Positions 1-64,000 of a stretch of DNA of 64,000 bases are shown here, in pieces. The translations under genes and the position numbers were made by a program. Each line of letters starts with the position of its first letter. Position 1 is the stretch's first letter. The stretch is taken from contig JAUWNG010000001.1 of assembly GCA_030612765.1 (NCBI GenBank), positions 11,165 to 75,164 of the forward strand, in the 5' to 3' direction. The DNA is from Planctomycetota bacterium. Lineage in GTDB: Bacteria > Planctomycetota > Planctomycetia > Pirellulales > Thermoguttaceae. Below the pieces are notes generated by a model that was not told where the DNA came from, made no database searches, and saw nothing but the letters and a program-made list of their open reading frames with translations.

Positions 1-2
1 CC

Positions 3-182
3 AAGCTCGAAGAATTGTTGGACGGCGCTCCGTTGATCGTCGCCGACGACCCCGACGATCTCTCGGAAACATTCGTCCTGCTTCGTGAGGGCAAGAGTCT
101 GTGGACGCCGTTTCTGTTGGCGGTGTTGATCGCCTTGGTGTTCGAGACGTTTCTTTCCAACCGGTTCGGCTCGAAAACGTGA
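3..182 (+). CDS. 3' end of a gene truncated by the window edge; C-terminal membrane anchor
   Basis: Open frame from the window edge to TGA at 180-182. The tail LWTPFLLAVLIALVFETFLSNRF is a hydrophobic helix. Family not identifiable. Confidence 0.5.
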   Translation, partial: KLEELLDGAPLIVADDPDDLSETFVLLREGKSLWTPFLLAVLIALVFETFLSNRFGSKT

Positions 183-400
183 CGTTTGCGGCATAGCTGG
201 CGGGCTTGCCAAAGCGACCGCTCCCAGCAACAATAGAGGATACCGAAGGTGGGGGGGTATGGGTGTTTTGCCAAGATTAGCCGGAAAATAATCACTCTTT
301 TGGCGTAAAGCACCGACTTGACATATATCAAGTTTCCGCCTATGATTGAATGTAGATTCATTCCTTGTGGATTACGAGTTCATGTTTCAGGGGCGATCTT

Positions 401-745
401 ATGCCGCCCCTGAAAGACCGAAAGTTGGTCGAGAGGATTCTTGAGGCCCTCAAGGAATGGAATTGCGATGGATTCATTCAGTGGAAACGGCTGCCCGTCG
501 AATGGCTTCGGAAAAATCTTGAGGGTCACGATCCGAAGTCGATCGGCTCGTTGATGTATGAACATGTCGCCAATGGCGGCGAAATCGATCAGGTCGTTGA
601 GACCCGCGAAGACTATCGTAATCTATACCCGTATCACTATGATTTCCGAATCCCAATTGCCGGTCGACTGATCTACATCGAAACGCGCTTCGATGAAGAA
701 AAGATGGGACCGACCGTATATGTGGTGAACATTCACGATGCCTAG
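401..745 (+). CDS. Putative type II toxin (RelE/MqsR-fold-like), upstream partner of an MqsA-like antitoxin
   Basis: ORF 365..745 with the first ATG at 401. Its stop overlaps the start of the next gene (ATGCCTAG, 738-745). The small basic protein ends in beta-strand-like ...LIYIETRFDEEKMGPTVYVVNIHDA. Family assignment is tentative. Confidence 0.5.
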   Translation: MPPLKDRKLVERILEALKEWNCDGFIQWKRLPVEWLRKNLEGHDPKSIGSLMYEHVANGGEIDQVVETREDYRNLYPYHYDFRIPIAGRLIYIETRFDEEKMGPTVYVVNIHDA

Positions 746-1259
746 AAAAGAATACCTTTGTGCGACCGATGCGGCGGAGCCAAGCGAGAAGCCGTTCCCA
801 CGGCGTTGTCCCGAATGCGGCAAGGTTGAGGTGCGGCCGGCGACCATTGCCTATGATGCCGAAGTCAAACATGACGGCCGCCTACATGCATTCCACATCC
901 CGCGGCTTCAGATCAACAAATGCGGCGCATGCGGTGAGGTGTTGTTCAGCAACGTCAGCAACGACCAAGTAACCCAGGCGTTGCGGGAACACCTTGTGTT
1001 GCTGTCGCCGGAACAAATCCGCGATGCACTGAGCAAGCTCGGCCTTAGGCAAAAGGACTTTGCCGAGCGAATAGGAGTTGCCGCCGAAACGATTTCGCGT
1101 TGGATTGGCGGTACGCACATTCAGTCTCGCGCGATGGATAATCTAATGCGTTTGTTCTTTGAATTTGACAACGTCAGATACGCTCTCACCTCCACGGTAG
1201 CCAACAACATGTTAATCACCACAGCTTTAACCTCCAGGCGGCGGCGGAGTGGGAACTGA
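738..1259 (+). CDS. MqsA-like antitoxin (zinc ribbon plus XRE-type HTH)
   Basis: N-terminal CPECG...CGACG zinc ribbon and C-terminal HTH (LRQKDFAERIGVAAETISRWIGG). Translationally coupled to the upstream small ORF. The 3' end overlaps the convergent MoxR gene by about 30 nt. Confidence 0.65.
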   Translation: MPRKEYLCATDAAEPSEKPFPRRCPECGKVEVRPATIAYDAEVKHDGRLHAFHIPRLQINKCGACGEVLFSNVSNDQVTQALREHLVLLSPEQIRDALSKLGLRQKDFAERIGVAAETISRWIGGTHIQSRAMDNLMRLFFEFDNVRYALTSTVANNMLITTALTSRRRRSGN

Positions 1260-2327
1260 CCTCGGCGGCGGCGGTTGACGTTCCGCGCGGACCGGCTTCG
1301 ACGGAAGCGACTCGCCGTAGCTCGGCTCCGGAACGGTCTGCAGAATCTTCTCGATCACCTGGTCCACGTCGATCCCCTCGGCGTCGGCGTTGAAGTTGGT
1401 GATCAGCCGGTGGCGCAGCACGGGATAGGCCATCGTGCGGACGTCCTCGGCCGAGACGGCAAACCGGCCGTGTAGGATCGCCCTCGCTTTCGCGCCCATG
1501 ACCATGTACTGCGCGGCCCGGGGACCGGCGCCCCAGGCGAGCCAGTTTTTCACGAAATCGGGGCTGGGCGGCTCCTTCGGCCGCGTGGCCCGAGCCAGAT
1601 CGACCGCGTAATCGACCACGTGCCGGCTGGCGGGCACTTGACGCACGAGTTGCTGCGCCCGGAGCACGTCCTGGCCGTGCAACACCGGACGGACCTCCGG
1701 GCGGGAAGTCTGAGTGGTCGCCATCACGATCTCACGCTCCTCGCCGCGAGTTGGATAACCGATGTTGATCGACAGCATGAAGCGGTCCAACTGGGCCTCG
1801 GGCAGCGGGTAGGTTCCTTCCTGCTCGATCGGGTTCTGCGTGGCCATGACGAAAAACGGCGGGGCAAGTGGATAGGTGTTCCCCGCCACGGTCACTTCGT
1901 GCTCCTGCATCGCCTGCAACAACGCCGCCTGGGTCTTGGGCGGCGTTCGATTGATTTCGTCGGCCAGTACGATATTGGAAAAGACCGGTCCCCGCACGAA
2001 GCGGAACGTGCGCTGGCCGGTGGCCGGGTCCTGGTCGATAATCTCCGTGCCCGTGATGTCGCTGGGCATCAGATCGGGCGTGAACTGGATGCGCGAGAAC
2101 TTCAGGTGTAGGGCCTGGGCCAGCGTCGAAATGGCCAGCGTCTTGGCCAGACCCGGCACGCCGATCGTCAGGCAATGCCCTCGGGCGAATACGCAGATCA
2201 GCATCTGCTCGATCATCTCGTCCTGGCCGATGATGACCTTATGGACCTCGCCGACCAGTGCCTCGCGCACCTGGGCGACCCGGTGGACTGCTTCCTCGGG
2301 GCTAATCTGGGGGGTGTTCGCCGACAT
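1227..2327 (-). CDS. MoxR-family AAA+ ATPase
   Basis: Walker A GVPGLAKT and LADEINRTPPKTQAALLQAMQE. An AGGAGG Shine-Dalgarno precedes the ATG at 2327. Pro-rich C-terminal tail. Confidence 0.9.
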   Translation of the reverse strand: MSANTPQISPEEAVHRVAQVREALVGEVHKVIIGQDEMIEQMLICVFARGHCLTIGVPGLAKTLAISTLAQALHLKFSRIQFTPDLMPSDITGTEIIDQDPATGQRTFRFVRGPVFSNIVLADEINRTPPKTQAALLQAMQEHEVTVAGNTYPLAPPFFVMATQNPIEQEGTYPLPEAQLDRFMLSINIGYPTRGEEREIVMATTQTSRPEVRPVLHGQDVLRAQQLVRQVPASRHVVDYAVDLARATRPKEPPSPDFVKNWLAWGAGPRAAQYMVMGAKARAILHGRFAVSAEDVRTMAYPVLRHRLITNFNADAEGIDVDQVIEKILQTVPEPSYGESLPSKPVRAERQPPPPRSVPTPPPPGG

Positions 2328-2429
2328 GCAAGCTCCTCCTGCCTGATGCTTCCATCCACGATGATTACCATATACATTAGTTGATAGGGGAGGCTCGATC
2401 AATGGTGTCGGTCCGCAATCATTCTTCAG

Positions 2430-2506
2430 CCGTAGGCCGGGTCATGACCCGGCAGGTTCGGGGAATAATTGCGACGAATGACTGCCGGGTTGCAACCCGG
2501 CCTACT
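2430..2506. repeat. Family F GTAGG-headed REP doublet
   Basis: CCGTAGGCCGGGTCATGACCCGGCAGG...CTGCCGGGTTGCAACCCGGCCTAC. Confidence 0.9.
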
Positions 2507-2524
2507 GCTTCAGACGTTTTGAAC

Positions 2525-2552
2525 GCAAGCCGCCGTGCCAGCGGCCGCTAAA
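2525..2552. repeat. Family D half element
   Basis: GCAAGCCGCCGTGCCAGCGGCCGCTAAAC. Confidence 0.8.
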
Positions 2553-2557
2553 CGGAT

Positions 2558-4903
<2,346 letters not shown>

Positions 4904-5049
4904 AGAAGTCGGCGCGGCGGGGGCCCCAAAAACCCAGCTTCCCCCGCCACGCCGCGACCAACGCTCCTCCCCCAAACGCTGATGTATTAGAACTATAGGA
5001 TGTGTACAAGGCAGAGCAAAAATATCCCTGACGTTTGCCGGTCGGAAAG

Positions 5050-5100
5050 CCCACGGGTCGCAGTCCGTAGGACAGGTTGCCAACCTGTCCCACCCGTGGG
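5050..5100. repeat. Family F-like nested hairpin
   Basis: CCCACGGGT...CCGTAGGACAGGTTGCCAACCTGTCC...ACCCGTGGG. Confidence 0.8.
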
Positions 5101-5212
5101 TTTGAGAGCCTAATCGAGTGGCCAATTCGCCACACGCGGCGCGGTTTGGCAACGTTGGCGGGAACTGCAACGTCGCGGCGTTGCAGTTTTACAACGGCAC
5201 CCGGTCGCATAG

Positions 5213-5340
5213 CAGCCCGTTGAAAAAGTTGGATTTGGGAGTTTGGGTGCCACTGCTGGCTTGTCCAGCAGTGTTTTCCCGGAAGTTTCCCCCATGCACT
5301 GCTGGGCAAGCCGGCAGTGGCACCCTTTTTCAACGGACTG
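5213..5340. repeat. Family A copy A2 (full, intergenic, centre inverted relative to A3/A7)
   Basis: CAGCCCGTTGAAAAAG...GGTGCCACTGCTGGCTTGTCCAGCAGTG...CACTGCTGGGCAAGCCGGCAGTGGCACCCTTTTTCAACGGACTG. Confidence 0.95.
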
Positions 5341-5347
5341 GTGGAGT

Positions 5348-6265
5348 TTAGCCGACCCAATCCAGCCCAAAATCCAAAGCGACGGCCGAGTGGGTCAAGG
5401 CGCCGACGCTGATCCGCTCGACGCCGCTTTCGGCAATCGCGCGGATCGCGTCCAGGTTGACGCCGCCGGAGGCCTCCAGTTCGACCGCCGGATTCACTGC
5501 GTCCCGCCGCGCCACGGCCGCCCGCAATTGGGACGGAGTCATGTTGTCCAACAGCACGATATCGGGCCGGGCTGTCAGCACCGCGTCGAGTTGCTCGAGC
5601 GAATCCACCTCGACCTCGATCGGCATTGCCGTGTCGGCGGCATTTTTTTGTACGAATTGCCGCGCCCGCTCGACCGCCTCGGCGGGCGTAAATCGCCGCT
5701 CGCCCAGCGCGAGGTGGTTGTCCTTAATCAGCACCGCCTCGTCCAGTCCGCCGCGATGGTTCAGTCCGCCGCCGCAACGGACCGCGTACTTCTCCAACCG
5801 TCGCCAGCCGGGCGTTGTCTTTCGGGTGTCGTAGACGCGGGCCTTCGTGCCGGCGACCGCTTCGACGTACCGGCGGGTCAGCGTGGCGATACCCGACAGC
5901 CGCCCCAGCAGGTTCAACAGCACCCGTTCGGCGGCCAACATGCCTCGTGCCGGCCCTGCGATCGCGCCAACACACTCGCCCGGAGAGACCAGAGAGCCGT
6001 CCTCGGTTTGCGGCGTCCATTTCAGGCGCGGATCGAAGGCGGCCAGCGTCTGCTCGGCCGCGGGGAGTCCGGCGACCACTCCCGGCCGCCGCGCCGCGAC
6101 GTTCGCCCGCCCCACGGCGTCTTCCGGGGCCAAGGCGTTGCTGGTCCAATCGCCCGAGTCGCCGAGGTCCTCGGCGACGGCCAATCGCAGAATCGCCTCC
6201 CACTCCCGGCGTAACCGATCGTCCCAGGCAACTTGGTGGAACTGCTTGACCATATTTGATAGCAT
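5348..6265 (-). CDS. nadC: Nicotinate-nucleotide pyrophosphorylase (quinolinate phosphoribosyltransferase)
   Basis: Typical NadC sequence throughout (LLNLLGRLSGIATLTRRYV, VYDTRKTTPGWRRLEKYAVRCGGGLNHR, LLDNM). Start set at MLSNMVKQF (ATG 6265). The upstream in-frame extension only reads through repeat E6. Confidence 0.9.
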   Translation of the reverse strand: MLSNMVKQFHQVAWDDRLRREWEAILRLAVAEDLGDSGDWTSNALAPEDAVGRANVAARRPGVVAGLPAAEQTLAAFDPRLKWTPQTEDGSLVSPGECVGAIAGPARGMLAAERVLLNLLGRLSGIATLTRRYVEAVAGTKARVYDTRKTTPGWRRLEKYAVRCGGGLNHRGGLDEAVLIKDNHLALGERRFTPAEAVERARQFVQKNAADTAMPIEVEVDSLEQLDAVLTARPDIVLLDNMTPSQLRAAVARRDAVNPAVELEASGGVNLDAIRAIAESGVERISVGALTHSAVALDFGLDWVG

Positions 6266-6269
6266 ATCA

Positions 6270-6296
6270 GTTAGTCCCCCGTGAACACACGGGGGG
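6270..6296. repeat. Family E half element
   Basis: GTTAGTCCCCCGTGAACACACGGGGGG, in the nadC/comEA divergent gap. Confidence 0.7.
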
Positions 6297-6308
6297 CGGG
6301 GGTGGAAA

Positions 6309-6737
6309 TTGAGACCAATGCGACAACAGCCGACAAAAGTCCCCATACCCGACCCTTCGCGTCATCCTCGCTGGCTGCTGCGTCGGGCCGATCAGACCGC
6401 CGTGGCGGCACTGGTCGTCCTCGCGCTGGCGGCGACGATCGGCTGGTGGGTCTCGCAAGGCGGATGGCGGGGCCGGCTGATCGAGATCGACCGGGCCGAG
6501 CCGCTCGTGGCCCGGTTCGAGGTGGATATCAACTCGGCCGACTGGCCGGAGCTGATTCAATTGCCAGGCATCGGCGAGACGCTGGCGCAGCGAATTGTCG
6601 CCTCGCGCCGGTCGGACGGGCCATTCGCCGATAACGACGACTTGCGGCGGGTGCGCGGGATCGGCCCGAAAACACTCGAACGGATTCGCCCCTATCTACG
6701 GCCCATGCCCGGCGCCGGAAACGTAGCCGGTAAGTGA
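6309..6737 (+). CDS. comEA: ComEA-like helix-hairpin-helix DNA-binding protein
   Basis: N-terminal TM segment, then INSADWPELIQLPGIGETLAQRIV...LRRVRGIGPKTLERIRPYL (two HhH motifs). Start uncertain (TTG 6309 or ATG 6318). Confidence 0.8.
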   Translation: MRPMRQQPTKVPIPDPSRHPRWLLRRADQTAVAALVVLALAATIGWWVSQGGWRGRLIEIDRAEPLVARFEVDINSADWPELIQLPGIGETLAQRIVASRRSDGPFADNDDLRRVRGIGPKTLERIRPYLRPMPGAGNVAGK

Positions 6738-6840
6738 CCCCGGCCGGCTTGCTACGCGGGGTAAAGTCGTGCCGGCTTGACCTCGTGAAAATGCCGCACA
6801 ATTCCCAAAGTGTCATTCCTTTATTCTGACTTGCGGCAAT

Positions 6841-7239
6841 TCAGAGCAGCGTGCGGAACCCCATTTGCTCAAAGTGGTGGTCCGATGTAAGGACATCGGT
6901 CAACCCGTGTTCCTGCATTACCACGCACGAGATACAGTCCGTCAGAGACCACTCCTTGTCGGCCCGCCGTGCGAACAGATCGAAGCCTCGATCGAAAAGT
7001 TCCTGACTGGCGGGCACTATCGTGATCTGGGGATCGTTCCGGAGCGCAGCGATGAATTCAACTACCGTGGATCGGAAGGCCGGCCGGCAAAGGGCGTCCG
7101 CTACCTCGGTGAGCACCCAGGTGGTCGTCAATAATTGGTCGTTGAAATCGGGGGTAAGCGCGACCGAGCGCCCGTGCAACTCATCGCGGACGTTCAACAG
7201 CGCCAGGTAGTAAACCGTGTCGGCAAATACTTCCTTCAC
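6841..7239 (-). CDS. vapC: PIN-domain toxin VapC
   Basis: 132 aa, FADTVYYLALLN... near the N-terminus and ...LTDCISCVVMQEHGLTDVLTSDHHFEQ (PIN acidic residues). Overlaps the upstream antitoxin stop by 4 nt. Confidence 0.85.
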   Translation of the reverse strand: MKEVFADTVYYLALLNVRDELHGRSVALTPDFNDQLLTTTWVLTEVADALCRPAFRSTVVEFIAALRNDPQITIVPASQELFDRGFDLFARRADKEWSLTDCISCVVMQEHGLTDVLTSDHHFEQMGFRTLL

Positions 7240-7466
7240 TTCTTTGGCGCTCCATGCAGGTAGTGATCGTGATTGCGAGCCAGATCGGATGGCAGCCCTT
7301 CGAGTTTCCCGGCAAACTTCATCAATCGCGCCCCCAATGTGGACTCCTGCGTCTCAGGCTGCACCACGGCCACTTGCACTTGCACTTGCACTTCGGCGCC
7401 TTCTGGAAGGCTAGGCGTCTCATCCAGCACTACAATGCCGTTTTTTACATGACCACGATAAACCAT
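7236..7466 (-). CDS. VapB-type antitoxin (AbrB/SpoVT-like small protein)
   Basis: MVYRGHVKNGIVVLDE...; strong SD (TAAGGAGGT) before ATG 7466; 4-nt overlap with vapC. Confidence 0.7.
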   Translation of the reverse strand: MVYRGHVKNGIVVLDETPSLPEGAEVQVQVQVAVVQPETQESTLGARLMKFAGKLEGLPSDLARNHDHYLHGAPKK

Positions 7467-7482
7467 AAGAACCTCCTTACGG

Positions 7483-7515
7483 GGGGAGATTTGGGAGATT
7501 TGGGGAGATTTGGGG
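7483..7515 (-). promoter_or_regulatory. Three direct 9-10-nt repeats (CCAAATCTCC) immediately upstream of the vapB SD; candidate operator
   Basis: The plus strand reads GGGGAGATTTGGGAGATTTGGGGAGATTTGGGG, 17 nt upstream of the vapB start. Confidence 0.3.
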
Positions 7516-7516
7516 T

Positions 7517-7567
7517 CAGAGCGCATTTAGTCATTAGTGGAGCTCGCCTAATGACTAAGTGCGTCTG
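7517..7567. repeat. Palindrome
   Basis: CAGAGCGCATTTAGTCATTA-GTGGAGCTCGCC-TAATGACTAAGTGCGTCTG. Confidence 0.85.
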
Positions 7568-7588
7568 ACTCCCCTTCGGTGCAATACG

Positions 7589-7620
7589 CACAAATTCGAC
7601 AATTATTTTTTCCTAGATCC
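7589..7620 (-). repeat. Family I dispersed repeat
   Basis: The reverse complement GGATCTAGGAAAAAATAATTGTCGAATTTGTG matches 60486-60516. Confidence 0.85.
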
Positions 7621-8165
7621 TAGCCGCCGAACACCTGCGAGATCGGCAAACGGAAGCCCGGAAGCAATTCCTCGCAGACGAGAGCATCCTTGGCGGACAG
7701 AAAGAGGGCCTGCGGTTGGTGGGAATAAACGGTCGCCGTCTTCGTTGCGGGGTCAACGACCCATACGCCAACGCAGCCGGATTGGAGCCAATCCCGAGCC
7801 TTCGCAATGACGTCGCTGGCGCGATCCGACGGAGAAATCACTTCCACGGCCAGGTCGGGAGCGCCCTGGAAAAACGCCCGCTCGCCGCCGGGCGGGATGC
7901 GCTCGGCGCGCACAAACGCAATATCCGGACTGCGAACGGTATCCGGTTCGTTCGACACGCAAAATCCCGCCTCCACCGCCACCATGCCGAGTTTCCCGGC
8001 CCGGACAAATTCCCGCAAAGCCGCGGCAATATTCAGCACGATACACCCATGATCGAACCCCGGCGGCGACATCGGTATAAGTTCTCCCTCAACCAATTCA
8101 AAATGCTCTTGGCCCGGCATTTCAAATAGCTGCTGTGCGGTCATGATTTGTGCGACTGTCGCCAT
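7620..8165 (-). CDS. Uma2-family (DUF820) endonuclease
   Basis: 181 aa with FELVEGELIPMSPPGFDHG...PDIAF...PDLAVEVISPSD, the characteristic Uma2/PD-(D/E)xK pattern. Confidence 0.75.
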   Translation of the reverse strand: MATVAQIMTAQQLFEMPGQEHFELVEGELIPMSPPGFDHGCIVLNIAAALREFVRAGKLGMVAVEAGFCVSNEPDTVRSPDIAFVRAERIPPGGERAFFQGAPDLAVEVISPSDRASDVIAKARDWLQSGCVGVWVVDPATKTATVYSHQPQALFLSAKDALVCEELLPGFRLPISQVFGG

Positions 8166-8316
8166 ATTTATAGTGTAGATGTTTGAAACTGCCGCGTCAA
8201 TGGTGAGCAGGTGGAACGTGAGGGATGGAATTGCCGTTCAATCGGGCGCGGGGTACAATGGCCTCGGACCCCACGGACAAGCCGGAAAACCGGTTCTATT
8301 GACAGTCCGCTCGACC

Positions 8317-10380
8317 ATGTTCCAACTCGTAGCACCATTTCAGCCCGCCGGAGATCAACCGCAGGCCATCAAGGCCCTGACCGACGGGCTGCGCGAGGGG
8401 AAAAAACACCAGGGGCTGATGGGCGTGACCGGCTCGGGCAAGACCTTCACCATGGCCAACGTGATCCAGGCGGCCGAGCGGCCCGTGCTGGTGATGTCGC
8501 ACAACAAAACGCTGGCCGCACAGTTGTATTCCGAGTTCAAGGAGTTCTTTCCGCACAACGCCGTCCACTACTTCGTCAGCTATTACGACTATTACCAGCC
8601 CGAGGCCTACATCCCGCAGCGCGACATCTATATCGAGAAGGACGCCTCGATCAACCAGCAGATCGAGCGGCTTCGGCTGGCCGCCACCTGCGCGTTGGTC
8701 AGCCGCCGCGACGTGATTATCGTCGCCAGCGTCTCTTGCATCTACGGCCTCGGTTCGCCGGAGGACTATCGGGCGATGATGGTCGGACTGGAGGTCGGCC
8801 AGACGGTAGACCGCGACGAGGTGCTGGCCAAGCTGGTGGATATTCAATACGAGCGGAACGACATCGAGTTTCAGCCGGGCAAGTTCCGCGTCCGCGGCGA
8901 TTGCGTGGAGATTTGGCCGGCCTACGAAGAGACCGCCTTTCGAGTGGAGTTCTGGGGCGACGAAGTCGAGCAGCTTTCGGTCATCAATCCCACCAGCGGC
9001 GAGGTGATCGAACGGTCCGAACGGCTGTTCGTCTATCCGTCGAAGCATTTTGTGCTGCCCGAGGAGCGGATCGCCGGCGCGGTGGCCGAGATCAAGCAGG
9101 AGTTGAAAGATCGGCTCGAGCAGTTCAAGGACCAGGGCAAAATGATCGAGGCCCATCGGCTCAGCGCGCGGACCCGCTACGACATCGAGATGCTCCAGGA
9201 GATGGGCTATTGTCCGGGCGTCGAGAACTACAGCCGGCCGTTGAGCGGTCGGCCGTCCGGCTCGCCCCCCGACACGCTGTTCAGCTTCTTTCCCGACGAT
9301 TTTCTGCTCTTCGTCGACGAATCGCACGTCACCGCGCCGCAAGTACGCGGCATGTACGCCGGCGACCACAACCGCAAAGTGACGCTGGTCGAGCATGGCT
9401 TCCGTCTGCCGAGCGCGTTGGACAACCGGCCGCTACGGTTCGATGAATGGGAAGGAAAGATCGACCAGGCGATTTTCGTCTCCGCCACCCCCGGCCCATA
9501 CGAGTTGGCGAAGACCGGCGGGCAATTCGTCGAGCAGGTGATCCGGCCGACCGGACTGTTGGACCCGGAGATCGAAGTGGCCCCGGCGCGCTCGCAGGTG
9601 CCGCACCTGCTTCAACATATACGCGAGCGGGCGGCCGTCGGCGAACGGGTGCTGGTCACCACGCTAACCAAGCGTTTGGCCGAAGACCTGGCCGCTTACT
9701 TCGGCAAGCAGGACGTCCGCTGCAAGTGGCTGCACAGCGATCTGGACGCCTTCGAGCGAGTCGAGCTGCTGCGAGACCTGCGCCTGGGTGAGTTCGACGT
9801 GTTGGTGGGCGTGAACCTGTTGCGCGAGGGGCTGGACTTGCCGGAGGTCTCGTTGGTGGCCATCCTCGACGCCGACAAGGAGGGCTTTCTGCGGAGCGAG
9901 ACCTCGCTGATGCAGACGATCGGCCGCTCGGCCCGAAACGTCAACGCCAAGGTTTTCCTCTACGCCGACAAGGTTACCAACTCGATGCAGCGTGCGATCG
10001 AGGAGACCCGTCGCCGCCGTCGGATGCAGGAGCAGTACAACGCGGCCCACGGGATCACGCCGGAGACGATCCGCAAGAGCATCCGAGTGGGCATCGAGTC
10101 GGAGGCGGCCGCCCACGCCCGATCGAACGCCGCGGTGGGCCGGGGCGACGAGACGCAATACATCACCGAGGAGTTTTTGGCCGAGTTGGAGGGCGAGATG
10201 CTCGCCGCCGCGGAGGAATTGGAGTTCGAGCGCGCCGCCGCACTGCGCGACCGCATCGACCAGATGCGCGAGCAGTTGGGCAAACCGTTGGCCGAGGCCG
10301 AAATCCATCACGCCACCCGCGCCCAACGCCGCCGTCAGCATCAACAGAAACGGATGGGCGGCGGGAAAAAGACAAAGTGA
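8317..10380 (+). CDS. uvrB: Excinuclease ABC subunit B
   Basis: [26 protein letters not shown], full helicase motifs, C-terminal UVR domain ([15 protein letters not shown]). ATG at 8317. Confidence 0.95.
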
Positions 10381-10455
10381 TTGTAGGTCAGGATGCAACC
10401 TTATCCTCGCCCGCATTTTTCGATTGCGATACCTTGGAAACCGCGAAGATTTCGA

Positions 10456-10506
10456 CCCGTAGGGACGGTCGAACCGTGATGATCCATTTTCGGTCGTCCC
10501 TACGGG
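10456..10506. repeat. Family F-like palindrome
   Basis: CCCGTAGGGACGGTCGAACCG...CGGTCGTCCCTACGGG. Confidence 0.85.
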
Positions 10507-10711
10507 ACTAATGGGAAATATGCGGGGCACACTGTCGCCCCAGCAGTACACTGCTGGGCTATTATCGGAACGTCCCTCCGGGACAAATCGGGATACTCGC
10601 TTGGCAACGAATAGATAAGTTCCTCGTGATGTGCCATACTCAACTTCGATCCACATTCCGATGCAACATCAAGCAAGCCCCAAGCACTGGCAAAGCCGGC
10701 GGCACACCACC

Positions 10712-10873
10712 TCAGTTCGTTTCGTCAGTGCCACTGGCCTGACTGATGTATCGGCAATCAATCGCCGTATCGAGCCATGCACGAACTTCAGCCGCTTCCG
10801 CATCGGCGTCAGACAGCTTGTTGATAAACGAGGCTGGATAGAGCCGTTTTCTCCGCGCTTCGGCGGTATTCGC
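10712..10873 (-). pseudogene. Possible remnant of a four-helix-bundle (23S rRNA IVS-type) protein gene, C-terminal part only
   Basis: The minus-strand frame reads ...RLYPASFINKLSDADAEAAEVRAWLDTAIDCRYISQ...*. This resembles the C-terminal helices of that family. There is no start codon or N-terminal half. Confidence 0.3.
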
Positions 10874-10887
10874 TCCAACGGATCGCG

Positions 10888-12168
<1,281 letters not shown>

Positions 12169-12177
12169 ACGTCGCAC

Positions 12178-12243
12178 GTTTAGCAGCCGCCGGCACGGCG
12201 GCTTGCGTTGGAACACGGGCCGCCGTGCCGGCGGCCGCTAAAC
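12178..12243. repeat. Family D element (between convergent genes)
   Basis: GTTTAGCAGCCGCCGGCACGGCGGCTTGCGTTGGAACACGGGCCGCCGTGCCGGCGGCCGCTAAAC. Confidence 0.95.
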
Positions 12244-12269
12244 GGACGTCGCATTGTCATTCCAAAACA

Positions 12270-13394
12270 TCACAGCGAATGCAGCGTGGACAACTCCGGC
12301 TCGTTCATCTCCACGGCCGCAATTCCGGTTTGGAGCAACTGTTCCGCTTGCTCCAACAATTCGACGTAAGGAGCGTCGCCGGAGCGTTTGTCCTTTGCAC
12401 TGCTGGACAAGCCGGCAGTGGCGCCCGCCAAGGCGAAGTTCACCGTGCGATCGACGACGTACTGCGGTCTGCCGCGGACCTGATCGTAGATGCGGATGAC
12501 GTATTCTCCGAGGATGCTTATACCCAGGGCATTCAAGGCGCCGAAGAAGCTGCCCATGAGCATGTACGACGTCCAGCCGGGAATGGCCAGGTCGGTAAAC
12601 AGTTTGCAGAACAGAGCCCAGCCGCCGAGGGTCAGAAATACAATCGCGGCCGTCGTTCCGATGCAGTGAAAGATAGTCAGCGGGAACGAGGAGAAGGAGA
12701 AAATCGCGGTTTTCGCCAGTCGGAACAGGCCCCGCAGCGACACCCGGGGATGATTGTCGTAGCGATGGCCTCGCTGGACGACGATTCCTTTTTGGCGGAA
12801 CCCGACCCACGATCGCAAGCCGGGGAAATATCGGTCGCTTTCGCCCATCGCCAAGATGCGTTGCACCACCCGCCGGTCGATCAACCCGAAGATACCCGCC
12901 TCCGCCGGGATCGAGACGCTTGCCACGGCCGACATCAGCCGATGAAAAGCTGCGAAGAGGAATCGTTTCGGCAGCCGTTCCTTGCGTTGTGCCCGGATGG
13001 CGTAGACCACGTCGTATCCTTCGTGCCACGCAGCCATGAATCGCGGGATGGCCGCCGGATCGTCTTGCATATCGGAGTCCATCAGCACCACGACGTCTCC
13101 TCGTGCGTGGGCCAACCCCGCCTGCACGGCCGCCTGATGCCCGAAGTTCCGCGACAGGTGGACCACCCGAATCTTGTCGCTCGATGCGGCCAGTTGATCG
13201 AGTATCCGCGGGCTTTCGTCGCCGGAACCGTCGTTGACGAAAACGATTTCATAGGGCATGGGGCACGGATTCAGCACTTCGGCGATCCGAGCCGTGAGGA
13301 TCGGAATCGCCCGGGCCTCGTTGTAAACCGGAAGCACGACGCTCAACAGCGTCTCCTCGCAGGGAGGGCGAATCGATTCGGTTTGGTTGTTCAT
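12270..13394 (-). CDS. Family 2 glycosyltransferase, GtrB/CsbB/DPM1-like polyprenyl-phosphate glycosyltransferase
   Basis: LSVVLPVYNEA, FVNDGSGD, LMDSDMQDDP, two C-terminal TM helices. ATG at 13394, 11 nt downstream of the upstream gene's stop. The C-terminal about 50 aa begin with half-element A4. Confidence 0.85.
   Translation of the reverse strand: MNNQTESIRPPCEETLLSVVLPVYNEARAIPILTARIAEVLNPCPMPYEIVFVNDGSGDESPRILDQLAASSDKIRVVHLSRNFGHQAAVQAGLAHARGDVVVLMDSDMQDDPAAIPRFMAAWHEGYDVVYAIRAQRKERLPKRFLFAAFHRLMSAVASVSIPAEAGIFGLIDRRVVQRILAMGESDRYFPGLRSWVGFRQKGIVVQRGHRYDNHPRVSLRGLFRLAKTAIFSFSSFPLTIFHCIGTTAAIVFLTLGGWALFCKLFTDLAIPGWTSYMLMGSFFGALNALGISILGEYVIRIYDQVRGRPQYVVDRTVNFALAGATAGLSSSAKDKRSGDAPYVELLEQAEQLLQTGIAAVEMNEPELSTLHSL
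12397..12425. repeat. Family A copy A4 (single hairpin, in-frame near the 3' end of the GT2 gene)
   Basis: GCACTGCTGGACAAGCCGGCAGTGGCGCC. Read on the minus strand as GATAGLSSSA. Confidence 0.9.
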
Positions 13395-13405
13395 GGGAGA
13401 CAATC

Positions 13406-15739
13406 CTACGGCAGTCTCGACTCCGGTCGGACCATAAAGCCGAGAAAACAAAGGGACAACAAGCACAATCCAAGGCACGAAACCATCCATCCGCGTCGCA
13501 GACTTTCCGGGCGGAATTCGAGGACGATCCGGTGTTTTCCCGCGGTCGTCAGGCAACCGATGAAATCGCCGTTCACGCGGTAAACCTCGCACGGCCGGCC
13601 GTCGATCGTGGCCCGCCAGCCGGAGTGATGGCTCTCGGCCACCACCAGCAACTGCGGTGCGGGACACTCCACTTCGATCTCCAGCCGCCCCGGGCGCTCC
13701 GCCGTCAAGACGGCCTTGCCCGGTTTCGACGCCGGCAGACCGAGCGGCACTTCGACCAGCGCCGTGGTGTCGGGGCAAATTGTCGAGATGTCGGCGCCCG
13801 GATCGTTGCTGGTCCGCGTTTGAGAGAGCAACCGCACGCGAGGCAGCGGGTCGGGCACTTCCAGCCAGCGATCATCATAAGGTTTCAGCCCGACGACGGC
13901 GGAAGTGGACTGATTCTTTTGGATCCAGCGGACTCCGGCCACTCGCAACGCGGGCAAGAGTCGATAATCGAGCCGCCTGTGCGGCGTCAGTCCGGCGTAT
14001 CCGTCGGCCCGCGGCCAGCCGCGGAGCGTCATCAAGTTGCCCGTGTGAAGCCCAGGCTCGTCGAACCGCAACAGGTCTCCGACGACGCGCCCGTCCGGGG
14101 CGCCGGGCGGAGTGCGCGCCGATGCCACGTACCGTTCGAGCACGTCGTTGTGGGAATATACCAAGTAGCTCAGACCGTAGCAGCCCAGATCGGCGGCGGC
14201 AAACAAGATCAATCCGACCAGTGCCGCGGAGTGGCCCCTCGCGGCCAAGACGACTAACCTGGCCGCAATGGCAATCAAAACCGGTCCCGCCAGAATCGCG
14301 GGCACGGCGCCGACCTGCGGCTGATGCCGAAGCCACAGACCAACCGCGGCCACGACGGCCGAAAATCCGACGATGCACCACAACGGCTCGAAGTCTTTCC
14401 ACATATCCCGCCAGGGACGATGCCTCTGGATCAGTGCGGGCGGCACGCCCTTCGCTACGGCGGGTGGCATGTTGTCGTCGCGGTTTTTTCGGGCGAGCTT
14501 GCACTCGTGGGTCAAAAGAACGAATCCGATCGCCGCCAGAACGGCCGAGGCCAACTGGAAAAGCACCAGGTAGCGGCAGGGGAAGCGAAATATTCCGACC
14601 AGCGGCAGCCAGGTCAATACGCTGTATAGCGGTCCGAAACGTCCGAACGCCAACAGCAACGCCGCGACGGCAAAGCCGAACGTGGCCCACGCCAGCCGCG
14701 AGAGCGATCCCAGTTCCCTGCGACGGGCAATCAGCCAGACCACCAACACCAACGGCGCCGCGCCGATGTATAGGCCGTACTCGTGCGTGTTGCCGCCGAC
14801 CACGCGGTTGGCGAACAAATACGGGGCTACCAGTTGCAGCAGGTTCATCGGGTGCAGCGATCCCCACGAGGCGAAACATTCGCCGGCCGAAAACCGCGAA
14901 CTGTGCAGCCAGGCGTCCAAGGTGGGTAGCAATTGGACTCCGCCCAGCAGCAGGCCGATCATCTTGGCGATGACCAACCGCGGCCAGGTTTGAGTCGCAC
15001 AGCCGACGCAGTCGTTGCAGGTGAAATGCGCGTCGCATCCGGTCCGCGCGGCGTACCTGTATGCGGTTAAGAGGAATACGGCGTAGGCAACTTCGGTGAG
15101 CAAAGAGAGCCAGACGAACTGGGGATAGCCCAACAACAGTTGCGATCCGGTCAACAGCGCGATCAGCGCGGCGGCCAAGGCGACCTTACGGCGCCGCGCG
15201 TCGAGCAACACCACGTCCATGGCCCACAACAACCAGGGGATATGAGCGATCACCGCCACCGCGTTCGGATGCACGAAGTGGAGCAGATTGAAGCTGGAGA
15301 AGGTAAACAACAGCGCACCCAAAGCGGCGGCGCCGCCGCGGCCGATCCGCCGCCGCAGCAACAGCCACGTACCGAGCATCATCAGCGGATAGGAGAGCAA
15401 ATACTCCCATCCCAACGCGGCGCGGAGCGGAAGTATCCGGTACAGGAGTTGGTGCAGCGGATGGTAGACGCCCGCCTGTCCCTCGCCGGTCAGATAGAAT
15501 CCGGAGTAAAGGGCGGGCATCCAGTCGTGTGCTTCGCCGCGGGCGATCTGTTCCGCGTAGAAGGCGCGGACGGGTAGATGAAACGCGCCCAGGTCGTCGG
15601 CCGTGTAGACGCGGCCGGCGAAAAACGGCCCCGCCAACGCCGCAAACAGCAACAGACCGGCCAGCAACGCCCAAGCGGTCAGGTTTCGGCCGAAACGGTC
15701 CTCCGGCGAGATGGTATTCTTCAATGCGTTCTTCGACAT
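13406..15739 (-). CDS. Large polytopic membrane protein, YfhO-like (GT-C fold glycosyl transfer)
   Basis: 777 aa, more than 12 TM helices followed by a soluble C-terminal domain. The N-terminal pattern FFAGRVYTADDLGAFHLPVRAFY...YSGFYLTGEGQAGVYHP resembles YfhO. Operonic with the GT2 gene. Confidence 0.6.
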   Translation of the reverse strand: MSKNALKNTISPEDRFGRNLTAWALLAGLLLFAALAGPFFAGRVYTADDLGAFHLPVRAFYAEQIARGEAHDWMPALYSGFYLTGEGQAGVYHPLHQLLYRILPLRAALGWEYLLSYPLMMLGTWLLLRRRIGRGGAAALGALLFTFSSFNLLHFVHPNAVAVIAHIPWLLWAMDVVLLDARRRKVALAAALIALLTGSQLLLGYPQFVWLSLLTEVAYAVFLLTAYRYAARTGCDAHFTCNDCVGCATQTWPRLVIAKMIGLLLGGVQLLPTLDAWLHSSRFSAGECFASWGSLHPMNLLQLVAPYLFANRVVGGNTHEYGLYIGAAPLVLVVWLIARRRELGSLSRLAWATFGFAVAALLLAFGRFGPLYSVLTWLPLVGIFRFPCRYLVLFQLASAVLAAIGFVLLTHECKLARKNRDDNMPPAVAKGVPPALIQRHRPWRDMWKDFEPLWCIVGFSAVVAAVGLWLRHQPQVGAVPAILAGPVLIAIAARLVVLAARGHSAALVGLILFAAADLGCYGLSYLVYSHNDVLERYVASARTPPGAPDGRVVGDLLRFDEPGLHTGNLMTLRGWPRADGYAGLTPHRRLDYRLLPALRVAGVRWIQKNQSTSAVVGLKPYDDRWLEVPDPLPRVRLLSQTRTSNDPGADISTICPDTTALVEVPLGLPASKPGKAVLTAERPGRLEIEVECPAPQLLVVAESHHSGWRATIDGRPCEVYRVNGDFIGCLTTAGKHRIVLEFRPESLRRGWMVSCLGLCLLSLCFLGFMVRPESRLP

Positions 15740-15770
15740 GCGCGAACCGATGCCTCTCGGAGGCGTCTAA

Positions 15771-15899
15771 CAGCCCGTTGAAAAAGTCGGATTTCGGGAG
15801 TTTGGGTGCCACTGCTGGCTTGTCCAGCAGTGTTTTTCCGGGTGTTATCTCCCCGCACTGCTGGACAAGCCAGCAGTAGCACCCTTTTTCAACGGACTG
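15771..15899. repeat. Family A copy A5 (full, intergenic, 32 nt upstream of the YfhO-like start)
   Basis: CAGCCCGTTGAAAAAG...GGTGCCACTGCTGGCTTGTCCAGCAGTG...CACTGCTGGACAAGCCAGCAGTAGCACCCTTTTTCAACGGACTG. Confidence 0.95.
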
Positions 15900-16013
15900 C
15901 TAAACATACCCAGTAATAGGATAGGTTACGGGTATGCGTAGCGGTCTCGCGGATCGCCGGAATTCAGAACATTATTGATGCAATAGCCAGTGGTACTGTA
16001 ATCCCGATCGGGC

Positions 16014-16042
16014 GCAAAAAAAACCACCCGTTGCGGCGGGTG
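16014..16042 (-). terminator. Rho-independent terminator downstream of the small zinc-ribbon gene
   Basis: On the minus strand, CCACCCG-CCGCAA-CGGGTGG is followed by T9. Confidence 0.65.
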
Positions 16043-16080
16043 GAATCGCAGGAGAAAAAACGATTTTTCGGGACTGTCTG

Positions 16081-16263
16081 CTAGTGGCTGTGGATGAACT
16101 GTAAATTGACCATCAGAAACATCAACACGCCGAATATCCAAAAAGGCACTTTTAGCTCCTCCGGCAATTCAAACAGACAGCAGCACTTGGGGCAGAAGTT
16201 CGGCCCGTCTCGATTCTTGGCCTGAACGACCAAGGCTTGGCAGTAAGGGCAATTGGTACGCAT
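16081..16263 (-). CDS. Small zinc-ribbon membrane protein (60 aa)
   Basis: CPYC...CPKC zinc ribbon plus a C-terminal TM helix (FWIFGVLMFLMV). GGTGAG SD-like sequence upstream and an intrinsic terminator 40 nt downstream. Confidence 0.45.
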   Translation of the reverse strand: MRTNCPYCQALVVQAKNRDGPNFCPKCCCLFELPEELKVPFWIFGVLMFLMVNLQFIHSH

Positions 16264-16392
16264 AATCTCACCTGGCCGTCTCTAGTGGAAACCCCTTTCC
16301 TTTCTATTAGAAGCCTACTACAAAAATGTCAAACTCGTCGGGTAATATACAGCGAAATTGAACTTGTCTTGGAACGTGTTTGGAAATCATTC

Positions 16393-16474
16393 ATTTAGCC
16401 CGCCGTGAATACACGGCGGGGCGGGTTGACCGCGAAAAACCGCTTGCCCCGGGTGTATTCACCCGGGGCTAAAT
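16393..16474. repeat. Family E element E1 (flp leader region)
   Basis: ATTTAGCCCGCCGTGAATACACGGCGGGG...GCCCCGGGTGTATTCACCCGGGGCTAAAT. Confidence 0.95.
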
Positions 16475-16492
16475 AGTTTCTGTTGCGGAAAA

Positions 16493-16535
16493 GGTGGGTG
16501 TCATGGGTATAGCTCCGCTTACCCATGACACCCCC
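16493..16535. repeat. Palindrome in the flp leader region
   Basis: GGGTGTCATGGGTA-TAGCTCCGCT-TACCCATGACACCC. Confidence 0.85.
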
Positions 16536-16744
16536 CTTATAATTGCGACAATCGAAACGGTCCCCCATAATCGGCGTCGATTCGCCAAACCGGCTGATTT
16601 GACAAGCCGGGAATCCGACATAGGTTTGATTGTAGAGGGGCGGCCGAGGGGCGGCCCCGGCGCGGAAGGTTCTCTGCCGGATGCACGTTTGATGAGCTTG
16701 TCTGACCGGCGGGCCGTTCGCGTTATAAAGAGGCCTGTAGCCTC

Positions 16745-16845
16745 TCATCCTCGATAAAGGCAAACCGGCCGCAAGGCCGTGTGCGCAAAGCAAAGGGCCG
16801 GAGGAGTAATATCCGTCGGAAGCCTGGCTGCCGAAAGGGTGATGA
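16745..16845 (+). promoter_or_regulatory. Candidate c-di-GMP-I (GEMM-I) riboswitch aptamer in the flp leader
   Basis: AAGGCAAACC-GGCC-GCAA-GGCC-GUGUGCGCAAAGC...CCGGAGGA-GUAAUA-UCCGUCGG...GGCUGCCGA, closed by UCAUC(16745-49)/GAUGA(16841-45). This matches the remembered GEMM-I signatures GGCAAACC, GNRA-capped P1b, CGCAAAGC and GYURCCGA. It lies 187 nt upstream of the flp ATG. Confidence 0.45.
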
Positions 16846-17031
16846 ACTATCGCTTCGGTAAGTAGACGAGGGAGAGGTCGGTTTTTTACCAATATGGGAT
16901 CCCGAAGACAGATCGCAGGCCGGCGTCGGTTTTCGTAACGGAACCGATGTTTTGTTCCAAGGATCCCAAGGAAGTTTGTTGTTCCGGTTCGAGACCTTAA
17001 CGCGGAATCGAACTGGAATGGAGGAATACCG

Positions 17032-17202
17032 ATGAAGTCGCTTGCTAAGAAGATGCAACGTTTCCTCGTTTCCGAGGATGGACCTACCGCCGTGGAGTAC
17101 GCGGTCATGTTGGCCTTGATCGTCATCGTTTGCTTGACGGCGATCAGTTCGGTCGGCACCGCGACCAGCACCACGTTCAGCAACATCGCCGGGTCGCTGT
17201 AA
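17032..17202 (+). CDS. flp: Flp/Fap-family pilin (56 aa; below the ORF-track cutoff)
   Basis: MKSLAKKMQRFLVSEDG/PTAVEYAVMLALIVIVCLTAISSVG... has the G/XXXXEY prepilin motif and a hydrophobic core. GGAGGA SD at 17019-17025, stop at 17200-17202. Confidence 0.85.
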   Translation: MKSLAKKMQRFLVSEDGPTAVEYAVMLALIVIVCLTAISSVGTATSTTFSNIAGSL

Positions 17203-17231
17203 CGATGCCGCCGGACATGGGACATCCGGGG

Positions 17232-17253
17232 AAAAGGGGACGGTCCCCTTTTT
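17232..17253 (+). terminator. Intrinsic terminator-like hairpin after flp
   Basis: AAAAGGGG-ACGGT-CCCCTTTTT. Likely attenuates read-through into cpaA, the usual pilin/machinery stoichiometry arrangement. Confidence 0.6.
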
Positions 17254-17360
17254 CCTGAAATCCGCTAGAGACGGAAAAACCCCTCGGCGCCAAAGGAACT
17301 GGCCCCGAGGGGTCGTTTTTTGACCTATACATTGAGTAGGAGGAGAATGCTTGCCGCCTT

Positions 17361-17427
17361 GTTTAGCCCCGGCGTCCACGCCGGGATACCCGCGGCGATT
17401 CTCCCGGCGTGGACGCCGGGGCTAAAC
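17361..17427. repeat. Family E/D-like element E4 (flp-cpaA gap)
   Basis: GTTTAGCCCCGGCGTCCACGCCGGG...CCCGGCGTGGACGCCGGGGCTAAAC. Confidence 0.9.
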
Positions 17428-17664
17428 GTGTGTTATCTCCCTGAATTGCGAAAGTTCATTGATATACGATTCTTACAATCACGAGAAACGCAACCATGTA
17501 CCCTGTCATTCCCATGGAAATGGTGCAAAGCGCGGTGCAGTTGGTGGTCAATTTCATCACGCTGTTCGGCATCGCCCTCGGCGTCTTGCTGGGTGCGCGC
17601 GCTTAACGTGATTGCAGTTTGCAACCGCCAATACAATACCACCGTCCGATGTAGGAAAGCCGTC

Positions 17665-18231
17665 ATGCCGCAGTTCCACCAGTTACCCGAGTTCCTTGCC
17701 CACAACTGGCCGTTCTGGTTGCTTAGCGTGGTCCTCGTCCTGGCCGCGGTGATCGACGGCTGGAAATTAAAAGTGCCCAACTGGATCACTTTCCCGCTGG
17801 TGATCTGCGGCTGGCTCTATAGCGCCGCCTTTTTCGGCTGGGAAGGACTCGCCTGGAGCCTGTTGGGAACGGTCGTGGGTCTGGCGCTGTTGTTGCCCGC
17901 CTACGCCATCGGTGGAATGGGCGCCGGCGACGTTAAGTTGCTGGCCGGCGTTGGAGCTTGGGTGGGCAGTGCGAGTACACTCTATGCGTTTTGCGTCTCG
18001 GCCATCGTCGGCGGCGTTATCGCCGTCGGAATGGTTCTCTGGCAACGCGATTGGCATCATCACTTCAAACAATTTTGGAACATCGCCAATGAAATAATGG
18101 AAATCCGCGATCCAAACGCCCTATCGGCGATTGCCGCGGAGCGGAAGAGTGCGATGTTGTTGTTGCCTTACGGTATTCCGATTGCAATCGGCTCGATTGC
18201 CTATTTTTACTGGGCGGGGATGCTGCTATGA
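17665..18231 (+). CDS. cpaA: Prepilin peptidase CpaA/TadV (A24 family)
   Basis: AAVIDGWKLKVPN and GGMGAGDVKLLAGVGAWVG (the two catalytic Asp motifs), multi-TM. ATG at 17665. Confidence 0.85.
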   Translation: MPQFHQLPEFLAHNWPFWLLSVVLVLAAVIDGWKLKVPNWITFPLVICGWLYSAAFFGWEGLAWSLLGTVVGLALLLPAYAIGGMGAGDVKLLAGVGAWVGSASTLYAFCVSAIVGGVIAVGMVLWQRDWHHHFKQFWNIANEIMEIRDPNALSAIAAERKSAMLLLPYGIPIAIGSIAYFYWAGMLL

Positions 18232-18785
18232 AATTGCCGACACTACCCATTTTGCGTAGTCATAAAGTCGCGACCGTTGGTCGCGACCATTGCGAAGCCG
18301 CAAGCGGTGATTTAACCCGTTGCGAAGCCACGAGCGGCGCCCATCTCGAATATAACCTAGAGAGGTCTTGCCGATGGTGTCGAATAAATCGACAAGGGGC
18401 CGCTGCCGTCGAGTTTGCGCTGGTTGCGCCTTTGTTCTTCCTGTTGGTGTTCGGGATGATCGAGTTTGGACGCATGATAATGGTCCAACAGGTCATAACC
18501 AATGCATCTCGGGAAGGGGCGAGGATGGCCGTGTTGGACTCGCAAACCCCGACGGCGAGCGATGTGACGAGCGCCGTTTCGACTTACTTGCAAAATGCGG
18601 GGATTTCGGGAGAAACCGTGACCATCGACCCGGCTGAGCCGACCACGGCCGCCTACGGGGAACCTGTCACCGTGACGGTTCAAGTGCCGTTCAGCAGCGT
18701 GAGTTGGCTTCCGGCGCCGATGTTCATTAACGCAGACACAAACCTGACGGCCAGCGCCGTGATGCGTCGGGAGACAGTCCAATAA
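18228..18785 (+). CDS. tadE: TadE-like pseudopilin with an unusually long leader
   Basis: RQG/AAAVEFALVAPLFFLLVFGMIEFGRMIMV (TadE motif). The ATG overlaps the cpaA stop (ATGA). About 60 aa precede the processing site. No in-frame alternative start lies closer than TTG 18252. Confidence 0.75.
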   Translation: MKLPTLPILRSHKVATVGRDHCEAASGDLTRCEATSGAHLEYNLERSCRWCRINRQGAAAVEFALVAPLFFLLVFGMIEFGRMIMVQQVITNASREGARMAVLDSQTPTASDVTSAVSTYLQNAGISGETVTIDPAEPTTAAYGEPVTVTVQVPFSSVSWLPAPMFINADTNLTASAVMRRETVQ

Positions 18786-18789
18786 GACC

Positions 18790-19875
18790 ATGCGCCCAAA
18801 ATCTCTTGCCCTACTGATGTTGGCTTTAGGCTGTGGATTGGTGGCTTCGATCGGCATTACCCAGGTGATGGCCAGGCGGGACAAAGGGCCGGCCGGGCCG
18901 CCGGGCCAGACGCAGCCGGTCTTTGTCGCCATGACCGACGTCGGCTTGGGCGACATTCTGACTTCCCAAAACCTGAAGATCGAGCAATGGCCGAAGGATA
19001 AGGTTCCCGCCGGGACCGTTTCGCGGCTCGAAGACATCGAGGGCCGACGCACGCGAACAAAACTCTACGCCGGCGAGCCGATCCTGGACAAGAAGCTGCT
19101 GGGTAAAGGGGCCAGCGAACAAGGGGCCACCGCGCTGATTCCCAGGGGATACCGCGTCGTCACGGTAAAGGTCGATTTGGTCAGCGGCGGCAGCAGCATG
19201 ATACTGCCGGGCGACCGCGTCGACGTGATGGTCCACCTCTTCAAGGACCGTAGCCGCGACATTCAGGAAACCGTGACCAAAACCATACTTCAAGACATCA
19301 AAATCTTTGCCGTCAACGACGTGTTGGGACTGGACGGCGACTCGGAGACCGGCCAATCGATCGCCGCCAAAACCATATCCCTGCTGGTCACGCCGGTGCA
19401 GGCGGCCAAGGTGACGCTGGCGTGCCAACTCGGAAAGGTCCAGCTCGTAATGCGCAGCCCCGAGGACGACGAGCAGGTTCCCAATGTCCAGGCCACGCCG
19501 AGCGAGTTGTTCGGCACGGCGGAAAAGTCGCAACGCGATAGTGAAAGTCTGATGGAAGATAACGACACGGACAAACGGAAAAAGGGTTTTTTGGATTTCC
19601 TCGATTCGATGAAGGACAAGTTGGCCGCCGGCGCTCGATCGACCTGGACCATGCGGGTGCTCAGGGCGGAGAAGGTGGAAGTGGTCCACCTCGAGGAGGA
19701 GCCTTCTGGGACGTGGAAAGTAATAGGGACGTCGGGCAATCCCGCTCCGCGGCAGCCGGCGATGCAACCGTCCTGGGTCGTCGAAAGGCCGGGCCAGCAG
19801 CCGCCCGACACTGGCGAAACGCTAGTGCCACCCTCCGAACCGCAAGGACCAAAACTCGTTCCCGAAAGCAAATGA
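18790..19875 (+). CDS. cpaB: Flp pilus assembly protein CpaB/RcpC
   Basis: N-terminal TM, then a SAF-like domain (VFVAMTDVGLGDILTSQNLKIEQWPKDKVPAGTV...YAGEPIL). Confidence 0.85.
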   Translation: MRPKSLALLMLALGCGLVASIGITQVMARRDKGPAGPPGQTQPVFVAMTDVGLGDILTSQNLKIEQWPKDKVPAGTVSRLEDIEGRRTRTKLYAGEPILDKKLLGKGASEQGATALIPRGYRVVTVKVDLVSGGSSMILPGDRVDVMVHLFKDRSRDIQETVTKTILQDIKIFAVNDVLGLDGDSETGQSIAAKTISLLVTPVQAAKVTLACQLGKVQLVMRSPEDDEQVPNVQATPSELFGTAEKSQRDSESLMEDNDTDKRKKGFLDFLDSMKDKLAAGARSTWTMRVLRAEKVEVVHLEEEPSGTWKVIGTSGNPAPRQPAMQPSWVVERPGQQPPDTGETLVPPSEPQGPKLVPESK

Positions 19876-19932
19876 GGCGTTGCGACGCGGAGCGTCGCAA
19901 CGAGAGATTTTTAATTGCAAGGAAACACAAGG

Positions 19933-21543
19933 ATGTGTACGCAATATGTCTCGCGGCTGCTTGTGCCGCTGGCGATCTTCTGCCTGATGACGCCGGCGGT
20001 TCCGGCCGAGGAGCCGAGCGCTCCGCTTGTCGGGCCGTCGATCGTCTATAAGATTCATAAGGCCTCCGAGCGGCTGGAGATGACGGTCAACACCAGCCGC
20101 ATCCTCACGATGGACCAAAAGATTCCCCAGGCCCAGGTCAACAACCCGGAGATTCTCGAGCTGACCCCCCTTTCACCGACCCAGATTCAGATCTCGGCCA
20201 AGGCGACCGGCGTTACCCAGATTAACCTCTGGGGCGAAGACAAAAAAGTTTCCACCATCGACGTGATCGTCCTCGGCGACGTCCGAGAACTCCAGTTGAT
20301 TCTGCAAACCACGTTCCCCAACGCGGCGTTGAAGGTGACGCCCGTGGCCAGTTCCGTGATGATTTCCGGCTTCGTCGACAAGCCGGAACACGTCGGGCGG
20401 ATCATCCAGGTCGCCGAGCAGTATTATCCTAAGGTAATCAACAACATGACCATCGGCGGCTGCCAGCAAGTGCTGTTGCACGTCAAGGTGATGGAGGTTT
20501 CGCGGACCAAGCTGCGGCAGTTGGGGTTTGATTGGGCAAAAATCACCGGCAGCAACGTCATCACCTCTGGAACGAGCGGCTTGATTACCGACTATCTCGA
20601 CCAATCTACGACAATCGGCGGCCTGGGCTGCGTGCCGGGCAAAGCCGCCATCCGCTCCGCCAGCCCGAGCACCTTCGCTTTCAACGTGGTTAGCGGCACC
20701 AGCGGCTTCTTCGGCGTACTGGAGGCGATGCGGCAGGACAATCTAATGAAGATCATGGCCGAGCCGACGCTGGTGTCGATCAATGGTCAAGTCGCCTCGT
20801 TCAACGCGGGCGGCGAGATTCCCGTACCCGAGCCGCAAAGCCTGGGTACGATCTCCATCTCGTGGAAGAAGTACGGCACACGGATCAAGTTCGTGCCCAT
20901 CGTGTTGGGCAACGGAAAAATTCGCCTGGACGTGCATCCCGAGGTCAGCGAGTTGGATGACTCCCGCGGCTACAGCATAGCGGGTACTCAAGTTCCGGCA
21001 ATAAGGTTGCGTGAAGTTCACACGACCGTCGAGATGATGGCGGGACAAACGCTGGCCATCGCCGGATTGGTGCAAACGCGCGTCGAGTCCGAAAACGCCG
21101 GGCTTCCCTGGATCAGCGAAATTCCCTATCTGGGCGCGGCGTTCCGAAGCGTCAAGGAAACCCGTAACGAGGTCGAGTTGCTGATCCTTGTCACTCCGGA
21201 GTTGGTCGAGGCTATGGACGCCGATGAAGTGCCCCCCTGTGGTCCCGGCATGAGGACCACCAGCCCGAGCGATTGGGAACTGTTCATGAAGGGGCATTTG
21301 GAAGTGCCCAATTGTTGCCCGATGGGCGGAAGCGGCGGCGGCCTGCCCCCGGAAGGCATGATTCTCGGTCCCGTCGAACAGATTCCCACCCCGGCGCCGG
21401 CCGACGCTTCGGGCAATCCCGGCAGGCCATACAATCGCCATGCTCGGTCCAAGCCAAACTCCTCGCAAGAGGCCGTCCCGGCGGCATCGCGCGGCGGCCC
21501 GCCGGGATTCATCGGCCCGGTCGGCTATGACGTAGTAGAGTAA
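19933..21543 (+). CDS. cpaC: Tad secretin CpaC/RcpA
   Basis: Signal peptide and a secretin C-domain (LMKIMAEPTLVSINGQVASFNAGGEIPVP...IPYLGAAFRS...ELLILVTPELV). Confidence 0.9.
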   Translation: MCTQYVSRLLVPLAIFCLMTPAVPAEEPSAPLVGPSIVYKIHKASERLEMTVNTSRILTMDQKIPQAQVNNPEILELTPLSPTQIQISAKATGVTQINLWGEDKKVSTIDVIVLGDVRELQLILQTTFPNAALKVTPVASSVMISGFVDKPEHVGRIIQVAEQYYPKVINNMTIGGCQQVLLHVKVMEVSRTKLRQLGFDWAKITGSNVITSGTSGLITDYLDQSTTIGGLGCVPGKAAIRSASPSTFAFNVVSGTSGFFGVLEAMRQDNLMKIMAEPTLVSINGQVASFNAGGEIPVPEPQSLGTISISWKKYGTRIKFVPIVLGNGKIRLDVHPEVSELDDSRGYSIAGTQVPAIRLREVHTTVEMMAGQTLAIAGLVQTRVESENAGLPWISEIPYLGAAFRSVKETRNEVELLILVTPELVEAMDADEVPPCGPGMRTTSPSDWELFMKGHLEVPNCCPMGGSGGGLPPEGMILGPVEQIPTPAPADASGNPGRPYNRHARSKPNSSQEAVPAASRGGPPGFIGPVGYDVVE

Positions 21544-21588
21544 AGAGGGCGCGTGGGGCATAGCGCCGGCGAGCGACGTGTCGTATCC

Positions 21589-21654
21589 GTTTAGCGGCCG
21601 CCGGCACGGCGGCCCGTATTTTGCCGCAAGCCGCCGTGCCGGCGGCTGCTAAAC
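21589..21654. repeat. Family D element (cpaC-cpaE gap)
   Basis: GTTTAGCGGCCGCCGGCACGGCGGCCCGTATTTTGCCGCAAGCCGCCGTGCCGGCGGCTGCTAAAC. Confidence 0.95.
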
Positions 21655-21714
21655 ATGCGACATTCGTTGTCCGACACCCAATTGCCAACGTCGTAATAGA
21701 TAAAATCCCCCGCC

Positions 21715-22929
21715 ATGAGCAACGTCCTCCGATTAGCCATTGTCGATCCGAACGACTCCCAGCGCGACGCGCTGAAAAGCATGTTGCTGGGAATGGACCT
21801 GATCTGGTTGGAAGCGGAGTGCTCACGATACGAATTCTTCGCCGACGTAGTGGCCCAAACCAATCCGGACATCGGGCTTGTGGCCATCGACACCGATCCG
21901 CAAAAGGCGCTCGAGTTGGTCGGCCGCCTCTGCGTCTCCTCGCCCGACTGCGCCGTCCTGGTCGTAAGTTCGTCGAACGACGGCAGCTTGATATTGCAAG
22001 CGTTGCGGGCGGGGGCCAAGGAGTTTATAACTCAGCCGGTGCGGATCGAAGACCTGTTGGCCGCCCTGGGACGCATCAGCGAGCGCCGCGCGGGACGCGG
22101 CGACAACCGCTCGCGAGGCAACCAGGTGATTGCCGTGGCCGGCGCCATCGGCGGCGTGGGAACCACCAGCCTGGCGGTCAACCTGGGCTGCATCCTCGCC
22201 AAGGAACCCCACCACTCCGTCGCCCTGGTCGATCTCGATCTCTGCCTCGGCGACGCCGACGTGTTCCTCGACACCATACCCGACTACACGCTGGTCGACG
22301 TGGCCCAGAACGTCACGCGGCTGGACTTCACGCTGTTGAAACGTTCGTTGACCAAACACTCCTCGGGCCTGTACCTGCTGCCGCGTCCGGTGCAGTTGGA
22401 GGACGTGTCGCTAATCACGCCCGACGACCTGCAACGTGTCATCGGCCTGTTGAAGGCCACGTTCACGCACCTCGTGCTCGATCTCTCGAAGAGCTACACG
22501 GCCATCGATATGATCGCCCTGGAAATGGCCGACCAGATACTATTGACCACGCAACTCGATTTGCCTTGCCTGCGGAACGTGGTGCGGCTGATGATGTCGT
22601 TCGGCAACATGGATGATCTGGCCGATAAGGTGAAGATCGTGGTCAACCGCGTCGGCCTGGACGGCGGGCAGATCACGTTGAAAAAGGCCGAGGAAACGAT
22701 CGGCAAGGAAATCTTCTGGCAGCTTCCCAACGACTACCGCACGATGATCGAAGCCCGCAACAACGGCGTGCCGCTTATCGACAGCGCGCCGAAGGCGGCC
22801 GTCACTCAGTCGCTGATGGCCCTGGCCAAGGCCCTCGACGGCAACGCGGAATCCGGCGACGAAGAATCCGACGGCAAGAAGGGCATCGGCGGCCTGCTGA
22901 AACTCTGGTCGGGTAAGAACGGGAAGTGA
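21715..22929 (+). CDS. cpaE: CpaE/TadZ (receiver-like N-domain plus ParA/MinD-type ATPase)
   Basis: Receiver-like LRLAIVDPNDSQRDALKSML and deviant Walker A VIAVAGAIGGVGTTSLAVNLG. Confidence 0.85.
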   Translation: MSNVLRLAIVDPNDSQRDALKSMLLGMDLIWLEAECSRYEFFADVVAQTNPDIGLVAIDTDPQKALELVGRLCVSSPDCAVLVVSSSNDGSLILQALRAGAKEFITQPVRIEDLLAALGRISERRAGRGDNRSRGNQVIAVAGAIGGVGTTSLAVNLGCILAKEPHHSVALVDLDLCLGDADVFLDTIPDYTLVDVAQNVTRLDFTLLKRSLTKHSSGLYLLPRPVQLEDVSLITPDDLQRVIGLLKATFTHLVLDLSKSYTAIDMIALEMADQILLTTQLDLPCLRNVVRLMMSFGNMDDLADKVKIVVNRVGLDGGQITLKKAEETIGKEIFWQLPNDYRTMIEARNNGVPLIDSAPKAAVTQSLMALAKALDGNAESGDEESDGKKGIGGLLKLWSGKNGK

Positions 22930-23038
22930 CAATCGGTCCACTCTTGTTCTTCACGGGGCTTGTCGCAATCAGTTCCATCGGCTAAGATTTCTTTGAGCGT
23001 GTTCGGGAATTGACCCGCGAAAAAAGCTATTTAGCCCC

Positions 23039-23122
23039 GGGTGAATACACCCGGGGCACGGTCCGGTACGTCCAACCACCGCTGCCCGCCGTGTATTCAC
23101 GGCGGGCTAAATGGAAGAGACT
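23039..23122. repeat. Family E element E2 (after cpaE, before GH127)
   Basis: ATTTAGCCCCGGGTGAATACACCCGGGGC...GCCCGCCGTGTATTCACGGCGGGCTAAAT. Inverted orientation relative to E1/E3. Confidence 0.95.
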
Positions 23123-23166
23123 GCGATGCGTGTCTGCCAGATTCCATCAGAGAAGGCGTTTCAATA

Positions 23167-25020
23167 ATGAACGGTGTTTTTCGCACGCTGGCAGTTCTTG
23201 CAATAACCCAGATTTTCTTGTGCATGGCCGGCGATCGACCTCGGCCGGCTGCGGGCGACGACGCGCTTTCGCCCATCGAACTCGGCAAGGTAAAGGTGGG
23301 CGGCGAGATCGGCCGACGCATCGACGCGACGATCTACAACAACCTGCTCAAACTCGACGTCGAGAATGATTTCATCGCGTCGTTCCGCGTCAAAAACGCC
23401 CGTAGCGGCTACATCGGCCTGGGCAAACTGATCGACGCGGCCGTCCGCTTCGCCGCCTATTCCAAAGACGAAAAGGCGCTTGCCCTGAAAAATCGTTTGG
23501 TGGAAGCAACGATCGCTACCCAGCAGCCGGACGGCTACATCGGCAGGATGGCCGCTCCGGCGCGAATGTGGAGCCTCTGGGACGTTCACGAAATGGGCTA
23601 CATCGTCCTCGGCCTGACCGTCGATCACCACTACTTCGGCGAGAAACGTTCATTGGAGGCTGCCCGCCGGCTGGCGGACTACATCCTCCAGCGCTGGGCG
23701 ACGATGCCCGACGATTGGGACCAGCGAACCGGCATTGCCACTCACGTTTCCGTCACTGGCCTGGAACTCGCGATGCTGGCCCTTCATCGCGAAACCGGCG
23801 ACCGACGATACCTTGACTTTTGCGTCCGACAACGGGCCTTGCCCGAGTGGAACCTGGGCATTGTTATCGGCCGCCGCAGGTTGATCGAAGGACACGTGTA
23901 CGCCTATCTTGCCCGATGCCTGGCGCAGCTCGAACTGCACCGCCTCCAGCCGGACGAGAAGCTCTTGCGGCCGACCCGACGAGCAATGCGATTCATGACC
24001 ACCGAGGACGGAATGACCATCGCCGGCGGCGTCGGTGTGTGGGAAATATGGACCGACGACCAGGACGGGCGGGGGGCATTGGGCGAGACCTGCGCGACGG
24101 CCTATCAACTCCGCGTCTTCGACAACCTCTTGCGGCTCGAAGGCGATCCGCGCTACGGCGACCTCATGGAGCGGACGATCCTCAACACCCTGTTTGCCGC
24201 CCAATCGCCCGACGGCCGGCGGATCCGCTACTACACGCCCCTGGAAGGCGACCGCGTCTATTTCCCCAAAGACACTTATTGCTGCCCCTGCAACTACCGC
24301 CGGATAGTCGCGGACTTGCCGACGATGGTCTATTACCGTTCGGGGACCGGATTGGCCGTCAATCTCTACACGGCGTCCGAGGCAACCGTGGAACTGGACG
24401 GCGACGTGTCGCTGAAGGTCCGGCAAGAGACCGATTACCCCACGTCCGGCCGCGTCGTACTGCATCTCGATCCGTCCAAGCCGGCCGTGTTCCCGGTGCA
24501 ATTGCGCATTCCGCGTTGGTGCCGCGGGGCCACGGTGGACGTCAACGGGAAACGGTGGACGTCGTCGCCCGTCGTCGCCGGGGAATTCCTTACGATTGAG
24601 CGAGAGTGGAACGCGGGCGACCGGATCGCGCTGGAGATGCCGATGCCCTGGCGGTTGGTGTTCGGGCGGAAGCGTCAGGCGGGCCGCGCCGCCGTGATGC
24701 GCGGCCCCGTGGTCTTTTGCTTCAACCCCGAAGGCAACGAATCGCTCCGCGACCGAGACGCGGCCGACCTCGGGATAATCGTGATCGACCCCGATTCGTT
24801 GAAGCTTCAGCCCGGCGACGATCATATTCGGCCGGGCGGCGTTGCTTGCTCCGTCAGGGCCAGCAACAAAGGATATGCCACTGATTTTTCCGGCAACCTG
24901 TCGCTGAGGCTGACCGAGTTCCCCGACCCACGCGGCAAGGTCGTCTACTTCCGCCTACCCGATCCGAGCAAGGCGTCCCCGGACGAGCTTCTTTCCGCTG
25001 CTGGAACGGAAACCGATTGA
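23167..25020 (+). CDS. Secreted DUF1680/GH127-like glycoside hydrolase (beta-L-arabinofuranosidase family)
   Basis: Signal peptide MNGVFRTLAVLAITQIFLCMA. (alpha/alpha)6-like N-half and a CCPCNYRR cysteine motif typical of GH127. ATG at 23167. The longer ORF-track start only reads through repeat E2. Confidence 0.65.
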   Translation: MNGVFRTLAVLAITQIFLCMAGDRPRPAAGDDALSPIELGKVKVGGEIGRRIDATIYNNLLKLDVENDFIASFRVKNARSGYIGLGKLIDAAVRFAAYSKDEKALALKNRLVEATIATQQPDGYIGRMAAPARMWSLWDVHEMGYIVLGLTVDHHYFGEKRSLEAARRLADYILQRWATMPDDWDQRTGIATHVSVTGLELAMLALHRETGDRRYLDFCVRQRALPEWNLGIVIGRRRLIEGHVYAYLARCLAQLELHRLQPDEKLLRPTRRAMRFMTTEDGMTIAGGVGVWEIWTDDQDGRGALGETCATAYQLRVFDNLLRLEGDPRYGDLMERTILNTLFAAQSPDGRRIRYYTPLEGDRVYFPKDTYCCPCNYRRIVADLPTMVYYRSGTGLAVNLYTASEATVELDGDVSLKVRQETDYPTSGRVVLHLDPSKPAVFPVQLRIPRWCRGATVDVNGKRWTSSPVVAGEFLTIEREWNAGDRIALEMPMPWRLVFGRKRQAGRAAVMRGPVVFCFNPEGNESLRDRDAADLGIIVIDPDSLKLQPGDDHIRPGGVACSVRASNKGYATDFSGNLSLRLTEFPDPRGKVVYFRLPDPSKASPDELLSAAGTETD

Positions 25021-25093
25021 GCGGCCGGCTGCCGCTACGACCGGAACGACCGGCATATCTTGTTTTCTTCCCCGCGGTTGGATAATTCCCTCT

Positions 25094-25177
25094 ATTTAGC
25101 CCGCCGTGAATACACGGCGGGGACAAGCGGGTTCATGCAGCACATTGTGCCCCGGGTGTATTCACCCAGGGCTAAAT
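25094..25177. repeat. Family E element E3 (after GH127, before cpaF)
   Basis: ATTTAGCCCGCCGTGAATACACGGCGGGG...GCCCCGGGTGTATTCACCCAGGGCTAAAT. Confidence 0.95.
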
Positions 25178-25266
25178 AAGCTCGTTTCAATTTGTAGACG
25201 TGCTCAATCGCCTTGTAGCCGTAAGCTATCTTTTTGGGGACACTTTGCACCAATAGGTATCCAGCA

Positions 25267-26586
25267 ATGGCTAAATTGACGACGACTCTACGCCACACCG
25301 ACCGAAAAGAGAACAACCTGGAGGAACTCAAGCAGCGCATCCACGGCAAGCTGGTCGACAAGTTGGATTTGTCGCGGATCGGCGAGTTGGACGGCGACAC
25401 TCTGCGCCGCGAAATCCGTCTGGTCGTCGAACACCTCTGCGACACCGAAGACACGCTGCTGAACCGCGGCGAGCGCGACCGGTTGGTCGGCGAGGTGCTC
25501 GACGAGACCTTCGGCCTCGGCCCTCTGGAGATGTTGTTGAAAGACCCCACGATCAGCGACATCCTCATCAACGGTCCGAAGAACGTTTACTGCGAGCGGC
25601 GCGGCAAGATCGAGAAGACCAACGTCGTTTTCCGCGACAACAAACACCTGATGCAGATCATCGACCGCATCATCTCGAAGGTCGGCCGGCGGGTGGACGA
25701 GACCTGCCCGATGGTCGACGCCCGGATGATGGACGGTTCCCGCTTCAACGCGATCATTCCGCCGTTGGCGCTCGACGGGGCTTGCGTCTCCATTCGACGC
25801 TTCGGGGCCAATCCGCTGAAACTGGAGGACCTGCTCAATTTCAAGGCCTTCACGCCCGAGATGGTGATGCTCATGGAAGGGGCGATCAAGGCCCGGCTGA
25901 ACATACTCATCTCCGGCGGCACCGGCTCCGGCAAGACCACGCTGTTGAACACGCTGTCGAGTTTTATCTCCAACACCGACCGCATCGTCACCATCGAAGA
26001 CGCCGCGGAGTTGCAATTGCAGCAGGACCACGTGGTGCGGCTCGAGACCCGGCCGCCGAACATCGAGGGCAAGGGAGAGGTGAACGCCACCGACCTGGTG
26101 CGAAACGCCTTGCGCATGCGGCCCGAGCGAATCGTCATCGGCGAGTGCCGCGGGGCCGAGGCCCTGGACATGCTCCAGGCAATGAACACCGGGCACGAAG
26201 GCTCGATGACCACTCTGCACGCAAACACCCCCCGCGACGCGCTCAGCCGGTTGGAAACCATGATCATGATGGCCGGATTCGAGTTGCCGCTGAAGGCCAT
26301 GCGCTCGCAAATCTCAAGCGCCATAGACCTCGTGGTCCAGGTCAGCCGGCTGCAAGGCGGCTCACGAAAGGTCACCTGCATCACCGAGATCGTGGGCATG
26401 GAGCAGGACACCATCATCTTGCAGGACATCTACCGTTTTGACAAGGAGGGCGTCGACGAAAACGGCCGGGCCTACGGCAAGTTCGTCGCCACCGGAATCC
26501 GTCCGATGTTCATGTCCCGGTTGGAATCGGCGGGCGTGCGTCTGCCGTCGAGCGCCTTCCGCGAACGAGTCATGATGGAGGACTGA
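25267..26586 (+). CDS. cpaF: Tad secretion ATPase CpaF/TadA
   Basis: [14 protein letters not shown] Walker [24 protein letters not shown] at 25267. Confidence 0.95.
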
Positions 26587-26590
26587 ACCA

Positions 26591-27562
26591 GTGAATCCCG
26601 TCCTAATCGCCGCCTTGGCGTTCATCGGAGTCGCCGCGATCGTAGGCGGCGCGGCGCTGTTGTGGCGCGAAAAGCCGATCCAGAAGATCGAGGACCGCCT
26701 CGACCTGCTGACCGGCGCCAACACCCCCGCCGCCGCCAAGAACGGATTGGCGAATGGGGCCAGCATCCTCACGCAACCGCTGGACGACAGGCCGGGCATA
26801 GTCGAAACGTTCATGGAGCAATTCGGCAACGTCGGCCTCTTGTTCGAGCAGGCCGACACAAACCTGACGATAGTAAAACTGTTGGTGATTTCGGCGGTGA
26901 CCGCGCTGCTGGGAATCAGCCTCGGCGTGGTGGTCCACGTCCACGTCGCCCTGCTGCCGTTGGTCGGGGTGCTGATGGGGCTGCTGCCGCTGACCTGGCT
27001 GCTCTGGCGCCGTAAGCGGCGGCTGAAGGCCTTCGCCTCGCAATTACCCGACGCCTTGGAAATGATCTCCCGCACGCTCCGCGCCGGACAAAGCCTGGGA
27101 TTCGGCTTCAACATGGTCTCCACGGAAATGCCGTTGCCGATAAGCAAGGAGTTCGGCCGCGTGTTCGAGGAACAAAACCTCGGCATCCCGATTGACGAAA
27201 CCCTCCGCGACATGACCGAACGGATCCCCAACCTCGACCTGAAGTTCTTCGTCACGGCGTTGATCCTCCAGCGGCAAACCGGCGGCGATCTGGCCGAAAT
27301 CCTCGACAAAATCGGGTCCCTGATCCGAGACCGCTTCCGTATTTGGGGACAGATCCAGGCGTTGACGGGCGAAGGACGCCTCTCGGGCGTAGTCCTGCTG
27401 GCGCTCCCCTTCGTGCTGTTGATCGCCGTGTATCAACTGAACCCCGACTACATAATGGTGCTGTTCACCGATCCGTTGGGTACGAAAATGTTGGCCGTGG
27501 GGGCCCTCATGCAGGTCGCCGGAGCGCTGGTTATACGCAAGATCATCAACATCAAGGTATAA
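26591..27562 (+). CDS. tadB: TadB (T2SS-F domain inner-membrane protein)
   Basis: GTG start 5 nt after the cpaF stop. T2SSF pattern QLPDALEMISRTLRAGQSL...ILQRQTGGDLAEIL. Confidence 0.85.
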   Translation: MNPVLIAALAFIGVAAIVGGAALLWREKPIQKIEDRLDLLTGANTPAAAKNGLANGASILTQPLDDRPGIVETFMEQFGNVGLLFEQADTNLTIVKLLVISAVTALLGISLGVVVHVHVALLPLVGVLMGLLPLTWLLWRRKRRLKAFASQLPDALEMISRTLRAGQSLGFGFNMVSTEMPLPISKEFGRVFEEQNLGIPIDETLRDMTERIPNLDLKFFVTALILQRQTGGDLAEILDKIGSLIRDRFRIWGQIQALTGEGRLSGVVLLALPFVLLIAVYQLNPDYIMVLFTDPLGTKMLAVGALMQVAGALVIRKIINIKV

Positions 27563-27595
27563 AAACGCGGCTGCGGCCACGCCGGAACAAAAACC

Positions 27596-28573
27596 ATGAT
27601 CTCCGCAGAGAGTCTGATCAATTTAGAGAGTTTGGTGCCGTTGGCGTTGTTCATCGCCTTCGCCGCGCTGGCGTGGTGGGGGCTGGACTTCATGGCCGCG
27701 GGAAAAACTCGTGCCGTCGAACGCCTGGATGAATTGAAAAATCCCGGCAAACGCCGCAAGGCGGCTGCGGAAAGCGTGCTGAAACAGACCGACACCTTCA
27801 CAAAAATGTTGGAGCGGGCCTCGCCTTCCCTGGCAAAGCCTTTGCAGCCGAAAAACGAGTTGGAACTCGGAAAACTAAGGACCAAACTCGCCGTCGCCGG
27901 GTTCCGAAGCGAATCGGCCGGAAGCATCTTCCTAGGATTTAAATTCGCCGGACTCGTGGCCGGCCTGCTGCTCGGAGGCGGGACCATAACCTCCCTCCGA
28001 GGAATCAACCAAAGCTCGTTGATCTGGTCCGCCGGCCTGGCGGGATTGCTCTTCTACCTGCCCGATCTGGTCGTCAAATACCTCGGCAGCCGCCGAAAGC
28101 AGGCGATCTTCCTGGCACTACCCGACGCGCTGGACCTGATGGTGGTTTGCGTTGAGGCCGGTTTGGGGCTCGACCAGGCAATGCGAAAAGTGGCCCTCGA
28201 AATGAAGAAGTCCTATCGCGTCTTGGCCGATGAGTTCTCGATCAGCAATTTCCAGTTGCAGATGGGCCGCCAACGCGCGGAAGTGCTCCACGAGTTGGGG
28301 GTGAGGACCGGCGTCTCGGACCTCCGCTCCCTCTCGGCGGTGCTGATCCAGGCCGACCGGTTCGGCAGCAGCATTGCCCAGGCGCTCCGCACCCAAAGCG
28401 ACTCGATGCGTGTCCGGAGGAGTCAGCTCGCCGAAGAGAAGGCGGCGAAAACCGCCGTAAAGCTGATCTTCCCGCTGGTGTTGTTCATCTTTCCGGGCAT
28501 ATTCGTGGTGCTGGTCGGTCCGGCCGCGATCACCATGATCCGCCAGATGTTCCCGATGTTGGGCGGGGGGTGA
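27596..28573 (+). CDS. tadC: TadC (T2SS-F domain inner-membrane protein)
   Basis: LPDALDLMVVCVEAGLGLDQAM...LIQADRFGSSIAQALRTQSD. Confidence 0.85.
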   Translation: MISAESLINLESLVPLALFIAFAALAWWGLDFMAAGKTRAVERLDELKNPGKRRKAAAESVLKQTDTFTKMLERASPSLAKPLQPKNELELGKLRTKLAVAGFRSESAGSIFLGFKFAGLVAGLLLGGGTITSLRGINQSSLIWSAGLAGLLFYLPDLVVKYLGSRRKQAIFLALPDALDLMVVCVEAGLGLDQAMRKVALEMKKSYRVLADEFSISNFQLQMGRQRAEVLHELGVRTGVSDLRSLSAVLIQADRFGSSIAQALRTQSDSMRVRRSQLAEEKAAKTAVKLIFPLVLFIFPGIFVVLVGPAAITMIRQMFPMLGGG

Positions 28574-28583
28574 TTTGCAAAGC

Positions 28584-28649
28584 GTTTAGCAGCCGCCGGC
28601 ACGGCGGCTTGCGGCAGAACACGGGCCGCCGTGCCGGCGGCCGCTAAAC
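28584..28649. repeat. Family D element (after tadC)
   Basis: GTTTAGCAGCCGCCGGCACGGCGGCTTGCGGCAGAACACGGGCCGCCGTGCCGGCGGCCGCTAAAC. Confidence 0.95.
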
Positions 28650-28740
28650 ACATGGATTTTCCGGCCATCGTCTTGCCATTCGGTACGGTTGTGTAGTAAT
28701 ATATCCGGCTTGGCGCGCCGACCCCTAGCCTCAATCCATA

Positions 28741-30168
28741 ATGTCCCGCGATCCGTTGCAAGACGTTCGAGACCAATACGACGTCGTCGTGATCGGCGGC
28801 GGACTGGGCGGCATGACCGCCGCCAACATCCTCGCCCGCGCCGGACACCGCGTACTCCTGGCCGAGCAACACTTCAAGCTGGGCGGTCTGGCCACCTGGT
28901 TCCGACGCGGCGAGCGGATATTCGACGTCTCGCTGCACGGCTTTCCGGTGGGCATGATAAAGAGTTGCCGCCGCTACTGGAGCGCCGAAATCGCCGACTC
29001 GATCGTCCAGTTGAAGGACATCCGTTTCGACAACCCGATGTTTTCGCTCTCGACCACCTTCGACCGCGACGATTTTACCCGGCTGTTGATCGAGCGGTTC
29101 CAAGTCCCGCCGGAAAAGGTCGAAGAGTTTTTCGACGCGGCGCGGAACATGAACTTCTACGACGACCAGACCCTTACGGTCGGCCGGCTTTTCGAGCGGT
29201 TCTTTCCCGGCCGCGAGGACGTGGTCCGGTTGCTGATGGAACCGATCACTTACGCCAACGGCTCGACCCTGGAAGACCCGGCGCTGAGCTATGGAATCGT
29301 GTTCTCGAACTTCATGTCGAAGGGGGTCTACACCTTCCGCGACGGCACCGAACATCTGATCCGGCTGATGGGGCGGGAACTGAAAAAAAACGGCGTGGAC
29401 CTGCGGCTGCGATGCCCGGTCGATAATATCCACGTCGATAAACAGAAACAGGTCGAGGGCGTTACAATCGCCGGCCGGCGAATCAACACCAGGGCAATCG
29501 TCTCCAACGCCAATCTGCTGGGTACGATCTTCAACCTCGTCGGTCCCGAACACTGGGACGCGGATTTTCTGGAGCAGGCCCGCGCGGTCCGCCTGAACAA
29601 CTCCAGCACTCAGGTCTACATGGCCCTGAAGCCCGACATGCCCATCGAGCGCGGCCAATGCGGCGACCTGCTGTTCAGCTCGACCGCTCCGACGTTTCGG
29701 ACCGAATCGCTGTTGAGCCGCGACATCACCAGCCGCACTTATTCATTCTACTACCCCGACACGCGGCCGAGCCTGGGGCGTTGTGTGATCGTGGCCAGCA
29801 GCAACGCCAATTACGGCGACTGGGCCGGGCTGTCGAAGGAAGACTATCCGGCCGGCAAGCGAGACCTGATCGAAAACGCGCTGACGGCCATCGAGAAGTA
29901 CCTGCCAGACGTCCGCGATCGGCTGGACTACGTCGAGGCCGCCACGCCGCTGACGTTCGAGCGATACACGAAACACCTCGCCGGGGCCAGCTTCGGTACG
30001 AAATTCGAGGGTCTGGCCGTAAGCCGGGCCTTGCCCGAACACGTCGCCGGACTATATCATACCGGAAGCGTGGGCATTATCATGTCCGGCTGGCTGGGCG
30101 CGGTCAACTACGGCGTGATCGTGGCCAACAACGTGGACGCCTTCTTAATGAAAGAGCAAGCTGTTTAG
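28741..30168 (+). CDS. NAD(P)/FAD-dependent oxidoreductase, phytoene-desaturase (CrtI)-like family
   Basis: [37 protein letters not shown] dinucleotide-binding motif; 475 aa. Confidence 0.8.
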
Positions 30169-30199
30169 CCCCGGCGCCCACGCCGGGTTTTCGTTTTTC
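30163..30199 (+). terminator. Intrinsic terminator built from a half E-type element
   Basis: GTTTAGCCCCGGCG-CCCA-CGCCGGG followed by TTTTCGTTTTT. The TAG stop of the oxidoreductase lies in the GTTTAGC head. Confidence 0.7.
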
Positions 30200-30217
30200 G
30201 TTCCATATTCGCATCGC

Positions 30218-30649
30218 ATGACCAAACAAGAAATACTCGACGCCATTCCACACCGCGACCCCTTCCTGATGGTCGACGAGGTGATCGAACGCTCCGACCG
30301 GCGGATCGTCGGCGTCAAGACGTTCGACGGCCGGGAGTGGTTCTTCGCGGGACATTATCCCGGCTACCCGCTGGTGCCGGGCGTGCTGCTTTGCGAGGCG
30401 GCGATGCAGTGCGGGGCAATCCTGCTGGCGAGGCATTTTAGTATTTCGGCCGACGAAAACAAGGTGCCCGTGGCTACACGAATCAACAACGTCCGCTTCA
30501 AGCGTATGGTCCGGCCAGGCGAAAAAATCGTCATGGAAGTGGAACTGACCGAGCGGCTGGCTGACGCCTTTTTTCTCAACGCCAAAGTGTCGGTGGACGG
30601 CCAGGCGGCGGTGCGGTTCGAGTTCGCCTGCACGGCGGCGGGGAAATAG
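30218..30649 (+). CDS. fabZ: 3-hydroxyacyl-ACP dehydratase FabZ-like
   Basis: IPHRDPFLMVDEV...FFAGHYPGYPLVPGVLLCEAAMQ hot-dog active-site motif. Confidence 0.85.
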   Translation: MTKQEILDAIPHRDPFLMVDEVIERSDRRIVGVKTFDGREWFFAGHYPGYPLVPGVLLCEAAMQCGAILLARHFSISADENKVPVATRINNVRFKRMVRPGEKIVMEVELTERLADAFFLNAKVSVDGQAAVRFEFACTAAGK

Positions 30650-30801
30650 TGGATAGTGGGTAGTGGATAGTGGATAGTGGCCAGAGGGTGGGTAGCCACG
30701 ATAGCTCGGCTGTCGCGGACACCCGAGTGATACCGTTATCTACCCACTATCCACTACCCACTACCCACTACCCACTACCCACTACCCACTACCCACTACC
30801 C
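30647..30801. repeat. Family G heptamer arrays in inverted orientation, filling the fabZ-fabI gap
   Basis: Left arm TAGTGGATAGTGGGTAGTGGATAGTGGATAGTGG (30647-80). Right arm (CTACCCA/CTATCCA)x9 (30740-30801). Confidence 0.95.
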
Positions 30802-31602
30802 ATGGATTTCCTCCAACTCACCGACAAAACGATCCTGATCTTCGGGCTGGCCAACCGCAAGAGCGTCGCGTGGCACATCGGCCGAGTGCTGTCCGAGGCG
30901 GGCGCGCATTGCGTCTACGTCGTCCAGAACGAACAACTCCGCGGCGTCGCGGCCGAACTGCTCGGCGATGCGGAGATTTTCGTCTGCGACGTGGAACATG
31001 AGGAGCAGATCGCCCGGCTCCGCGACGAGCTTGCCCTGCGCGGCGGGCGGTTTCACGGAATGGTCCACTCGATCGCCTTCGCCGATTATTCCGACGGAGT
31101 GAAACCGTTCCACGAGACCCCGAAGAAGGCTTTTTTGCAGACTATGGACGTTTCCTGCTACTCGCTGACGGCCTTGTCCAACGCGCTGAAGGATCTGTTC
31201 GATCCGGACGCCTCAGTGGTGACGATCTCGATCTCCACTACTCGGATGGCCAGCGAGAGCTACGGATACATGGCCCCGATCAAGGCCGCGTTGGACTCGT
31301 CGTTGGCGTTTCTGGCCAAATCGTTCAGCCGCTTCTCGCGTATCCGCTTCAACGCGGTGGCGCCGGCTCTGTTGAAGACCTCCGCTTCGGCGGGCATACC
31401 CGGCTACGTGGACTCGTACCTCTACGCCGAACAGGTGATCCCGCGCCGTCAGGCGGTGCGGACCGAGGAGGTCGCGGGCGCGGCGGCGTTCCTGCTCAGC
31501 CCCCGATCGGCCGGCATCAATGCCCAGCGGATCGTCGTCGACGCCGGTATGTCGATCAACTATTTCGACCGCGAACTGATCGAACGGGCCATGCGGCCAT
31601 GA
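30802..31602 (+). CDS. fabI: Enoyl-ACP reductase FabI-like SDR
   Basis: [32 protein letters not shown] (Y-x6-K), [15 protein letters not shown] at 30802 directly abuts the heptamer array and no SD is visible. Confidence 0.8.
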
Positions 31603-31838
31603 GCTTCCCCTGGTTTCCACGCTCTGCACGGGAACCAGGAAATATCGCCGAAACTATCTGCTCCCGACGGTGTTTATAACATTGTAGAGTGGTTGCAGTG
31701 CCTTGTTGCACAAGAATTTGCAGGTGTGCCACCCAAACAGGGCTGCCATAGCCGCTGTAAGCATGAGTCGCTGTTGGACTGTCCGCCGAGGACAGGCAGC
31801 CGCCTCAACTTGAAGGTTCGGAGCAAAGGAGACGCGAG

Positions 31839-32714
31839 ATGAAAGTTCTAAGTGCAGTATTGGCGTTGGCCGTGTCGTTGGCTATCGTCGGCAACCTTTC
31901 GGCCGAGGAGAAAAAAGAGGGCAAACGCTTCGGCCGATCAATGATGGGCGGGATGCACATGTTCGAGGGATTGGACCTCAGCGAGGAACAGAAGGCGAAT
32001 TTCAAGGAACTGTGGAAGGAGCACATGCCGAAGCTGAAGGCAGTTGGCGAGAAAATGAGGGACATCCTGACCGAGGAGCAAAGAGCGGCCCGCGCCGAGG
32101 CCCAAAAGGCCGCCATTGAAGCCGGCAAGAAGGGCAAGGAATTCAGAGACGCCGTTCAGGATGCGGTCAAGCTCACCGACGAGCAAAAGGCCAAGTTCGC
32201 GGAGCTACGAAAGGAAATGCAAGCGTTGCGGAAAGAAATGCGCGAGAAAAGCAGGGAGATTCTGACGCCCGAGCAGAAGGAAATTCTGAAAAAGAAGGGC
32301 CAGCGCCCCGACCGCCTGATGATCGGCGGGATGCGTATGTTCGAGGGATTGGACCTCAGCGAAGAACAGAAGGCGAATCTCAAGGAACTGAGGAAGGGGT
32401 ACATGCCGAAGCTGAAGGCAGTTGGCGAAAAATTAGGGAACATCATGACCGAGGCGCAGAAAAAGGCCCGCGCCGAGGCTCGAAAGATCGCCATTGAAGT
32501 CGGCAAGAAGGGCAAGGAGATCCGAGACGCCGTTCAGGATGCGGTCAAACTCACCGACGAGCAAAAGGCCATGTTCGCGGAGCTACGAAAGGAAATGCAA
32601 GCGTTGCGGAAAGAAATGCGCGAGAAAAGCAGGGAGATTCTGACGCCCGAGCAGAAGGAAGTTCTGAAAGCGAAGTATATGCGCTGGCAGAAACACAAAG
32701 CGGAAGGAAAGTAA
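31839..32714 (+). CDS. Periplasmic Spy/CpxP-like (LTxxQ motif) protein with an internal tandem duplication
   Basis: Signal peptide. Repeated LSEEQKANxKEL, LTEEQ, LTDEQKAxFAEL and LTPEQKE motifs. AAAGGAG SD. Confidence 0.7.
   Translation: MKVLSAVLALAVSLAIVGNLSAEEKKEGKRFGRSMMGGMHMFEGLDLSEEQKANFKELWKEHMPKLKAVGEKMRDILTEEQRAARAEAQKAAIEAGKKGKEFRDAVQDAVKLTDEQKAKFAELRKEMQALRKEMREKSREILTPEQKEILKKKGQRPDRLMIGGMRMFEGLDLSEEQKANLKELRKGYMPKLKAVGEKLGNIMTEAQKKARAEARKIAIEVGKKGKEIRDAVQDAVKLTDEQKAMFAELRKEMQALRKEMREKSREILTPEQKEVLKAKYMRWQKHKAEGK
31935..32690 (+). repeat. Intragenic tandem duplication, 378-nt period (Spy-like gene)
   Basis: The about 125-nt stretch from 32160 repeats at 32538 with 2 mismatches. 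Confidence 0.9.
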
Positions 32715-32866
32715 AACCCGGCGAATCTGATTTACCACACGTTGGGACGGGAGTTGTACTCCCGTCCCATTCGTGAATTCAGGGATGGCAGTTCACCTAC
32801 CACCCACCCCAACGGGCAACCGCCGTCCTTCCCTTTCGCCGGCAAGTAATAGTTTACGGGACAGCC

Positions 32867-32941
32867 GGGGACTGGTCCATTTTTCGGCGAAAAAACGCGT
32901 TTTGCCGACGAACCGTTGGCCGAAAACATGGACCTGTCCCC
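32867..32941. repeat. Family B-related palindrome (intergenic)
   Basis: GGGGACTGGTCCATTTTTCGGCG...CGAAAACATGGACCTGTCCCC. Confidence 0.8.
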
Positions 32942-32955
32942 TTCCCGCGGCGCCA

Positions 32956-33036
32956 GGGGGACAGTCCCATTTTCGCGGCGGTCAAGTCAATTTGCCTAGC
33001 AACGTCGCTCGCGCCGCGTAAATTGGGACAGTCCCC
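32956..33036. repeat. Family B-related palindrome (intergenic)
   Basis: GGGGGACAGTCCCATTTTCGCGGCG...CGCCGCGTAAATTGGGACAGTCCCC. Confidence 0.8.
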
Positions 33037-33058
33037 TGTGAACGGTTACCGCCGGCGA

Positions 33059-33463
33059 TTACAGTTCGCGGATGGCCTGATACGAGACCAGCCGTCCGCG
33101 GTCGCATCCGGGGCAATGCTCGGCCGTTTCTTTCCAAGCTGCCGGCGAGGCGAGATTCGACGCCCAAAAGGGCCACATGCGGCACTGCCGGGGCCGAGCG
33201 TCGTAGCACCGGCACTTGCGGGTCTTGGCGTCGAACAGAACGCAATCGCCGTTGGCCCGCTCGATGAGGCTCTTGCGTATCCCCACCGTTCGGACGCATT
33301 GCCGCTCGAACTCCTCGCCCCGCAGACCGAGAGCGTCGGCCAGGGCCTTGACTTCGGCCCGATTGACCCAAACGTAGCCCGGCTCTCCGGTGCAGCAGCC
33401 GCCGCAACCCGTGCAGGAAAACCTCAATCCGTCGCTATACCAATGTTGCATAATTTCATTCAC
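33059..33463 (-). CDS. YkgJ-family (UPF0153) cysteine-cluster protein
   Basis: CTGCGGCC motif, further Cys (CVLFD...CRCYDARPRQC) and a C-terminal CPGC. Confidence 0.8.
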   Translation of the reverse strand: MNEIMQHWYSDGLRFSCTGCGGCCTGEPGYVWVNRAEVKALADALGLRGEEFERQCVRTVGIRKSLIERANGDCVLFDAKTRKCRCYDARPRQCRMWPFWASNLASPAAWKETAEHCPGCDRGRLVSYQAIREL

Positions 33464-33473
33464 GAGTAAAAAT

Positions 33474-33498
33474 GCCGGGGTTGCAACCCGGCCTACGG
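33474..33498. repeat. Family F singlet
   Basis: GCCGGGGTTGCAACCCGGCCTACGG. Contains the stop codon of the NtrC-family gene. Confidence 0.85.
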
Positions 33499-34905
33499 TA
33501 GCCCGTGTTTGGCCAGCTTGTCGCGGAAGGTCGAGGGTTTCATACCCAGCGCGGCGGCGGCGGCCGTCTTGTTGCCGCCCGAGTTGCGCAGCGCGTCTTG
33601 AAGAAGTTGCTTCTCGGCGTGGTCGATCACCGCCTGAAAACCGCCGGCGGGCAACCTATCATTCTGCTCGGGGCCGCCGATCTCGCCGGCCAACACGTCG
33701 GGCGTGATGTTTCCGCCGCCGATCAGCAGTGCCCTTTCGAGCGTGTGGTACAGCTCGCGGACGTTGCCCGGCCAATCGTGTCGCGAGAGCAGAACGACCG
33801 ACTCCGGCTCGATCCGGCAGGGGCGCCCGGGTGGCACTGCCGGCTTGTCCGGCAGTGGATGGCCGGTGGCACTGCTGGACAAGCCAGCAGTGGCACTCCG
33901 AGACTGGCCGGCAATGCGTTTCAGCAGGTGCTCGGTCAGCAGCGGCAGGTCGTCCAATCGGTCCCTGAGCGGCGGGATGTTGATCCGCAGCACGTCGAGC
34001 CGGTAGTAGAGGTCCTTGCGGAACGTGCCCTCGCCGATTTTTCTCAGTAGATTCCGCTTGGTCGAGGCGATGATCCGAACGTCGGCCTTGATGGGCGCGC
34101 CGCCGCCGACGCGCTCGAAGACCTTTTCCTCGATCGCCCGCAACAGCTTCGGTTGCTGGGCGAATGGGATGTCGTCGACGTCGTCGAGATAGAGCGTTCC
34201 GCCTTCGGCCAGATCGAAGCGGCCCTTTCGCTGCTGGTCGGCGCCGGTGAAGGAGCCTTTCTCGTGTCCGTAGAGTTCGCTTTCGATGAGCTGCGGTGGG
34301 AACAGTGTGCAGCCGACTTTGACGAAGGGGAACCCGTGTCGGTGCGAGTTGCGGTGGATGATCGTCGCCAGGAGATCCTTGCCCACGCCCGTCTCGCCGT
34401 AGAGGAGCACGTTGGCGTCGGTTTTGGCGGCGATTCCGACCATCTTTTTGACCCGTTCCATCACGGCCGAGCGGCCGACGATGGTCGTTTCCACGTCTTC
34501 GGCGGAAAACGGTTGTCTAGCCGGCGTCGATTCGGCCGCGGCTTGCCGCCCGCGCTCGATCCGGGCCAACAGCGGCAGCACGTCCTCGTTGCGGAAGGGC
34601 TTGGTGAGGAAGTCTATCGCGCCGAGCTTGACCGCCTCGACGGCCACGGGAATGCTGCCGTAGGCGGTCATCATGATGACTTCCGTGTCGGCCAGCGGAC
34701 CTTGCTTGATCCGTTTGAGCAGTTCGATGCCGTCGAGCCGGGGCATTTTCAGGTCGGTCACCACCACGTCGAATCGTCCGGCGTCGAGTTTTTCGACCGC
34801 TTCCCGGCCGTCGGCGGCGGCTACCACCTCGTGTCCCTGCGCGGCGAGATCGTCGGCCAGGGTGACCCGTTTGATCTTTTCGTCGTCAACGACAAGGATT
34901 CGCAT
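33493..34905 (-). CDS. Sigma-54-dependent response regulator (NtrC family)
   Basis: Receiver (ILVVDDE...DLKMPRLDG), AAA+ (GETGVGKDLLA, ESELYGHEKGSFTGA, WPGNVREL), C-terminal Fis-type HTH. Carries in-frame element A6. Confidence 0.9.
   Translation of the reverse strand: MRILVVDDEKIKRVTLADDLAAQGHEVVAAADGREAVEKLDAGRFDVVVTDLKMPRLDGIELLKRIKQGPLADTEVIMMTAYGSIPVAVEAVKLGAIDFLTKPFRNEDVLPLLARIERGRQAAAESTPARQPFSAEDVETTIVGRSAVMERVKKMVGIAAKTDANVLLYGETGVGKDLLATIIHRNSHRHGFPFVKVGCTLFPPQLIESELYGHEKGSFTGADQQRKGRFDLAEGGTLYLDDVDDIPFAQQPKLLRAIEEKVFERVGGGAPIKADVRIIASTKRNLLRKIGEGTFRKDLYYRLDVLRINIPPLRDRLDDLPLLTEHLLKRIAGQSRSATAGLSSSATGHPLPDKPAVPPGRPCRIEPESVVLLSRHDWPGNVRELYHTLERALLIGGGNITPDVLAGEIGGPEQNDRLPAGGFQAVIDHAEKQLLQDALRNSGGNKTAAAAALGMKPSTFRDKLAKHGLP
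33830..33896. repeat. Family A copy A6 (two core hairpins, no outer arms; in-frame in the NtrC-family gene)
   Basis: GGTGGCACTGCCGGCTTGTCCGGCAGTGG...GGTGGCACTGCTGGACAAGCCAGCAGTGGCAC. Minus-strand translation SATAGLSSSATGHPLPDKPAVPP. Confidence 0.9.
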
Positions 34906-34908
34906 GGG

Positions 34909-35283
34909 TTATTTCAGCAGGGGTAGCACGGCCCGCCGCACTCGCCCGGCGGCCTTCGCGGCGAGCCTCGCTTGTTTCTTCGTTGCGTCGATGCCAGGGT
35001 ATCGGTATCCAACGGCATAGTCGTTCAATAGCTGGGCATCTCCGACGAGGAGCGTCAACTGTGGAAAGGACGTCGTGCAGAGCCGCAGCAATCCTTCAAG
35101 GTCGTGGGTTTTTCCAAAACGGACGCCGCGTTTCTGCAAGACTGCCTTTAAGAACTTTTCCGCCGCCTGCTGGGAATGAAAGCAGATGGAATCGGCCGGC
35201 AGCTTGCGACGGCGGAGCAACCCGGTGGCGACCGAGTAGTCTTCCTCCGCTTTTGCCACCCACTCAGCGGTCAGGCTTTTCAT
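34909..35283 (-). CDS. HEPN-domain protein (HEPN/MNT pair)
   Basis: MKSLTAEWVAKAEEDY...QQAAEKFLKAVL...RFGKTHDL (R-x4-H motif). Overlaps the upstream MNT gene by 20 nt. Confidence 0.8.
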   Translation of the reverse strand: MKSLTAEWVAKAEEDYSVATGLLRRRKLPADSICFHSQQAAEKFLKAVLQKRGVRFGKTHDLEGLLRLCTTSFPQLTLLVGDAQLLNDYAVGYRYPGIDATKKQARLAAKAAGRVRRAVLPLLK

Positions 35284-35659
35284 AGAGCACCTTGCCGAAC
35301 CGCACGGCGTCTTGGAGAAAGAAATCGCCGGCTTCGACTCGCCGCGCAAGCCGGCGAGCGTCGCATACGATGAGGTCCAGGGGGAACGAGTAATCGATTT
35401 TGCGGCGAATATTCAGCGACGCATCGCTTCCCATGGGACGATCCGTGATTACCAACAAATCGACGTCGCTGTCCGGACCCGCTTGTCCTTTGGCGTGAGA
35501 ACCGAATAGCAAGATTCTACGCGGTGAAACTTCTTGTGCGATGCAGGCTGCGAGGACTTTGATTTGTTGAAATCTCGTCACCGCCCGCTTTGTTGCACGC
35601 CGCTGTGCGCAGGATTCTCTCCGGCGTGTATTCGCGGATAGATTACATCGGTTTTTCAT
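35264..35659 (-). CDS. Minimal nucleotidyltransferase (MNT) partner of HEPN
   Basis: LLFGSHAKGQAGPDSDVDLLVI (GS-x10-DxD NTase motif). Start uncertain (35659 or 35692). Confidence 0.8.
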   Translation of the reverse strand: MKNRCNLSANTRRRESCAQRRATKRAVTRFQQIKVLAACIAQEVSPRRILLFGSHAKGQAGPDSDVDLLVITDRPMGSDASLNIRRKIDYSFPLDLIVCDARRLARRVEAGDFFLQDAVRFGKVLYEKPDR

Positions 35660-35739
35660 CCCGTCCCGCCGCTTGATTTGATTACTCGCCATGAACCAAA
35701 TTATTGCCGTGGAATCCCGGCCGCGGCGTCATGCGCGCT

Positions 35740-38292
35740 TTACGCCGTGGCGTCGCTTTCGCCCGAGCCTTCGGCGCCCGCGCCGACGGGCTGAGGTTCG
35801 GCCTCTGGTTCGCTTACCGAACTTTGGAAGTGGAGCTGTTTCTTGTCGCCGACTTCCTTGACATCGATGGTGATCGTGTCCATGCCTTTGAACTCGCCCT
35901 TGAGGAGTTCCTCGGAGAGCGGGTCCTCGACGAAGTTTTCGATTGCCCGACGCAACGGCCGGGCGCCGAAATCGAGGTTGCTCCCCTTGCGGATGAGATA
36001 TTGCTTGGCCTCGGACGTGAGCATCAGCTTCAGACCTTGCTCGCCGAGCCTCTCGCGGACCTTCAGCAACTCCATTTCGATCACCTCGCCCAGGTTGCTT
36101 TGCGTAAGGTGGCGGAAGACGATGGTGTCGTCGACGCGGTTGAGAAACTCGGGGCGGAAGACCTTTTCGATCTGCTCCTGCACCCGGCTCTTCATGTTTT
36201 CGTAAGAGGCGTCTTCGTCGGGCTTCTGGAAGCCGAAGGCCGACTCGTTCTTGATCGCCTCGGCGCCGGCGTTGGTGGTCATGATGAGAATCGAGTTGCG
36301 GAAATCGACGTTCCGTCCGAAGTTGTCGGTCAAGCGGCCCTCTTCCATCAACTGCAAGAGCATGTTGAACACGTCGGGGTGGGCCTTCTCTATTTCGTCC
36401 AGAAGGACCACCGCGTACGGACGGCGGCGTATCTTCTCGGTCAATTGACCGCCTTCCTCATAGCCCACGTATCCCGGCGGGGCGCCGACCAGCCGGCTGA
36501 CGTTGTGCTTCTCCATGTACTCGCTCATGTCGATCTGGACCAGCGCGTCCTCGTTGCCGAACATGAACTCGGCCAGGGCCTTTGCCAGCAGGGTCTTGCC
36601 CACGCCGGTCGGCCCGGCGAAGATGAAGCAACCGGTCGGCCGCTTGGGGTCCTTCAATCCGCTGCGGCTGCGGCGGACCGCCTTGCTGATCGAGTGGATC
36701 GCCTCGTCCTGGCTGACCACGCGTTTGTGCAATTCATCTTCCATCTTCATCAGGCGTTTCGAGTCCTCGGTGGTCATCCGGGTGAGCGGCACTCCGGTGA
36801 TCTTCGAGACCACCTCGGCGATGACCTCTTCGTCGACCAGGCCGTCGGTCTCGCGGGATTTCTCCCGCCACTTGTGCGTAATATGTTGCTTCTTTTTCTT
36901 GAGCTTGTCGGCCCGGTCGCGGAGCGCGGCGGCTTTCTCGAAGTCCTGGTTGGCCACCGCCTCTTCCTTGTCCTTGTTCAGTTTCTCGACTTCCTCGTCG
37001 ATCTCTTTCAGGTTCGGAGGTCGGGTCATGGACTTCAGATGTATCCTCGCCCCGGCCTCGTCGATTACGTCGATGGCCTTGTCGGGCAGACAGCGGCCGG
37101 TGATGTAGCGGCTCGACAGATCCACGGCGGCGGAGATGGCGTCGTCGGTAAACCGTACGTGGTGGTGCTGCTCGTAGCGGTCGCGGAGCCCCTTGAGAAT
37201 TTCGACCGCTTCGGTTTTAGTCGAAGGTTCGATTATCACCACTTGAAAGCGGCGGTCCAAAGCGCTGTCTTTTTCGATGTACTTGCGATACTCGTCCAGG
37301 GTGGTGGCGCCGATGCACTGTATTTCGCCGCGCGAGAGGGCGGGCTTCAGCACGTTGCTGGCGTCGATGGCCCCCTCCGCGCCGCCGGCCCCGACCAGGG
37401 TGTGCAACTCGTCGATAAAGAGGATCGTGTTCTTAGCGCGACGGACCTCGTTCATCACGGCCTTGATCCGTTCCTCGAACTGGCCGCGGTATTTCGTGCC
37501 GGCAACCATCATCGCCAGATCGAGCACGACGATGCGACGTTCGAGCAGCAGTTCGGGCACGTTGCCCTCGACCACCCGCTGGGCGAAACCCTCGACGATG
37601 GCCGTCTTACCCACGCCCGCCTCGCCGAGCAGGACGGGATTGTTCTTCGTCCGCCGGCCGAGTATCTGCATGGTCCGCTCGATCTCGTTCTCGCGTCCGA
37701 TCACCGGGTCGAGCTTCCCTTGGCGGGCCAGTTCGGTCAGATCGCGGCCGAAACTGTCCAGTGCCGGGGTCTTCGACTTGCCTGCGCGACGACTTTCGCC
37801 GCCGTGTGCGCCGGACATTCCGCCGGATCGCTCGGCGCCTTCGGGGCCTTCCATGCCGTGGCCCAGCAGGTTCAGCACCTCCTCGCGGACGTCCTCGAGT
37901 TTCAAGCCGAGGTTCATCAACACCTGGGCGGCCACCCCTTCCTGCTCGCGGAGCAGGCCGAGGAGAATGTGTTCGGTGCCTACGTAGTTGTGGTTCAGGT
38001 TGCGGGCCTCTTCCATCGAGTATTCGATGACCTTCTTCGCCCGCGGCGTCTGGGGCAGCTTACCCATCGTGACCATGTCCGGCCCGCTTTGCACGAGCTT
38101 CTCGACCTCGAGCCGTATCTTGCGCAGATCGACGTCGAGGTTCTTCAATACATTGGCGGCCACTCCGCTCCCTTCTTTTATCAAACCCAGCAGGATATGC
38201 TCGGTGCCGATGTATTCATGGTTGAATCGCTGGGCCTCCTGATTGGCCAGTTGCATTACTTTTCGGGCACGGTCGGTAAATCGCTCGTACAT
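35740..38292 (-). CDS. clpC: ATP-dependent Clp protease ATP-binding subunit ClpC
   Basis: [20 protein letters not shown] (Clp_N x2), two AAA+ modules ([20 protein letters not shown]), UVR motif [14 protein letters not shown]. Confidence 0.95.
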
Positions 38293-38320
38293 TAATCTTC
38301 TCCGCCAGAAAAAATATCCC

Positions 38321-38349
38321 AAGCCCACGGGTTGCAACCCGCGGGCTTA
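38321..38349. repeat. Family F-like hairpin upstream of clpC
   Basis: AAGCCCACGGGTTGCAACCCGCGGGCTTA. Confidence 0.75.
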
Positions 38350-38560
38350 CTAACCATAGAGGTATTTCGACACAAAACGACTGCCCATAATGCGCTACGC
38401 ACACTCGAACCGGTCGGTTCGCTCCGTCTCTACCCGCCCCATACTACTGTCAGAGAATTGTAACTTCCAAAATCGGTCTAATCAAGGCAACATAAGATTC
38501 CATTGGGGTTAGGGGGAGCGAGGGTTGCCGGAATGTTGCCGATTTGCGACACTAGGCAAC

Positions 38561-40191
<1,631 letters not shown>

Positions 40192-40195
<4 letters not shown>

Positions 40196-40282
40196 GGTGG
40201 GACAAGCGCAGCGCGGTCCCACCAGTACTCGAAAAATTGAAAGAAAAATTGGTGGGACTGCGCTATGCTTGTCCCACCCTAC
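40192..40282. repeat. REP doublet (REPIN) C1
   Basis: GTAGGGTGGGACAAGCGCAGCGCGGTCCCACC ... GGTGGGACTGCGCTATGCTTGTCCCACCCTAC. Confidence 0.95.
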
Positions 40283-40314
40283 TTTCCCGCTAACCACTAT
40301 CAAGGAGACCAGCC

Positions 40315-41628
40315 GTGTCCGCGTTCCCAGATATCGCTAAAATCCGCTACGAAGGCCCCGAATCGAAAAACCCGCTGGCCTTCCGCCATTACGACGAAAA
40401 CGAGTTGGTCGAAGGCAAGTCGATGAAGGACCACTTCCGCTTCAGCGTGGCCTACTGGCATACGATGCGCGGCACGGGGGCCGATCCCTTTGGACCGGGG
40501 ACAATGCTCCGTCCGTGGGAGGCCAAGACCGATTCGGTCGAGAACGCCATCAGCCGCGCCCGAGTGGCCTTCGAGTTCATCGAGAAGCTCGGTGCCCCGT
40601 TCTACTGCTTCCACGACCGCGACGTGGCGCCCGAGGGGGCCACGCTGGCCGAGAGCAACAAAAACCTCGACGCCGTGGCCAAGGTGCTGAAAGAGGAACA
40701 AGATCGCACGGGCATAAAACTCCTCTGGGGCACGGCCAACCTGTTCAGCAATCCCCGCTACACGCACGGCGCGGCCACCAGTTGCAACGCCGACTCATTC
40801 GCCTACGCCGCCGCCCAGGTGAAGAAGATGTTGGAAGTGACCAATGAACTCGGCGGACAAGGCTACACGTTCTGGGGCGGACGCGAAGGGTATCAGTGCA
40901 TCTGGAACACCGACATGCGGCGCGAGATCGAGCATTTGGCCGCCTTTATGCACATGGCCGTCGATTATGCCAAGAAAATCGGCTTCACCGGCCAGTTCTA
41001 CTTCGAGCCAAAGCCCATGGAACCGACCAAACACCAGTACGACTTCGACTCGGCCGCCTGCATCAACTTCCTGCGTGCCCACGGCCTGGCGGACCACGTC
41101 AAGATGAACATCGAGACGAACCATGCCACGTTGGCCGGCCACGCGGTCGAGCACGAATTGGACTACGCCGGCTCGCAGGGTTTCCTCGGTTCGGTCGACG
41201 CCAACACCGGCGACCTGCTGCTGGGCTGGGACACCGACCAGTTTCCCACCGACGTGTATCTGACGACGAAGATCATGCTGATGATCCTGAAGTACGGCGG
41301 CTTTACCACCGGCGGGCTGAACTTCGACGCCAAGGTGCGGCGCGAGAGTTTCGAGCCGGTCGATCTGTTCCACGCCCATATCGGCGGCATGGACGCTTTC
41401 GCCAAGGGGCTGAAGATCGCCGCGGCCATCCGCGCCGACGGCGTGTTGGACGAGATGGTCCGGGAGCGTTACAGTTCCTGGGACACGGGCGTCGGCGCCG
41501 AGATCGAGTCCGGCCGGCACGACTTCGAGTCGTTGGAGAAGTACATGCTCGCCAAGGGCGAGATCACGTCCAACCACAGCGGCCGACAAGAACTGTTCGA
41601 GAACGTCGTCAATCGGTACGTGTTCTAA
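40315..41628 (+). CDS. xylA: Xylose isomerase
   Basis: [22 protein letters not shown], 437 aa. GTG start with AAGGAGA SD. Confidence 0.95.
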
Positions 41629-41630
41629 AC

Positions 41631-41662
41631 GTAGGGTGGGACAAGCGCAGCGCGGTCCCACC
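41631..41662 (+). repeat. REP singlet C2
   Basis: GTAGGGTGGGACAAGCGCAGCGCGGTCCCACC, 3 nt after the xylA stop. Confidence 0.95.
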
Positions 41663-41690
41663 ATCGACTTCTATGCAGCAGGAGACTTCC

Positions 41691-42524
41691 ATGCCCATCA
41701 TGTTCAACATGATTCTGCGAGAGGCTGGCTTGCCTTTGTCCGATATCCGTCTTCTGCGTCACAAGGACAATCGAGCCGCAAGGGGACGTACTCCATACGA
41801 ATTGTGGCGCGACAATCCTGCGCAATTTGACTGGTATCAATCAACCCAAAGAGTGAAGAACAGAACGAGGCTTACGGCATCGTTTTGGGCTTCGTTTGTG
41901 GGCACACCAAGCGACGAGACATTATTTGTAGGCGTCTACGGCATCAAGAATCGAAAACTTTTGGATGTAGACACGCCCATGCCTCACAGGGATGGTGTGG
42001 ACAAGGCGGGTACCTGCGATGTGTACGATCTGCGACTGGAGCCGGCTCTGTGCGAACTTATTGGCAGATTACTCATTGATTGGGGGCCGGGCAAGCGATC
42101 TTGGATTCAACGCGCTGACCGGAAAGAAAAGCGGATTATGGAGCTGCGCAGGGAATTCAAGGAGCCCGACTTCCCCGGCTTCTTGAGTTTCATGCAACCG
42201 CTCTCAAAGCTCAACACACTTCCGAAAGGTTGGGTGGATGCGCTAAGATCTTCAAAAGGTGTTTACATCCTGACGTGTCCCAAGACCCAGGAGCAGTATG
42301 TTGGCTCCGCGACTGGGGAGGATGGATTCTGGAGTCGTTGGCAGGACTATGTTGAATCGGGCCACGGTGGGAACGTGGCTCTCAAGAGTCGGGAGCAGAG
42401 CGACTACCAGGTGTCGATCCTTGAAGTTGCGGGAAGTGCTTTGACAACAGACGACATCATCCAGATGGAAGTGCGGTGGAAGTCGAAACTGCAAAGCAGG
42501 GAGATGGGATTGAACAGGAACTGA
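41691..42524 (+). CDS. GIY-YIG nuclease-domain protein with an uncharacterised N-terminal domain
   Basis: C-terminal KGVYILTCPKTQEQYVGSATGEDGFWSRWQDY...GGNVALK...YQVSILEV...EVRWKSKL (GIY-YIG pattern). GGAGA SD before ATG 41691. The 542-aa ORF-track entry is a read-through artefact that overlaps xylA out of frame. Confidence 0.7.
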   Translation: MPIMFNMILREAGLPLSDIRLLRHKDNRAARGRTPYELWRDNPAQFDWYQSTQRVKNRTRLTASFWASFVGTPSDETLFVGVYGIKNRKLLDVDTPMPHRDGVDKAGTCDVYDLRLEPALCELIGRLLIDWGPGKRSWIQRADRKEKRIMELRREFKEPDFPGFLSFMQPLSKLNTLPKGWVDALRSSKGVYILTCPKTQEQYVGSATGEDGFWSRWQDYVESGHGGNVALKSREQSDYQVSILEVAGSALTTDDIIQMEVRWKSKLQSREMGLNRN

Positions 42525-42597
42525 CTCCATTTACTCTCCCGGCCGGGGAACAGAACTTACTGTGGTTTAAGGCAATCCGAAGCTGAAAAGTAATCAT

Positions 42598-42629
42598 GGT
42601 GGGACCGCGCTTCGCTTGTCCCACCCTAC
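42598..42629 (-). repeat. REP singlet C3 (inverted relative to C2)
   Basis: GGTGGGACCGCGCTTCGCTTGTCCCACCCTAC, 17 nt upstream of the RAYT ATG. Confidence 0.95.
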
Positions 42630-42645
42630 TTATGCCGAGGTGGTC

Positions 42646-43200
42646 ATGTCCGACTATCGGCGTTGGTATGTACCGGGAGGAACATTTTTCTTCACCGCCG
42701 TTACCTACGGTCGTCGGCCGATTCTTTGTGATGCGACGGCAAGGAAGTTTCTACGGAAAGCAATCGAGGCAGTGCGCCAACAGCGACCAATCGAACTTGT
42801 CGCGATAGTGCTTCTGCCCGACCACGTTCATACGATTTGGACCCTGCCGCCAGGCGATGTTGCCTATCCTGTGCGATGGAAGCGTATAAAAGAGGAATTC
42901 ACTCTCGCTTATCTTGCAAGTGGCGGATCAGAAGGGCCGCTGACCCGTTCTCGAATCCGGCAAGGTGAACGCGGCGTGTGGCAACGTAGATATTGGGAAC
43001 ATACTGTACGCGACGAAGACGACCTGGACCGCTGCGTCGATTACATTCATTGGAATCCAAAGAAACACGGCCTTGTCGAAAACATCCAGGATTGGCCCTG
43101 GTCATCATTCAGTCGATATGTTTCATTAGGCCAATATACTCTCGATTGGGGCGCAACTGATCCGACGCCCGGCTACAATGCCCCTGAATGGGGCGAATAA
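42646..43200 (+). CDS. REP-associated tyrosine transposase (RAYT; IS200/IS605 Y1-type HUH)
   Basis: HUH motif LLPDHVHTIW, catalytic Tyr region CVDYIHWNPKKHGLV, WPWSSF tail. Flanked by REPs. Confidence 0.85.
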   Translation: MSDYRRWYVPGGTFFFTAVTYGRRPILCDATARKFLRKAIEAVRQQRPIELVAIVLLPDHVHTIWTLPPGDVAYPVRWKRIKEEFTLAYLASGGSEGPLTRSRIRQGERGVWQRRYWEHTVRDEDDLDRCVDYIHWNPKKHGLVENIQDWPWSSFSRYVSLGQYTLDWGATDPTPGYNAPEWGE

Positions 43201-43203
43201 ATC

Positions 43204-43300
43204 GTAGGGTGGGACAAGCGCAGCGCAGTCCCACCACGCGATAGAGTGGCTTTTGTGTTCCGGTTATTGGTGGGACCGCGCTGCGCTTGTCCCACCCTAC
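43204..43300. repeat. REP doublet (REPIN) C4
   Basis: GTAGGGTGGGACAAGCGCAGCGCAGTCCCACC ... GGTGGGACCGCGCTGCGCTTGTCCCACCCTAC. It starts 4 nt after the RAYT stop. Confidence 0.95.
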
Positions 43301-43912
43301 TCAGAACCGGACGCCGCGCCGCCGCAGTTCGCCGGCCAGTGCCTCGGCGGTGGTGAATTGTACGGCGTCGAAACCGGCCGCCTGCGCGCCGGCGACGTGC
43401 TCGATCCGGTCGTCGACGAAGAGAATCTCCTCGGGTTCGTGGCCGGCCAACTCGGCGGCGGCGTGGAAGATGGCCACGTCCGGCTTGACCGTTCCGATGC
43501 GGAAACTCAGCGCGTGAACGGCAAATCCATCGCTTACGATCCGATAGCGGCGGAAGCAATAATTCCAGTGGGTCTCACCGGTGTTCGACAGGATTCCCAT
43601 GGGATATCCGGCCTGCCCGAGCCGGGCCACCAGCGGCAGCATGGGCAGGTTCAACTCGAAGATGTCGGTGGCGGCCTCGACCAGTGCGTCGTAGTCGGGC
43701 CGGGTGCCCGTGGCGGTGCAAAAGGCCTCGTACAGGCCGCGGCTGTCGAGCCGGCCGGTTTCGTGTTGCTGCATCAGCCCGCCGCCGAAGAGCACGTTGC
43801 GCACCCGGTCGGGCGCAATGCCCGCAACCGCGCCCATTTGCTCCAACATCCGCTCGGTGCTGAAGTTTATCAGGACTTTGCCAAGATCGAAAAACAAGAA
43901 ATTAGGCGGCAT
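43301..43912 (-). CDS. HAD-superfamily hydrolase
   Basis: FLFFDLGKVLI (motif I DxG), ILSNT (II), KPD...FVDD (III/IV). The stop abuts REP C4. Confidence 0.8.
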   Translation of the reverse strand: MPPNFLFFDLGKVLINFSTERMLEQMGAVAGIAPDRVRNVLFGGGLMQQHETGRLDSRGLYEAFCTATGTRPDYDALVEAATDIFELNLPMLPLVARLGQAGYPMGILSNTGETHWNYCFRRYRIVSDGFAVHALSFRIGTVKPDVAIFHAAAELAGHEPEEILFVDDRIEHVAGAQAAGFDAVQFTTAEALAGELRRRGVRF

Positions 43913-43929
43913 AAGGGAATGAAAAAACC

Positions 43930-44916
43930 TTACGGCATAAGTACGATTTTGCCGAACAACGCACTGGACTTACCCAGGGTGTTTTCCTCCTGAAGCTTGT
44001 GCGCGTCGGCGGCCTCGGCGAGATTCATTACCCGGCCGATCAACGGCCGGAGTTTGCCCTTGGCCATCCAGCGATTGATCTCCGCGGCCGATTTTCGTTG
44101 CTCCTCCGGCGGGGTATTGAACAGCATGTAGCCCAGCAGTTTGCAGTCCTTCGCGTAGAACCGACCGACGGGAAACTTCGACCGCGACTCTCCGCCCGAC
44201 ATCACGACGATTCGTCCATTGACGGTCATGTGGTCGATCGCCCGATCAAGACTTTGTTCGCGTTTCGTATCGAGCCACACGTCGATTGCGCCGAACTTTT
44301 CCAGCGCGGCATCTAGGTTGTCGGTCTTGTAGTTCAGCACCGCGTTCGCCCCGAGTTGGCGACAGATTTTCACTTTTTCCTTGTTCCCGGCGGAGGTCAA
44401 CACTCGGGCGCCGATGGTGTGTGCCATCTGGATCGCGCACGACCCCACGCCGCCGGCCCCGCCGCCGATGTACACGGAATCGCCCATTTTCAATTTTGCC
44501 TCGCGGAACAGCCCCAGGTGAGCGGTAATCCCCACCATCGCCACGGCGGCCGCGTCCTGGTCGGAGACTTCCTCGGGCGTCGGATAGAGCCAATGTTCGT
44601 CGACGGCGGCGAATTCGGCGAAGGTTCCCTGGCGTCCCAACACCCCTTGGTTGGTTCCCCAAACCCGATCGCCTTTGTGGAATTTAGTTACCTCGGGCCC
44701 GACTGCCTCGACCACCCCGGCCAGGTCGCAACCAATTATGTATGGCAAAGGCAAGTCCGTCGGATACATGCCGGCGCGAATGTACGTGTCGACCGGGTTG
44801 ACGGCCACTGCCTTGATCTTGACGAGGACTTGGCCCGCGGCTGGTTTCGGCTTGGGTAAATCGCCAAAAACGATGTTTTTCGGCGGTCCAATTTGTTCAA
44901 TGTATGCAGCCTTCAT
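43930..44916 (-). CDS. NADPH:quinone oxidoreductase / zinc-type alcohol dehydrogenase (MDR) family
   Basis: MKAAYIEQIGPP...VLVKIKAVAVNPVDTYIRAG...GGAGGVGSCAIQMA. Confidence 0.85.
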   Translation of the reverse strand: MKAAYIEQIGPPKNIVFGDLPKPKPAAGQVLVKIKAVAVNPVDTYIRAGMYPTDLPLPYIIGCDLAGVVEAVGPEVTKFHKGDRVWGTNQGVLGRQGTFAEFAAVDEHWLYPTPEEVSDQDAAAVAMVGITAHLGLFREAKLKMGDSVYIGGGAGGVGSCAIQMAHTIGARVLTSAGNKEKVKICRQLGANAVLNYKTDNLDAALEKFGAIDVWLDTKREQSLDRAIDHMTVNGRIVVMSGGESRSKFPVGRFYAKDCKLLGYMLFNTPPEEQRKSAAEINRWMAKGKLRPLIGRVMNLAEAADAHKLQEENTLGKSSALFGKIVLMP

Positions 44917-45349
44917 AATTTGGCATCCCACAAAACCAAAGAAAACACCTTTCGCCCATGAGAAGAGCGATACAATTTTCCCCACCAGAAAGTGGGGGAT
45001 GGTTTACCTATATTATATTCAATCGCCCTCGTGTGGTGAAGCGGTGACAAAAAGAAAATCCCACCCGCAAGCTAGAGTTTTACATATTGTTCTGTCATTT
45101 CACAATAAATCCGAGACAAAAACCTTCATTTCCCCGTGGATTGTCACGTTTTGCCGTTCAATAAGGGCCAATTTGGCGATCACAAGGGCATTACTGAGGC
45201 TGTCTGTCGGATTTCTCGGGAGTATTGCTCATTCCAGCGCCCTTTTTCAGAAAGAGCAGATAATTTCGCAAGTCGTGATTTTTTTCATCGGCGGTGGCCA
45301 TTGATAAATAAGGACTTACGTCGGCGAAACGGCTAATATCCGGCGATTT

Positions 45350-45470
45350 AACCGGTTCACGGGGTATCCGTCATTCTGAGCGCAGCGAAGAATCTCGTGT
45401 GAGATCGCGGCGCGGGCGAGATTCTTCGCTGCGCTCAGAATGACGATGTTTTCCCAACCCGTGAACGGTT
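45350..45470. repeat. Family H long palindrome
   Basis: AACCGGTTCACGGGG...CGTCATTCTGAGCGCAGCGAAGAATCTCG...CGAGATTCTTCGCTGCGCTCAGAATGACG...CCCGTGAACGGTT. Confidence 0.95.
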
Positions 45471-45725
45471 ATTCCGACAATTTACCAATACTCTAGTTGT
45501 AAGCTAGAGTTCTACAGGCATTGACATATCGGAAATCCACATCCCGACATTGTTGTGCATTGCGATGTATGCATTGCACGGACATTGAACAAAGCTCCAC
45601 ATGGAACTGCTTGACCGGATGCAAATAGTGAGATCGTTGCGGTCCTCGCGCTTGTGGCGATCGAGACCATACATGAACGTCGAAATCTGTTTGTTCAACG
45701 GGAACGAACTCCATCCCGCGAAAAA

Positions 45726-46181
45726 ATGAGCACCCAGCCACACTGGCCGAATGGCATGACGTCAAGTATCAATACAATCGACACAGGCTGTGGTGTTTCA
45801 ACTTGCAGCCAGCCCGCGAAGTCGCCTCCTTGCGAAGCGTTGAATTTGGATGAGCTGCGCAATCGATGCATGGGGAACCTCAACCTTGTGCATCGGGTGC
45901 TGAGTAAGTTCCAAAAGCGGCTTCCCGAGGAACTGGCGGAGATGAACGAGGCTCTGGAGTGTGGGGATATGGAACGTATCGCACACATCGCGCATCGCGT
46001 CAAGGGAACCTCGGCAAGTGTATCCGCCAAGGGCCTTGCACGGGCCGCGGCCGAGATTGAAGACTTGAGCCGGGCAGGACGCGCGACGGATATTCCCGCG
46101 CGTATCGAGCACTTTCGCGACGAGTGGGAGAAATGTCTGGACGAGGCGGTTATCTTGTTGTCGGGGGGCGATATCGTGTGA
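45726..46181 (+). CDS. Hpt-domain phosphotransfer protein
   Basis: HRVKGTSASVSAKGLA (HxxKG) within a four-helix region. ATG 45726. Confidence 0.8.
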   Translation: MSTQPHWPNGMTSSINTIDTGCGVSTCSQPAKSPPCEALNLDELRNRCMGNLNLVHRVLSKFQKRLPEELAEMNEALECGDMERIAHIAHRVKGTSASVSAKGLARAAAEIEDLSRAGRATDIPARIEHFRDEWEKCLDEAVILLSGGDIV

Positions 46182-46235
46182 GGAAACAATTCCGACGACC
46201 GTAAGGACGCGGCCGACACTTACGGGCAAACAATC

Positions 46236-47366
46236 ATGAAAATCCTAGTCGTAGACGACGATGACATCGTAACGGAAATCCTGGAGAACGTTCTTGCGCA
46301 GTTCGGGCATCAAGTAACCTCTGCCAGGAGCGGCCGAGAAGCTTTGGAACTGATGAGGAGCGGCACATATCGTTTGGTGGTTCTCGATTGGGAAATGGAG
46401 GGAATGTCGGGAATCGAGTTGTGCCGGCATGTTCGCCAGCGATATTCTTGCAGCTACGTCTACATAATCATGCTCACCGTGCGCCAGGGGACCGAAAACA
46501 TTGTCGAGGGTCTCAACGCCGGCGCGGACGACTTCATCAGCAAGCCCTTTGAGCCTCAAGAACTCGGCGTCCGTATTCGCGCGGGCGAACGGATTCTGTC
46601 TCTCGACAGCCGCGAACTGACCATCTTCAGCCTGGCGAAGCTCGCCGAGTCGCGCGACCAGGAGACCGGCGCACACCTGGAGCGTATCCGCGAGTATTGC
46701 CGGGTTATCGCCGGTCATCTTTCCCGTCAGGAGAAATACAGCAACCAGGTGGACGGCGATTACGTCCAGTTGATCTACATGACCAGCCCCCTGCACGACA
46801 TCGGCAAGGTGGGGATTCCCGATCGGATTCTGCTCAAACCCTGCGCCCTGACGCGGGATGAATTCGAGATCATGAAGCAGCACTCGACCATTGGGAGCAA
46901 GACCTTGGACGCCGCGGTCGCCGTTCATCCCGAGGCCAAGTTTTTATGCATGGCGCGGGATATCGCCCAAAGCCATCACGAGCGGTTCGACGGCAGCGGA
47001 TATCCCGATGGACTGGCCGGTGAGAACATCCCGCTCTGCGGCCGGATCGTCGGCCTGGCCGACGTCTACGATGCGCTGACCACCAAACGCGTCTACAAGA
47101 AGGCATTCAGCCACGAGAGGGCCCGCGACATCATTCTCGAAAATACGGGCAGTCACTTCGATCCCGACATCGTTCGGGCCTTTCTCGAAAACGAAAACCG
47201 TTTCGTGAAAATCAGAGAGCAATACATGGCCCGCGAGGAATTCGAGGCCACGTCGCTGTTGCAGTCGCAAGCCAGGTTCATACCGGAATTGCTGGCCGCC
47301 CCCGAATTTTCCCCCGAGCGGGAGGAAATTCCCGTCGGCGCCGCGGGCGGCAGCAACATTATCTGA
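46236..47366 (+). CDS. Response regulator with an HD-GYP c-di-GMP phosphodiesterase domain (RpfG-like)
   Basis: Receiver (ILVVDDD...LDWEMEGMSG), then HDIGKVGIPDRIL and HHERFDGSGYPDGL. Confidence 0.9.
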   Translation: MKILVVDDDDIVTEILENVLAQFGHQVTSARSGREALELMRSGTYRLVVLDWEMEGMSGIELCRHVRQRYSCSYVYIIMLTVRQGTENIVEGLNAGADDFISKPFEPQELGVRIRAGERILSLDSRELTIFSLAKLAESRDQETGAHLERIREYCRVIAGHLSRQEKYSNQVDGDYVQLIYMTSPLHDIGKVGIPDRILLKPCALTRDEFEIMKQHSTIGSKTLDAAVAVHPEAKFLCMARDIAQSHHERFDGSGYPDGLAGENIPLCGRIVGLADVYDALTTKRVYKKAFSHERARDIILENTGSHFDPDIVRAFLENENRFVKIREQYMAREEFEATSLLQSQARFIPELLAAPEFSPEREEIPVGAAGGSNII

Positions 47367-47428
47367 GTGGTCAGTGGATAGTGGATAGTGACTGACAACT
47401 GACAACTGACTACTGACAACTGAAAACT
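47367..47428 (+). repeat. Family G heptamer array
   Basis: GTGGTCA GTGGATA GTGGATA GTGACTG ACAACTG ACAACTG ACTACTG ACAACTG AAAACT. Confidence 0.9.
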
Positions 47429-47456
47429 CCATTTCCGACCCAATGCGAGCGTTGCA

Positions 47457-50400
47457 CTACTCCCCGTACCCGGCGAACACTTCATCCGTGGCGTCCGTCC
47501 GCCGCGTTCCCAAGGGGAGCAGGTCGTCCATCAGTCCCTCGTCGGCGTGATCGTAGCCGAGTGTGTGACCGAACTCGTGCATCACGGTTGTCAACAGGTC
47601 TGCCCGCCCATCGGCGGCGGTGTTCTGCCGTGCAACCAGCGAGCCGAGGTCGTCAAGGATGAACTCCTCGTCGTCGCCGGGCGTCGGATCGACGAACCAA
47701 CCGTAACCGGCGGCGTCTCGGTCGATCAGTATCGTCCCGTCCGTTGTCGCGCCGAGCAGGTTGCCCGGCAGGTCGGCGACTTGGATGGAAACGCCGCTTA
47801 AGGCCGTCGAGACCCGGCTGCCGAGCACCGCTTCCAGGCGATGCGCCGCTTCCGCTGTGATCGACGCCAACTCGGCGTCGGTCAACACCGCGGCCGAACC
47901 GGCCGGCGCGGTCGAGGTCTCGAGCGTCAGCGCGGCCGCCACGCTGAACGTGCCGGTAAGCGTGGAGGTTTGCCCGGTCGTGTCGGTCGCCTGAATCTGA
48001 TAGACATGCGTGCCCTGCGGCAATTGGCCCAACAGTCCGGCGTATGCGTTGCCGTATGGGCCGTAGATCGTGGCGACGGTGTTTCCGTCGACCGCCAGCG
48101 ATTTTGATGCGATGCCGTCCGCGTCGGTCAACGTCCAGGTGAGCACCAATGTCTCTTCGGTGTTCAGCAGCCCGTCCCTGGCGAGGTTGGCCGTTTCGGC
48201 CACCACGACGTTGCCGATCCGCGGAGCGACGGACGCCGCGGCAATCACGTTGAAAGTGCCGCTATGGGTGGATGCAATACCGTTGGCGTCGGTGACTTTG
48301 ATCGTGTAGTCGTGGACTCCGGCTGCCAGCGGTCCGAATACGCCGGCGTAGTTGACGCCGTAGGGGCCGTAGATCGCTGTGACGTTCTGGCCGTCGACAG
48401 TCAACGACTGCGGCCGCCGCCACACTCTCGATGAGTTGCCATCGTCGCTGGTAGCAGACCAGGTAATCACCAGTTTGTCGCTGGTTTCCTTAATGCCGTC
48501 GAGGTCGCTGCCCATCCGCGCTTCGGCGACGACGACATGAGAGATTGTCGGCCCGGTTGTGGGCAGAACGTTAAACGTGCCGGAGTACTCGGAACGGACC
48601 CCGTTAAAGTCGGTCGCTTCGATCGTGTAGTCGTGGACTCCGGCGGCCAATGGTCCGAATACGCCGGCGTAGTTGACGCCGTATGGGCCGTAGATCGTAG
48701 AAACGGTCCGGCCGTCTACGGTCAACGATTTCGAGGCGATCCCGTCGTCGCTGGTCGCGGACCAGGTGATGACCAGTTTGTCGCTTGACTCCAGTGTGCC
48801 GTTTTTGGCGGTTCCTGCTTCGGCGACTACGACATGAGAGATTGTCGGCCCGGTTGTGGGCAGAACGTCAAACGTGCCGGTGTATGCCGGTGAGGTCGGG
48901 TTGCCGACATTGTCGGTGGCCACGATCGAGTAATTGTGGGCGCCAGCAGACAGCATGCCCAGCGGCACCCCGAAATTCACTCCAGACGCCGCCGCGTATG
49001 GACCATACACGGGCGTGACGTTTTGACCGTCCACTTGAACGGTCGTACTGGCCACACCGTCAGCATCTTCCGCGTTGAAGGTCATCAACAAACTCTCGCT
49101 GGTCGTCAGCGTTCCGTTCCGAGGCCCGGCCTGCTCAACAACCAACACGCTGGAGATCGTGGGGCCAATATCATCGTTCTGGATAACACCTACCCCTTGT
49201 CCCTTGGCAACCGAAGCCCCACCGTGGTTGCTCAGGTTTACATAAAACGTCTCGTCCGGCTCGACGGTCGTGTCGCCGTTGACCGTAATGCTGATCGTCT
49301 TGGACGACACGTCGCCAGCGACCCAAGTCAGTGTGCCGCTGGTGGCCACATAGTCGCTCCCGGCCGTTGCCGTCCCGTTGGCCGTGGCGTAACTCACACT
49401 CGCACCCTGGCTGTTCGTCCCCGACATGCTCACCGTGAAGGTGAAGCTCTTCGTCCCGCTGTCCCCCTCCGAAAGCGTCACATTGTTGATCGACAGCGCC
49501 GGCAATGCCACGTCGTCGTTCTGGATCGTGCCAGTCATCGTGGGCGTGGTAATCTGCGCATTGCCCGACGCGCCCGATAGCGTCACCATAAAGCCCTCGT
49601 CCGGCTCCACCACCAGATCGCCGCTGACGTTGATTGAAAGCACCTTGCTCGTCTCGCCCGCCGCAAAGCTCACTTGGCCGCTGGGCAGCGTACCCCCAAA
49701 ATCCGCTGTATTGGCCGGGTTCGTCCCGCTGGCGGTGACCGCGTAGTTCACCGTCGTCGTACCCGTGGTCAGTCCCGTCCGGCTCACCGTGAACGTGAAC
49801 GGCGTGGTGCCGCTGTTTCCCTCCGCCTTCGTCGCGTCTGTGGCTGCGATGGCCAGCGAAATGTCGTCGTTCTGGATCGTGCCCATGCCCTGGTTGTCGG
49901 AAACCGTGGCGTTGCTCGGGCTGCTCAGGTTCACGTAGAACGTCTCGTCCGCCTCGACCGTCGTGTCGCCGTTGACCGTCACGCTGATCGTCTTGGCCGA
50001 GGTGTCGCCGGCGGCCCAAGTCAACGTGCCGTTGGCGGCAACATAATCACTACTCGACGTGGCCGTCCCATTGACCGTGGCGTAGCTGACGCTCGCACCC
50101 TGGGTGTTCGTCCCCGACATGCTCACCGTGAAGCTGAACGTCTTCGTCCCGGCGTTCCCCTCCGTCTGCGTCACGTTGTTGATCGCAAGGCTAGGCAGCG
50201 GCAGTGAGTCGTCGTTCTGGATCGTGCCTACGCCCTGGTTGTCGGAAAGCGTGGCGTTGTTCGGACTGCTCAGATGCACGTAGAACGCCTCGTTCGGCTC
50301 GACGCTCGTGTCGCCGTTGACCGTCACGCTGATCGTCTTGGCCGAGGTGTCGCCGGCGGCCCAAGTCAACGTGCCGTTGGCGGCAACATAATCACTACTC

Positions 50401-51482
50401 GACGTGGCCGTCCCATTGGCCGTGGCGTAGCTGACGCTCGCACCCTGCGTGTTCGTCCCCGACATGCTTACCGTAAAGGTAAAGCTCTTCGTCCCGCTGT
50501 TCCCCTCCGTCAAACTCACGTCGTTGATCGACAGACTTGGCAACGGTTGAACGTCGTTGAAGTTGACAACGCCCAAATTCTGTCCCGAAATGAAATCGAC
50601 CTCAACGTTTTCGTTGCCAACGCTTGCCGTTGCAGTGGCGGTTCCGCTGAATCCGCTTCCCGATGCTGTCACGTAGTAGGTGCTGGGGGAGACTTTCAAG
50701 GTCCAGCCGCCGGCCGCATTGGTAGTTGTGCTCATACCGTTGCAAATGACACTTATGCCGGAAAGACCTTCGTTCAGGTCGTATCGGCGGTTGCCGTTCA
50801 GGTCGTCGTAGACAACCCCAGTAATGAACCGATCGTCTATCGACGCTCGCGTAGCGTGGATGGCCCAATAGTTCCTGTAATATGAGGAACTGCTGTACGC
50901 GTAGCCGACACCGATTTCGCGATTCTCCGAATGGAATTCGGAGATTCCGAGCAAGTGGTTGCGATGACCGGGAGGATTGATGCCCTCGTCAATGATCAGT
51001 ACTTTCAATGCGTCGGGCGCGGTAGCGCGACTGCCCCCGGCCACTAGTGATTCCACGGAGTTCCTATCGTTGGGAAAATAGGACGGAAGTGGATACCCTT
51101 GATCGCGCACCATCTTATTTGGCCAGTCCCCCGTTACTTGGCTCTGATGCGCAAAGTAGTTGTAAGTCGCCATCTCCTGCGCATGGAACTCTGATGACGC
51201 GAACAACTTGTCGTTGACAGCCAGAGGCCCTCGGGGAGTGACGTATGACAGATCGACGGGGAGATTCTGCTCTTGTTGGTACGCGACCGGATCGTGCCGA
51301 GTTCGGTTCAATAGGTAGACAAACAGTTGTTCTTCGGCACCTACCGACAGTAGTCGCCGATCTTCGAGCATCTCAAGAAGAAGTCGGCGGTGGTAGACGT
51401 TGCGCTGAGCGAGGTGGTTACGCGAGTTCGACAGACCGCGATGGTTGCGGCGGCTACGTGATTTCACAGCGGCATTGAACAT
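47457..51482 (-). CDS. Giant secreted protein: CAP/SCP domain, CarboxypepD_reg-like domain, 4 Calx-beta, 4 Ig-like repeats, C-terminal HEXXH module
   Basis: N-terminal RRLLLEMLEDRRLLSVG. CAP-like YNYFAHQS...GHRNHLLG. Calx-beta units (SYATANGTATSSSDYVAANGTLTWAAGDTSAKTISVTVNGDT). Four units of about 100 aa. C-terminal VMHEFGHTLGYDH. Confidence 0.85.
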   Translation of the reverse strand: MFNAAVKSRSRRNHRGLSNSRNHLAQRNVYHRRLLLEMLEDRRLLSVGAEEQLFVYLLNRTRHDPVAYQQEQNLPVDLSYVTPRGPLAVNDKLFASSEFHAQEMATYNYFAHQSQVTGDWPNKMVRDQGYPLPSYFPNDRNSVESLVAGGSRATAPDALKVLIIDEGINPPGHRNHLLGISEFHSENREIGVGYAYSSSSYYRNYWAIHATRASIDDRFITGVVYDDLNGNRRYDLNEGLSGISVICNGMSTTTNAAGGWTLKVSPSTYYVTASGSGFSGTATATASVGNENVEVDFISGQNLGVVNFNDVQPLPSLSINDVSLTEGNSGTKSFTFTVSMSGTNTQGASVSYATANGTATSSSDYVAANGTLTWAAGDTSAKTISVTVNGDTSVEPNEAFYVHLSSPNNATLSDNQGVGTIQNDDSLPLPSLAINNVTQTEGNAGTKTFSFTVSMSGTNTQGASVSYATVNGTATSSSDYVAANGTLTWAAGDTSAKTISVTVNGDTTVEADETFYVNLSSPSNATVSDNQGMGTIQNDDISLAIAATDATKAEGNSGTTPFTFTVSRTGLTTGTTTVNYAVTASGTNPANTADFGGTLPSGQVSFAAGETSKVLSINVSGDLVVEPDEGFMVTLSGASGNAQITTPTMTGTIQNDDVALPALSINNVTLSEGDSGTKSFTFTVSMSGTNSQGASVSYATANGTATAGSDYVATSGTLTWVAGDVSSKTISITVNGDTTVEPDETFYVNLSNHGGASVAKGQGVGVIQNDDIGPTISSVLVVEQAGPRNGTLTTSESLLMTFNAEDADGVASTTVQVDGQNVTPVYGPYAAASGVNFGVPLGMLSAGAHNYSIVATDNVGNPTSPAYTGTFDVLPTTGPTISHVVVAEAGTAKNGTLESSDKLVITWSATSDDGIASKSLTVDGRTVSTIYGPYGVNYAGVFGPLAAGVHDYTIEATDFNGVRSEYSGTFNVLPTTGPTISHVVVAEARMGSDLDGIKETSDKLVITWSATSDDGNSSRVWRRPQSLTVDGQNVTAIYGPYGVNYAGVFGPLAAGVHDYTIKVTDANGIASTHSGTFNVIAAASVAPRIGNVVVAETANLARDGLLNTEETLVLTWTLTDADGIASKSLAVDGNTVATIYGPYGNAYAGLLGQLPQGTHVYQIQATDTTGQTSTLTGTFSVAAALTLETSTAPAGSAAVLTDAELASITAEAAHRLEAVLGSRVSTALSGVSIQVADLPGNLLGATTDGTILIDRDAAGYGWFVDPTPGDDEEFILDDLGSLVARQNTAADGRADLLTTVMHEFGHTLGYDHADEGLMDDLLPLGTRRTDATDEVFAGYGE
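47960..49165 (-). repeat. Four tandem Ig-like coding repeats (about 300-321 nt) in the giant gene
   Basis: GATCGTGTAGTCGTGGACTCCGGC..GGTCCGAATACGCCGGCGTAGTTGACGCCGTA at 48300 and 48621. Confidence 0.9.
49170..50545 (-). repeat. Four tandem Calx-beta coding repeats (345-nt period), two nearly identical at the DNA level
   Basis: The stretch from 49971 repeats at 50316 with more than 100 nt of almost perfect identity. Confidence 0.9.
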
Positions 51483-51823
51483 GAGGAGATTTTTCCCGAA
51501 CGGACTGGGTTATGAACGAGAACGGAGCAGAAACGGAACAGAGACGAACAAAACGGGGACAGACGCCTCGCTACGATCTTTTTCTCCAGCCAACCGAACG
51601 GAACTCCGCTCGGAGCCAGTCCCCGCAAAAGTTGTTGTTGAGTGTTGGAACGTTTTAATCATCTTAATCATCACAGATGCAACCCCGTCGAAGTAACGCC
51701 ATTTTGTGGGTGGCGGCAACTACTTGTCAACCATTTTTTCGCCTATTTCCCCTAGAATCCTGAAAATCGGCTCTGTAGAGGGGGAAAAGCGGCAGGAATT
51801 TGGCACAGAAGAGGGGGGTGGGG

Positions 51824-51858
51824 AGTAGTGGATAGTGGGTAGTGGATAGTGGGTAGTG
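51824..51858 (+). repeat. Family G heptamer array
   Basis: AGTAGTGGATAGTGGGTAGTGGATAGTGGGTAGTG. Confidence 0.9.
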
Positions 51859-51909
51859 AAGAAGGCGGAAGGAAGAAGGGTGGAGGGCGGAGGGCGAGGG
51901 CTGGCCGCT

Positions 51910-54174
51910 TCAGCGGCCAGTTGGCGATTTGGCCGGGCGTTTTTTTTGCTTTGGTCGTCCGTGGGTTTTCTTGGTCGTCGGATAGTTCGGATTGTCGGCC
52001 TTCCCGGTCAATTCGTAGAGGAAGCGGCTGCAATTCGTGGGCCGAGCCTTGCCCCATTTCCGACGGTTCAGCGCCAAGGTCAGCGTCAACCGGCGTTGGG
52101 CGCGGGTCACGCCCACGTAGCACAAACGCCGCTCCTCGTCGATCGCCGCGCCGTCGTTTGCCGGAAAAGGGGACAGGTCCAATTTGCCGGAACGGCCCTT
52201 CGGGTGCTGCGCACAAATTGGACCTGTCCCCTTTTCCGACTTCAGGGACCGATGGTGCGGCAACGTGCCCTCTTCCATGCCGACCATGTACACTTCCCAA
52301 AACTCCAATCCCTTGGCCGCGTGGAGGGTCATCAGTGCCACGGCGTTCCGCTGCAACTTCGATTCCTTGTCCCGGTCGGCTTCGTTGCCGGTCAGCGCCA
52401 CCTCCTGCAAAAAAGCGGCCAGGGTCGAAAAAGGGGACAGGTCCAATTTGCCGGAACGGCCCTTCGGGTGCTGCGCATAAATTGGACCTGTCCCCTTTTT
52501 CGACCCCGCACAAATTGGACCTGTCCCCTTTTCCGACCCGGCCACGGCGTTGACCAACTCTTCGACCGACGCCCAGCGGGCATCCCGATCGTTCACGTTC
52601 GGGTACAATCGGACTAGTTCTTCTTTGTAGGCGATTTCCGTCAGCAACGTCTTGACTACTTTGGACAGCTTCGGGAAAGGGGTCGTTAAAGGGGACAGGT
52701 CCAATTTGTGCGCAGCACCCTGCGGGCCGTTCCGGCAAATTGGACCTGTCCCCTTTTCCGGGTCCTTTTCCGGGTCCATCCACCGTCGAAAGCGTTCGAT
52801 CAGCGAGTGGAAGCGTTCGACCGCCAGTTTTGCGGCGTCCGAGAGTCCGTTCTGTTTGCCCGCTCGGGGTAGAATCTTCCACAGCGGCTTGCCGCTCTGG
52901 ATCGCCTCTTCCATCAGCCGCTTTACGGTGGTCTGTCCGATTCCGCGTGGCGGTGTGTTGATGATCCGCAACAGCGACGACTCGTCGGCCGGATTGGCCA
53001 GCACTTTCAGATAGGCCAACACGTCGCGGACTTCCTTGCGGTCGTAGAAGGACATCCCGCCCATGAGGATATAAGGTATATTTGCCCGGCGAAGCTCCAT
53101 CTCGAAGGCCCTCGGCTGCTCGTTGGTCCGGCAGAGGATGGCGAAGTCCTTGGGTTTGCGTTTCTTTTCGGCAATTCGATGCGCGATCTCGCCGACGACG
53201 GTTCGAGCCTCGGTTATCTCGTCCTCCAGTTGCAGGATTCGAGGCGGTTCGCCGCGGCAAGTCGCCCGCAGAACCTTCGTGTGCCGGAGTTTATTGAAGG
53301 CGATCAGGCGGTTCGCCCAGGCGAGAATTTCGCGCGTCGAGCGGTAGTTGACCTCGAGCCGGACGACCTTTGCCTCGGGCCAGTCGGTTTTGAATCGCAG
53401 GATGTGGGCCACTTCGGCGCCCCGCCAGCCGTAGATCGACTGGTCGTCGTCGCCGACGACGCACAGATTTCGGTGCCCGGCCGCCAAGGCCTTGACGATC
53501 CGATACTGACTGGCGTTGGTGTCCTGATACTCGTCCACCAGCAGGTGGTCGAACCGTCCGGCCTCCGCGCGGCGAGCGTCGGTGTGCTTCGCAAAAAGCT
53601 CCTCGGTGCAAAGCAGCAGGTCGTCGAAGTCCAACGCACCGGCGGCCTTCAGCGCGTTTTGATAGCGGCGGTATGCGACCGAAGCCAGATGCTCCTTGTC
53701 GGTTTGCGCCGATGCGGCCGCCTGCTCGGGCCGGACCGAGGCCGATTTCCACCGACCGATGAAATAGAGCAAGTCGCCGGGTCGTAACATTCCTTGAGCC
53801 ACCTTGATCTCGCGCAAAGCGGCTCGGGCCACGCCCTCCTGGTCGCCCCGATCATAGATGGCGAAGTTTTCCGGATATCCCAACCGTCGGATATTGCGGC
53901 GGAGAATGCGGACGCAGAGCGAGTGGAAGGTCGAGATTTCCGGCCGCTGCTTGAGTCTCTTTCCCAACAAGGCGGCTGCCCGCTCTTGCATTTCGGCGGC
54001 GGCTTTGTTGGTGAAGGTGACGGCCAGTATCCGAGCGGGCGGGACGCGGCTGCGGATCAGTTCGGCGATGCGGTATGTCACCACGCGGGTCTTTCCCGTG
54101 CCCGCGCCGGCCAAAACCAACATTGGCCCGGAGAGCGTATGGACGGCGTCATATTGGGCGGGGTTCAAGTCCAT
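51910..54174 (-). CDS. uvrD: UvrD/PcrA/Rep-family DNA helicase carrying in-frame repeat insertions
   Basis: LAGAGTGKT, LLVDEYQDTN, VGDDDQSIYGWRGA, LMTLHAAKGLEF, YVGVTRA. 754 aa, intact ORF through elements B1-B3. Confidence 0.9.
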   Translation of the reverse strand: MDLNPAQYDAVHTLSGPMLVLAGAGTGKTRVVTYRIAELIRSRVPPARILAVTFTNKAAAEMQERAAALLGKRLKQRPEISTFHSLCVRILRRNIRRLGYPENFAIYDRGDQEGVARAALREIKVAQGMLRPGDLLYFIGRWKSASVRPEQAAASAQTDKEHLASVAYRRYQNALKAAGALDFDDLLLCTEELFAKHTDARRAEAGRFDHLLVDEYQDTNASQYRIVKALAAGHRNLCVVGDDDQSIYGWRGAEVAHILRFKTDWPEAKVVRLEVNYRSTREILAWANRLIAFNKLRHTKVLRATCRGEPPRILQLEDEITEARTVVGEIAHRIAEKKRKPKDFAILCRTNEQPRAFEMELRRANIPYILMGGMSFYDRKEVRDVLAYLKVLANPADESSLLRIINTPPRGIGQTTVKRLMEEAIQSGKPLWKILPRAGKQNGLSDAAKLAVERFHSLIERFRRWMDPEKDPEKGTGPICRNGPQGAAHKLDLSPLTTPFPKLSKVVKTLLTEIAYKEELVRLYPNVNDRDARWASVEELVNAVAGSEKGTGPICAGSKKGTGPIYAQHPKGRSGKLDLSPFSTLAAFLQEVALTGNEADRDKESKLQRNAVALMTLHAAKGLEFWEVYMVGMEEGTLPHHRSLKSEKGTGPICAQHPKGRSGKLDLSPFPANDGAAIDEERRLCYVGVTRAQRRLTLTLALNRRKWGKARPTNCSRFLYELTGKADNPNYPTTKKTHGRPKQKKRPAKSPTGR
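52165..52235. repeat. Family B palindrome copy B1 (in-frame in the helicase gene)
   Basis: AAAAGGGGACAGGTCCAATTTGCCGGAACGGCCCTTCGGGTGCTGCGCACAAATTGGACCTGTCCCCTTTT. Read as EKGTGPICAQHPKGRSGKLDLSPF. Confidence 0.95.
52428..52532. repeat. Family B copy B2 plus an extra right half-copy (in-frame in the helicase gene)
   Basis: Full copy 52428-52500, then GCACAAATTGGACCTGTCCCCTTTT (52508-52532). Read as EKGTGPICAGSKKGTGPIYAQHPKGRSGKLDLSPF. Confidence 0.95.
52688..52757. repeat. Family B copy B3 (opposite orientation; in-frame in the helicase gene)
   Basis: Same arms, with the central spacer reverse-complemented relative to B1/B2. Read as EKGTGPICRNGPQGAAHKLDLSPL. Followed by a small tandem duplication (DPEKDPEK). 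Confidence 0.95.
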
Positions 54175-54225
54175 TTAACGGGGTGCTTCTCGCCGTCGAT
54201 TGTCGGGGATGGGGAACAGTGGAAT

Positions 54226-54240
54226 GTTTAGCAGCCGCCG
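54226..54240. repeat. Family D truncated head
   Basis: GTTTAGCAGCCGCCG only. Confidence 0.5.
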
Positions 54241-54383
54241 AATGAAATCCTCTCACCGATGGTAAGCCGAGGGCTTCGTTGCGGGAAGGGGTCGCGCGCT
54301 TGCAATTCATGGGTGCCCGATACATACTAAATGTTTACTGGCAAGAGCGTTATTGTCGGTGCAATCTTCCCGTGCCACCCCCC

Positions 54384-56495
54384 ATGAAGCGTGGTGCCGC
54401 AATGAAATTCTCAAAACTCCCAACTCAACTCCTCGTTGTGACGGTCGTTCTGGCGCTGGGGTTGTGTTCCGGTCAAACCCTCGGTCGGCAGACCGTCCTG
54501 GCCCAAGACAAGGCCGTCATCGAAGCGCCGAAGGACCTTGCCGGATACAAGGCCATGGAAACGCGGGTCAAGGCGGTGGTGGCAAAGGTCTTGCCGGCGG
54601 TGGTGGGTATCCGGGTCGGCGGCGCCGCGGGCAGCGGTGTCATCGTCAGCGAGGACGGAATAGTGATGACTGCCGGACACGTGGTCCGTAAACCCGGACA
54701 AAAGGTCACTTTCATCTTTCACGACGGCAAAACCGCCAAGGGAAAAACACTCGGCATGTCAATGCCGACCGACGTCGGGCTAATGAAGATCACCGACCCC
54801 GGCAAGTGGCCCTTCGCGCCGCAAGGAGATTCCGACACCGTGAAACCGGGCGCGTGGTGCGTGGCCTTCGGCCATCCGCTGGGGTATCGGCCCGGACGGC
54901 CGCCGGTGGTCCGCGTCGGCCGCGTGTTGGAAATTACCGAACGCGTCATCCGCACCGACTGCCCGCTGGTCGGCGGCGACTCGGGCGGGCCGTTGTTCGA
55001 TCTGGACGGAAAAATTATCGGCATCAACAGCCGCATTGCCGGGCCGGCCGACGTGAATCTTCACGCCCCGATCAATCTCTTCCACAAGTGCTGGGACCGG
55101 TTGCTGAAAGGCGACGCCTGGAAGACCGACCTGCCGAGCCGCGATGACGCGGACGTGAAAAAACCCTTCCGCCAGATAGTTAAGGCCGCAAACAAGTGCG
55201 TGGTGCGGATCAAGTGCGACGGCAAGGACGCGGCCCTGGGAACGATCGTCGGCCCCGATGGCTGGGTGTTGACCAAGGCCAGCGAGTTGAAGGGCAAGGT
55301 CGTCTGCCGGCTCAGCGACGGCCGCGATCTGGAGGCCCGCATCGTCGGCACCCACCCGCGGTTCGATCTGGCGATGTTGAAGATCGACGCGCTCGATCTG
55401 CCGATAATCCCTTGGAAGACCGGCAAGATGGAAGTGGGGCAATGGCTGATCTCGGCGGGGATGGGCGACGATCCGTTGGCCGTGGGGGTGATTAGCGTTC
55501 CCCGCCGCGCGATCCCGCCCGTCGGTGGTCTGATGGGCATCCAACTCGGCGACAAGGACGGAGCGGCGCTGATCGTTAAGGTCCTTCCCAAAAGCCCGGC
55601 GAAAAAAGCGGGCCTAAAACCCAACGACGTCATCACGCACGTAAACGAAAAAGCCGCCGCCAACAGCGCCGAAGTAGGCAATCTCGTGCGGCGGCACCGG
55701 CCCGGTATAACCGTCGAACTGACCGTCAAACGCGACGGAAAGATACTGAAGATTCCCGTCAAACTGGGGAAACTTTTCACCCCTGCGCTGAAGAAACAGC
55801 AGATAATGAACAGAATGGGCGTGGGCGTCAGCAAGCGGTCCGACAATTTTCCCGCCGTCTTGCAACACGACACCGTGATAAAGCCCGTCGATTGCGGCGG
55901 CCCCGTGATCGACCTTAGCGGAAGAGTGATCGGAGTGAACATCGCGCACGCCGGCCGGACGGAGACGTACTGTCTACCGACCGACGTGTTGATCGCGCCG
56001 ATGTATGAAATGATGTCCGGCCGTCTCTCGCCAGCTTTGCTAAAAGCAGCAAAAAAGGCCGCCGTCGAGAAGAAGGCCGCTGAGGAAAAAGCTGCTGCCG
56101 AAAAGAAGGCGGCCGAGGAAAAGGCCGCTGCCGAAAAGAAGGCGGCCGAGGAAAAGGCCGCTGCCGAAAAGAAGGCGGCCGAGGAAAAGACCGCTGCCGA
56201 GAAGAAGGCCGCTGAGGAAAAGAACGCCGCCGAGGAAAAAGCTGCCGCCGAGGAAAAGGCCGCTGCCGAGAAGAAGGCCGCTGCCGAAAAGAAGGCCGCC
56301 CAAGAGAAGGCTGCTGAGGAAAAGAAGGCCGCCGAGGAAAAAGCCGCCGCCGAGAAGAAGGCCGCCGAGGAGAAGAAGGCCGAGGATAAACCTGCCCCAA
56401 AACAGAAACCGGAAGAAAAGGAATCCAACGGCAATAGTAGTCCGTCTCCAAGCCGTCAGGAAGGCATACTTGTGCAATCCATTTCGGCGAAATGA
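54384..56495 (+). CDS. HtrA/DegP-like trypsin-fold serine protease with PDZ domains and a Lys/Ala/Glu-rich tail
   Basis: TAGHVV, DVGLMKI, GGDSGGPLF catalytic triad. PDZ-like segments. Signal peptide after M at 54384 or 54402. Confidence 0.85.
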   Translation: MKRGAAMKFSKLPTQLLVVTVVLALGLCSGQTLGRQTVLAQDKAVIEAPKDLAGYKAMETRVKAVVAKVLPAVVGIRVGGAAGSGVIVSEDGIVMTAGHVVRKPGQKVTFIFHDGKTAKGKTLGMSMPTDVGLMKITDPGKWPFAPQGDSDTVKPGAWCVAFGHPLGYRPGRPPVVRVGRVLEITERVIRTDCPLVGGDSGGPLFDLDGKIIGINSRIAGPADVNLHAPINLFHKCWDRLLKGDAWKTDLPSRDDADVKKPFRQIVKAANKCVVRIKCDGKDAALGTIVGPDGWVLTKASELKGKVVCRLSDGRDLEARIVGTHPRFDLAMLKIDALDLPIIPWKTGKMEVGQWLISAGMGDDPLAVGVISVPRRAIPPVGGLMGIQLGDKDGAALIVKVLPKSPAKKAGLKPNDVITHVNEKAAANSAEVGNLVRRHRPGITVELTVKRDGKILKIPVKLGKLFTPALKKQQIMNRMGVGVSKRSDNFPAVLQHDTVIKPVDCGGPVIDLSGRVIGVNIAHAGRTETYCLPTDVLIAPMYEMMSGRLSPALLKAAKKAAVEKKAAEEKAAAEKKAAEEKAAAEKKAAEEKAAAEKKAAEEKTAAEKKAAEEKNAAEEKAAAEEKAAAEKKAAAEKKAAQEKAAEEKKAAEEKAAAEKKAAEEKKAEDKPAPKQKPEEKESNGNSSPSPSRQEGILVQSISAK
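56040..56400 (+). repeat. 33-nt (11-codon) tandem repeat array encoding AEKKAAEEKAA
   Basis: GCCGAAAAGAAGGCGGCCGAGGAAAAGGCCGCT units repeated about 9-10 times with drift. Confidence 0.9.
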
Positions 56496-56589
56496 ATTGC
56501 ACGACGGGCGGCAAGGATGAGCTTATGGTCTTTAGTGGCCGTCTACGGGGCCACAGTTCATTACACTCCAGAGGCAATGGAGAAGACCA

Positions 56590-57849
56590 ATGCACGGTTG
56601 CCGAATAAACAGACGTAATTTTCTGAAGCGGACGGCAACAGCCGCGGCCGCGCCATACGTCATCACTTCGGCCGCGCTGGGCAATGCCGACACGCCGCCC
56701 GCCAGCGAGCGGGTCGCATTGGGGCACATCGGCGTCGGCAATCAAGGCGGCAGTCTGCTCCGCGGCTTCCAGCGGTGCAAGGGAACGCAAAGCGTCGCCG
56801 TCGCCGACGCCTACCGGGACCGCCGCGAAGCCTACGCACGATTGATCAAAGGCGCCGCATACGGCGACTTCCGGGAGTTGCTGGCCCGCGACGACATCGA
56901 CGCGGTCGTCGTTGCCACGCCGGACCATTGGCACGTGCCGATGGCCATTGCCGCCGCCCGGGCGAAAAAAGACGCCTACGTGGAAAAGCCGCTGGGCGTG
57001 AGCATTGAGCAGGATCTCGCGTGCCTGAAGGTGTTCACGGAGAACGCTCGCGTTTTTCAGTACGGCACCCAGCAGCGCAGCTTCTCACAGCACTGCCGTT
57101 TCGGCTGCGAGTTGGTCCGTAGCGGACGGATCGGCAAGGTGCATACCATTGAGGTCGTAGCGCCCAACGGTGGCGCGGGCGGTTCGACGCAAGTGGTCCC
57201 GATCCCGCCCAATCTGGATTACGAGATGTGGTGTGGCCCGGCGCCGGTCAAGCCCTACACGGCCGACCGTTGCCACCCGCCGGGAACCTATTGGATCTAC
57301 GACTACGCCATCGGTTATCTCGGCGGTTGGGGCGCCCATCCGCTGGACATCATGGTGTGGGGCAGCGACGCCGACATCGCCGGCCCGATCGCGGTCGAAG
57401 GGACGGGCGCGATCCCGACCGAGGGCCTTTACGATACCGTTTACAACTGGGACATGAAGCTTCAGTTGGGCGACGGCGTGAAGATGACCTTCAAGCCCGG
57501 CGGCGATTCCACGAAATTCATCGGTCCTGACGGTTGGGTGCGCGTCTGGCGCAACGGCATCGACGCCGAACCGAAGTCGCTGCTCGGCTCGAAGATCGGC
57601 CCCAACGACGTACACCTGATCGAGAGCCGGAACCATCGTCAGAACTTTATCGACTCGGTCCGGTCGCGCAAGCCGACGGTCAGCCCGCTGGACCATGCCG
57701 TTCGCAGCGACACGATCAGCCTGCTGTGCGACATTGCCGTCCGCACCAAGCGGCGCATCGTCTGGGATCCCAAGCGGGCGACCATCGTGGGCGACGCCGA
57801 AGCGGCCAAGATGATGCACCGCGAAATGCGGCCGCCTTGGACGATATGA
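56590..57849 (+). CDS. Gfo/Idh/MocA-family oxidoreductase with a Tat signal
   Basis: RRNFLKRTATAAAAP twin-arginine signal. VALGHIGVGNQG Rossmann motif. EKPL motif. Confidence 0.9.
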   Translation: MHGCRINRRNFLKRTATAAAAPYVITSAALGNADTPPASERVALGHIGVGNQGGSLLRGFQRCKGTQSVAVADAYRDRREAYARLIKGAAYGDFRELLARDDIDAVVVATPDHWHVPMAIAAARAKKDAYVEKPLGVSIEQDLACLKVFTENARVFQYGTQQRSFSQHCRFGCELVRSGRIGKVHTIEVVAPNGGAGGSTQVVPIPPNLDYEMWCGPAPVKPYTADRCHPPGTYWIYDYAIGYLGGWGAHPLDIMVWGSDADIAGPIAVEGTGAIPTEGLYDTVYNWDMKLQLGDGVKMTFKPGGDSTKFIGPDGWVRVWRNGIDAEPKSLLGSKIGPNDVHLIESRNHRQNFIDSVRSRKPTVSPLDHAVRSDTISLLCDIAVRTKRRIVWDPKRATIVGDAEAAKMMHREMRPPWTI

Positions 57850-57881
57850 GGGGAGAGAGGAGAGAGGAGAGGGATTGAGAG

Positions 57882-57957
57882 AACGCCCCGCGCCTGCGGG
57901 CGCGGGGGGGGAACGCGGGCTTTTAACCTACCCCCCCCCCCGCCGGCGCGGGGCGTT
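57882..57957. repeat. Palindrome containing G8 and C11 homopolymer tracts, just upstream of the LRR gene
   Basis: AACGCCCCGCGCC...GGCGCGGGGCGTT arms. G8 at 57904-57911 and C11 at 57931-57941. Confidence 0.9.
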
Positions 57958-57978
57958 TAATGCAATACTATCACTTTG

Positions 57979-59289
57979 ATGTTAAATAGACGTACGTTGC
58001 TTTTGATGTGTTGTCTAATCGGTTCCGTCGGTTGTACCGGTGCGGCCGACACCAACTGCCTGTTGAAAAAGGGTGCCACTGCTGGCTCGTCCAGCAGTGC
58101 GGGGGAAAACACCCGGGAAAACACTGCTGGACAAGCCAGCAGTGGCACCCGAAATTCCCAAAACCGACTTTTTCAACGGACTGCTAAGGCAAACGAGAAG
58201 GCCCGCGTTGCCGCCATCCGCGCCGGAAAAGTGGTTCAAGGTCTGCATCCCAAGTTCGCGGCCGCGGTCCGTCGGATCGACGAATTGGGAGGGAAAATCG
58301 CGTTCGACGCCGCCGGCAACTTCATCGGAGTCGATCTGGCCGGCAATCGGGGCTCCGCCGACGACGCCGACATTCCACACTTGCTCGCCTTGCCGCATCT
58401 GAAGAAACTCAAGCTCTCGGGCGGGGGAATAACCGACGAGGGCATCCGGCTCTTGAGCTCGATCGCCGGCCTGACGGAACTTTCTCTGCTGGACGTTCAA
58501 CTCGACGACGCCAGCCTGGAAAGACTCGCCGGGCTGCCAAACCTCGTTTCGCTGAGCATCCGGCGAAGCCCGCGGTTGACCGACAAGGGGCTGGAACACC
58601 TCAAGCGGCTGCCTAAGCTCACGAAGCTGGGCCTGCTCGAAGTCGGCGTCACGGATCGCGGACTGGAGCAGATTGCCGGAATTACGCGGTTGAAGTTGCT
58701 CGATCTCCGCGGCTGCGCTCAGGTGGGCAACCCCGGTCTGAAACGCCTCGCGCCGCTGAAGAACCTCAAAACCTTGCGGCTGGGCGGCTATCAGATAAAT
58801 GACGACAGCTTGGCGATCATCAAGAAACTTGCGTCTTTGACCAGCCTGACCATTGACGAAGCCGCCGTCACCGACGCGGGCCTGGCACACCTTGCCGGCC
58901 TGCCGCTTGAGGAGGTCGGCCTTTCCCGATGCTATAGCGTCACCGACGAGGGATTCCGGCGACTCGGCGGCCTCGTTGCTCTCCGACGGCTTACGCTGCG
59001 GGGCATCCCGCTGACGGGCGCCGGGCTTGCGCACCTGCCCGACACCAGTACGCTCGTCGTGTTGCGGCTCAACGAGACGGGCGTGGACGACGACGCCCTG
59101 CAACACCTTCGCCGATTGAAGAAGCTCACCCGTCTCGAACTACGGCAGACGCTCGTCACCGACGCCGCGGTCGATCACCTCAAGAGGCTCGGCTCCCTGC
59201 GGTTCCTCGATGTTCGTGAAACCAGGATTTCCGCAGCCGGGGCAAAGCGACTCGCCGAGGCCCTGCCAAAGTGCAAGGTCATGCACTAA
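57979..59289 (+). CDS. Leucine-rich-repeat (RNI-like) lipoprotein
   Basis: Signal/lipobox LLLMCCLIGSVGC. About 14 LRRs (LxxLxLxxxxITDxGLxxL). Element A8 is inserted right after the lipobox. Confidence 0.8.
   Translation: MLNRRTLLLMCCLIGSVGCTGAADTNCLLKKGATAGSSSSAGENTRENTAGQASSGTRNSQNRLFQRTAKANEKARVAAIRAGKVVQGLHPKFAAAVRRIDELGGKIAFDAAGNFIGVDLAGNRGSADDADIPHLLALPHLKKLKLSGGGITDEGIRLLSSIAGLTELSLLDVQLDDASLERLAGLPNLVSLSIRRSPRLTDKGLEHLKRLPKLTKLGLLEVGVTDRGLEQIAGITRLKLLDLRGCAQVGNPGLKRLAPLKNLKTLRLGGYQINDDSLAIIKKLASLTSLTIDEAAVTDAGLAHLAGLPLEEVGLSRCYSVTDEGFRRLGGLVALRRLTLRGIPLTGAGLAHLPDTSTLVVLRLNETGVDDDALQHLRRLKKLTRLELRQTLVTDAAVDHLKRLGSLRFLDVRETRISAAGAKRLAEALPKCKVMH
58056..58183. repeat. Family A copy A8 (full, in-frame in the LRR lipoprotein gene)
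   Basis: Translated as CLLKKGATAGSSSSAGENTRENTAGQASSGTRNSQNRLFQRTAK. The centre matches A1. Confidence 0.95.
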
Positions 59290-59382
59290 CCCGCATTCCT
59301 CTCCAATGTGCAGGATGGGTCTAGTACCCGGACAAGCTCAATATTGTGTATACAAAGGCAGAGAACATCTTTTCTCACCCTC

Positions 59383-60357
59383 TCATTTCCGTGGGAACCA
59401 TCCTCGCAGGAAATCGGCCTGCGTCCCCTCGTAGACCGCTTCGGCCAAGTGCTCAACGCCGGTCTGGTTTCCCCACGAGTAGAAGATCACCAATCGGCCC
59501 TGATGCTCGCAGAAGTCGATGTCGGAGTTGTTGATGTTTTTTGCCGTGGCGATCCGTTCGCGCTGCTGGGGCGTGAGGTTGGGATTGCGGATCAGCCGGT
59601 CGTCGTCCGAGGCGCAGAGTACGGGGTTGAGCGGGCTGGGCTCCCAGTGGATGAGATCCTTCGACCGCACCACGTACTGCTCGTACCGGCGGGCGGACCC
59701 GGGGCCGAACTGTTCCACGTAGAAGTCGTAGTAATATCCGTCAAGGTAGCGCAAACAGTGAGGGGCCGTGAACCGATCTTTCGCGTAGGCGCACTCGGGC
59801 GGGGTGACGGTCCATTGCTTCAAATCCTTCGAGGTCGCAAATCGCGCCGTGAACGCCACGCCGGCCTGCTTCCTCGGTTTGTCGATCTCGAACATCATGA
59901 CGAACCGGTTCCCGGCCTTGCAGATCGAGGTGTTGAAGATCGAGAAGCCCGGCAGGTCCAAGGCGGTCCATGTGTCCCAGTGTTCGAGGTCGCGCGAACT
60001 CCACATCTGGACTTTCTGGACTTGCCCGCCATGCCGCGTGCCGGTCACGTACATCGTGTCCCCCTCGACAAAAGCATTGCCAAAACACCAGCCCTTGGCG
60101 AATTGCGGCGTGGCGAGGCCGGTCCGACAATCCACGAAATGGAAGCAGCCCGCATTGCGGAACCATTCGAAGCGGTAGAACTTGCCGCGAAAGACCACGG
60201 CGGAGTTCTCCACCTTGTCGACGTCCACCGTGCCCAATTTCTGGATCAGCGGCCGGCCCTCGGCGTCAACCGGCGGGGCACCCGAAGCGATGCAGACCGC
60301 TGCAAAAACCGCCGTGACCCATAGCCCAAGGAAACCGCGCGCGGGGAACCGACTCAT
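59383..60357 (-). CDS. Secreted hypothetical protein, possibly a beta-propeller glycoside-hydrolase-like fold
   Basis: Clear signal peptide, coding-like composition, repeated W/Y-rich beta-strand pattern. The functional call is weak. Confidence 0.5.
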   Translation of the reverse strand: MSRFPARGFLGLWVTAVFAAVCIASGAPPVDAEGRPLIQKLGTVDVDKVENSAVVFRGKFYRFEWFRNAGCFHFVDCRTGLATPQFAKGWCFGNAFVEGDTMYVTGTRHGGQVQKVQMWSSRDLEHWDTWTALDLPGFSIFNTSICKAGNRFVMMFEIDKPRKQAGVAFTARFATSKDLKQWTVTPPECAYAKDRFTAPHCLRYLDGYYYDFYVEQFGPGSARRYEQYVVRSKDLIHWEPSPLNPVLCASDDDRLIRNPNLTPQQRERIATAKNINNSDIDFCEHQGRLVIFYSWGNQTGVEHLAEAVYEGTQADFLRGWFPRK

Positions 60358-60485
60358 GGTGTCCTTGCTCCTTCGCTTGTTGAGTTGCTCGATACTTATT
60401 TTATTGTATCAAATTGGTCACTGTTTTCCAGCCTGGTGCTGTGTCACGCTTAAAGATTTGGGTAAAGGGACTTCAGTTTGACTAA

Positions 60486-60516
60486 GGACCCGGGAAGAAA
60501 TAATTGTCGAATTTGG
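60486..60516 (+). repeat. Family I dispersed repeat
   Basis: GGACCCGGGAAGAAATAATTGTCGAATTTGG. Confidence 0.85.
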
Positions 60517-60596
60517 GTGGCACGTCCCTGAGCGTAGCGAAGGGCGTGGTACACAACCAAACCACGCCCTTCGCTACGCTCAGGGACGTGCCACCC
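60515..60596. repeat. Family H-related palindrome
   Basis: GGGTGGCACGTCCCTGAGCGTAGCGAAGGGCGTGGT...ACCACGCCCTTCGCTACGCTCAGGGACGTGCCACCC. Confidence 0.95.
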
Positions 60597-60615
60597 CAAC
60601 AATCTCGCTTGGGGA

Positions 60616-60673
60616 CTTTTTCAACGGGCTGGTAACCCATTGCCCCGGCACTGCTTGTTCCAAGCAGTGGCAC
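60616..60673. repeat. Family A copy A9 (degenerate fragment, intergenic)
   Basis: CTTTTTCAACGGGCTGG...GGCACTGCTTGTTCCAAGCAGTGGCAC. Confidence 0.7.
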
Positions 60674-60693
60674 ACCGTGGTGAGAAATGCGGG

Positions 60694-61986
60694 CTAGCGG
60701 ATGATCTGATCGACCATGAAGAGCGAGTTGTCGGCCATGTTCATCACCGGACGGTACGGATTGCATCGTTGGCTGAGTGCCGACCTGCCTGGATACCAGA
60801 CCAACTGGATCGTGAGTCCCCAGGACTCGTCGGCGTTGGCTACGCCTCCGGCCCGGCCTTCTCTGGGTATCTTGTAGTTGATGATATTTTGCAGGGCGAA
60901 CCCTCGCCCCAACGGCACCCAGAGGTCCGCGCCGACCAGGCCGTCGCCGCGCCCGGTGCCGCCTCCCCAAATCCGTCCATCTCCGCCGTTCTCGAAATTG
61001 CGGCGGAAATAGAACGCGAACATGTCGGTCGGATCCAACTCGATGTTTCTGAAGTTGCCGAAATTGTACGTATCCGTGCTAATCCCGAACGCGCCCAAAA
61101 AGCCGACCTCATGCACGTCGTCGATCACAAATCCGATATCGGTGCGGAGTTGATTCAGGTTGAACGTATCGTAGTATCGGTCATGCATGTAATCCCAGAC
61201 CACGCCCCACTGCAACCCGCGGCAAAGCTCGCGGCGGAAGATGCCCGCGGTGACGAAGTACTGCGACCTGTCGGTACCCGGCACGGCGGCCTGTAGTCCC
61301 GCAAAATTGCTTTGCACGAATCTGACGCCCATCTGGTATCCGCACCCCCAGGGATCGCCGAGCGGACCGGAAACGCCCAAGCCCTCGTTAATGCCATAGT
61401 TGCCGTTTGTACCCCAATCGACCGGTCCCTTGAATCCCTGTCCGCCGAAGAAGAGCGTCAGGTTGCGGATCCACCAGTTGCAACGTCCGTCGAAAACCTC
61501 GTAACCGAAATCGAAACATTCGCCGCACGTCGGTCCGCAGTCGCCACATCCGCCACAGTCCCCGCCCGCGAAGACGCCGTGCTCGGCGATCGGCTCGTAC
61601 TGCATTGCCCCGGGAGGAATCACTTCCGGTTTCTCGTTGCCGACCAATCTGGCCCGATGCCGGTTCGAGTACGCCGGATCTCGCGTCATCTGTGCCGTGT
61701 CGAAAGGTCCAATGTCGTATGACGAGCGCCGCGCGGATCGGTAGGAGCGATCGGCGGGACGCGAACCGGCCGATTGGCTGACTGCCGGTTTTTGTGCCGT
61801 CACGGGCCGTTTCAACACTCGTCGTTGCCAATTGAGCGATGTTGACGAGCCGTTATCAACCGTGACGGCCTTCGATGTCTCCGAGGCGGCTTTCCAGGTC
61901 TCCGCCCGAACGCTATGGCCGATGGCCAAAATAGCCAGTCCGAAAAGCAGAATTCCAGCAGACCGGATATTGGTCAGGCTCATCAT
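60694..61986 (-). CDS. Secreted protein with a CGGCGDCGPTCGEC cluster and a beta-barrel-like C-terminal 300 aa (putative outer-membrane protein)
   Basis: Signal peptide MMSLTNIRSAGILLFGLAILAIGHSVRA. Many alternating-hydrophobic strands (GYQMGVRFVQ, QYFVTAGIFR, LQWGVVWDYMH, WGLTIQLVWYP). Confidence 0.55.
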   Translation of the reverse strand: MMSLTNIRSAGILLFGLAILAIGHSVRAETWKAASETSKAVTVDNGSSTSLNWQRRVLKRPVTAQKPAVSQSAGSRPADRSYRSARRSSYDIGPFDTAQMTRDPAYSNRHRARLVGNEKPEVIPPGAMQYEPIAEHGVFAGGDCGGCGDCGPTCGECFDFGYEVFDGRCNWWIRNLTLFFGGQGFKGPVDWGTNGNYGINEGLGVSGPLGDPWGCGYQMGVRFVQSNFAGLQAAVPGTDRSQYFVTAGIFRRELCRGLQWGVVWDYMHDRYYDTFNLNQLRTDIGFVIDDVHEVGFLGAFGISTDTYNFGNFRNIELDPTDMFAFYFRRNFENGGDGRIWGGGTGRGDGLVGADLWVPLGRGFALQNIINYKIPREGRAGGVANADESWGLTIQLVWYPGRSALSQRCNPYRPVMNMADNSLFMVDQIIR

Positions 61987-62197
61987 CGCAGCCTCCTAAC
62001 AGGGGGGTATATCCACGGAGCTTCCACGGGTGAAGTGTGGATAAAAAAGACATCGGAATTTGCCGGAGCGGAACTTTCGTCAAAGCCAGAAAAATCGGCA
62101 GAGTCCCTCTCAGTTACCGTAGACTACCGGTGGCCACGCAGCTTTTCTAATTTTTCGCATCGGGAAGCAGCTTAGTTGCTGTTGCGGAAAAGCCCGT

Positions 62198-62278
62198 GTA
62201 GGGTGGGTCAAGCGAAGCGTAGCCCCCCCAACAGCGAAAAAATCATGGTGGGGCTGCGCTTCGCTTGACCCACCCTAC
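62198..62278. repeat. REP doublet C5 (variant sequence)
   Basis: GTAGGGTGGGTCAAGCGAAGCGTAGCCCCCCC ... GGTGGGGCTGCGCTTCGCTTGACCCACCCTAC. Confidence 0.9.
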
Positions 62279-62365
62279 ATAGTCGAATGTGGCCGGATTT
62301 GCCCACGGCGGAAGCCTGACGTAGGTTTCTTATGGCAGTTGCTTTTCGGCCCGATAGGAATACCC

Positions 62366-62659
62366 ATGTCAGTCGAGTTATCGAACCAATCCGCCGGAGA
62401 AGGCGGCGTCCAAGACGCGCTGGCGGAAATACGCGCGTCTCGCGCCGAGTTGCGGACGTTTCTCGAGGGCTTGTTCGACCGGCTGGATGGTTTGGCCGAC
62501 GGACTGTTGGTCCAAGAGGTTGCCAACCGGCAGACCCAACGAGATACGGATCGGGCGACGCTGGACGACCAAATCGAGCGCTTGGTCGCTGTGGCGGCCG
62601 AGTTGGCCGAATCGGTTGCCCAACAGAAGAAAATTACGGCCAAGATAAACAGTGTGTAG
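62366..62659 (+). CDS. Small coiled-coil protein
   Basis: 97 aa, heptad-like, acidic (ALAEIRASRAELRTFLEGLFDRLDGL...). Ends 11 nt before the next gene. Confidence 0.45.
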   Translation: MSVELSNQSAGEGGVQDALAEIRASRAELRTFLEGLFDRLDGLADGLLVQEVANRQTQRDTDRATLDDQIERLVAVAAELAESVAQQKKITAKINSV

Positions 62660-62670
62660 CGGGAGAAAGC

Positions 62671-63990
62671 GTGGATAAGCAACCGGTTGAACAAGCCGTA
62701 TTCACCTCGGTTAAGACCGACGGCCTGAGCGGATACCGGGTCGTGGCCAGCAGTGCCGGCGTCGGCGAGGCGGACGCCAGGGAGTTGGCCGCCTGGGGGC
62801 CGTCGCACGATTCGATGATCGACCCGGATCCCGAGGCCGAGAGCCTCAACTTTCATCCGCTGCCGAGCGGGACGTATTGCGTGTCTCGGTCCCTGACCGT
62901 GGGCGGGGCATATCGCGACGGCGGGCAACGCGTTTATTCACATTGCCTGATCGTGCCGCCGGAGACACTGGCCCGCTTCGGCAACAATCCGTTCTCGCTG
63001 ATCCGCGCGACGTCGAACCAAGGTCTCTGGAGGGTCGATGATCCGGTCGATCCGCTGTTGGATCCGCTCTGGTTGCCCGGCGGCGCGGCGCCGGTGGACG
63101 AGGCGTTGCTGACTCTTCTGGCTACCGACCCCGGCTCGGAGAACATGGCCGCGTTGGTGCAGGCGGCGCGCGACGCCGTGTGCCTGGCCGTCGGCGGCAC
63201 GCCTTCGCCCACGTCTTTAATCGCCGGGCTGTTCGGTTGTCTGCCGCCGGAGTGCCGGCTGGAGTTTTCGTTCTCGACGGGTCTGAAGTTCTCGCCGCGG
63301 CGGCCGTTCCGTGTGGTGGCCCTCTCCGGCGATCCGGCCGAGCGCTGTTGGGTGGCCGGTTATTCAAACGTCGCGGTGCTGGAGTTGCGAAGCGACACGA
63401 CGCCGCGATCGATGCCGCTCGACGGCTGGGGGCAACTCGTCCGGCGGGCGTTGGCGACCGGGCAAATCCCCTTTCTGGCCGCGCAGGTGTCCAAGCGGCG
63501 GTTCTATCTCTCGCTGAACGACCTTCCCGCGCTGGGACTGCAACTGCAGGAGGAGTTGGATGCCCTGGAGATGGGCGGTCGGCGGCCTGTCGGGTCGGCG
63601 GCGGCCCCGCCCACCGCACGCAGCGCCCATGCCGCCCATCGTCGGTTCTCGAAAGGCGACACGACGGCTTCGACGGCAACGGCCGCGTCGAACCGCTCTA
63701 CATGCTTGGAGCTCAATTCGCCGGAAGTGCTCGACAAGCTGGAGCACCTCGACGACCTGGTCTACGAGGCCATCAACGGACAGCCCGGCGCGATCGAACG
63801 GCTTCAAGCGGCTTGGCCCAAGCTGCTCGACGAGTTGGGCGAAGAGATGATGGCCGAGTCGCGGGAACAGTATTTGCGGTACGCCTTGTCGATTTGGGGT
63901 GACTGCGCCGACACCGACGGCATCCGGCAATCCGACCGGGCCATTCAAGCGCTGGACGTCCTCTGCCTGCTGTTCGGCGACACGGCTTAG
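62671..63990 (+). CDS. Hypothetical protein with a GAP1-N-like N-terminus (GTPase-associated protein 1-like; tentative)
   Basis: GTG 62671 preceded by GGGAGA. N-terminus VEQAVFTSVKTDGLSGYRVVASSAGV resembles the (Y/F)TS..x..GLSGY...A.S.G motif I recall for GAP1-N domains. The rest is helical. 439 aa. Confidence 0.5.
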   Translation: MDKQPVEQAVFTSVKTDGLSGYRVVASSAGVGEADARELAAWGPSHDSMIDPDPEAESLNFHPLPSGTYCVSRSLTVGGAYRDGGQRVYSHCLIVPPETLARFGNNPFSLIRATSNQGLWRVDDPVDPLLDPLWLPGGAAPVDEALLTLLATDPGSENMAALVQAARDAVCLAVGGTPSPTSLIAGLFGCLPPECRLEFSFSTGLKFSPRRPFRVVALSGDPAERCWVAGYSNVAVLELRSDTTPRSMPLDGWGQLVRRALATGQIPFLAAQVSKRRFYLSLNDLPALGLQLQEELDALEMGGRRPVGSAAAPPTARSAHAAHRRFSKGDTTASTATAASNRSTCLELNSPEVLDKLEHLDDLVYEAINGQPGAIERLQAAWPKLLDELGEEMMAESREQYLRYALSIWGDCADTDGIRQSDRAIQALDVLCLLFGDTA

Positions 63991-64000
63991 CCGGCATTTT

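Follow-up and report, generated by a model that had tools for sequence, protein, structure and literature searches.

In-frame copies of a dispersed palindromic element in a UvrD/PcrA-type helicase gene of a planctomycete

A helicase gene whose reading frame runs through several long palindromes raises the questions of what the palindromes are, whether the gene still works around them, and why one gene should carry so many. We addressed these questions for a UvrD/PcrA-type gene in a 64,000-nt stretch of planctomycete DNA, the whole of which we call the window. The gene and the copies within it are as follows.

51910..54174, minus strand: UvrD/PcrA-type SF1A helicase gene, 754 aa, intact, all motifs present
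52162..52238, unstranded: site 3 copy, residues ~646-673, KSEKGTGPICAQHPKGRSGKLDLSPFP
52422..52506, unstranded: site 2 copy, residues ~558-582
52507..52539, unstranded: extra half copy, one arm as a 33-nt (11-codon) tandem duplication giving EKGTGPICAGSKKGTGPIY
52672..52772, unstranded: site 1 copy, residues ~471-502, EKGTGPICRNGPQGAAHKLDLSPL; core 52688-52756
Positions of the arm AAAGGGGACAGGTCCAATTTG: 52166 and 52214(-); 52430, 52478(-) and 52511(-); 52688 and 52736(-)

The helicase ORF contains 3 full palindrome copies and 1 extra arm. Against an expectation of 0 (100 shuffles), the window has 7 occurrences of the arm AAAGGGGACAGGTCCAATTTG, and 7/7 lie within the helicase ORF; this arm count, the repeat geometry and a frame open through 754 codons confirm the 3.5 in-frame copies counted in the earlier note. 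The palindrome has near-perfect arms of ~25-27 nt and a 27-nt spacer, and, aligned as direct repeats, the three full copies share 76-96% identity. The site 3 arms are perfect over 25 nt (52162-52186 and 52214-52238, spacer 27 nt), the site 2 arms are perfect over 28 nt (52422-52449 and 52479-52506), and the site 1 palindrome is lengthened to 37-nt arms by imperfect outer 12-nt duplications. The site 1 copy has the opposite orientation with its spacer reverse-complemented, so that 52684-52762 matches the other two copies as their reverse complement, centre included (inverted-repeat identity 94% and 91%). Every copy, this one too, is read as EKGTGPIC…KLDLSPF, as had been claimed for both orientations. 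The insert-encoded peptides are of the KGTGPICAQHPK type. As RNA, the helicase copies fold into hairpins whose stems are perfect over 25-28 bp and whose energies range from -60 to -73 kcal/mol; for site 3 the energy is -34.8 kcal/mol as DNA and -60.3 kcal/mol as RNA. Fold z-scores are -7.8 to -9.4.

By sequence, the helicase is complete around these inserts. The 754-aa ORF matches PF00580 UvrD-helicase (3.7e-86) in its N-terminal part and PF13361 UvrD_C (2.9e-64) in its C-terminal part, and its translation has motifs I to VI, including all those quoted earlier. Against the NCBIfam models for pcrA, rep and uvrD it scores 493-622 bits, which falls short of their equivalog cut-offs of 911-1144 bits and is too low to assign it to one of these subtypes. 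Orthologues are usually 655-670 aa long, and the inserts contribute ~90 aa extra. PcrA (1pjr) aligns with the ORF at 5.6e-137 in three blocks that are broken only at the inserts, and no helicase residue is replaced by them. Deleting inserts 1 and 2 in the alignment brings back the PcrA spacing of 53 residues. These two inserts appear to lie in 2B-domain loops; in the AlphaFold model both are coil with pLDDT < 50 between helices modelled with confidence, and site 2 has such a helix on either side. Insert 3 appears to lie in a 2A-domain loop: the alignment places query residues 648-675 between residues 594 and 595 of PcrA, and the claim that one insert sits between motifs V and VI therefore holds. 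The model is poor around insert 3, at residues 634-725, and all three inserts lie between conserved blocks of the PcrA alignment.

A possibility to be weighed is that repeat invasion has inactivated the helicase, which would now be a decaying pseudogene with a second, intact paralogue working in its place. The load of 3.5 inserts in one gene, which is extreme, and the poor AlphaFold model at residues 634-725 would fit such decay. We consider it very improbable, because the ORF is uninterrupted and its motifs are complete, and because dN/dS between the window helicase and its relatives (0.17-0.22) is in the same range as in the least-occupied pair, P0002/P0003 (0.15). Moreover, the insert-bearing allele is common to P0001 at a dS of 0.157 and has thus been retained over time. 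Across every pair among the four close orthologues dN/dS is 0.15-0.22, which shows purifying selection whether inserts are there or not, and this agrees with the earlier suggestion that the insertions had left the gene unbroken. From these sequence comparisons, the helicase appears to be functionally constrained and no pseudogene.

Close relatives differ in which sites are occupied. Among orthologues that share 94-96% identity with the window protein and with one another, the inserts are missing singly or jointly: P0001 is occupied at sites 1, 2 and 3, P0002 at site 2 only, and P0003 has no intact copy, only the decayed remains of an arm at site 2. Compared with P0002 and P0003, the site 3 copy is an 81-nt (27-codon) insertion. 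The alignment of orthologues that the earlier note had proposed finds the inserts absent from relatives and placed between the PcrA blocks. P0001 comes from a separate metagenome assembly and is 90% identical to the window protein over the full length, or ~94-95% at aligned positions.

These comparisons also bear on whether the copies are an artefact in which a dispersed repeat was mis-assembled by collapse or expansion, the true gene having fewer inserts or none. Short-read contigs of the close relatives P0050 and P0026 terminate within the repeat, and so the repeat does disturb assembly. An artefact is nevertheless extremely unlikely as the source of the helicase copies, because the same three sites are occupied by inserts in the independently assembled P0001, which has substitutions of its own and a tandem arrangement unlike that of the window, P0002 has one insert only, and every copy keeps the frame through 754 codons. 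Many copies of the element also lie on megabase-scale MAG contigs.

Two further occupied/empty pairs are P0008/P0019, which are 96.5% identical and differ by exactly 84 nt, and P0013/P0014. The net insertions seen are multiples of three (60, 81, 84 and 84 nt). Three occupied/empty pairs showed no target-site duplication, and a scan for such duplications over all boundary offsets (k = 2-6) among the matches listed returned a self-complementary CG artefact only. The junctions are not clean, with 3-9 nt next to the insert often rewritten. A fixed 81-nt unit (27+27+27) was suggested by the 81-nt insertion at site 3 and by subfamily hexamers shared between unrelated loci, but we dropped it, as the differences in other clean pairs are 84, 84 and 60 nt. 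The 'empty' P0019 allele still has the element's terminal GGAAAAGGGG. A requirement for the target motif GAAAAGGGG at the empty site, drawn from P0019, is contradicted by the empty site 3 of P0014, and the solo GAAAAGGGG motif is not enriched within the window. Decaying copies are visible in P0003, P0005, P0007 and P0063. In other species the three helicase loops, two in domain 2B and the third between motifs V and VI, are also occupied repeatedly and in both orientations, by copies of a 69-nt type, of a 93-nt type and of a diverged subfamily, and by a second palindromic family, family A.

The element is not confined to the helicase. Among the matches listed, our census comprises at least 116 stretches from 41 Planctomycetota MAGs; full copies number at least 114, and 103/114 full copies are exactly 21+27+21 nt. 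Per-position conservation among these matches exceeds 0.94 nearly throughout and falls to background ~5 nt outside the element, whose sequence is kept across at least 40 species. The unit consists of a constant 21-nt arm, ~4-6 terminal bases that are subfamily-specific yet self-complementary, and a spacer of 27 nt or, rarely, 45 nt. Terminal base pairs covary between the copies listed, and some copies have unique complementary terminal extensions of 8-12 nt. The ends read NNNNRAAAAGGGGAC… and bear no GTAG or CGTC tag. Both the polymorphism among orthologues and this dispersal are in line with the earlier reading of multiple insertions of one mobile element.

The element is compatible with coding sequence. 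Among the listed matches, 89-97 of 98 copies are stop-free per frame, and shuffled palindromes are open in all six frames in 3.6% of cases. We separated coding from non-coding copies by a GC3-based frame test and stop-to-stop ORFs. Of the 98 copies listed, 56 are ORF-internal and show a coding signature, 21 are placed at the edges of ORFs and another 21 are in non-coding DNA; at least one 'internal' call probably marks a gap between two same-frame genes. The gene-located share is thus ~57-78% among the matches listed, and the gene-internal frequency is about that expected from random placement. Internal copies occur in both orientations and use the three phases 39/10/7 times (chi-square p = 5e-8, among the matches listed). 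The favoured phase encodes EKGTGPIC…KLDLSPF, a hydrophilic, Gly/Pro-rich peptide that is modelled as coil.

An exhaustive HMMER scan found this peptide in 410 of 1.84 billion protein-cluster representatives; a word-indexed protein search with a 49-aa double peptide returned 5 short proteins only. The host proteins are unrelated and include phosphoesterases, an M56 peptidase, beta-propeller proteins, Ser/Thr kinases, AcrB, DPP-IV and cytochrome c. The earlier note had emphasised that a conserved repair gene was hit, and this stands, but the 410 representatives span many families and the element is not special to such genes. Specificity for repair genes is also ruled out by the other multi-copy hosts, which are cytochrome c, AcrB, DPP-IV and DnaK-related proteins. 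Could the ~25-aa peptide nonetheless be a functional module, such as a regulatory or interaction loop, selected as protein with its DNA palindromy incidental? The favoured phase (39/56 internal copies among the matches listed) and the number of protein clusters speak for a module. We find it highly unlikely, because identical DNA occurs in non-coding regions, in three phases and in both orientations, and conservation at the DNA level covers the spacer and the complementary termini. In addition, the hosts are functionally unrelated, and the inserts are dispensable in close orthologues and modelled as disordered. NCBIfam holds domain models for Rickettsia palindromic elements (RPEs). Neither Pfam nor NCBIfam, the latter searched with three phase peptides, has a family that matches the insert peptides.

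We also considered that the hairpins are domesticated, being kept because they tune host expression through transcriptional pausing, RNase III cleavage or slower translation, or because they mark sites for DNA-binding proteins. The RNA stability of the helicase copies, their perfect stems and the unusual conservation across species would favour such a role, as would the GGGAA-ended subfamily, in which 16/22 copies are either non-coding or placed immediately upstream of an ORF (among the matches listed). Domestication is still distinctly unlikely, given that presence or absence varies among near-identical orthologues, that the hosts are unrelated and that decay is visible in P0003, P0005, P0007 and P0063. 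A consensus scan did not flag the helicase copies as terminators, the stem being followed by only 4 U inside an ORF predicted to be translated, and Rfam returned no family at threshold, with sub-threshold generic hairpin (miRNA) matches only.

A search for whatever moves the element gave no candidate. Masked-ORF clustering of the at least 116 loci, each of up to 8 kb, found no transposase-like gene that recurs beside copies, and none of these loci holds an IS with the element's terminal inverted repeats. What the clustering recovered were large paralogous families only. Plasmid and phage collections gave no match to the element. Among viral contigs, one planctomycete-like contig has a copy, and one has a solitary arm at chance level. 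The window has a single Y1 transposase, a RAYT at 42616-43200 (Y1_Tnp 1.4e-6), which is flanked by family B, not by the element. Family B is GTAG-tagged and strictly intergenic within the window; a second palindromic family in the window, like the element, lies inside genes. The window also holds these hairpins.

32867..33037, unstranded: two diverged relatives of the element, hairpins 32867-32941 and 32957-33037
17228..17255, unstranded: short hairpin GGGGAAAAGGGGAC-G-GTCCCCTTTTTCC, 26 nt past the end of the flp pilin ORF

Both had been noticed before, and both descriptions hold up. The diverged hairpins have the core GGGAC(A/T)GGTCCAT in common, have arms GGGGACTGGTCCAT… and GGGGGACAGTCCCAT…, and lie between predicted genes. 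The short hairpin, which follows a 56-aa ORF for a Flp-type pilin, has a 10-mer, AAAAGGGGAC, in common with the element ends (8 matches against 0.1 expected); it could have arisen from the element by deletion or could be its precursor.

Several known systems resemble the element in part. Rickettsia palindromic elements RPE-1 to RPE-8 (Ogata et al. 2000, via PMC3733652 and PMC3184786) are likewise dispersed hairpin palindromes found between genes and in frame within functional genes that tolerate the extra peptide (PMC3733652). They have neither a known transposase nor a known target-site duplication and count repair and replication genes among their hosts (PMC3733652, PMC3184786). The element differs in being ~77-81 nt long against ~105-146 nt for RPEs and a near-perfect palindrome, in its free-living hosts, whose MAG contigs alone reach 1.6-3.3 Mb, where those of RPEs are reduced and intracellular, in a core common to many species and families, and in an apparently higher intragenic share. 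It has no sequence relation to RPEs: its hosts belong to a different phylum, and its three phase peptides gave no NCBIfam match. Intragenic GTAG/CGTC REPs and REP dimers can lie wholly within ORFs (Di Nocera et al. 2013, PMC3733652). Many of their hosts are DNA synthesis or repair genes, including uvrA, uvrB, recB and the gene for a UvrD/Rep helicase; some genes contain two such insertions, and related species can share nearly the same insertion site (PMC3733652). Unlike REPs, the element has no GTAG/CGTC, and intragenic copies are its majority (among the matches listed) whereas intragenic REPs are exceptional in that study. Like REPINs (Bertels and Rainey 2011, PMC3116915), the element forms one hairpin from two inverted arms and a short spacer, is non-autonomous, lacks target-site duplications, also occurs as single arms ('singlets') and persists long in lineages. 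However, REPINs are extragenic and accompany a RAYT (PMC3116915), whereas the RAYT of the window is flanked by family B and no Y1 transposase recurs near element copies in at least 116 loci. MITEs (Correia/NEMIS, Nezha, RUP, ERIC; PMC3184786) are similarly short, inverted-repeat, hairpin-forming and non-autonomous, some being fused to ORFs, but they have target-site duplications and a cognate IS, neither of which was found for the element in the loci and pairs examined. Finally, Nematomorpha mitochondrial coding palindromes (PMC6649704) are also long perfect inverted repeats in coding sequence with both arms translated; those are organellar and gene-specific, whereas the element is a single dispersed family.

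From these data we think it probable, with good confidence, that the helicase copies belong to a small non-autonomous selfish palindrome that tolerates coding sequence, is dispersed in Pirellulales-type Planctomycetota and persists in permissive loops. Mobilisation would depend on a trans-acting activity on the single-strand hairpin or on template switching at the hairpin. Copies in permissive surface loops would be nearly neutral and persist, those elsewhere would be purged, and such a loop filter would explain why the three helicase loops are re-occupied in different species. Later, copies may decay, duplicate locally (as in the 33-nt and 63-nt tandem repeats) or lose in-frame segments, and exchange, whether between the inverted arms or with another copy, may flip or replace a centre. 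Each copy puts an RNA hairpin of ~-60 kcal/mol into the mRNA, so an expression cost or side-effect would be likely. Of the two readings offered earlier, a hotspot or tolerated sites, tolerated loops are favoured. The excess in clustering and in same-site recurrence is real, however, and a simple selection filter falls short of a full account of it. Neutral persistence alone is likewise insufficient for near-identical copies in genomes whose helicases are only ~70-80% identical.

A bolder version, which we regard as unlikely, is that the element, a palindrome adapted to coding sequence and actively maintained throughout the order, needs no dedicated transposase to spread and re-seeds at GAAAAGGGG stubs by hairpin-driven template switching or gene conversion. 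The 'empty' P0019 allele retains one such stub. Re-seeding, if true, would account for the missing target-site duplication and for complementary termini particular to each copy, as well as for flipped or swapped centres at one site and near-identity across diverged genomes. UvrD/PcrA in other bacteria counteracts rearrangements mediated by palindromes and repeats. In a sharper form of this version, repeated occupation of UvrD/PcrA would profit the element itself.

We conclude that the element is a fresh case of the RPE phenomenon and no new kind of element, with precedent in RPEs and in intragenic REPs, some of which lie in UvrD/Rep helicase genes. Short-read assemblies break at such repeats, proteins that carry them are lengthened, and unrelated planctomycete proteins come to share a spurious similarity; masking is therefore advised for annotation and homology searches. 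To our knowledge, in-frame palindromic repeats are among the few known routes by which selfish DNA adds peptides to essential proteins, and we know of no explanation of RPE movement in Rickettsia after 25 years. The family described here is a larger natural data set than the RPEs, with hundreds of host proteins in dozens of genomes, and it also offers sites whose occupancy varies between near-identical alleles, a number of subfamilies and a second, like-behaving family in the same genome. The mode of insertion, the permissive-loop filter and the fate of inserted peptides thereby become testable.

The helicase gene of the window is a minus-strand ORF encoding a 754-aa protein in which the UvrD-helicase and UvrD_C domains are both full-length by domain search, and which can be aligned with the structures of PcrA, Rep, and UvrD (E-values 1e-105 to 1e-137). 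There are seven occurrences of the 21-nt arm of the palindromic element, AAAGGGGACAGGTCCAATTTG, in the 64 kb of the window, where none is expected, and all of them lie within this ORF as three complete palindromes and one extra arm:

51910–54174, minus strand: helicase ORF
52162–52186 and 52214–52238: palindrome at site 3, arms containing AAAGGGGACAGGTCCAATTTG
52422–52449 and 52479–52506: palindrome at site 2, arms containing AAAGGGGACAGGTCCAATTTG
52507–52539: extra single arm of the element
52688–52756: core of the palindrome at site 1, reverse complement of the other two

The copy at site 1 is inverted as a whole, its 27-nt centre included, and repeat mapping and translation bear out the copy coordinates, helicase motifs, and inverted centre reported in the earlier note. 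Predicted folding energies of the hairpins are about −35 kcal/mol for DNA and between −60 and −73 kcal/mol for RNA; with z-scores from −7 to −9, each copy folds much more stably than its shuffled controls. Directly downstream of the helicase stop codon is an array of 7-nt units (TAGTGGA/TAGTGGG, 51826–51859); a second such array at 30647–30798 includes a 39-nt inverted pair (30647–30777). The helicase gene adjoins an HtrA-like protease (Trypsin_2 and PDZ, 54279–56495) with a long low-complexity C-terminal tail of KKAAEEKAAAE repeats.

The best database relatives of the helicase are proteins of Pirellulales/Planctomycetota MAGs with a typical length of 655–670 aa. Leaving the inserts aside, the closest share 94–96% identity with the window protein, and occupancy varies among them: P0001 has all three sites filled, site 1 by an oppositely oriented tandem duplication of 63 nt; P0002 has an insert at site 2 only; and P0003 has no intact copy but retains what is left of a decayed right arm at site 2. 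In the alignment with PcrA, the protein departs from it precisely at the inserts. Residues 648–675 fall between PcrA residues 594 and 595, that is, between motifs V and VI, and residues 464–579 (116 aa) match PcrA 473–525 (53 aa), the surplus being inserts 1 and 2. By the published domain boundaries of UvrD/PcrA, sites 1 and 2 would lie in domain 2B and site 3 in domain 2A. In the AlphaFold model (mean pLDDT 69.6), inserts 1 and 2 are low-confidence coil flanked by confident helices, and the region of insert 3 is poorly modelled. The same inserts are present in independent assemblies, and two contigs stop within the repeat, which argues against an assembly artefact. Because dN/dS is 0.15–0.22 among four close orthologues, with or without inserts, the gene is judged from its codons to be under purifying selection and not to be a pseudogene. 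Polymorphic occupancy together with these dN/dS values supports the view that mobile-element insertions have left a conserved gene unbroken.

The cleanest occupied and empty pair, P0008 and P0019 (96.5% identical), differs by exactly 84 nt, without duplication. The empty allele (locus L121, ~1895–1925) reads GGAAAAGGGG/AGCCC, the terminal motif of the element, where P0008 (locus L120) has a 93-nt palindrome. In P0019 GGAAAAGGGG encodes EKG, a tripeptide absent there from the more distant empty orthologues P0012, P0015, and P0028; it looks like an in-frame deletion footprint, or could alternatively be a preferred target resembling the element end. P0013 and P0014 also differ by 84 nt at site 3, the empty site having no motif of this type, and at site 1 they differ by only 60 nt, with rewritten flanks. 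Site 3 of the window is an 81-nt insertion relative to empty orthologues, with 9 flanking bases changed. Thus, the net lengths are all multiples of three yet inconstant, and the junctions are fuzzy. No recurrent transposase was found among the ORFs near copies at the loci listed. We propose that the element is mobilised either by an enzyme that handles hairpins in trans or by template switching, and that selection then keeps those copies in loops that are in frame and free of stops.

Species-representative genomes contain at least 116 stretches that match an 18-mer of the arm exactly. Nearly all matches listed are Planctomycetota MAGs labelled Pirellulales, Pirellulaceae, Thermoguttaceae, or 'Planctomycetaceae', with one labelled Phycisphaerae and one Verrucomicrobiota; with the window, the loci listed represent at least 41 assemblies. 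Counting these loci, three orthologue loci, and the window, we found at least 114 full copies, 103 of the 114 being exactly 21+27+21 nt. Per-position conservation exceeds 0.94 almost throughout, including the spacer, which the arm search leaves unconstrained, and is back at background level no more than about 5 nt beyond the arms. A flank scan of the family copies found no target-site duplication. The palindrome extends 4–6 nt past the constant arm, where the terminal bases vary between copies yet remain complementary. Recurrent end variants (such as GCCGGA…TCCGGC, GGAGAA…TTCTCC, GGCGGA…TCCGCC, GCGAAA…TTTCGC, and (G)AGGGAA…TTCCC(AC)) are subfamily marks, because they are found again at unrelated loci of different MAGs. 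The last is the commonest (e.g., L006, L013, L014, L020, L029, L047, L062, L070, and L080), with 16 of 22 copies in non-coding DNA or a few codons from ORF starts; 50 of 76 copies with other ends are internal to genes. A few copies (L098 6448, L078 6409, L064 1471, L079 6976, and L093 3774) carry unique, perfectly complementary extensions of 8–12 nt past the shared arm, far above chance, which could be rare subfamilies or palindromes grown by template switching. One complete intergenic copy of the 93-nt type lies at 3430–3522 of L125 (UViG_3300031707_006576), a 66% GC contig classed as viral in IMG/VR.

Each of the six frames is free of stops in 89–97 of 98 copies; among shuffled palindromes matched for composition, all six frames are open in only 3.6%. 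By a GC3 minus GC2 test of coding frame, validated on the helicase, 56 of the 98 copies sit in the interior of ORFs that have a coding signature, another 21 are no more than 30 codons from an ORF end, and the remaining 21 are non-coding. Since the window is 82% coding by rough gene calls, placement of the element is near random relative to genes, quite unlike that of classical extragenic repeats. Internal copies occur in all three phases and both orientations, with uneven use of the phases (EKGTGPI 39, KGDRSNL 10, KRGQVQF 7; p = 5e-8); of the three peptides, that of the favoured phase is the most hydrophilic and is rich in Gly and Pro. When 1.84 billion cluster representatives were searched exhaustively with a profile, the peptide was found in 410 proteins, and about one in ten of the 150 best hits has two or three copies. 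The hosts show no specificity for repair genes: they include Metallophos/Exo_endo_phos, NPCBM, DUF7948/SBBP, BlaR1-type M56 peptidase, AcrB, DPP-IV, cytochrome c, a DnaK-related protein, and Ser/Thr kinases with the insert within the kinase domain.

Distinct palindromic repeat families are unusually abundant in the window, among them families A and B:

3964–4043, 5245–5325, 11364–11443, 12398–12426, 15804–15884, 33829–33898, 39049–39128, 58071–58150: family A (GGGTGCCACTGCTGGCTTGTCCAGCAGTG…; ~96 nt with conserved flanks TTGAAAAA…AAACTCCC), ~7.5 copies
40192–40282, 41631–41663, 62197–62279: family B copies away from the RAYT ORF
42616–43200 (region 42597–43300): RAYT-type Y1 transposase ORF, 194 aa, Pfam Y1_Tnp 1.4e-6, HUH motif LPDHVHTIW

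By gene prediction, five family A copies are intragenic; their hosts are a PKD/TPR protein, an unannotated ORF, an NtrC-type sigma-54 activator, a ThiD2-ThiE fusion, and an LRR protein. Four of these copies share one phase (…KGATAGLxSSA…TAGQASSGT…), and the one in the sigma-54 activator, which is shorter (33829–33898), reads …SATAGLSSSATG…. GTAG-tagged family B repeats (GTAGGGTGGGACAAGCGCAGCG…) flank the RAYT ORF in a classic RAYT/REPIN layout, and the element is not beside it. The other family B copies are all intergenic or at a gene 3′ end, that at 40192–40224 overlapping the last 4 nt of the gene at 38525–40195. Between two family B repeats and beside the RAYT ORF, an ORF at ~41700–42524 matches the GIY-YIG nuclease domain weakly (E = 1.7e-4), narrowly missing the Pfam cut-off. 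Further hairpin repeats starting (G/A)TTTAGC… (e.g., GTTTAGCAGCCGCCGGCACGGCGGC) lie at 2529–2553, 12170–12251, 17361–17427, 21589–21654, 23029–23112, 25093–25178, and 28584–28649; mapped GTTTAGCAGCC-type copies are all intergenic, mostly directly downstream of genes. A Flp-type pilin ORF (17032–17202, 56 aa, motif G-PTAVEYAVMLALI), followed by a AAAAGGGGAC hairpin and a prepilin peptidase gene (Peptidase_A24, 17320–18231), makes 17032–18231 look like part of a tad/flp pilus locus.

Among 121 helicase orthologues, family inserts recur in these three loops across several lineages, and two other positions have a single case each. A given loop takes the 69-nt type, the 93-nt type (45-nt spacer), and a diverged subfamily (GTVCRNGPKGASHKRFLTPF), in both orientations and with slightly differing junction residues, and site 1 of more distant orthologues from other species carries family A-related peptides such as …GTAGRASSGT…, resembling the intragenic …TAGQASSGT…. 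Different elements in the same loops are what a permissive-site filter predicts. Clustering of copies is also above chance: assuming 100–400 copies per genome, 0.001–0.07 genes with at least three copies are expected per genome, yet multi-copy genes are common, and at a single locus five copies lie within 2.2 kb. The excess is due in part to local duplication (33-nt and 63-nt tandems), and the remainder may reflect local re-insertion or exchange between copies. Of the hotspot and the tolerated sites offered in the earlier note, tolerated sites are favoured, with an excess of clustering and of same-site recurrence that a plain selection filter accounts for only in part.

Palindromic repeats inserted in frame in functional genes are the RPE phenomenon (PMC3733652; PMC3184786, a review). 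The element matches RPEs functionally but without homology, an NCBIfam search having found none for its peptides. It also matches the intragenic REPs of Di Nocera et al. (PMC3733652), who list UvrD/Rep helicase, uvrA, uvrB, and recB among the genes that carry them and note double hits. Unlike REPs it lacks a GTAG or CGTC tag, unlike RAYT systems it lacks a flanking RAYT, and unlike MITEs it lacks a duplication of their type, and it is not extragenic. A full-text literature search turned up no account of elements of this kind in Planctomycetes. The element belongs to none of the RPE, REP, RAYT, or MITE families, although the principle has precedent. We conclude that the observation is real and biologically interesting and that its earlier interpretation is supported; what is noteworthy is the mostly intragenic distribution, a core that many species share in conserved form, and the repeated occupation of the same helicase loops.
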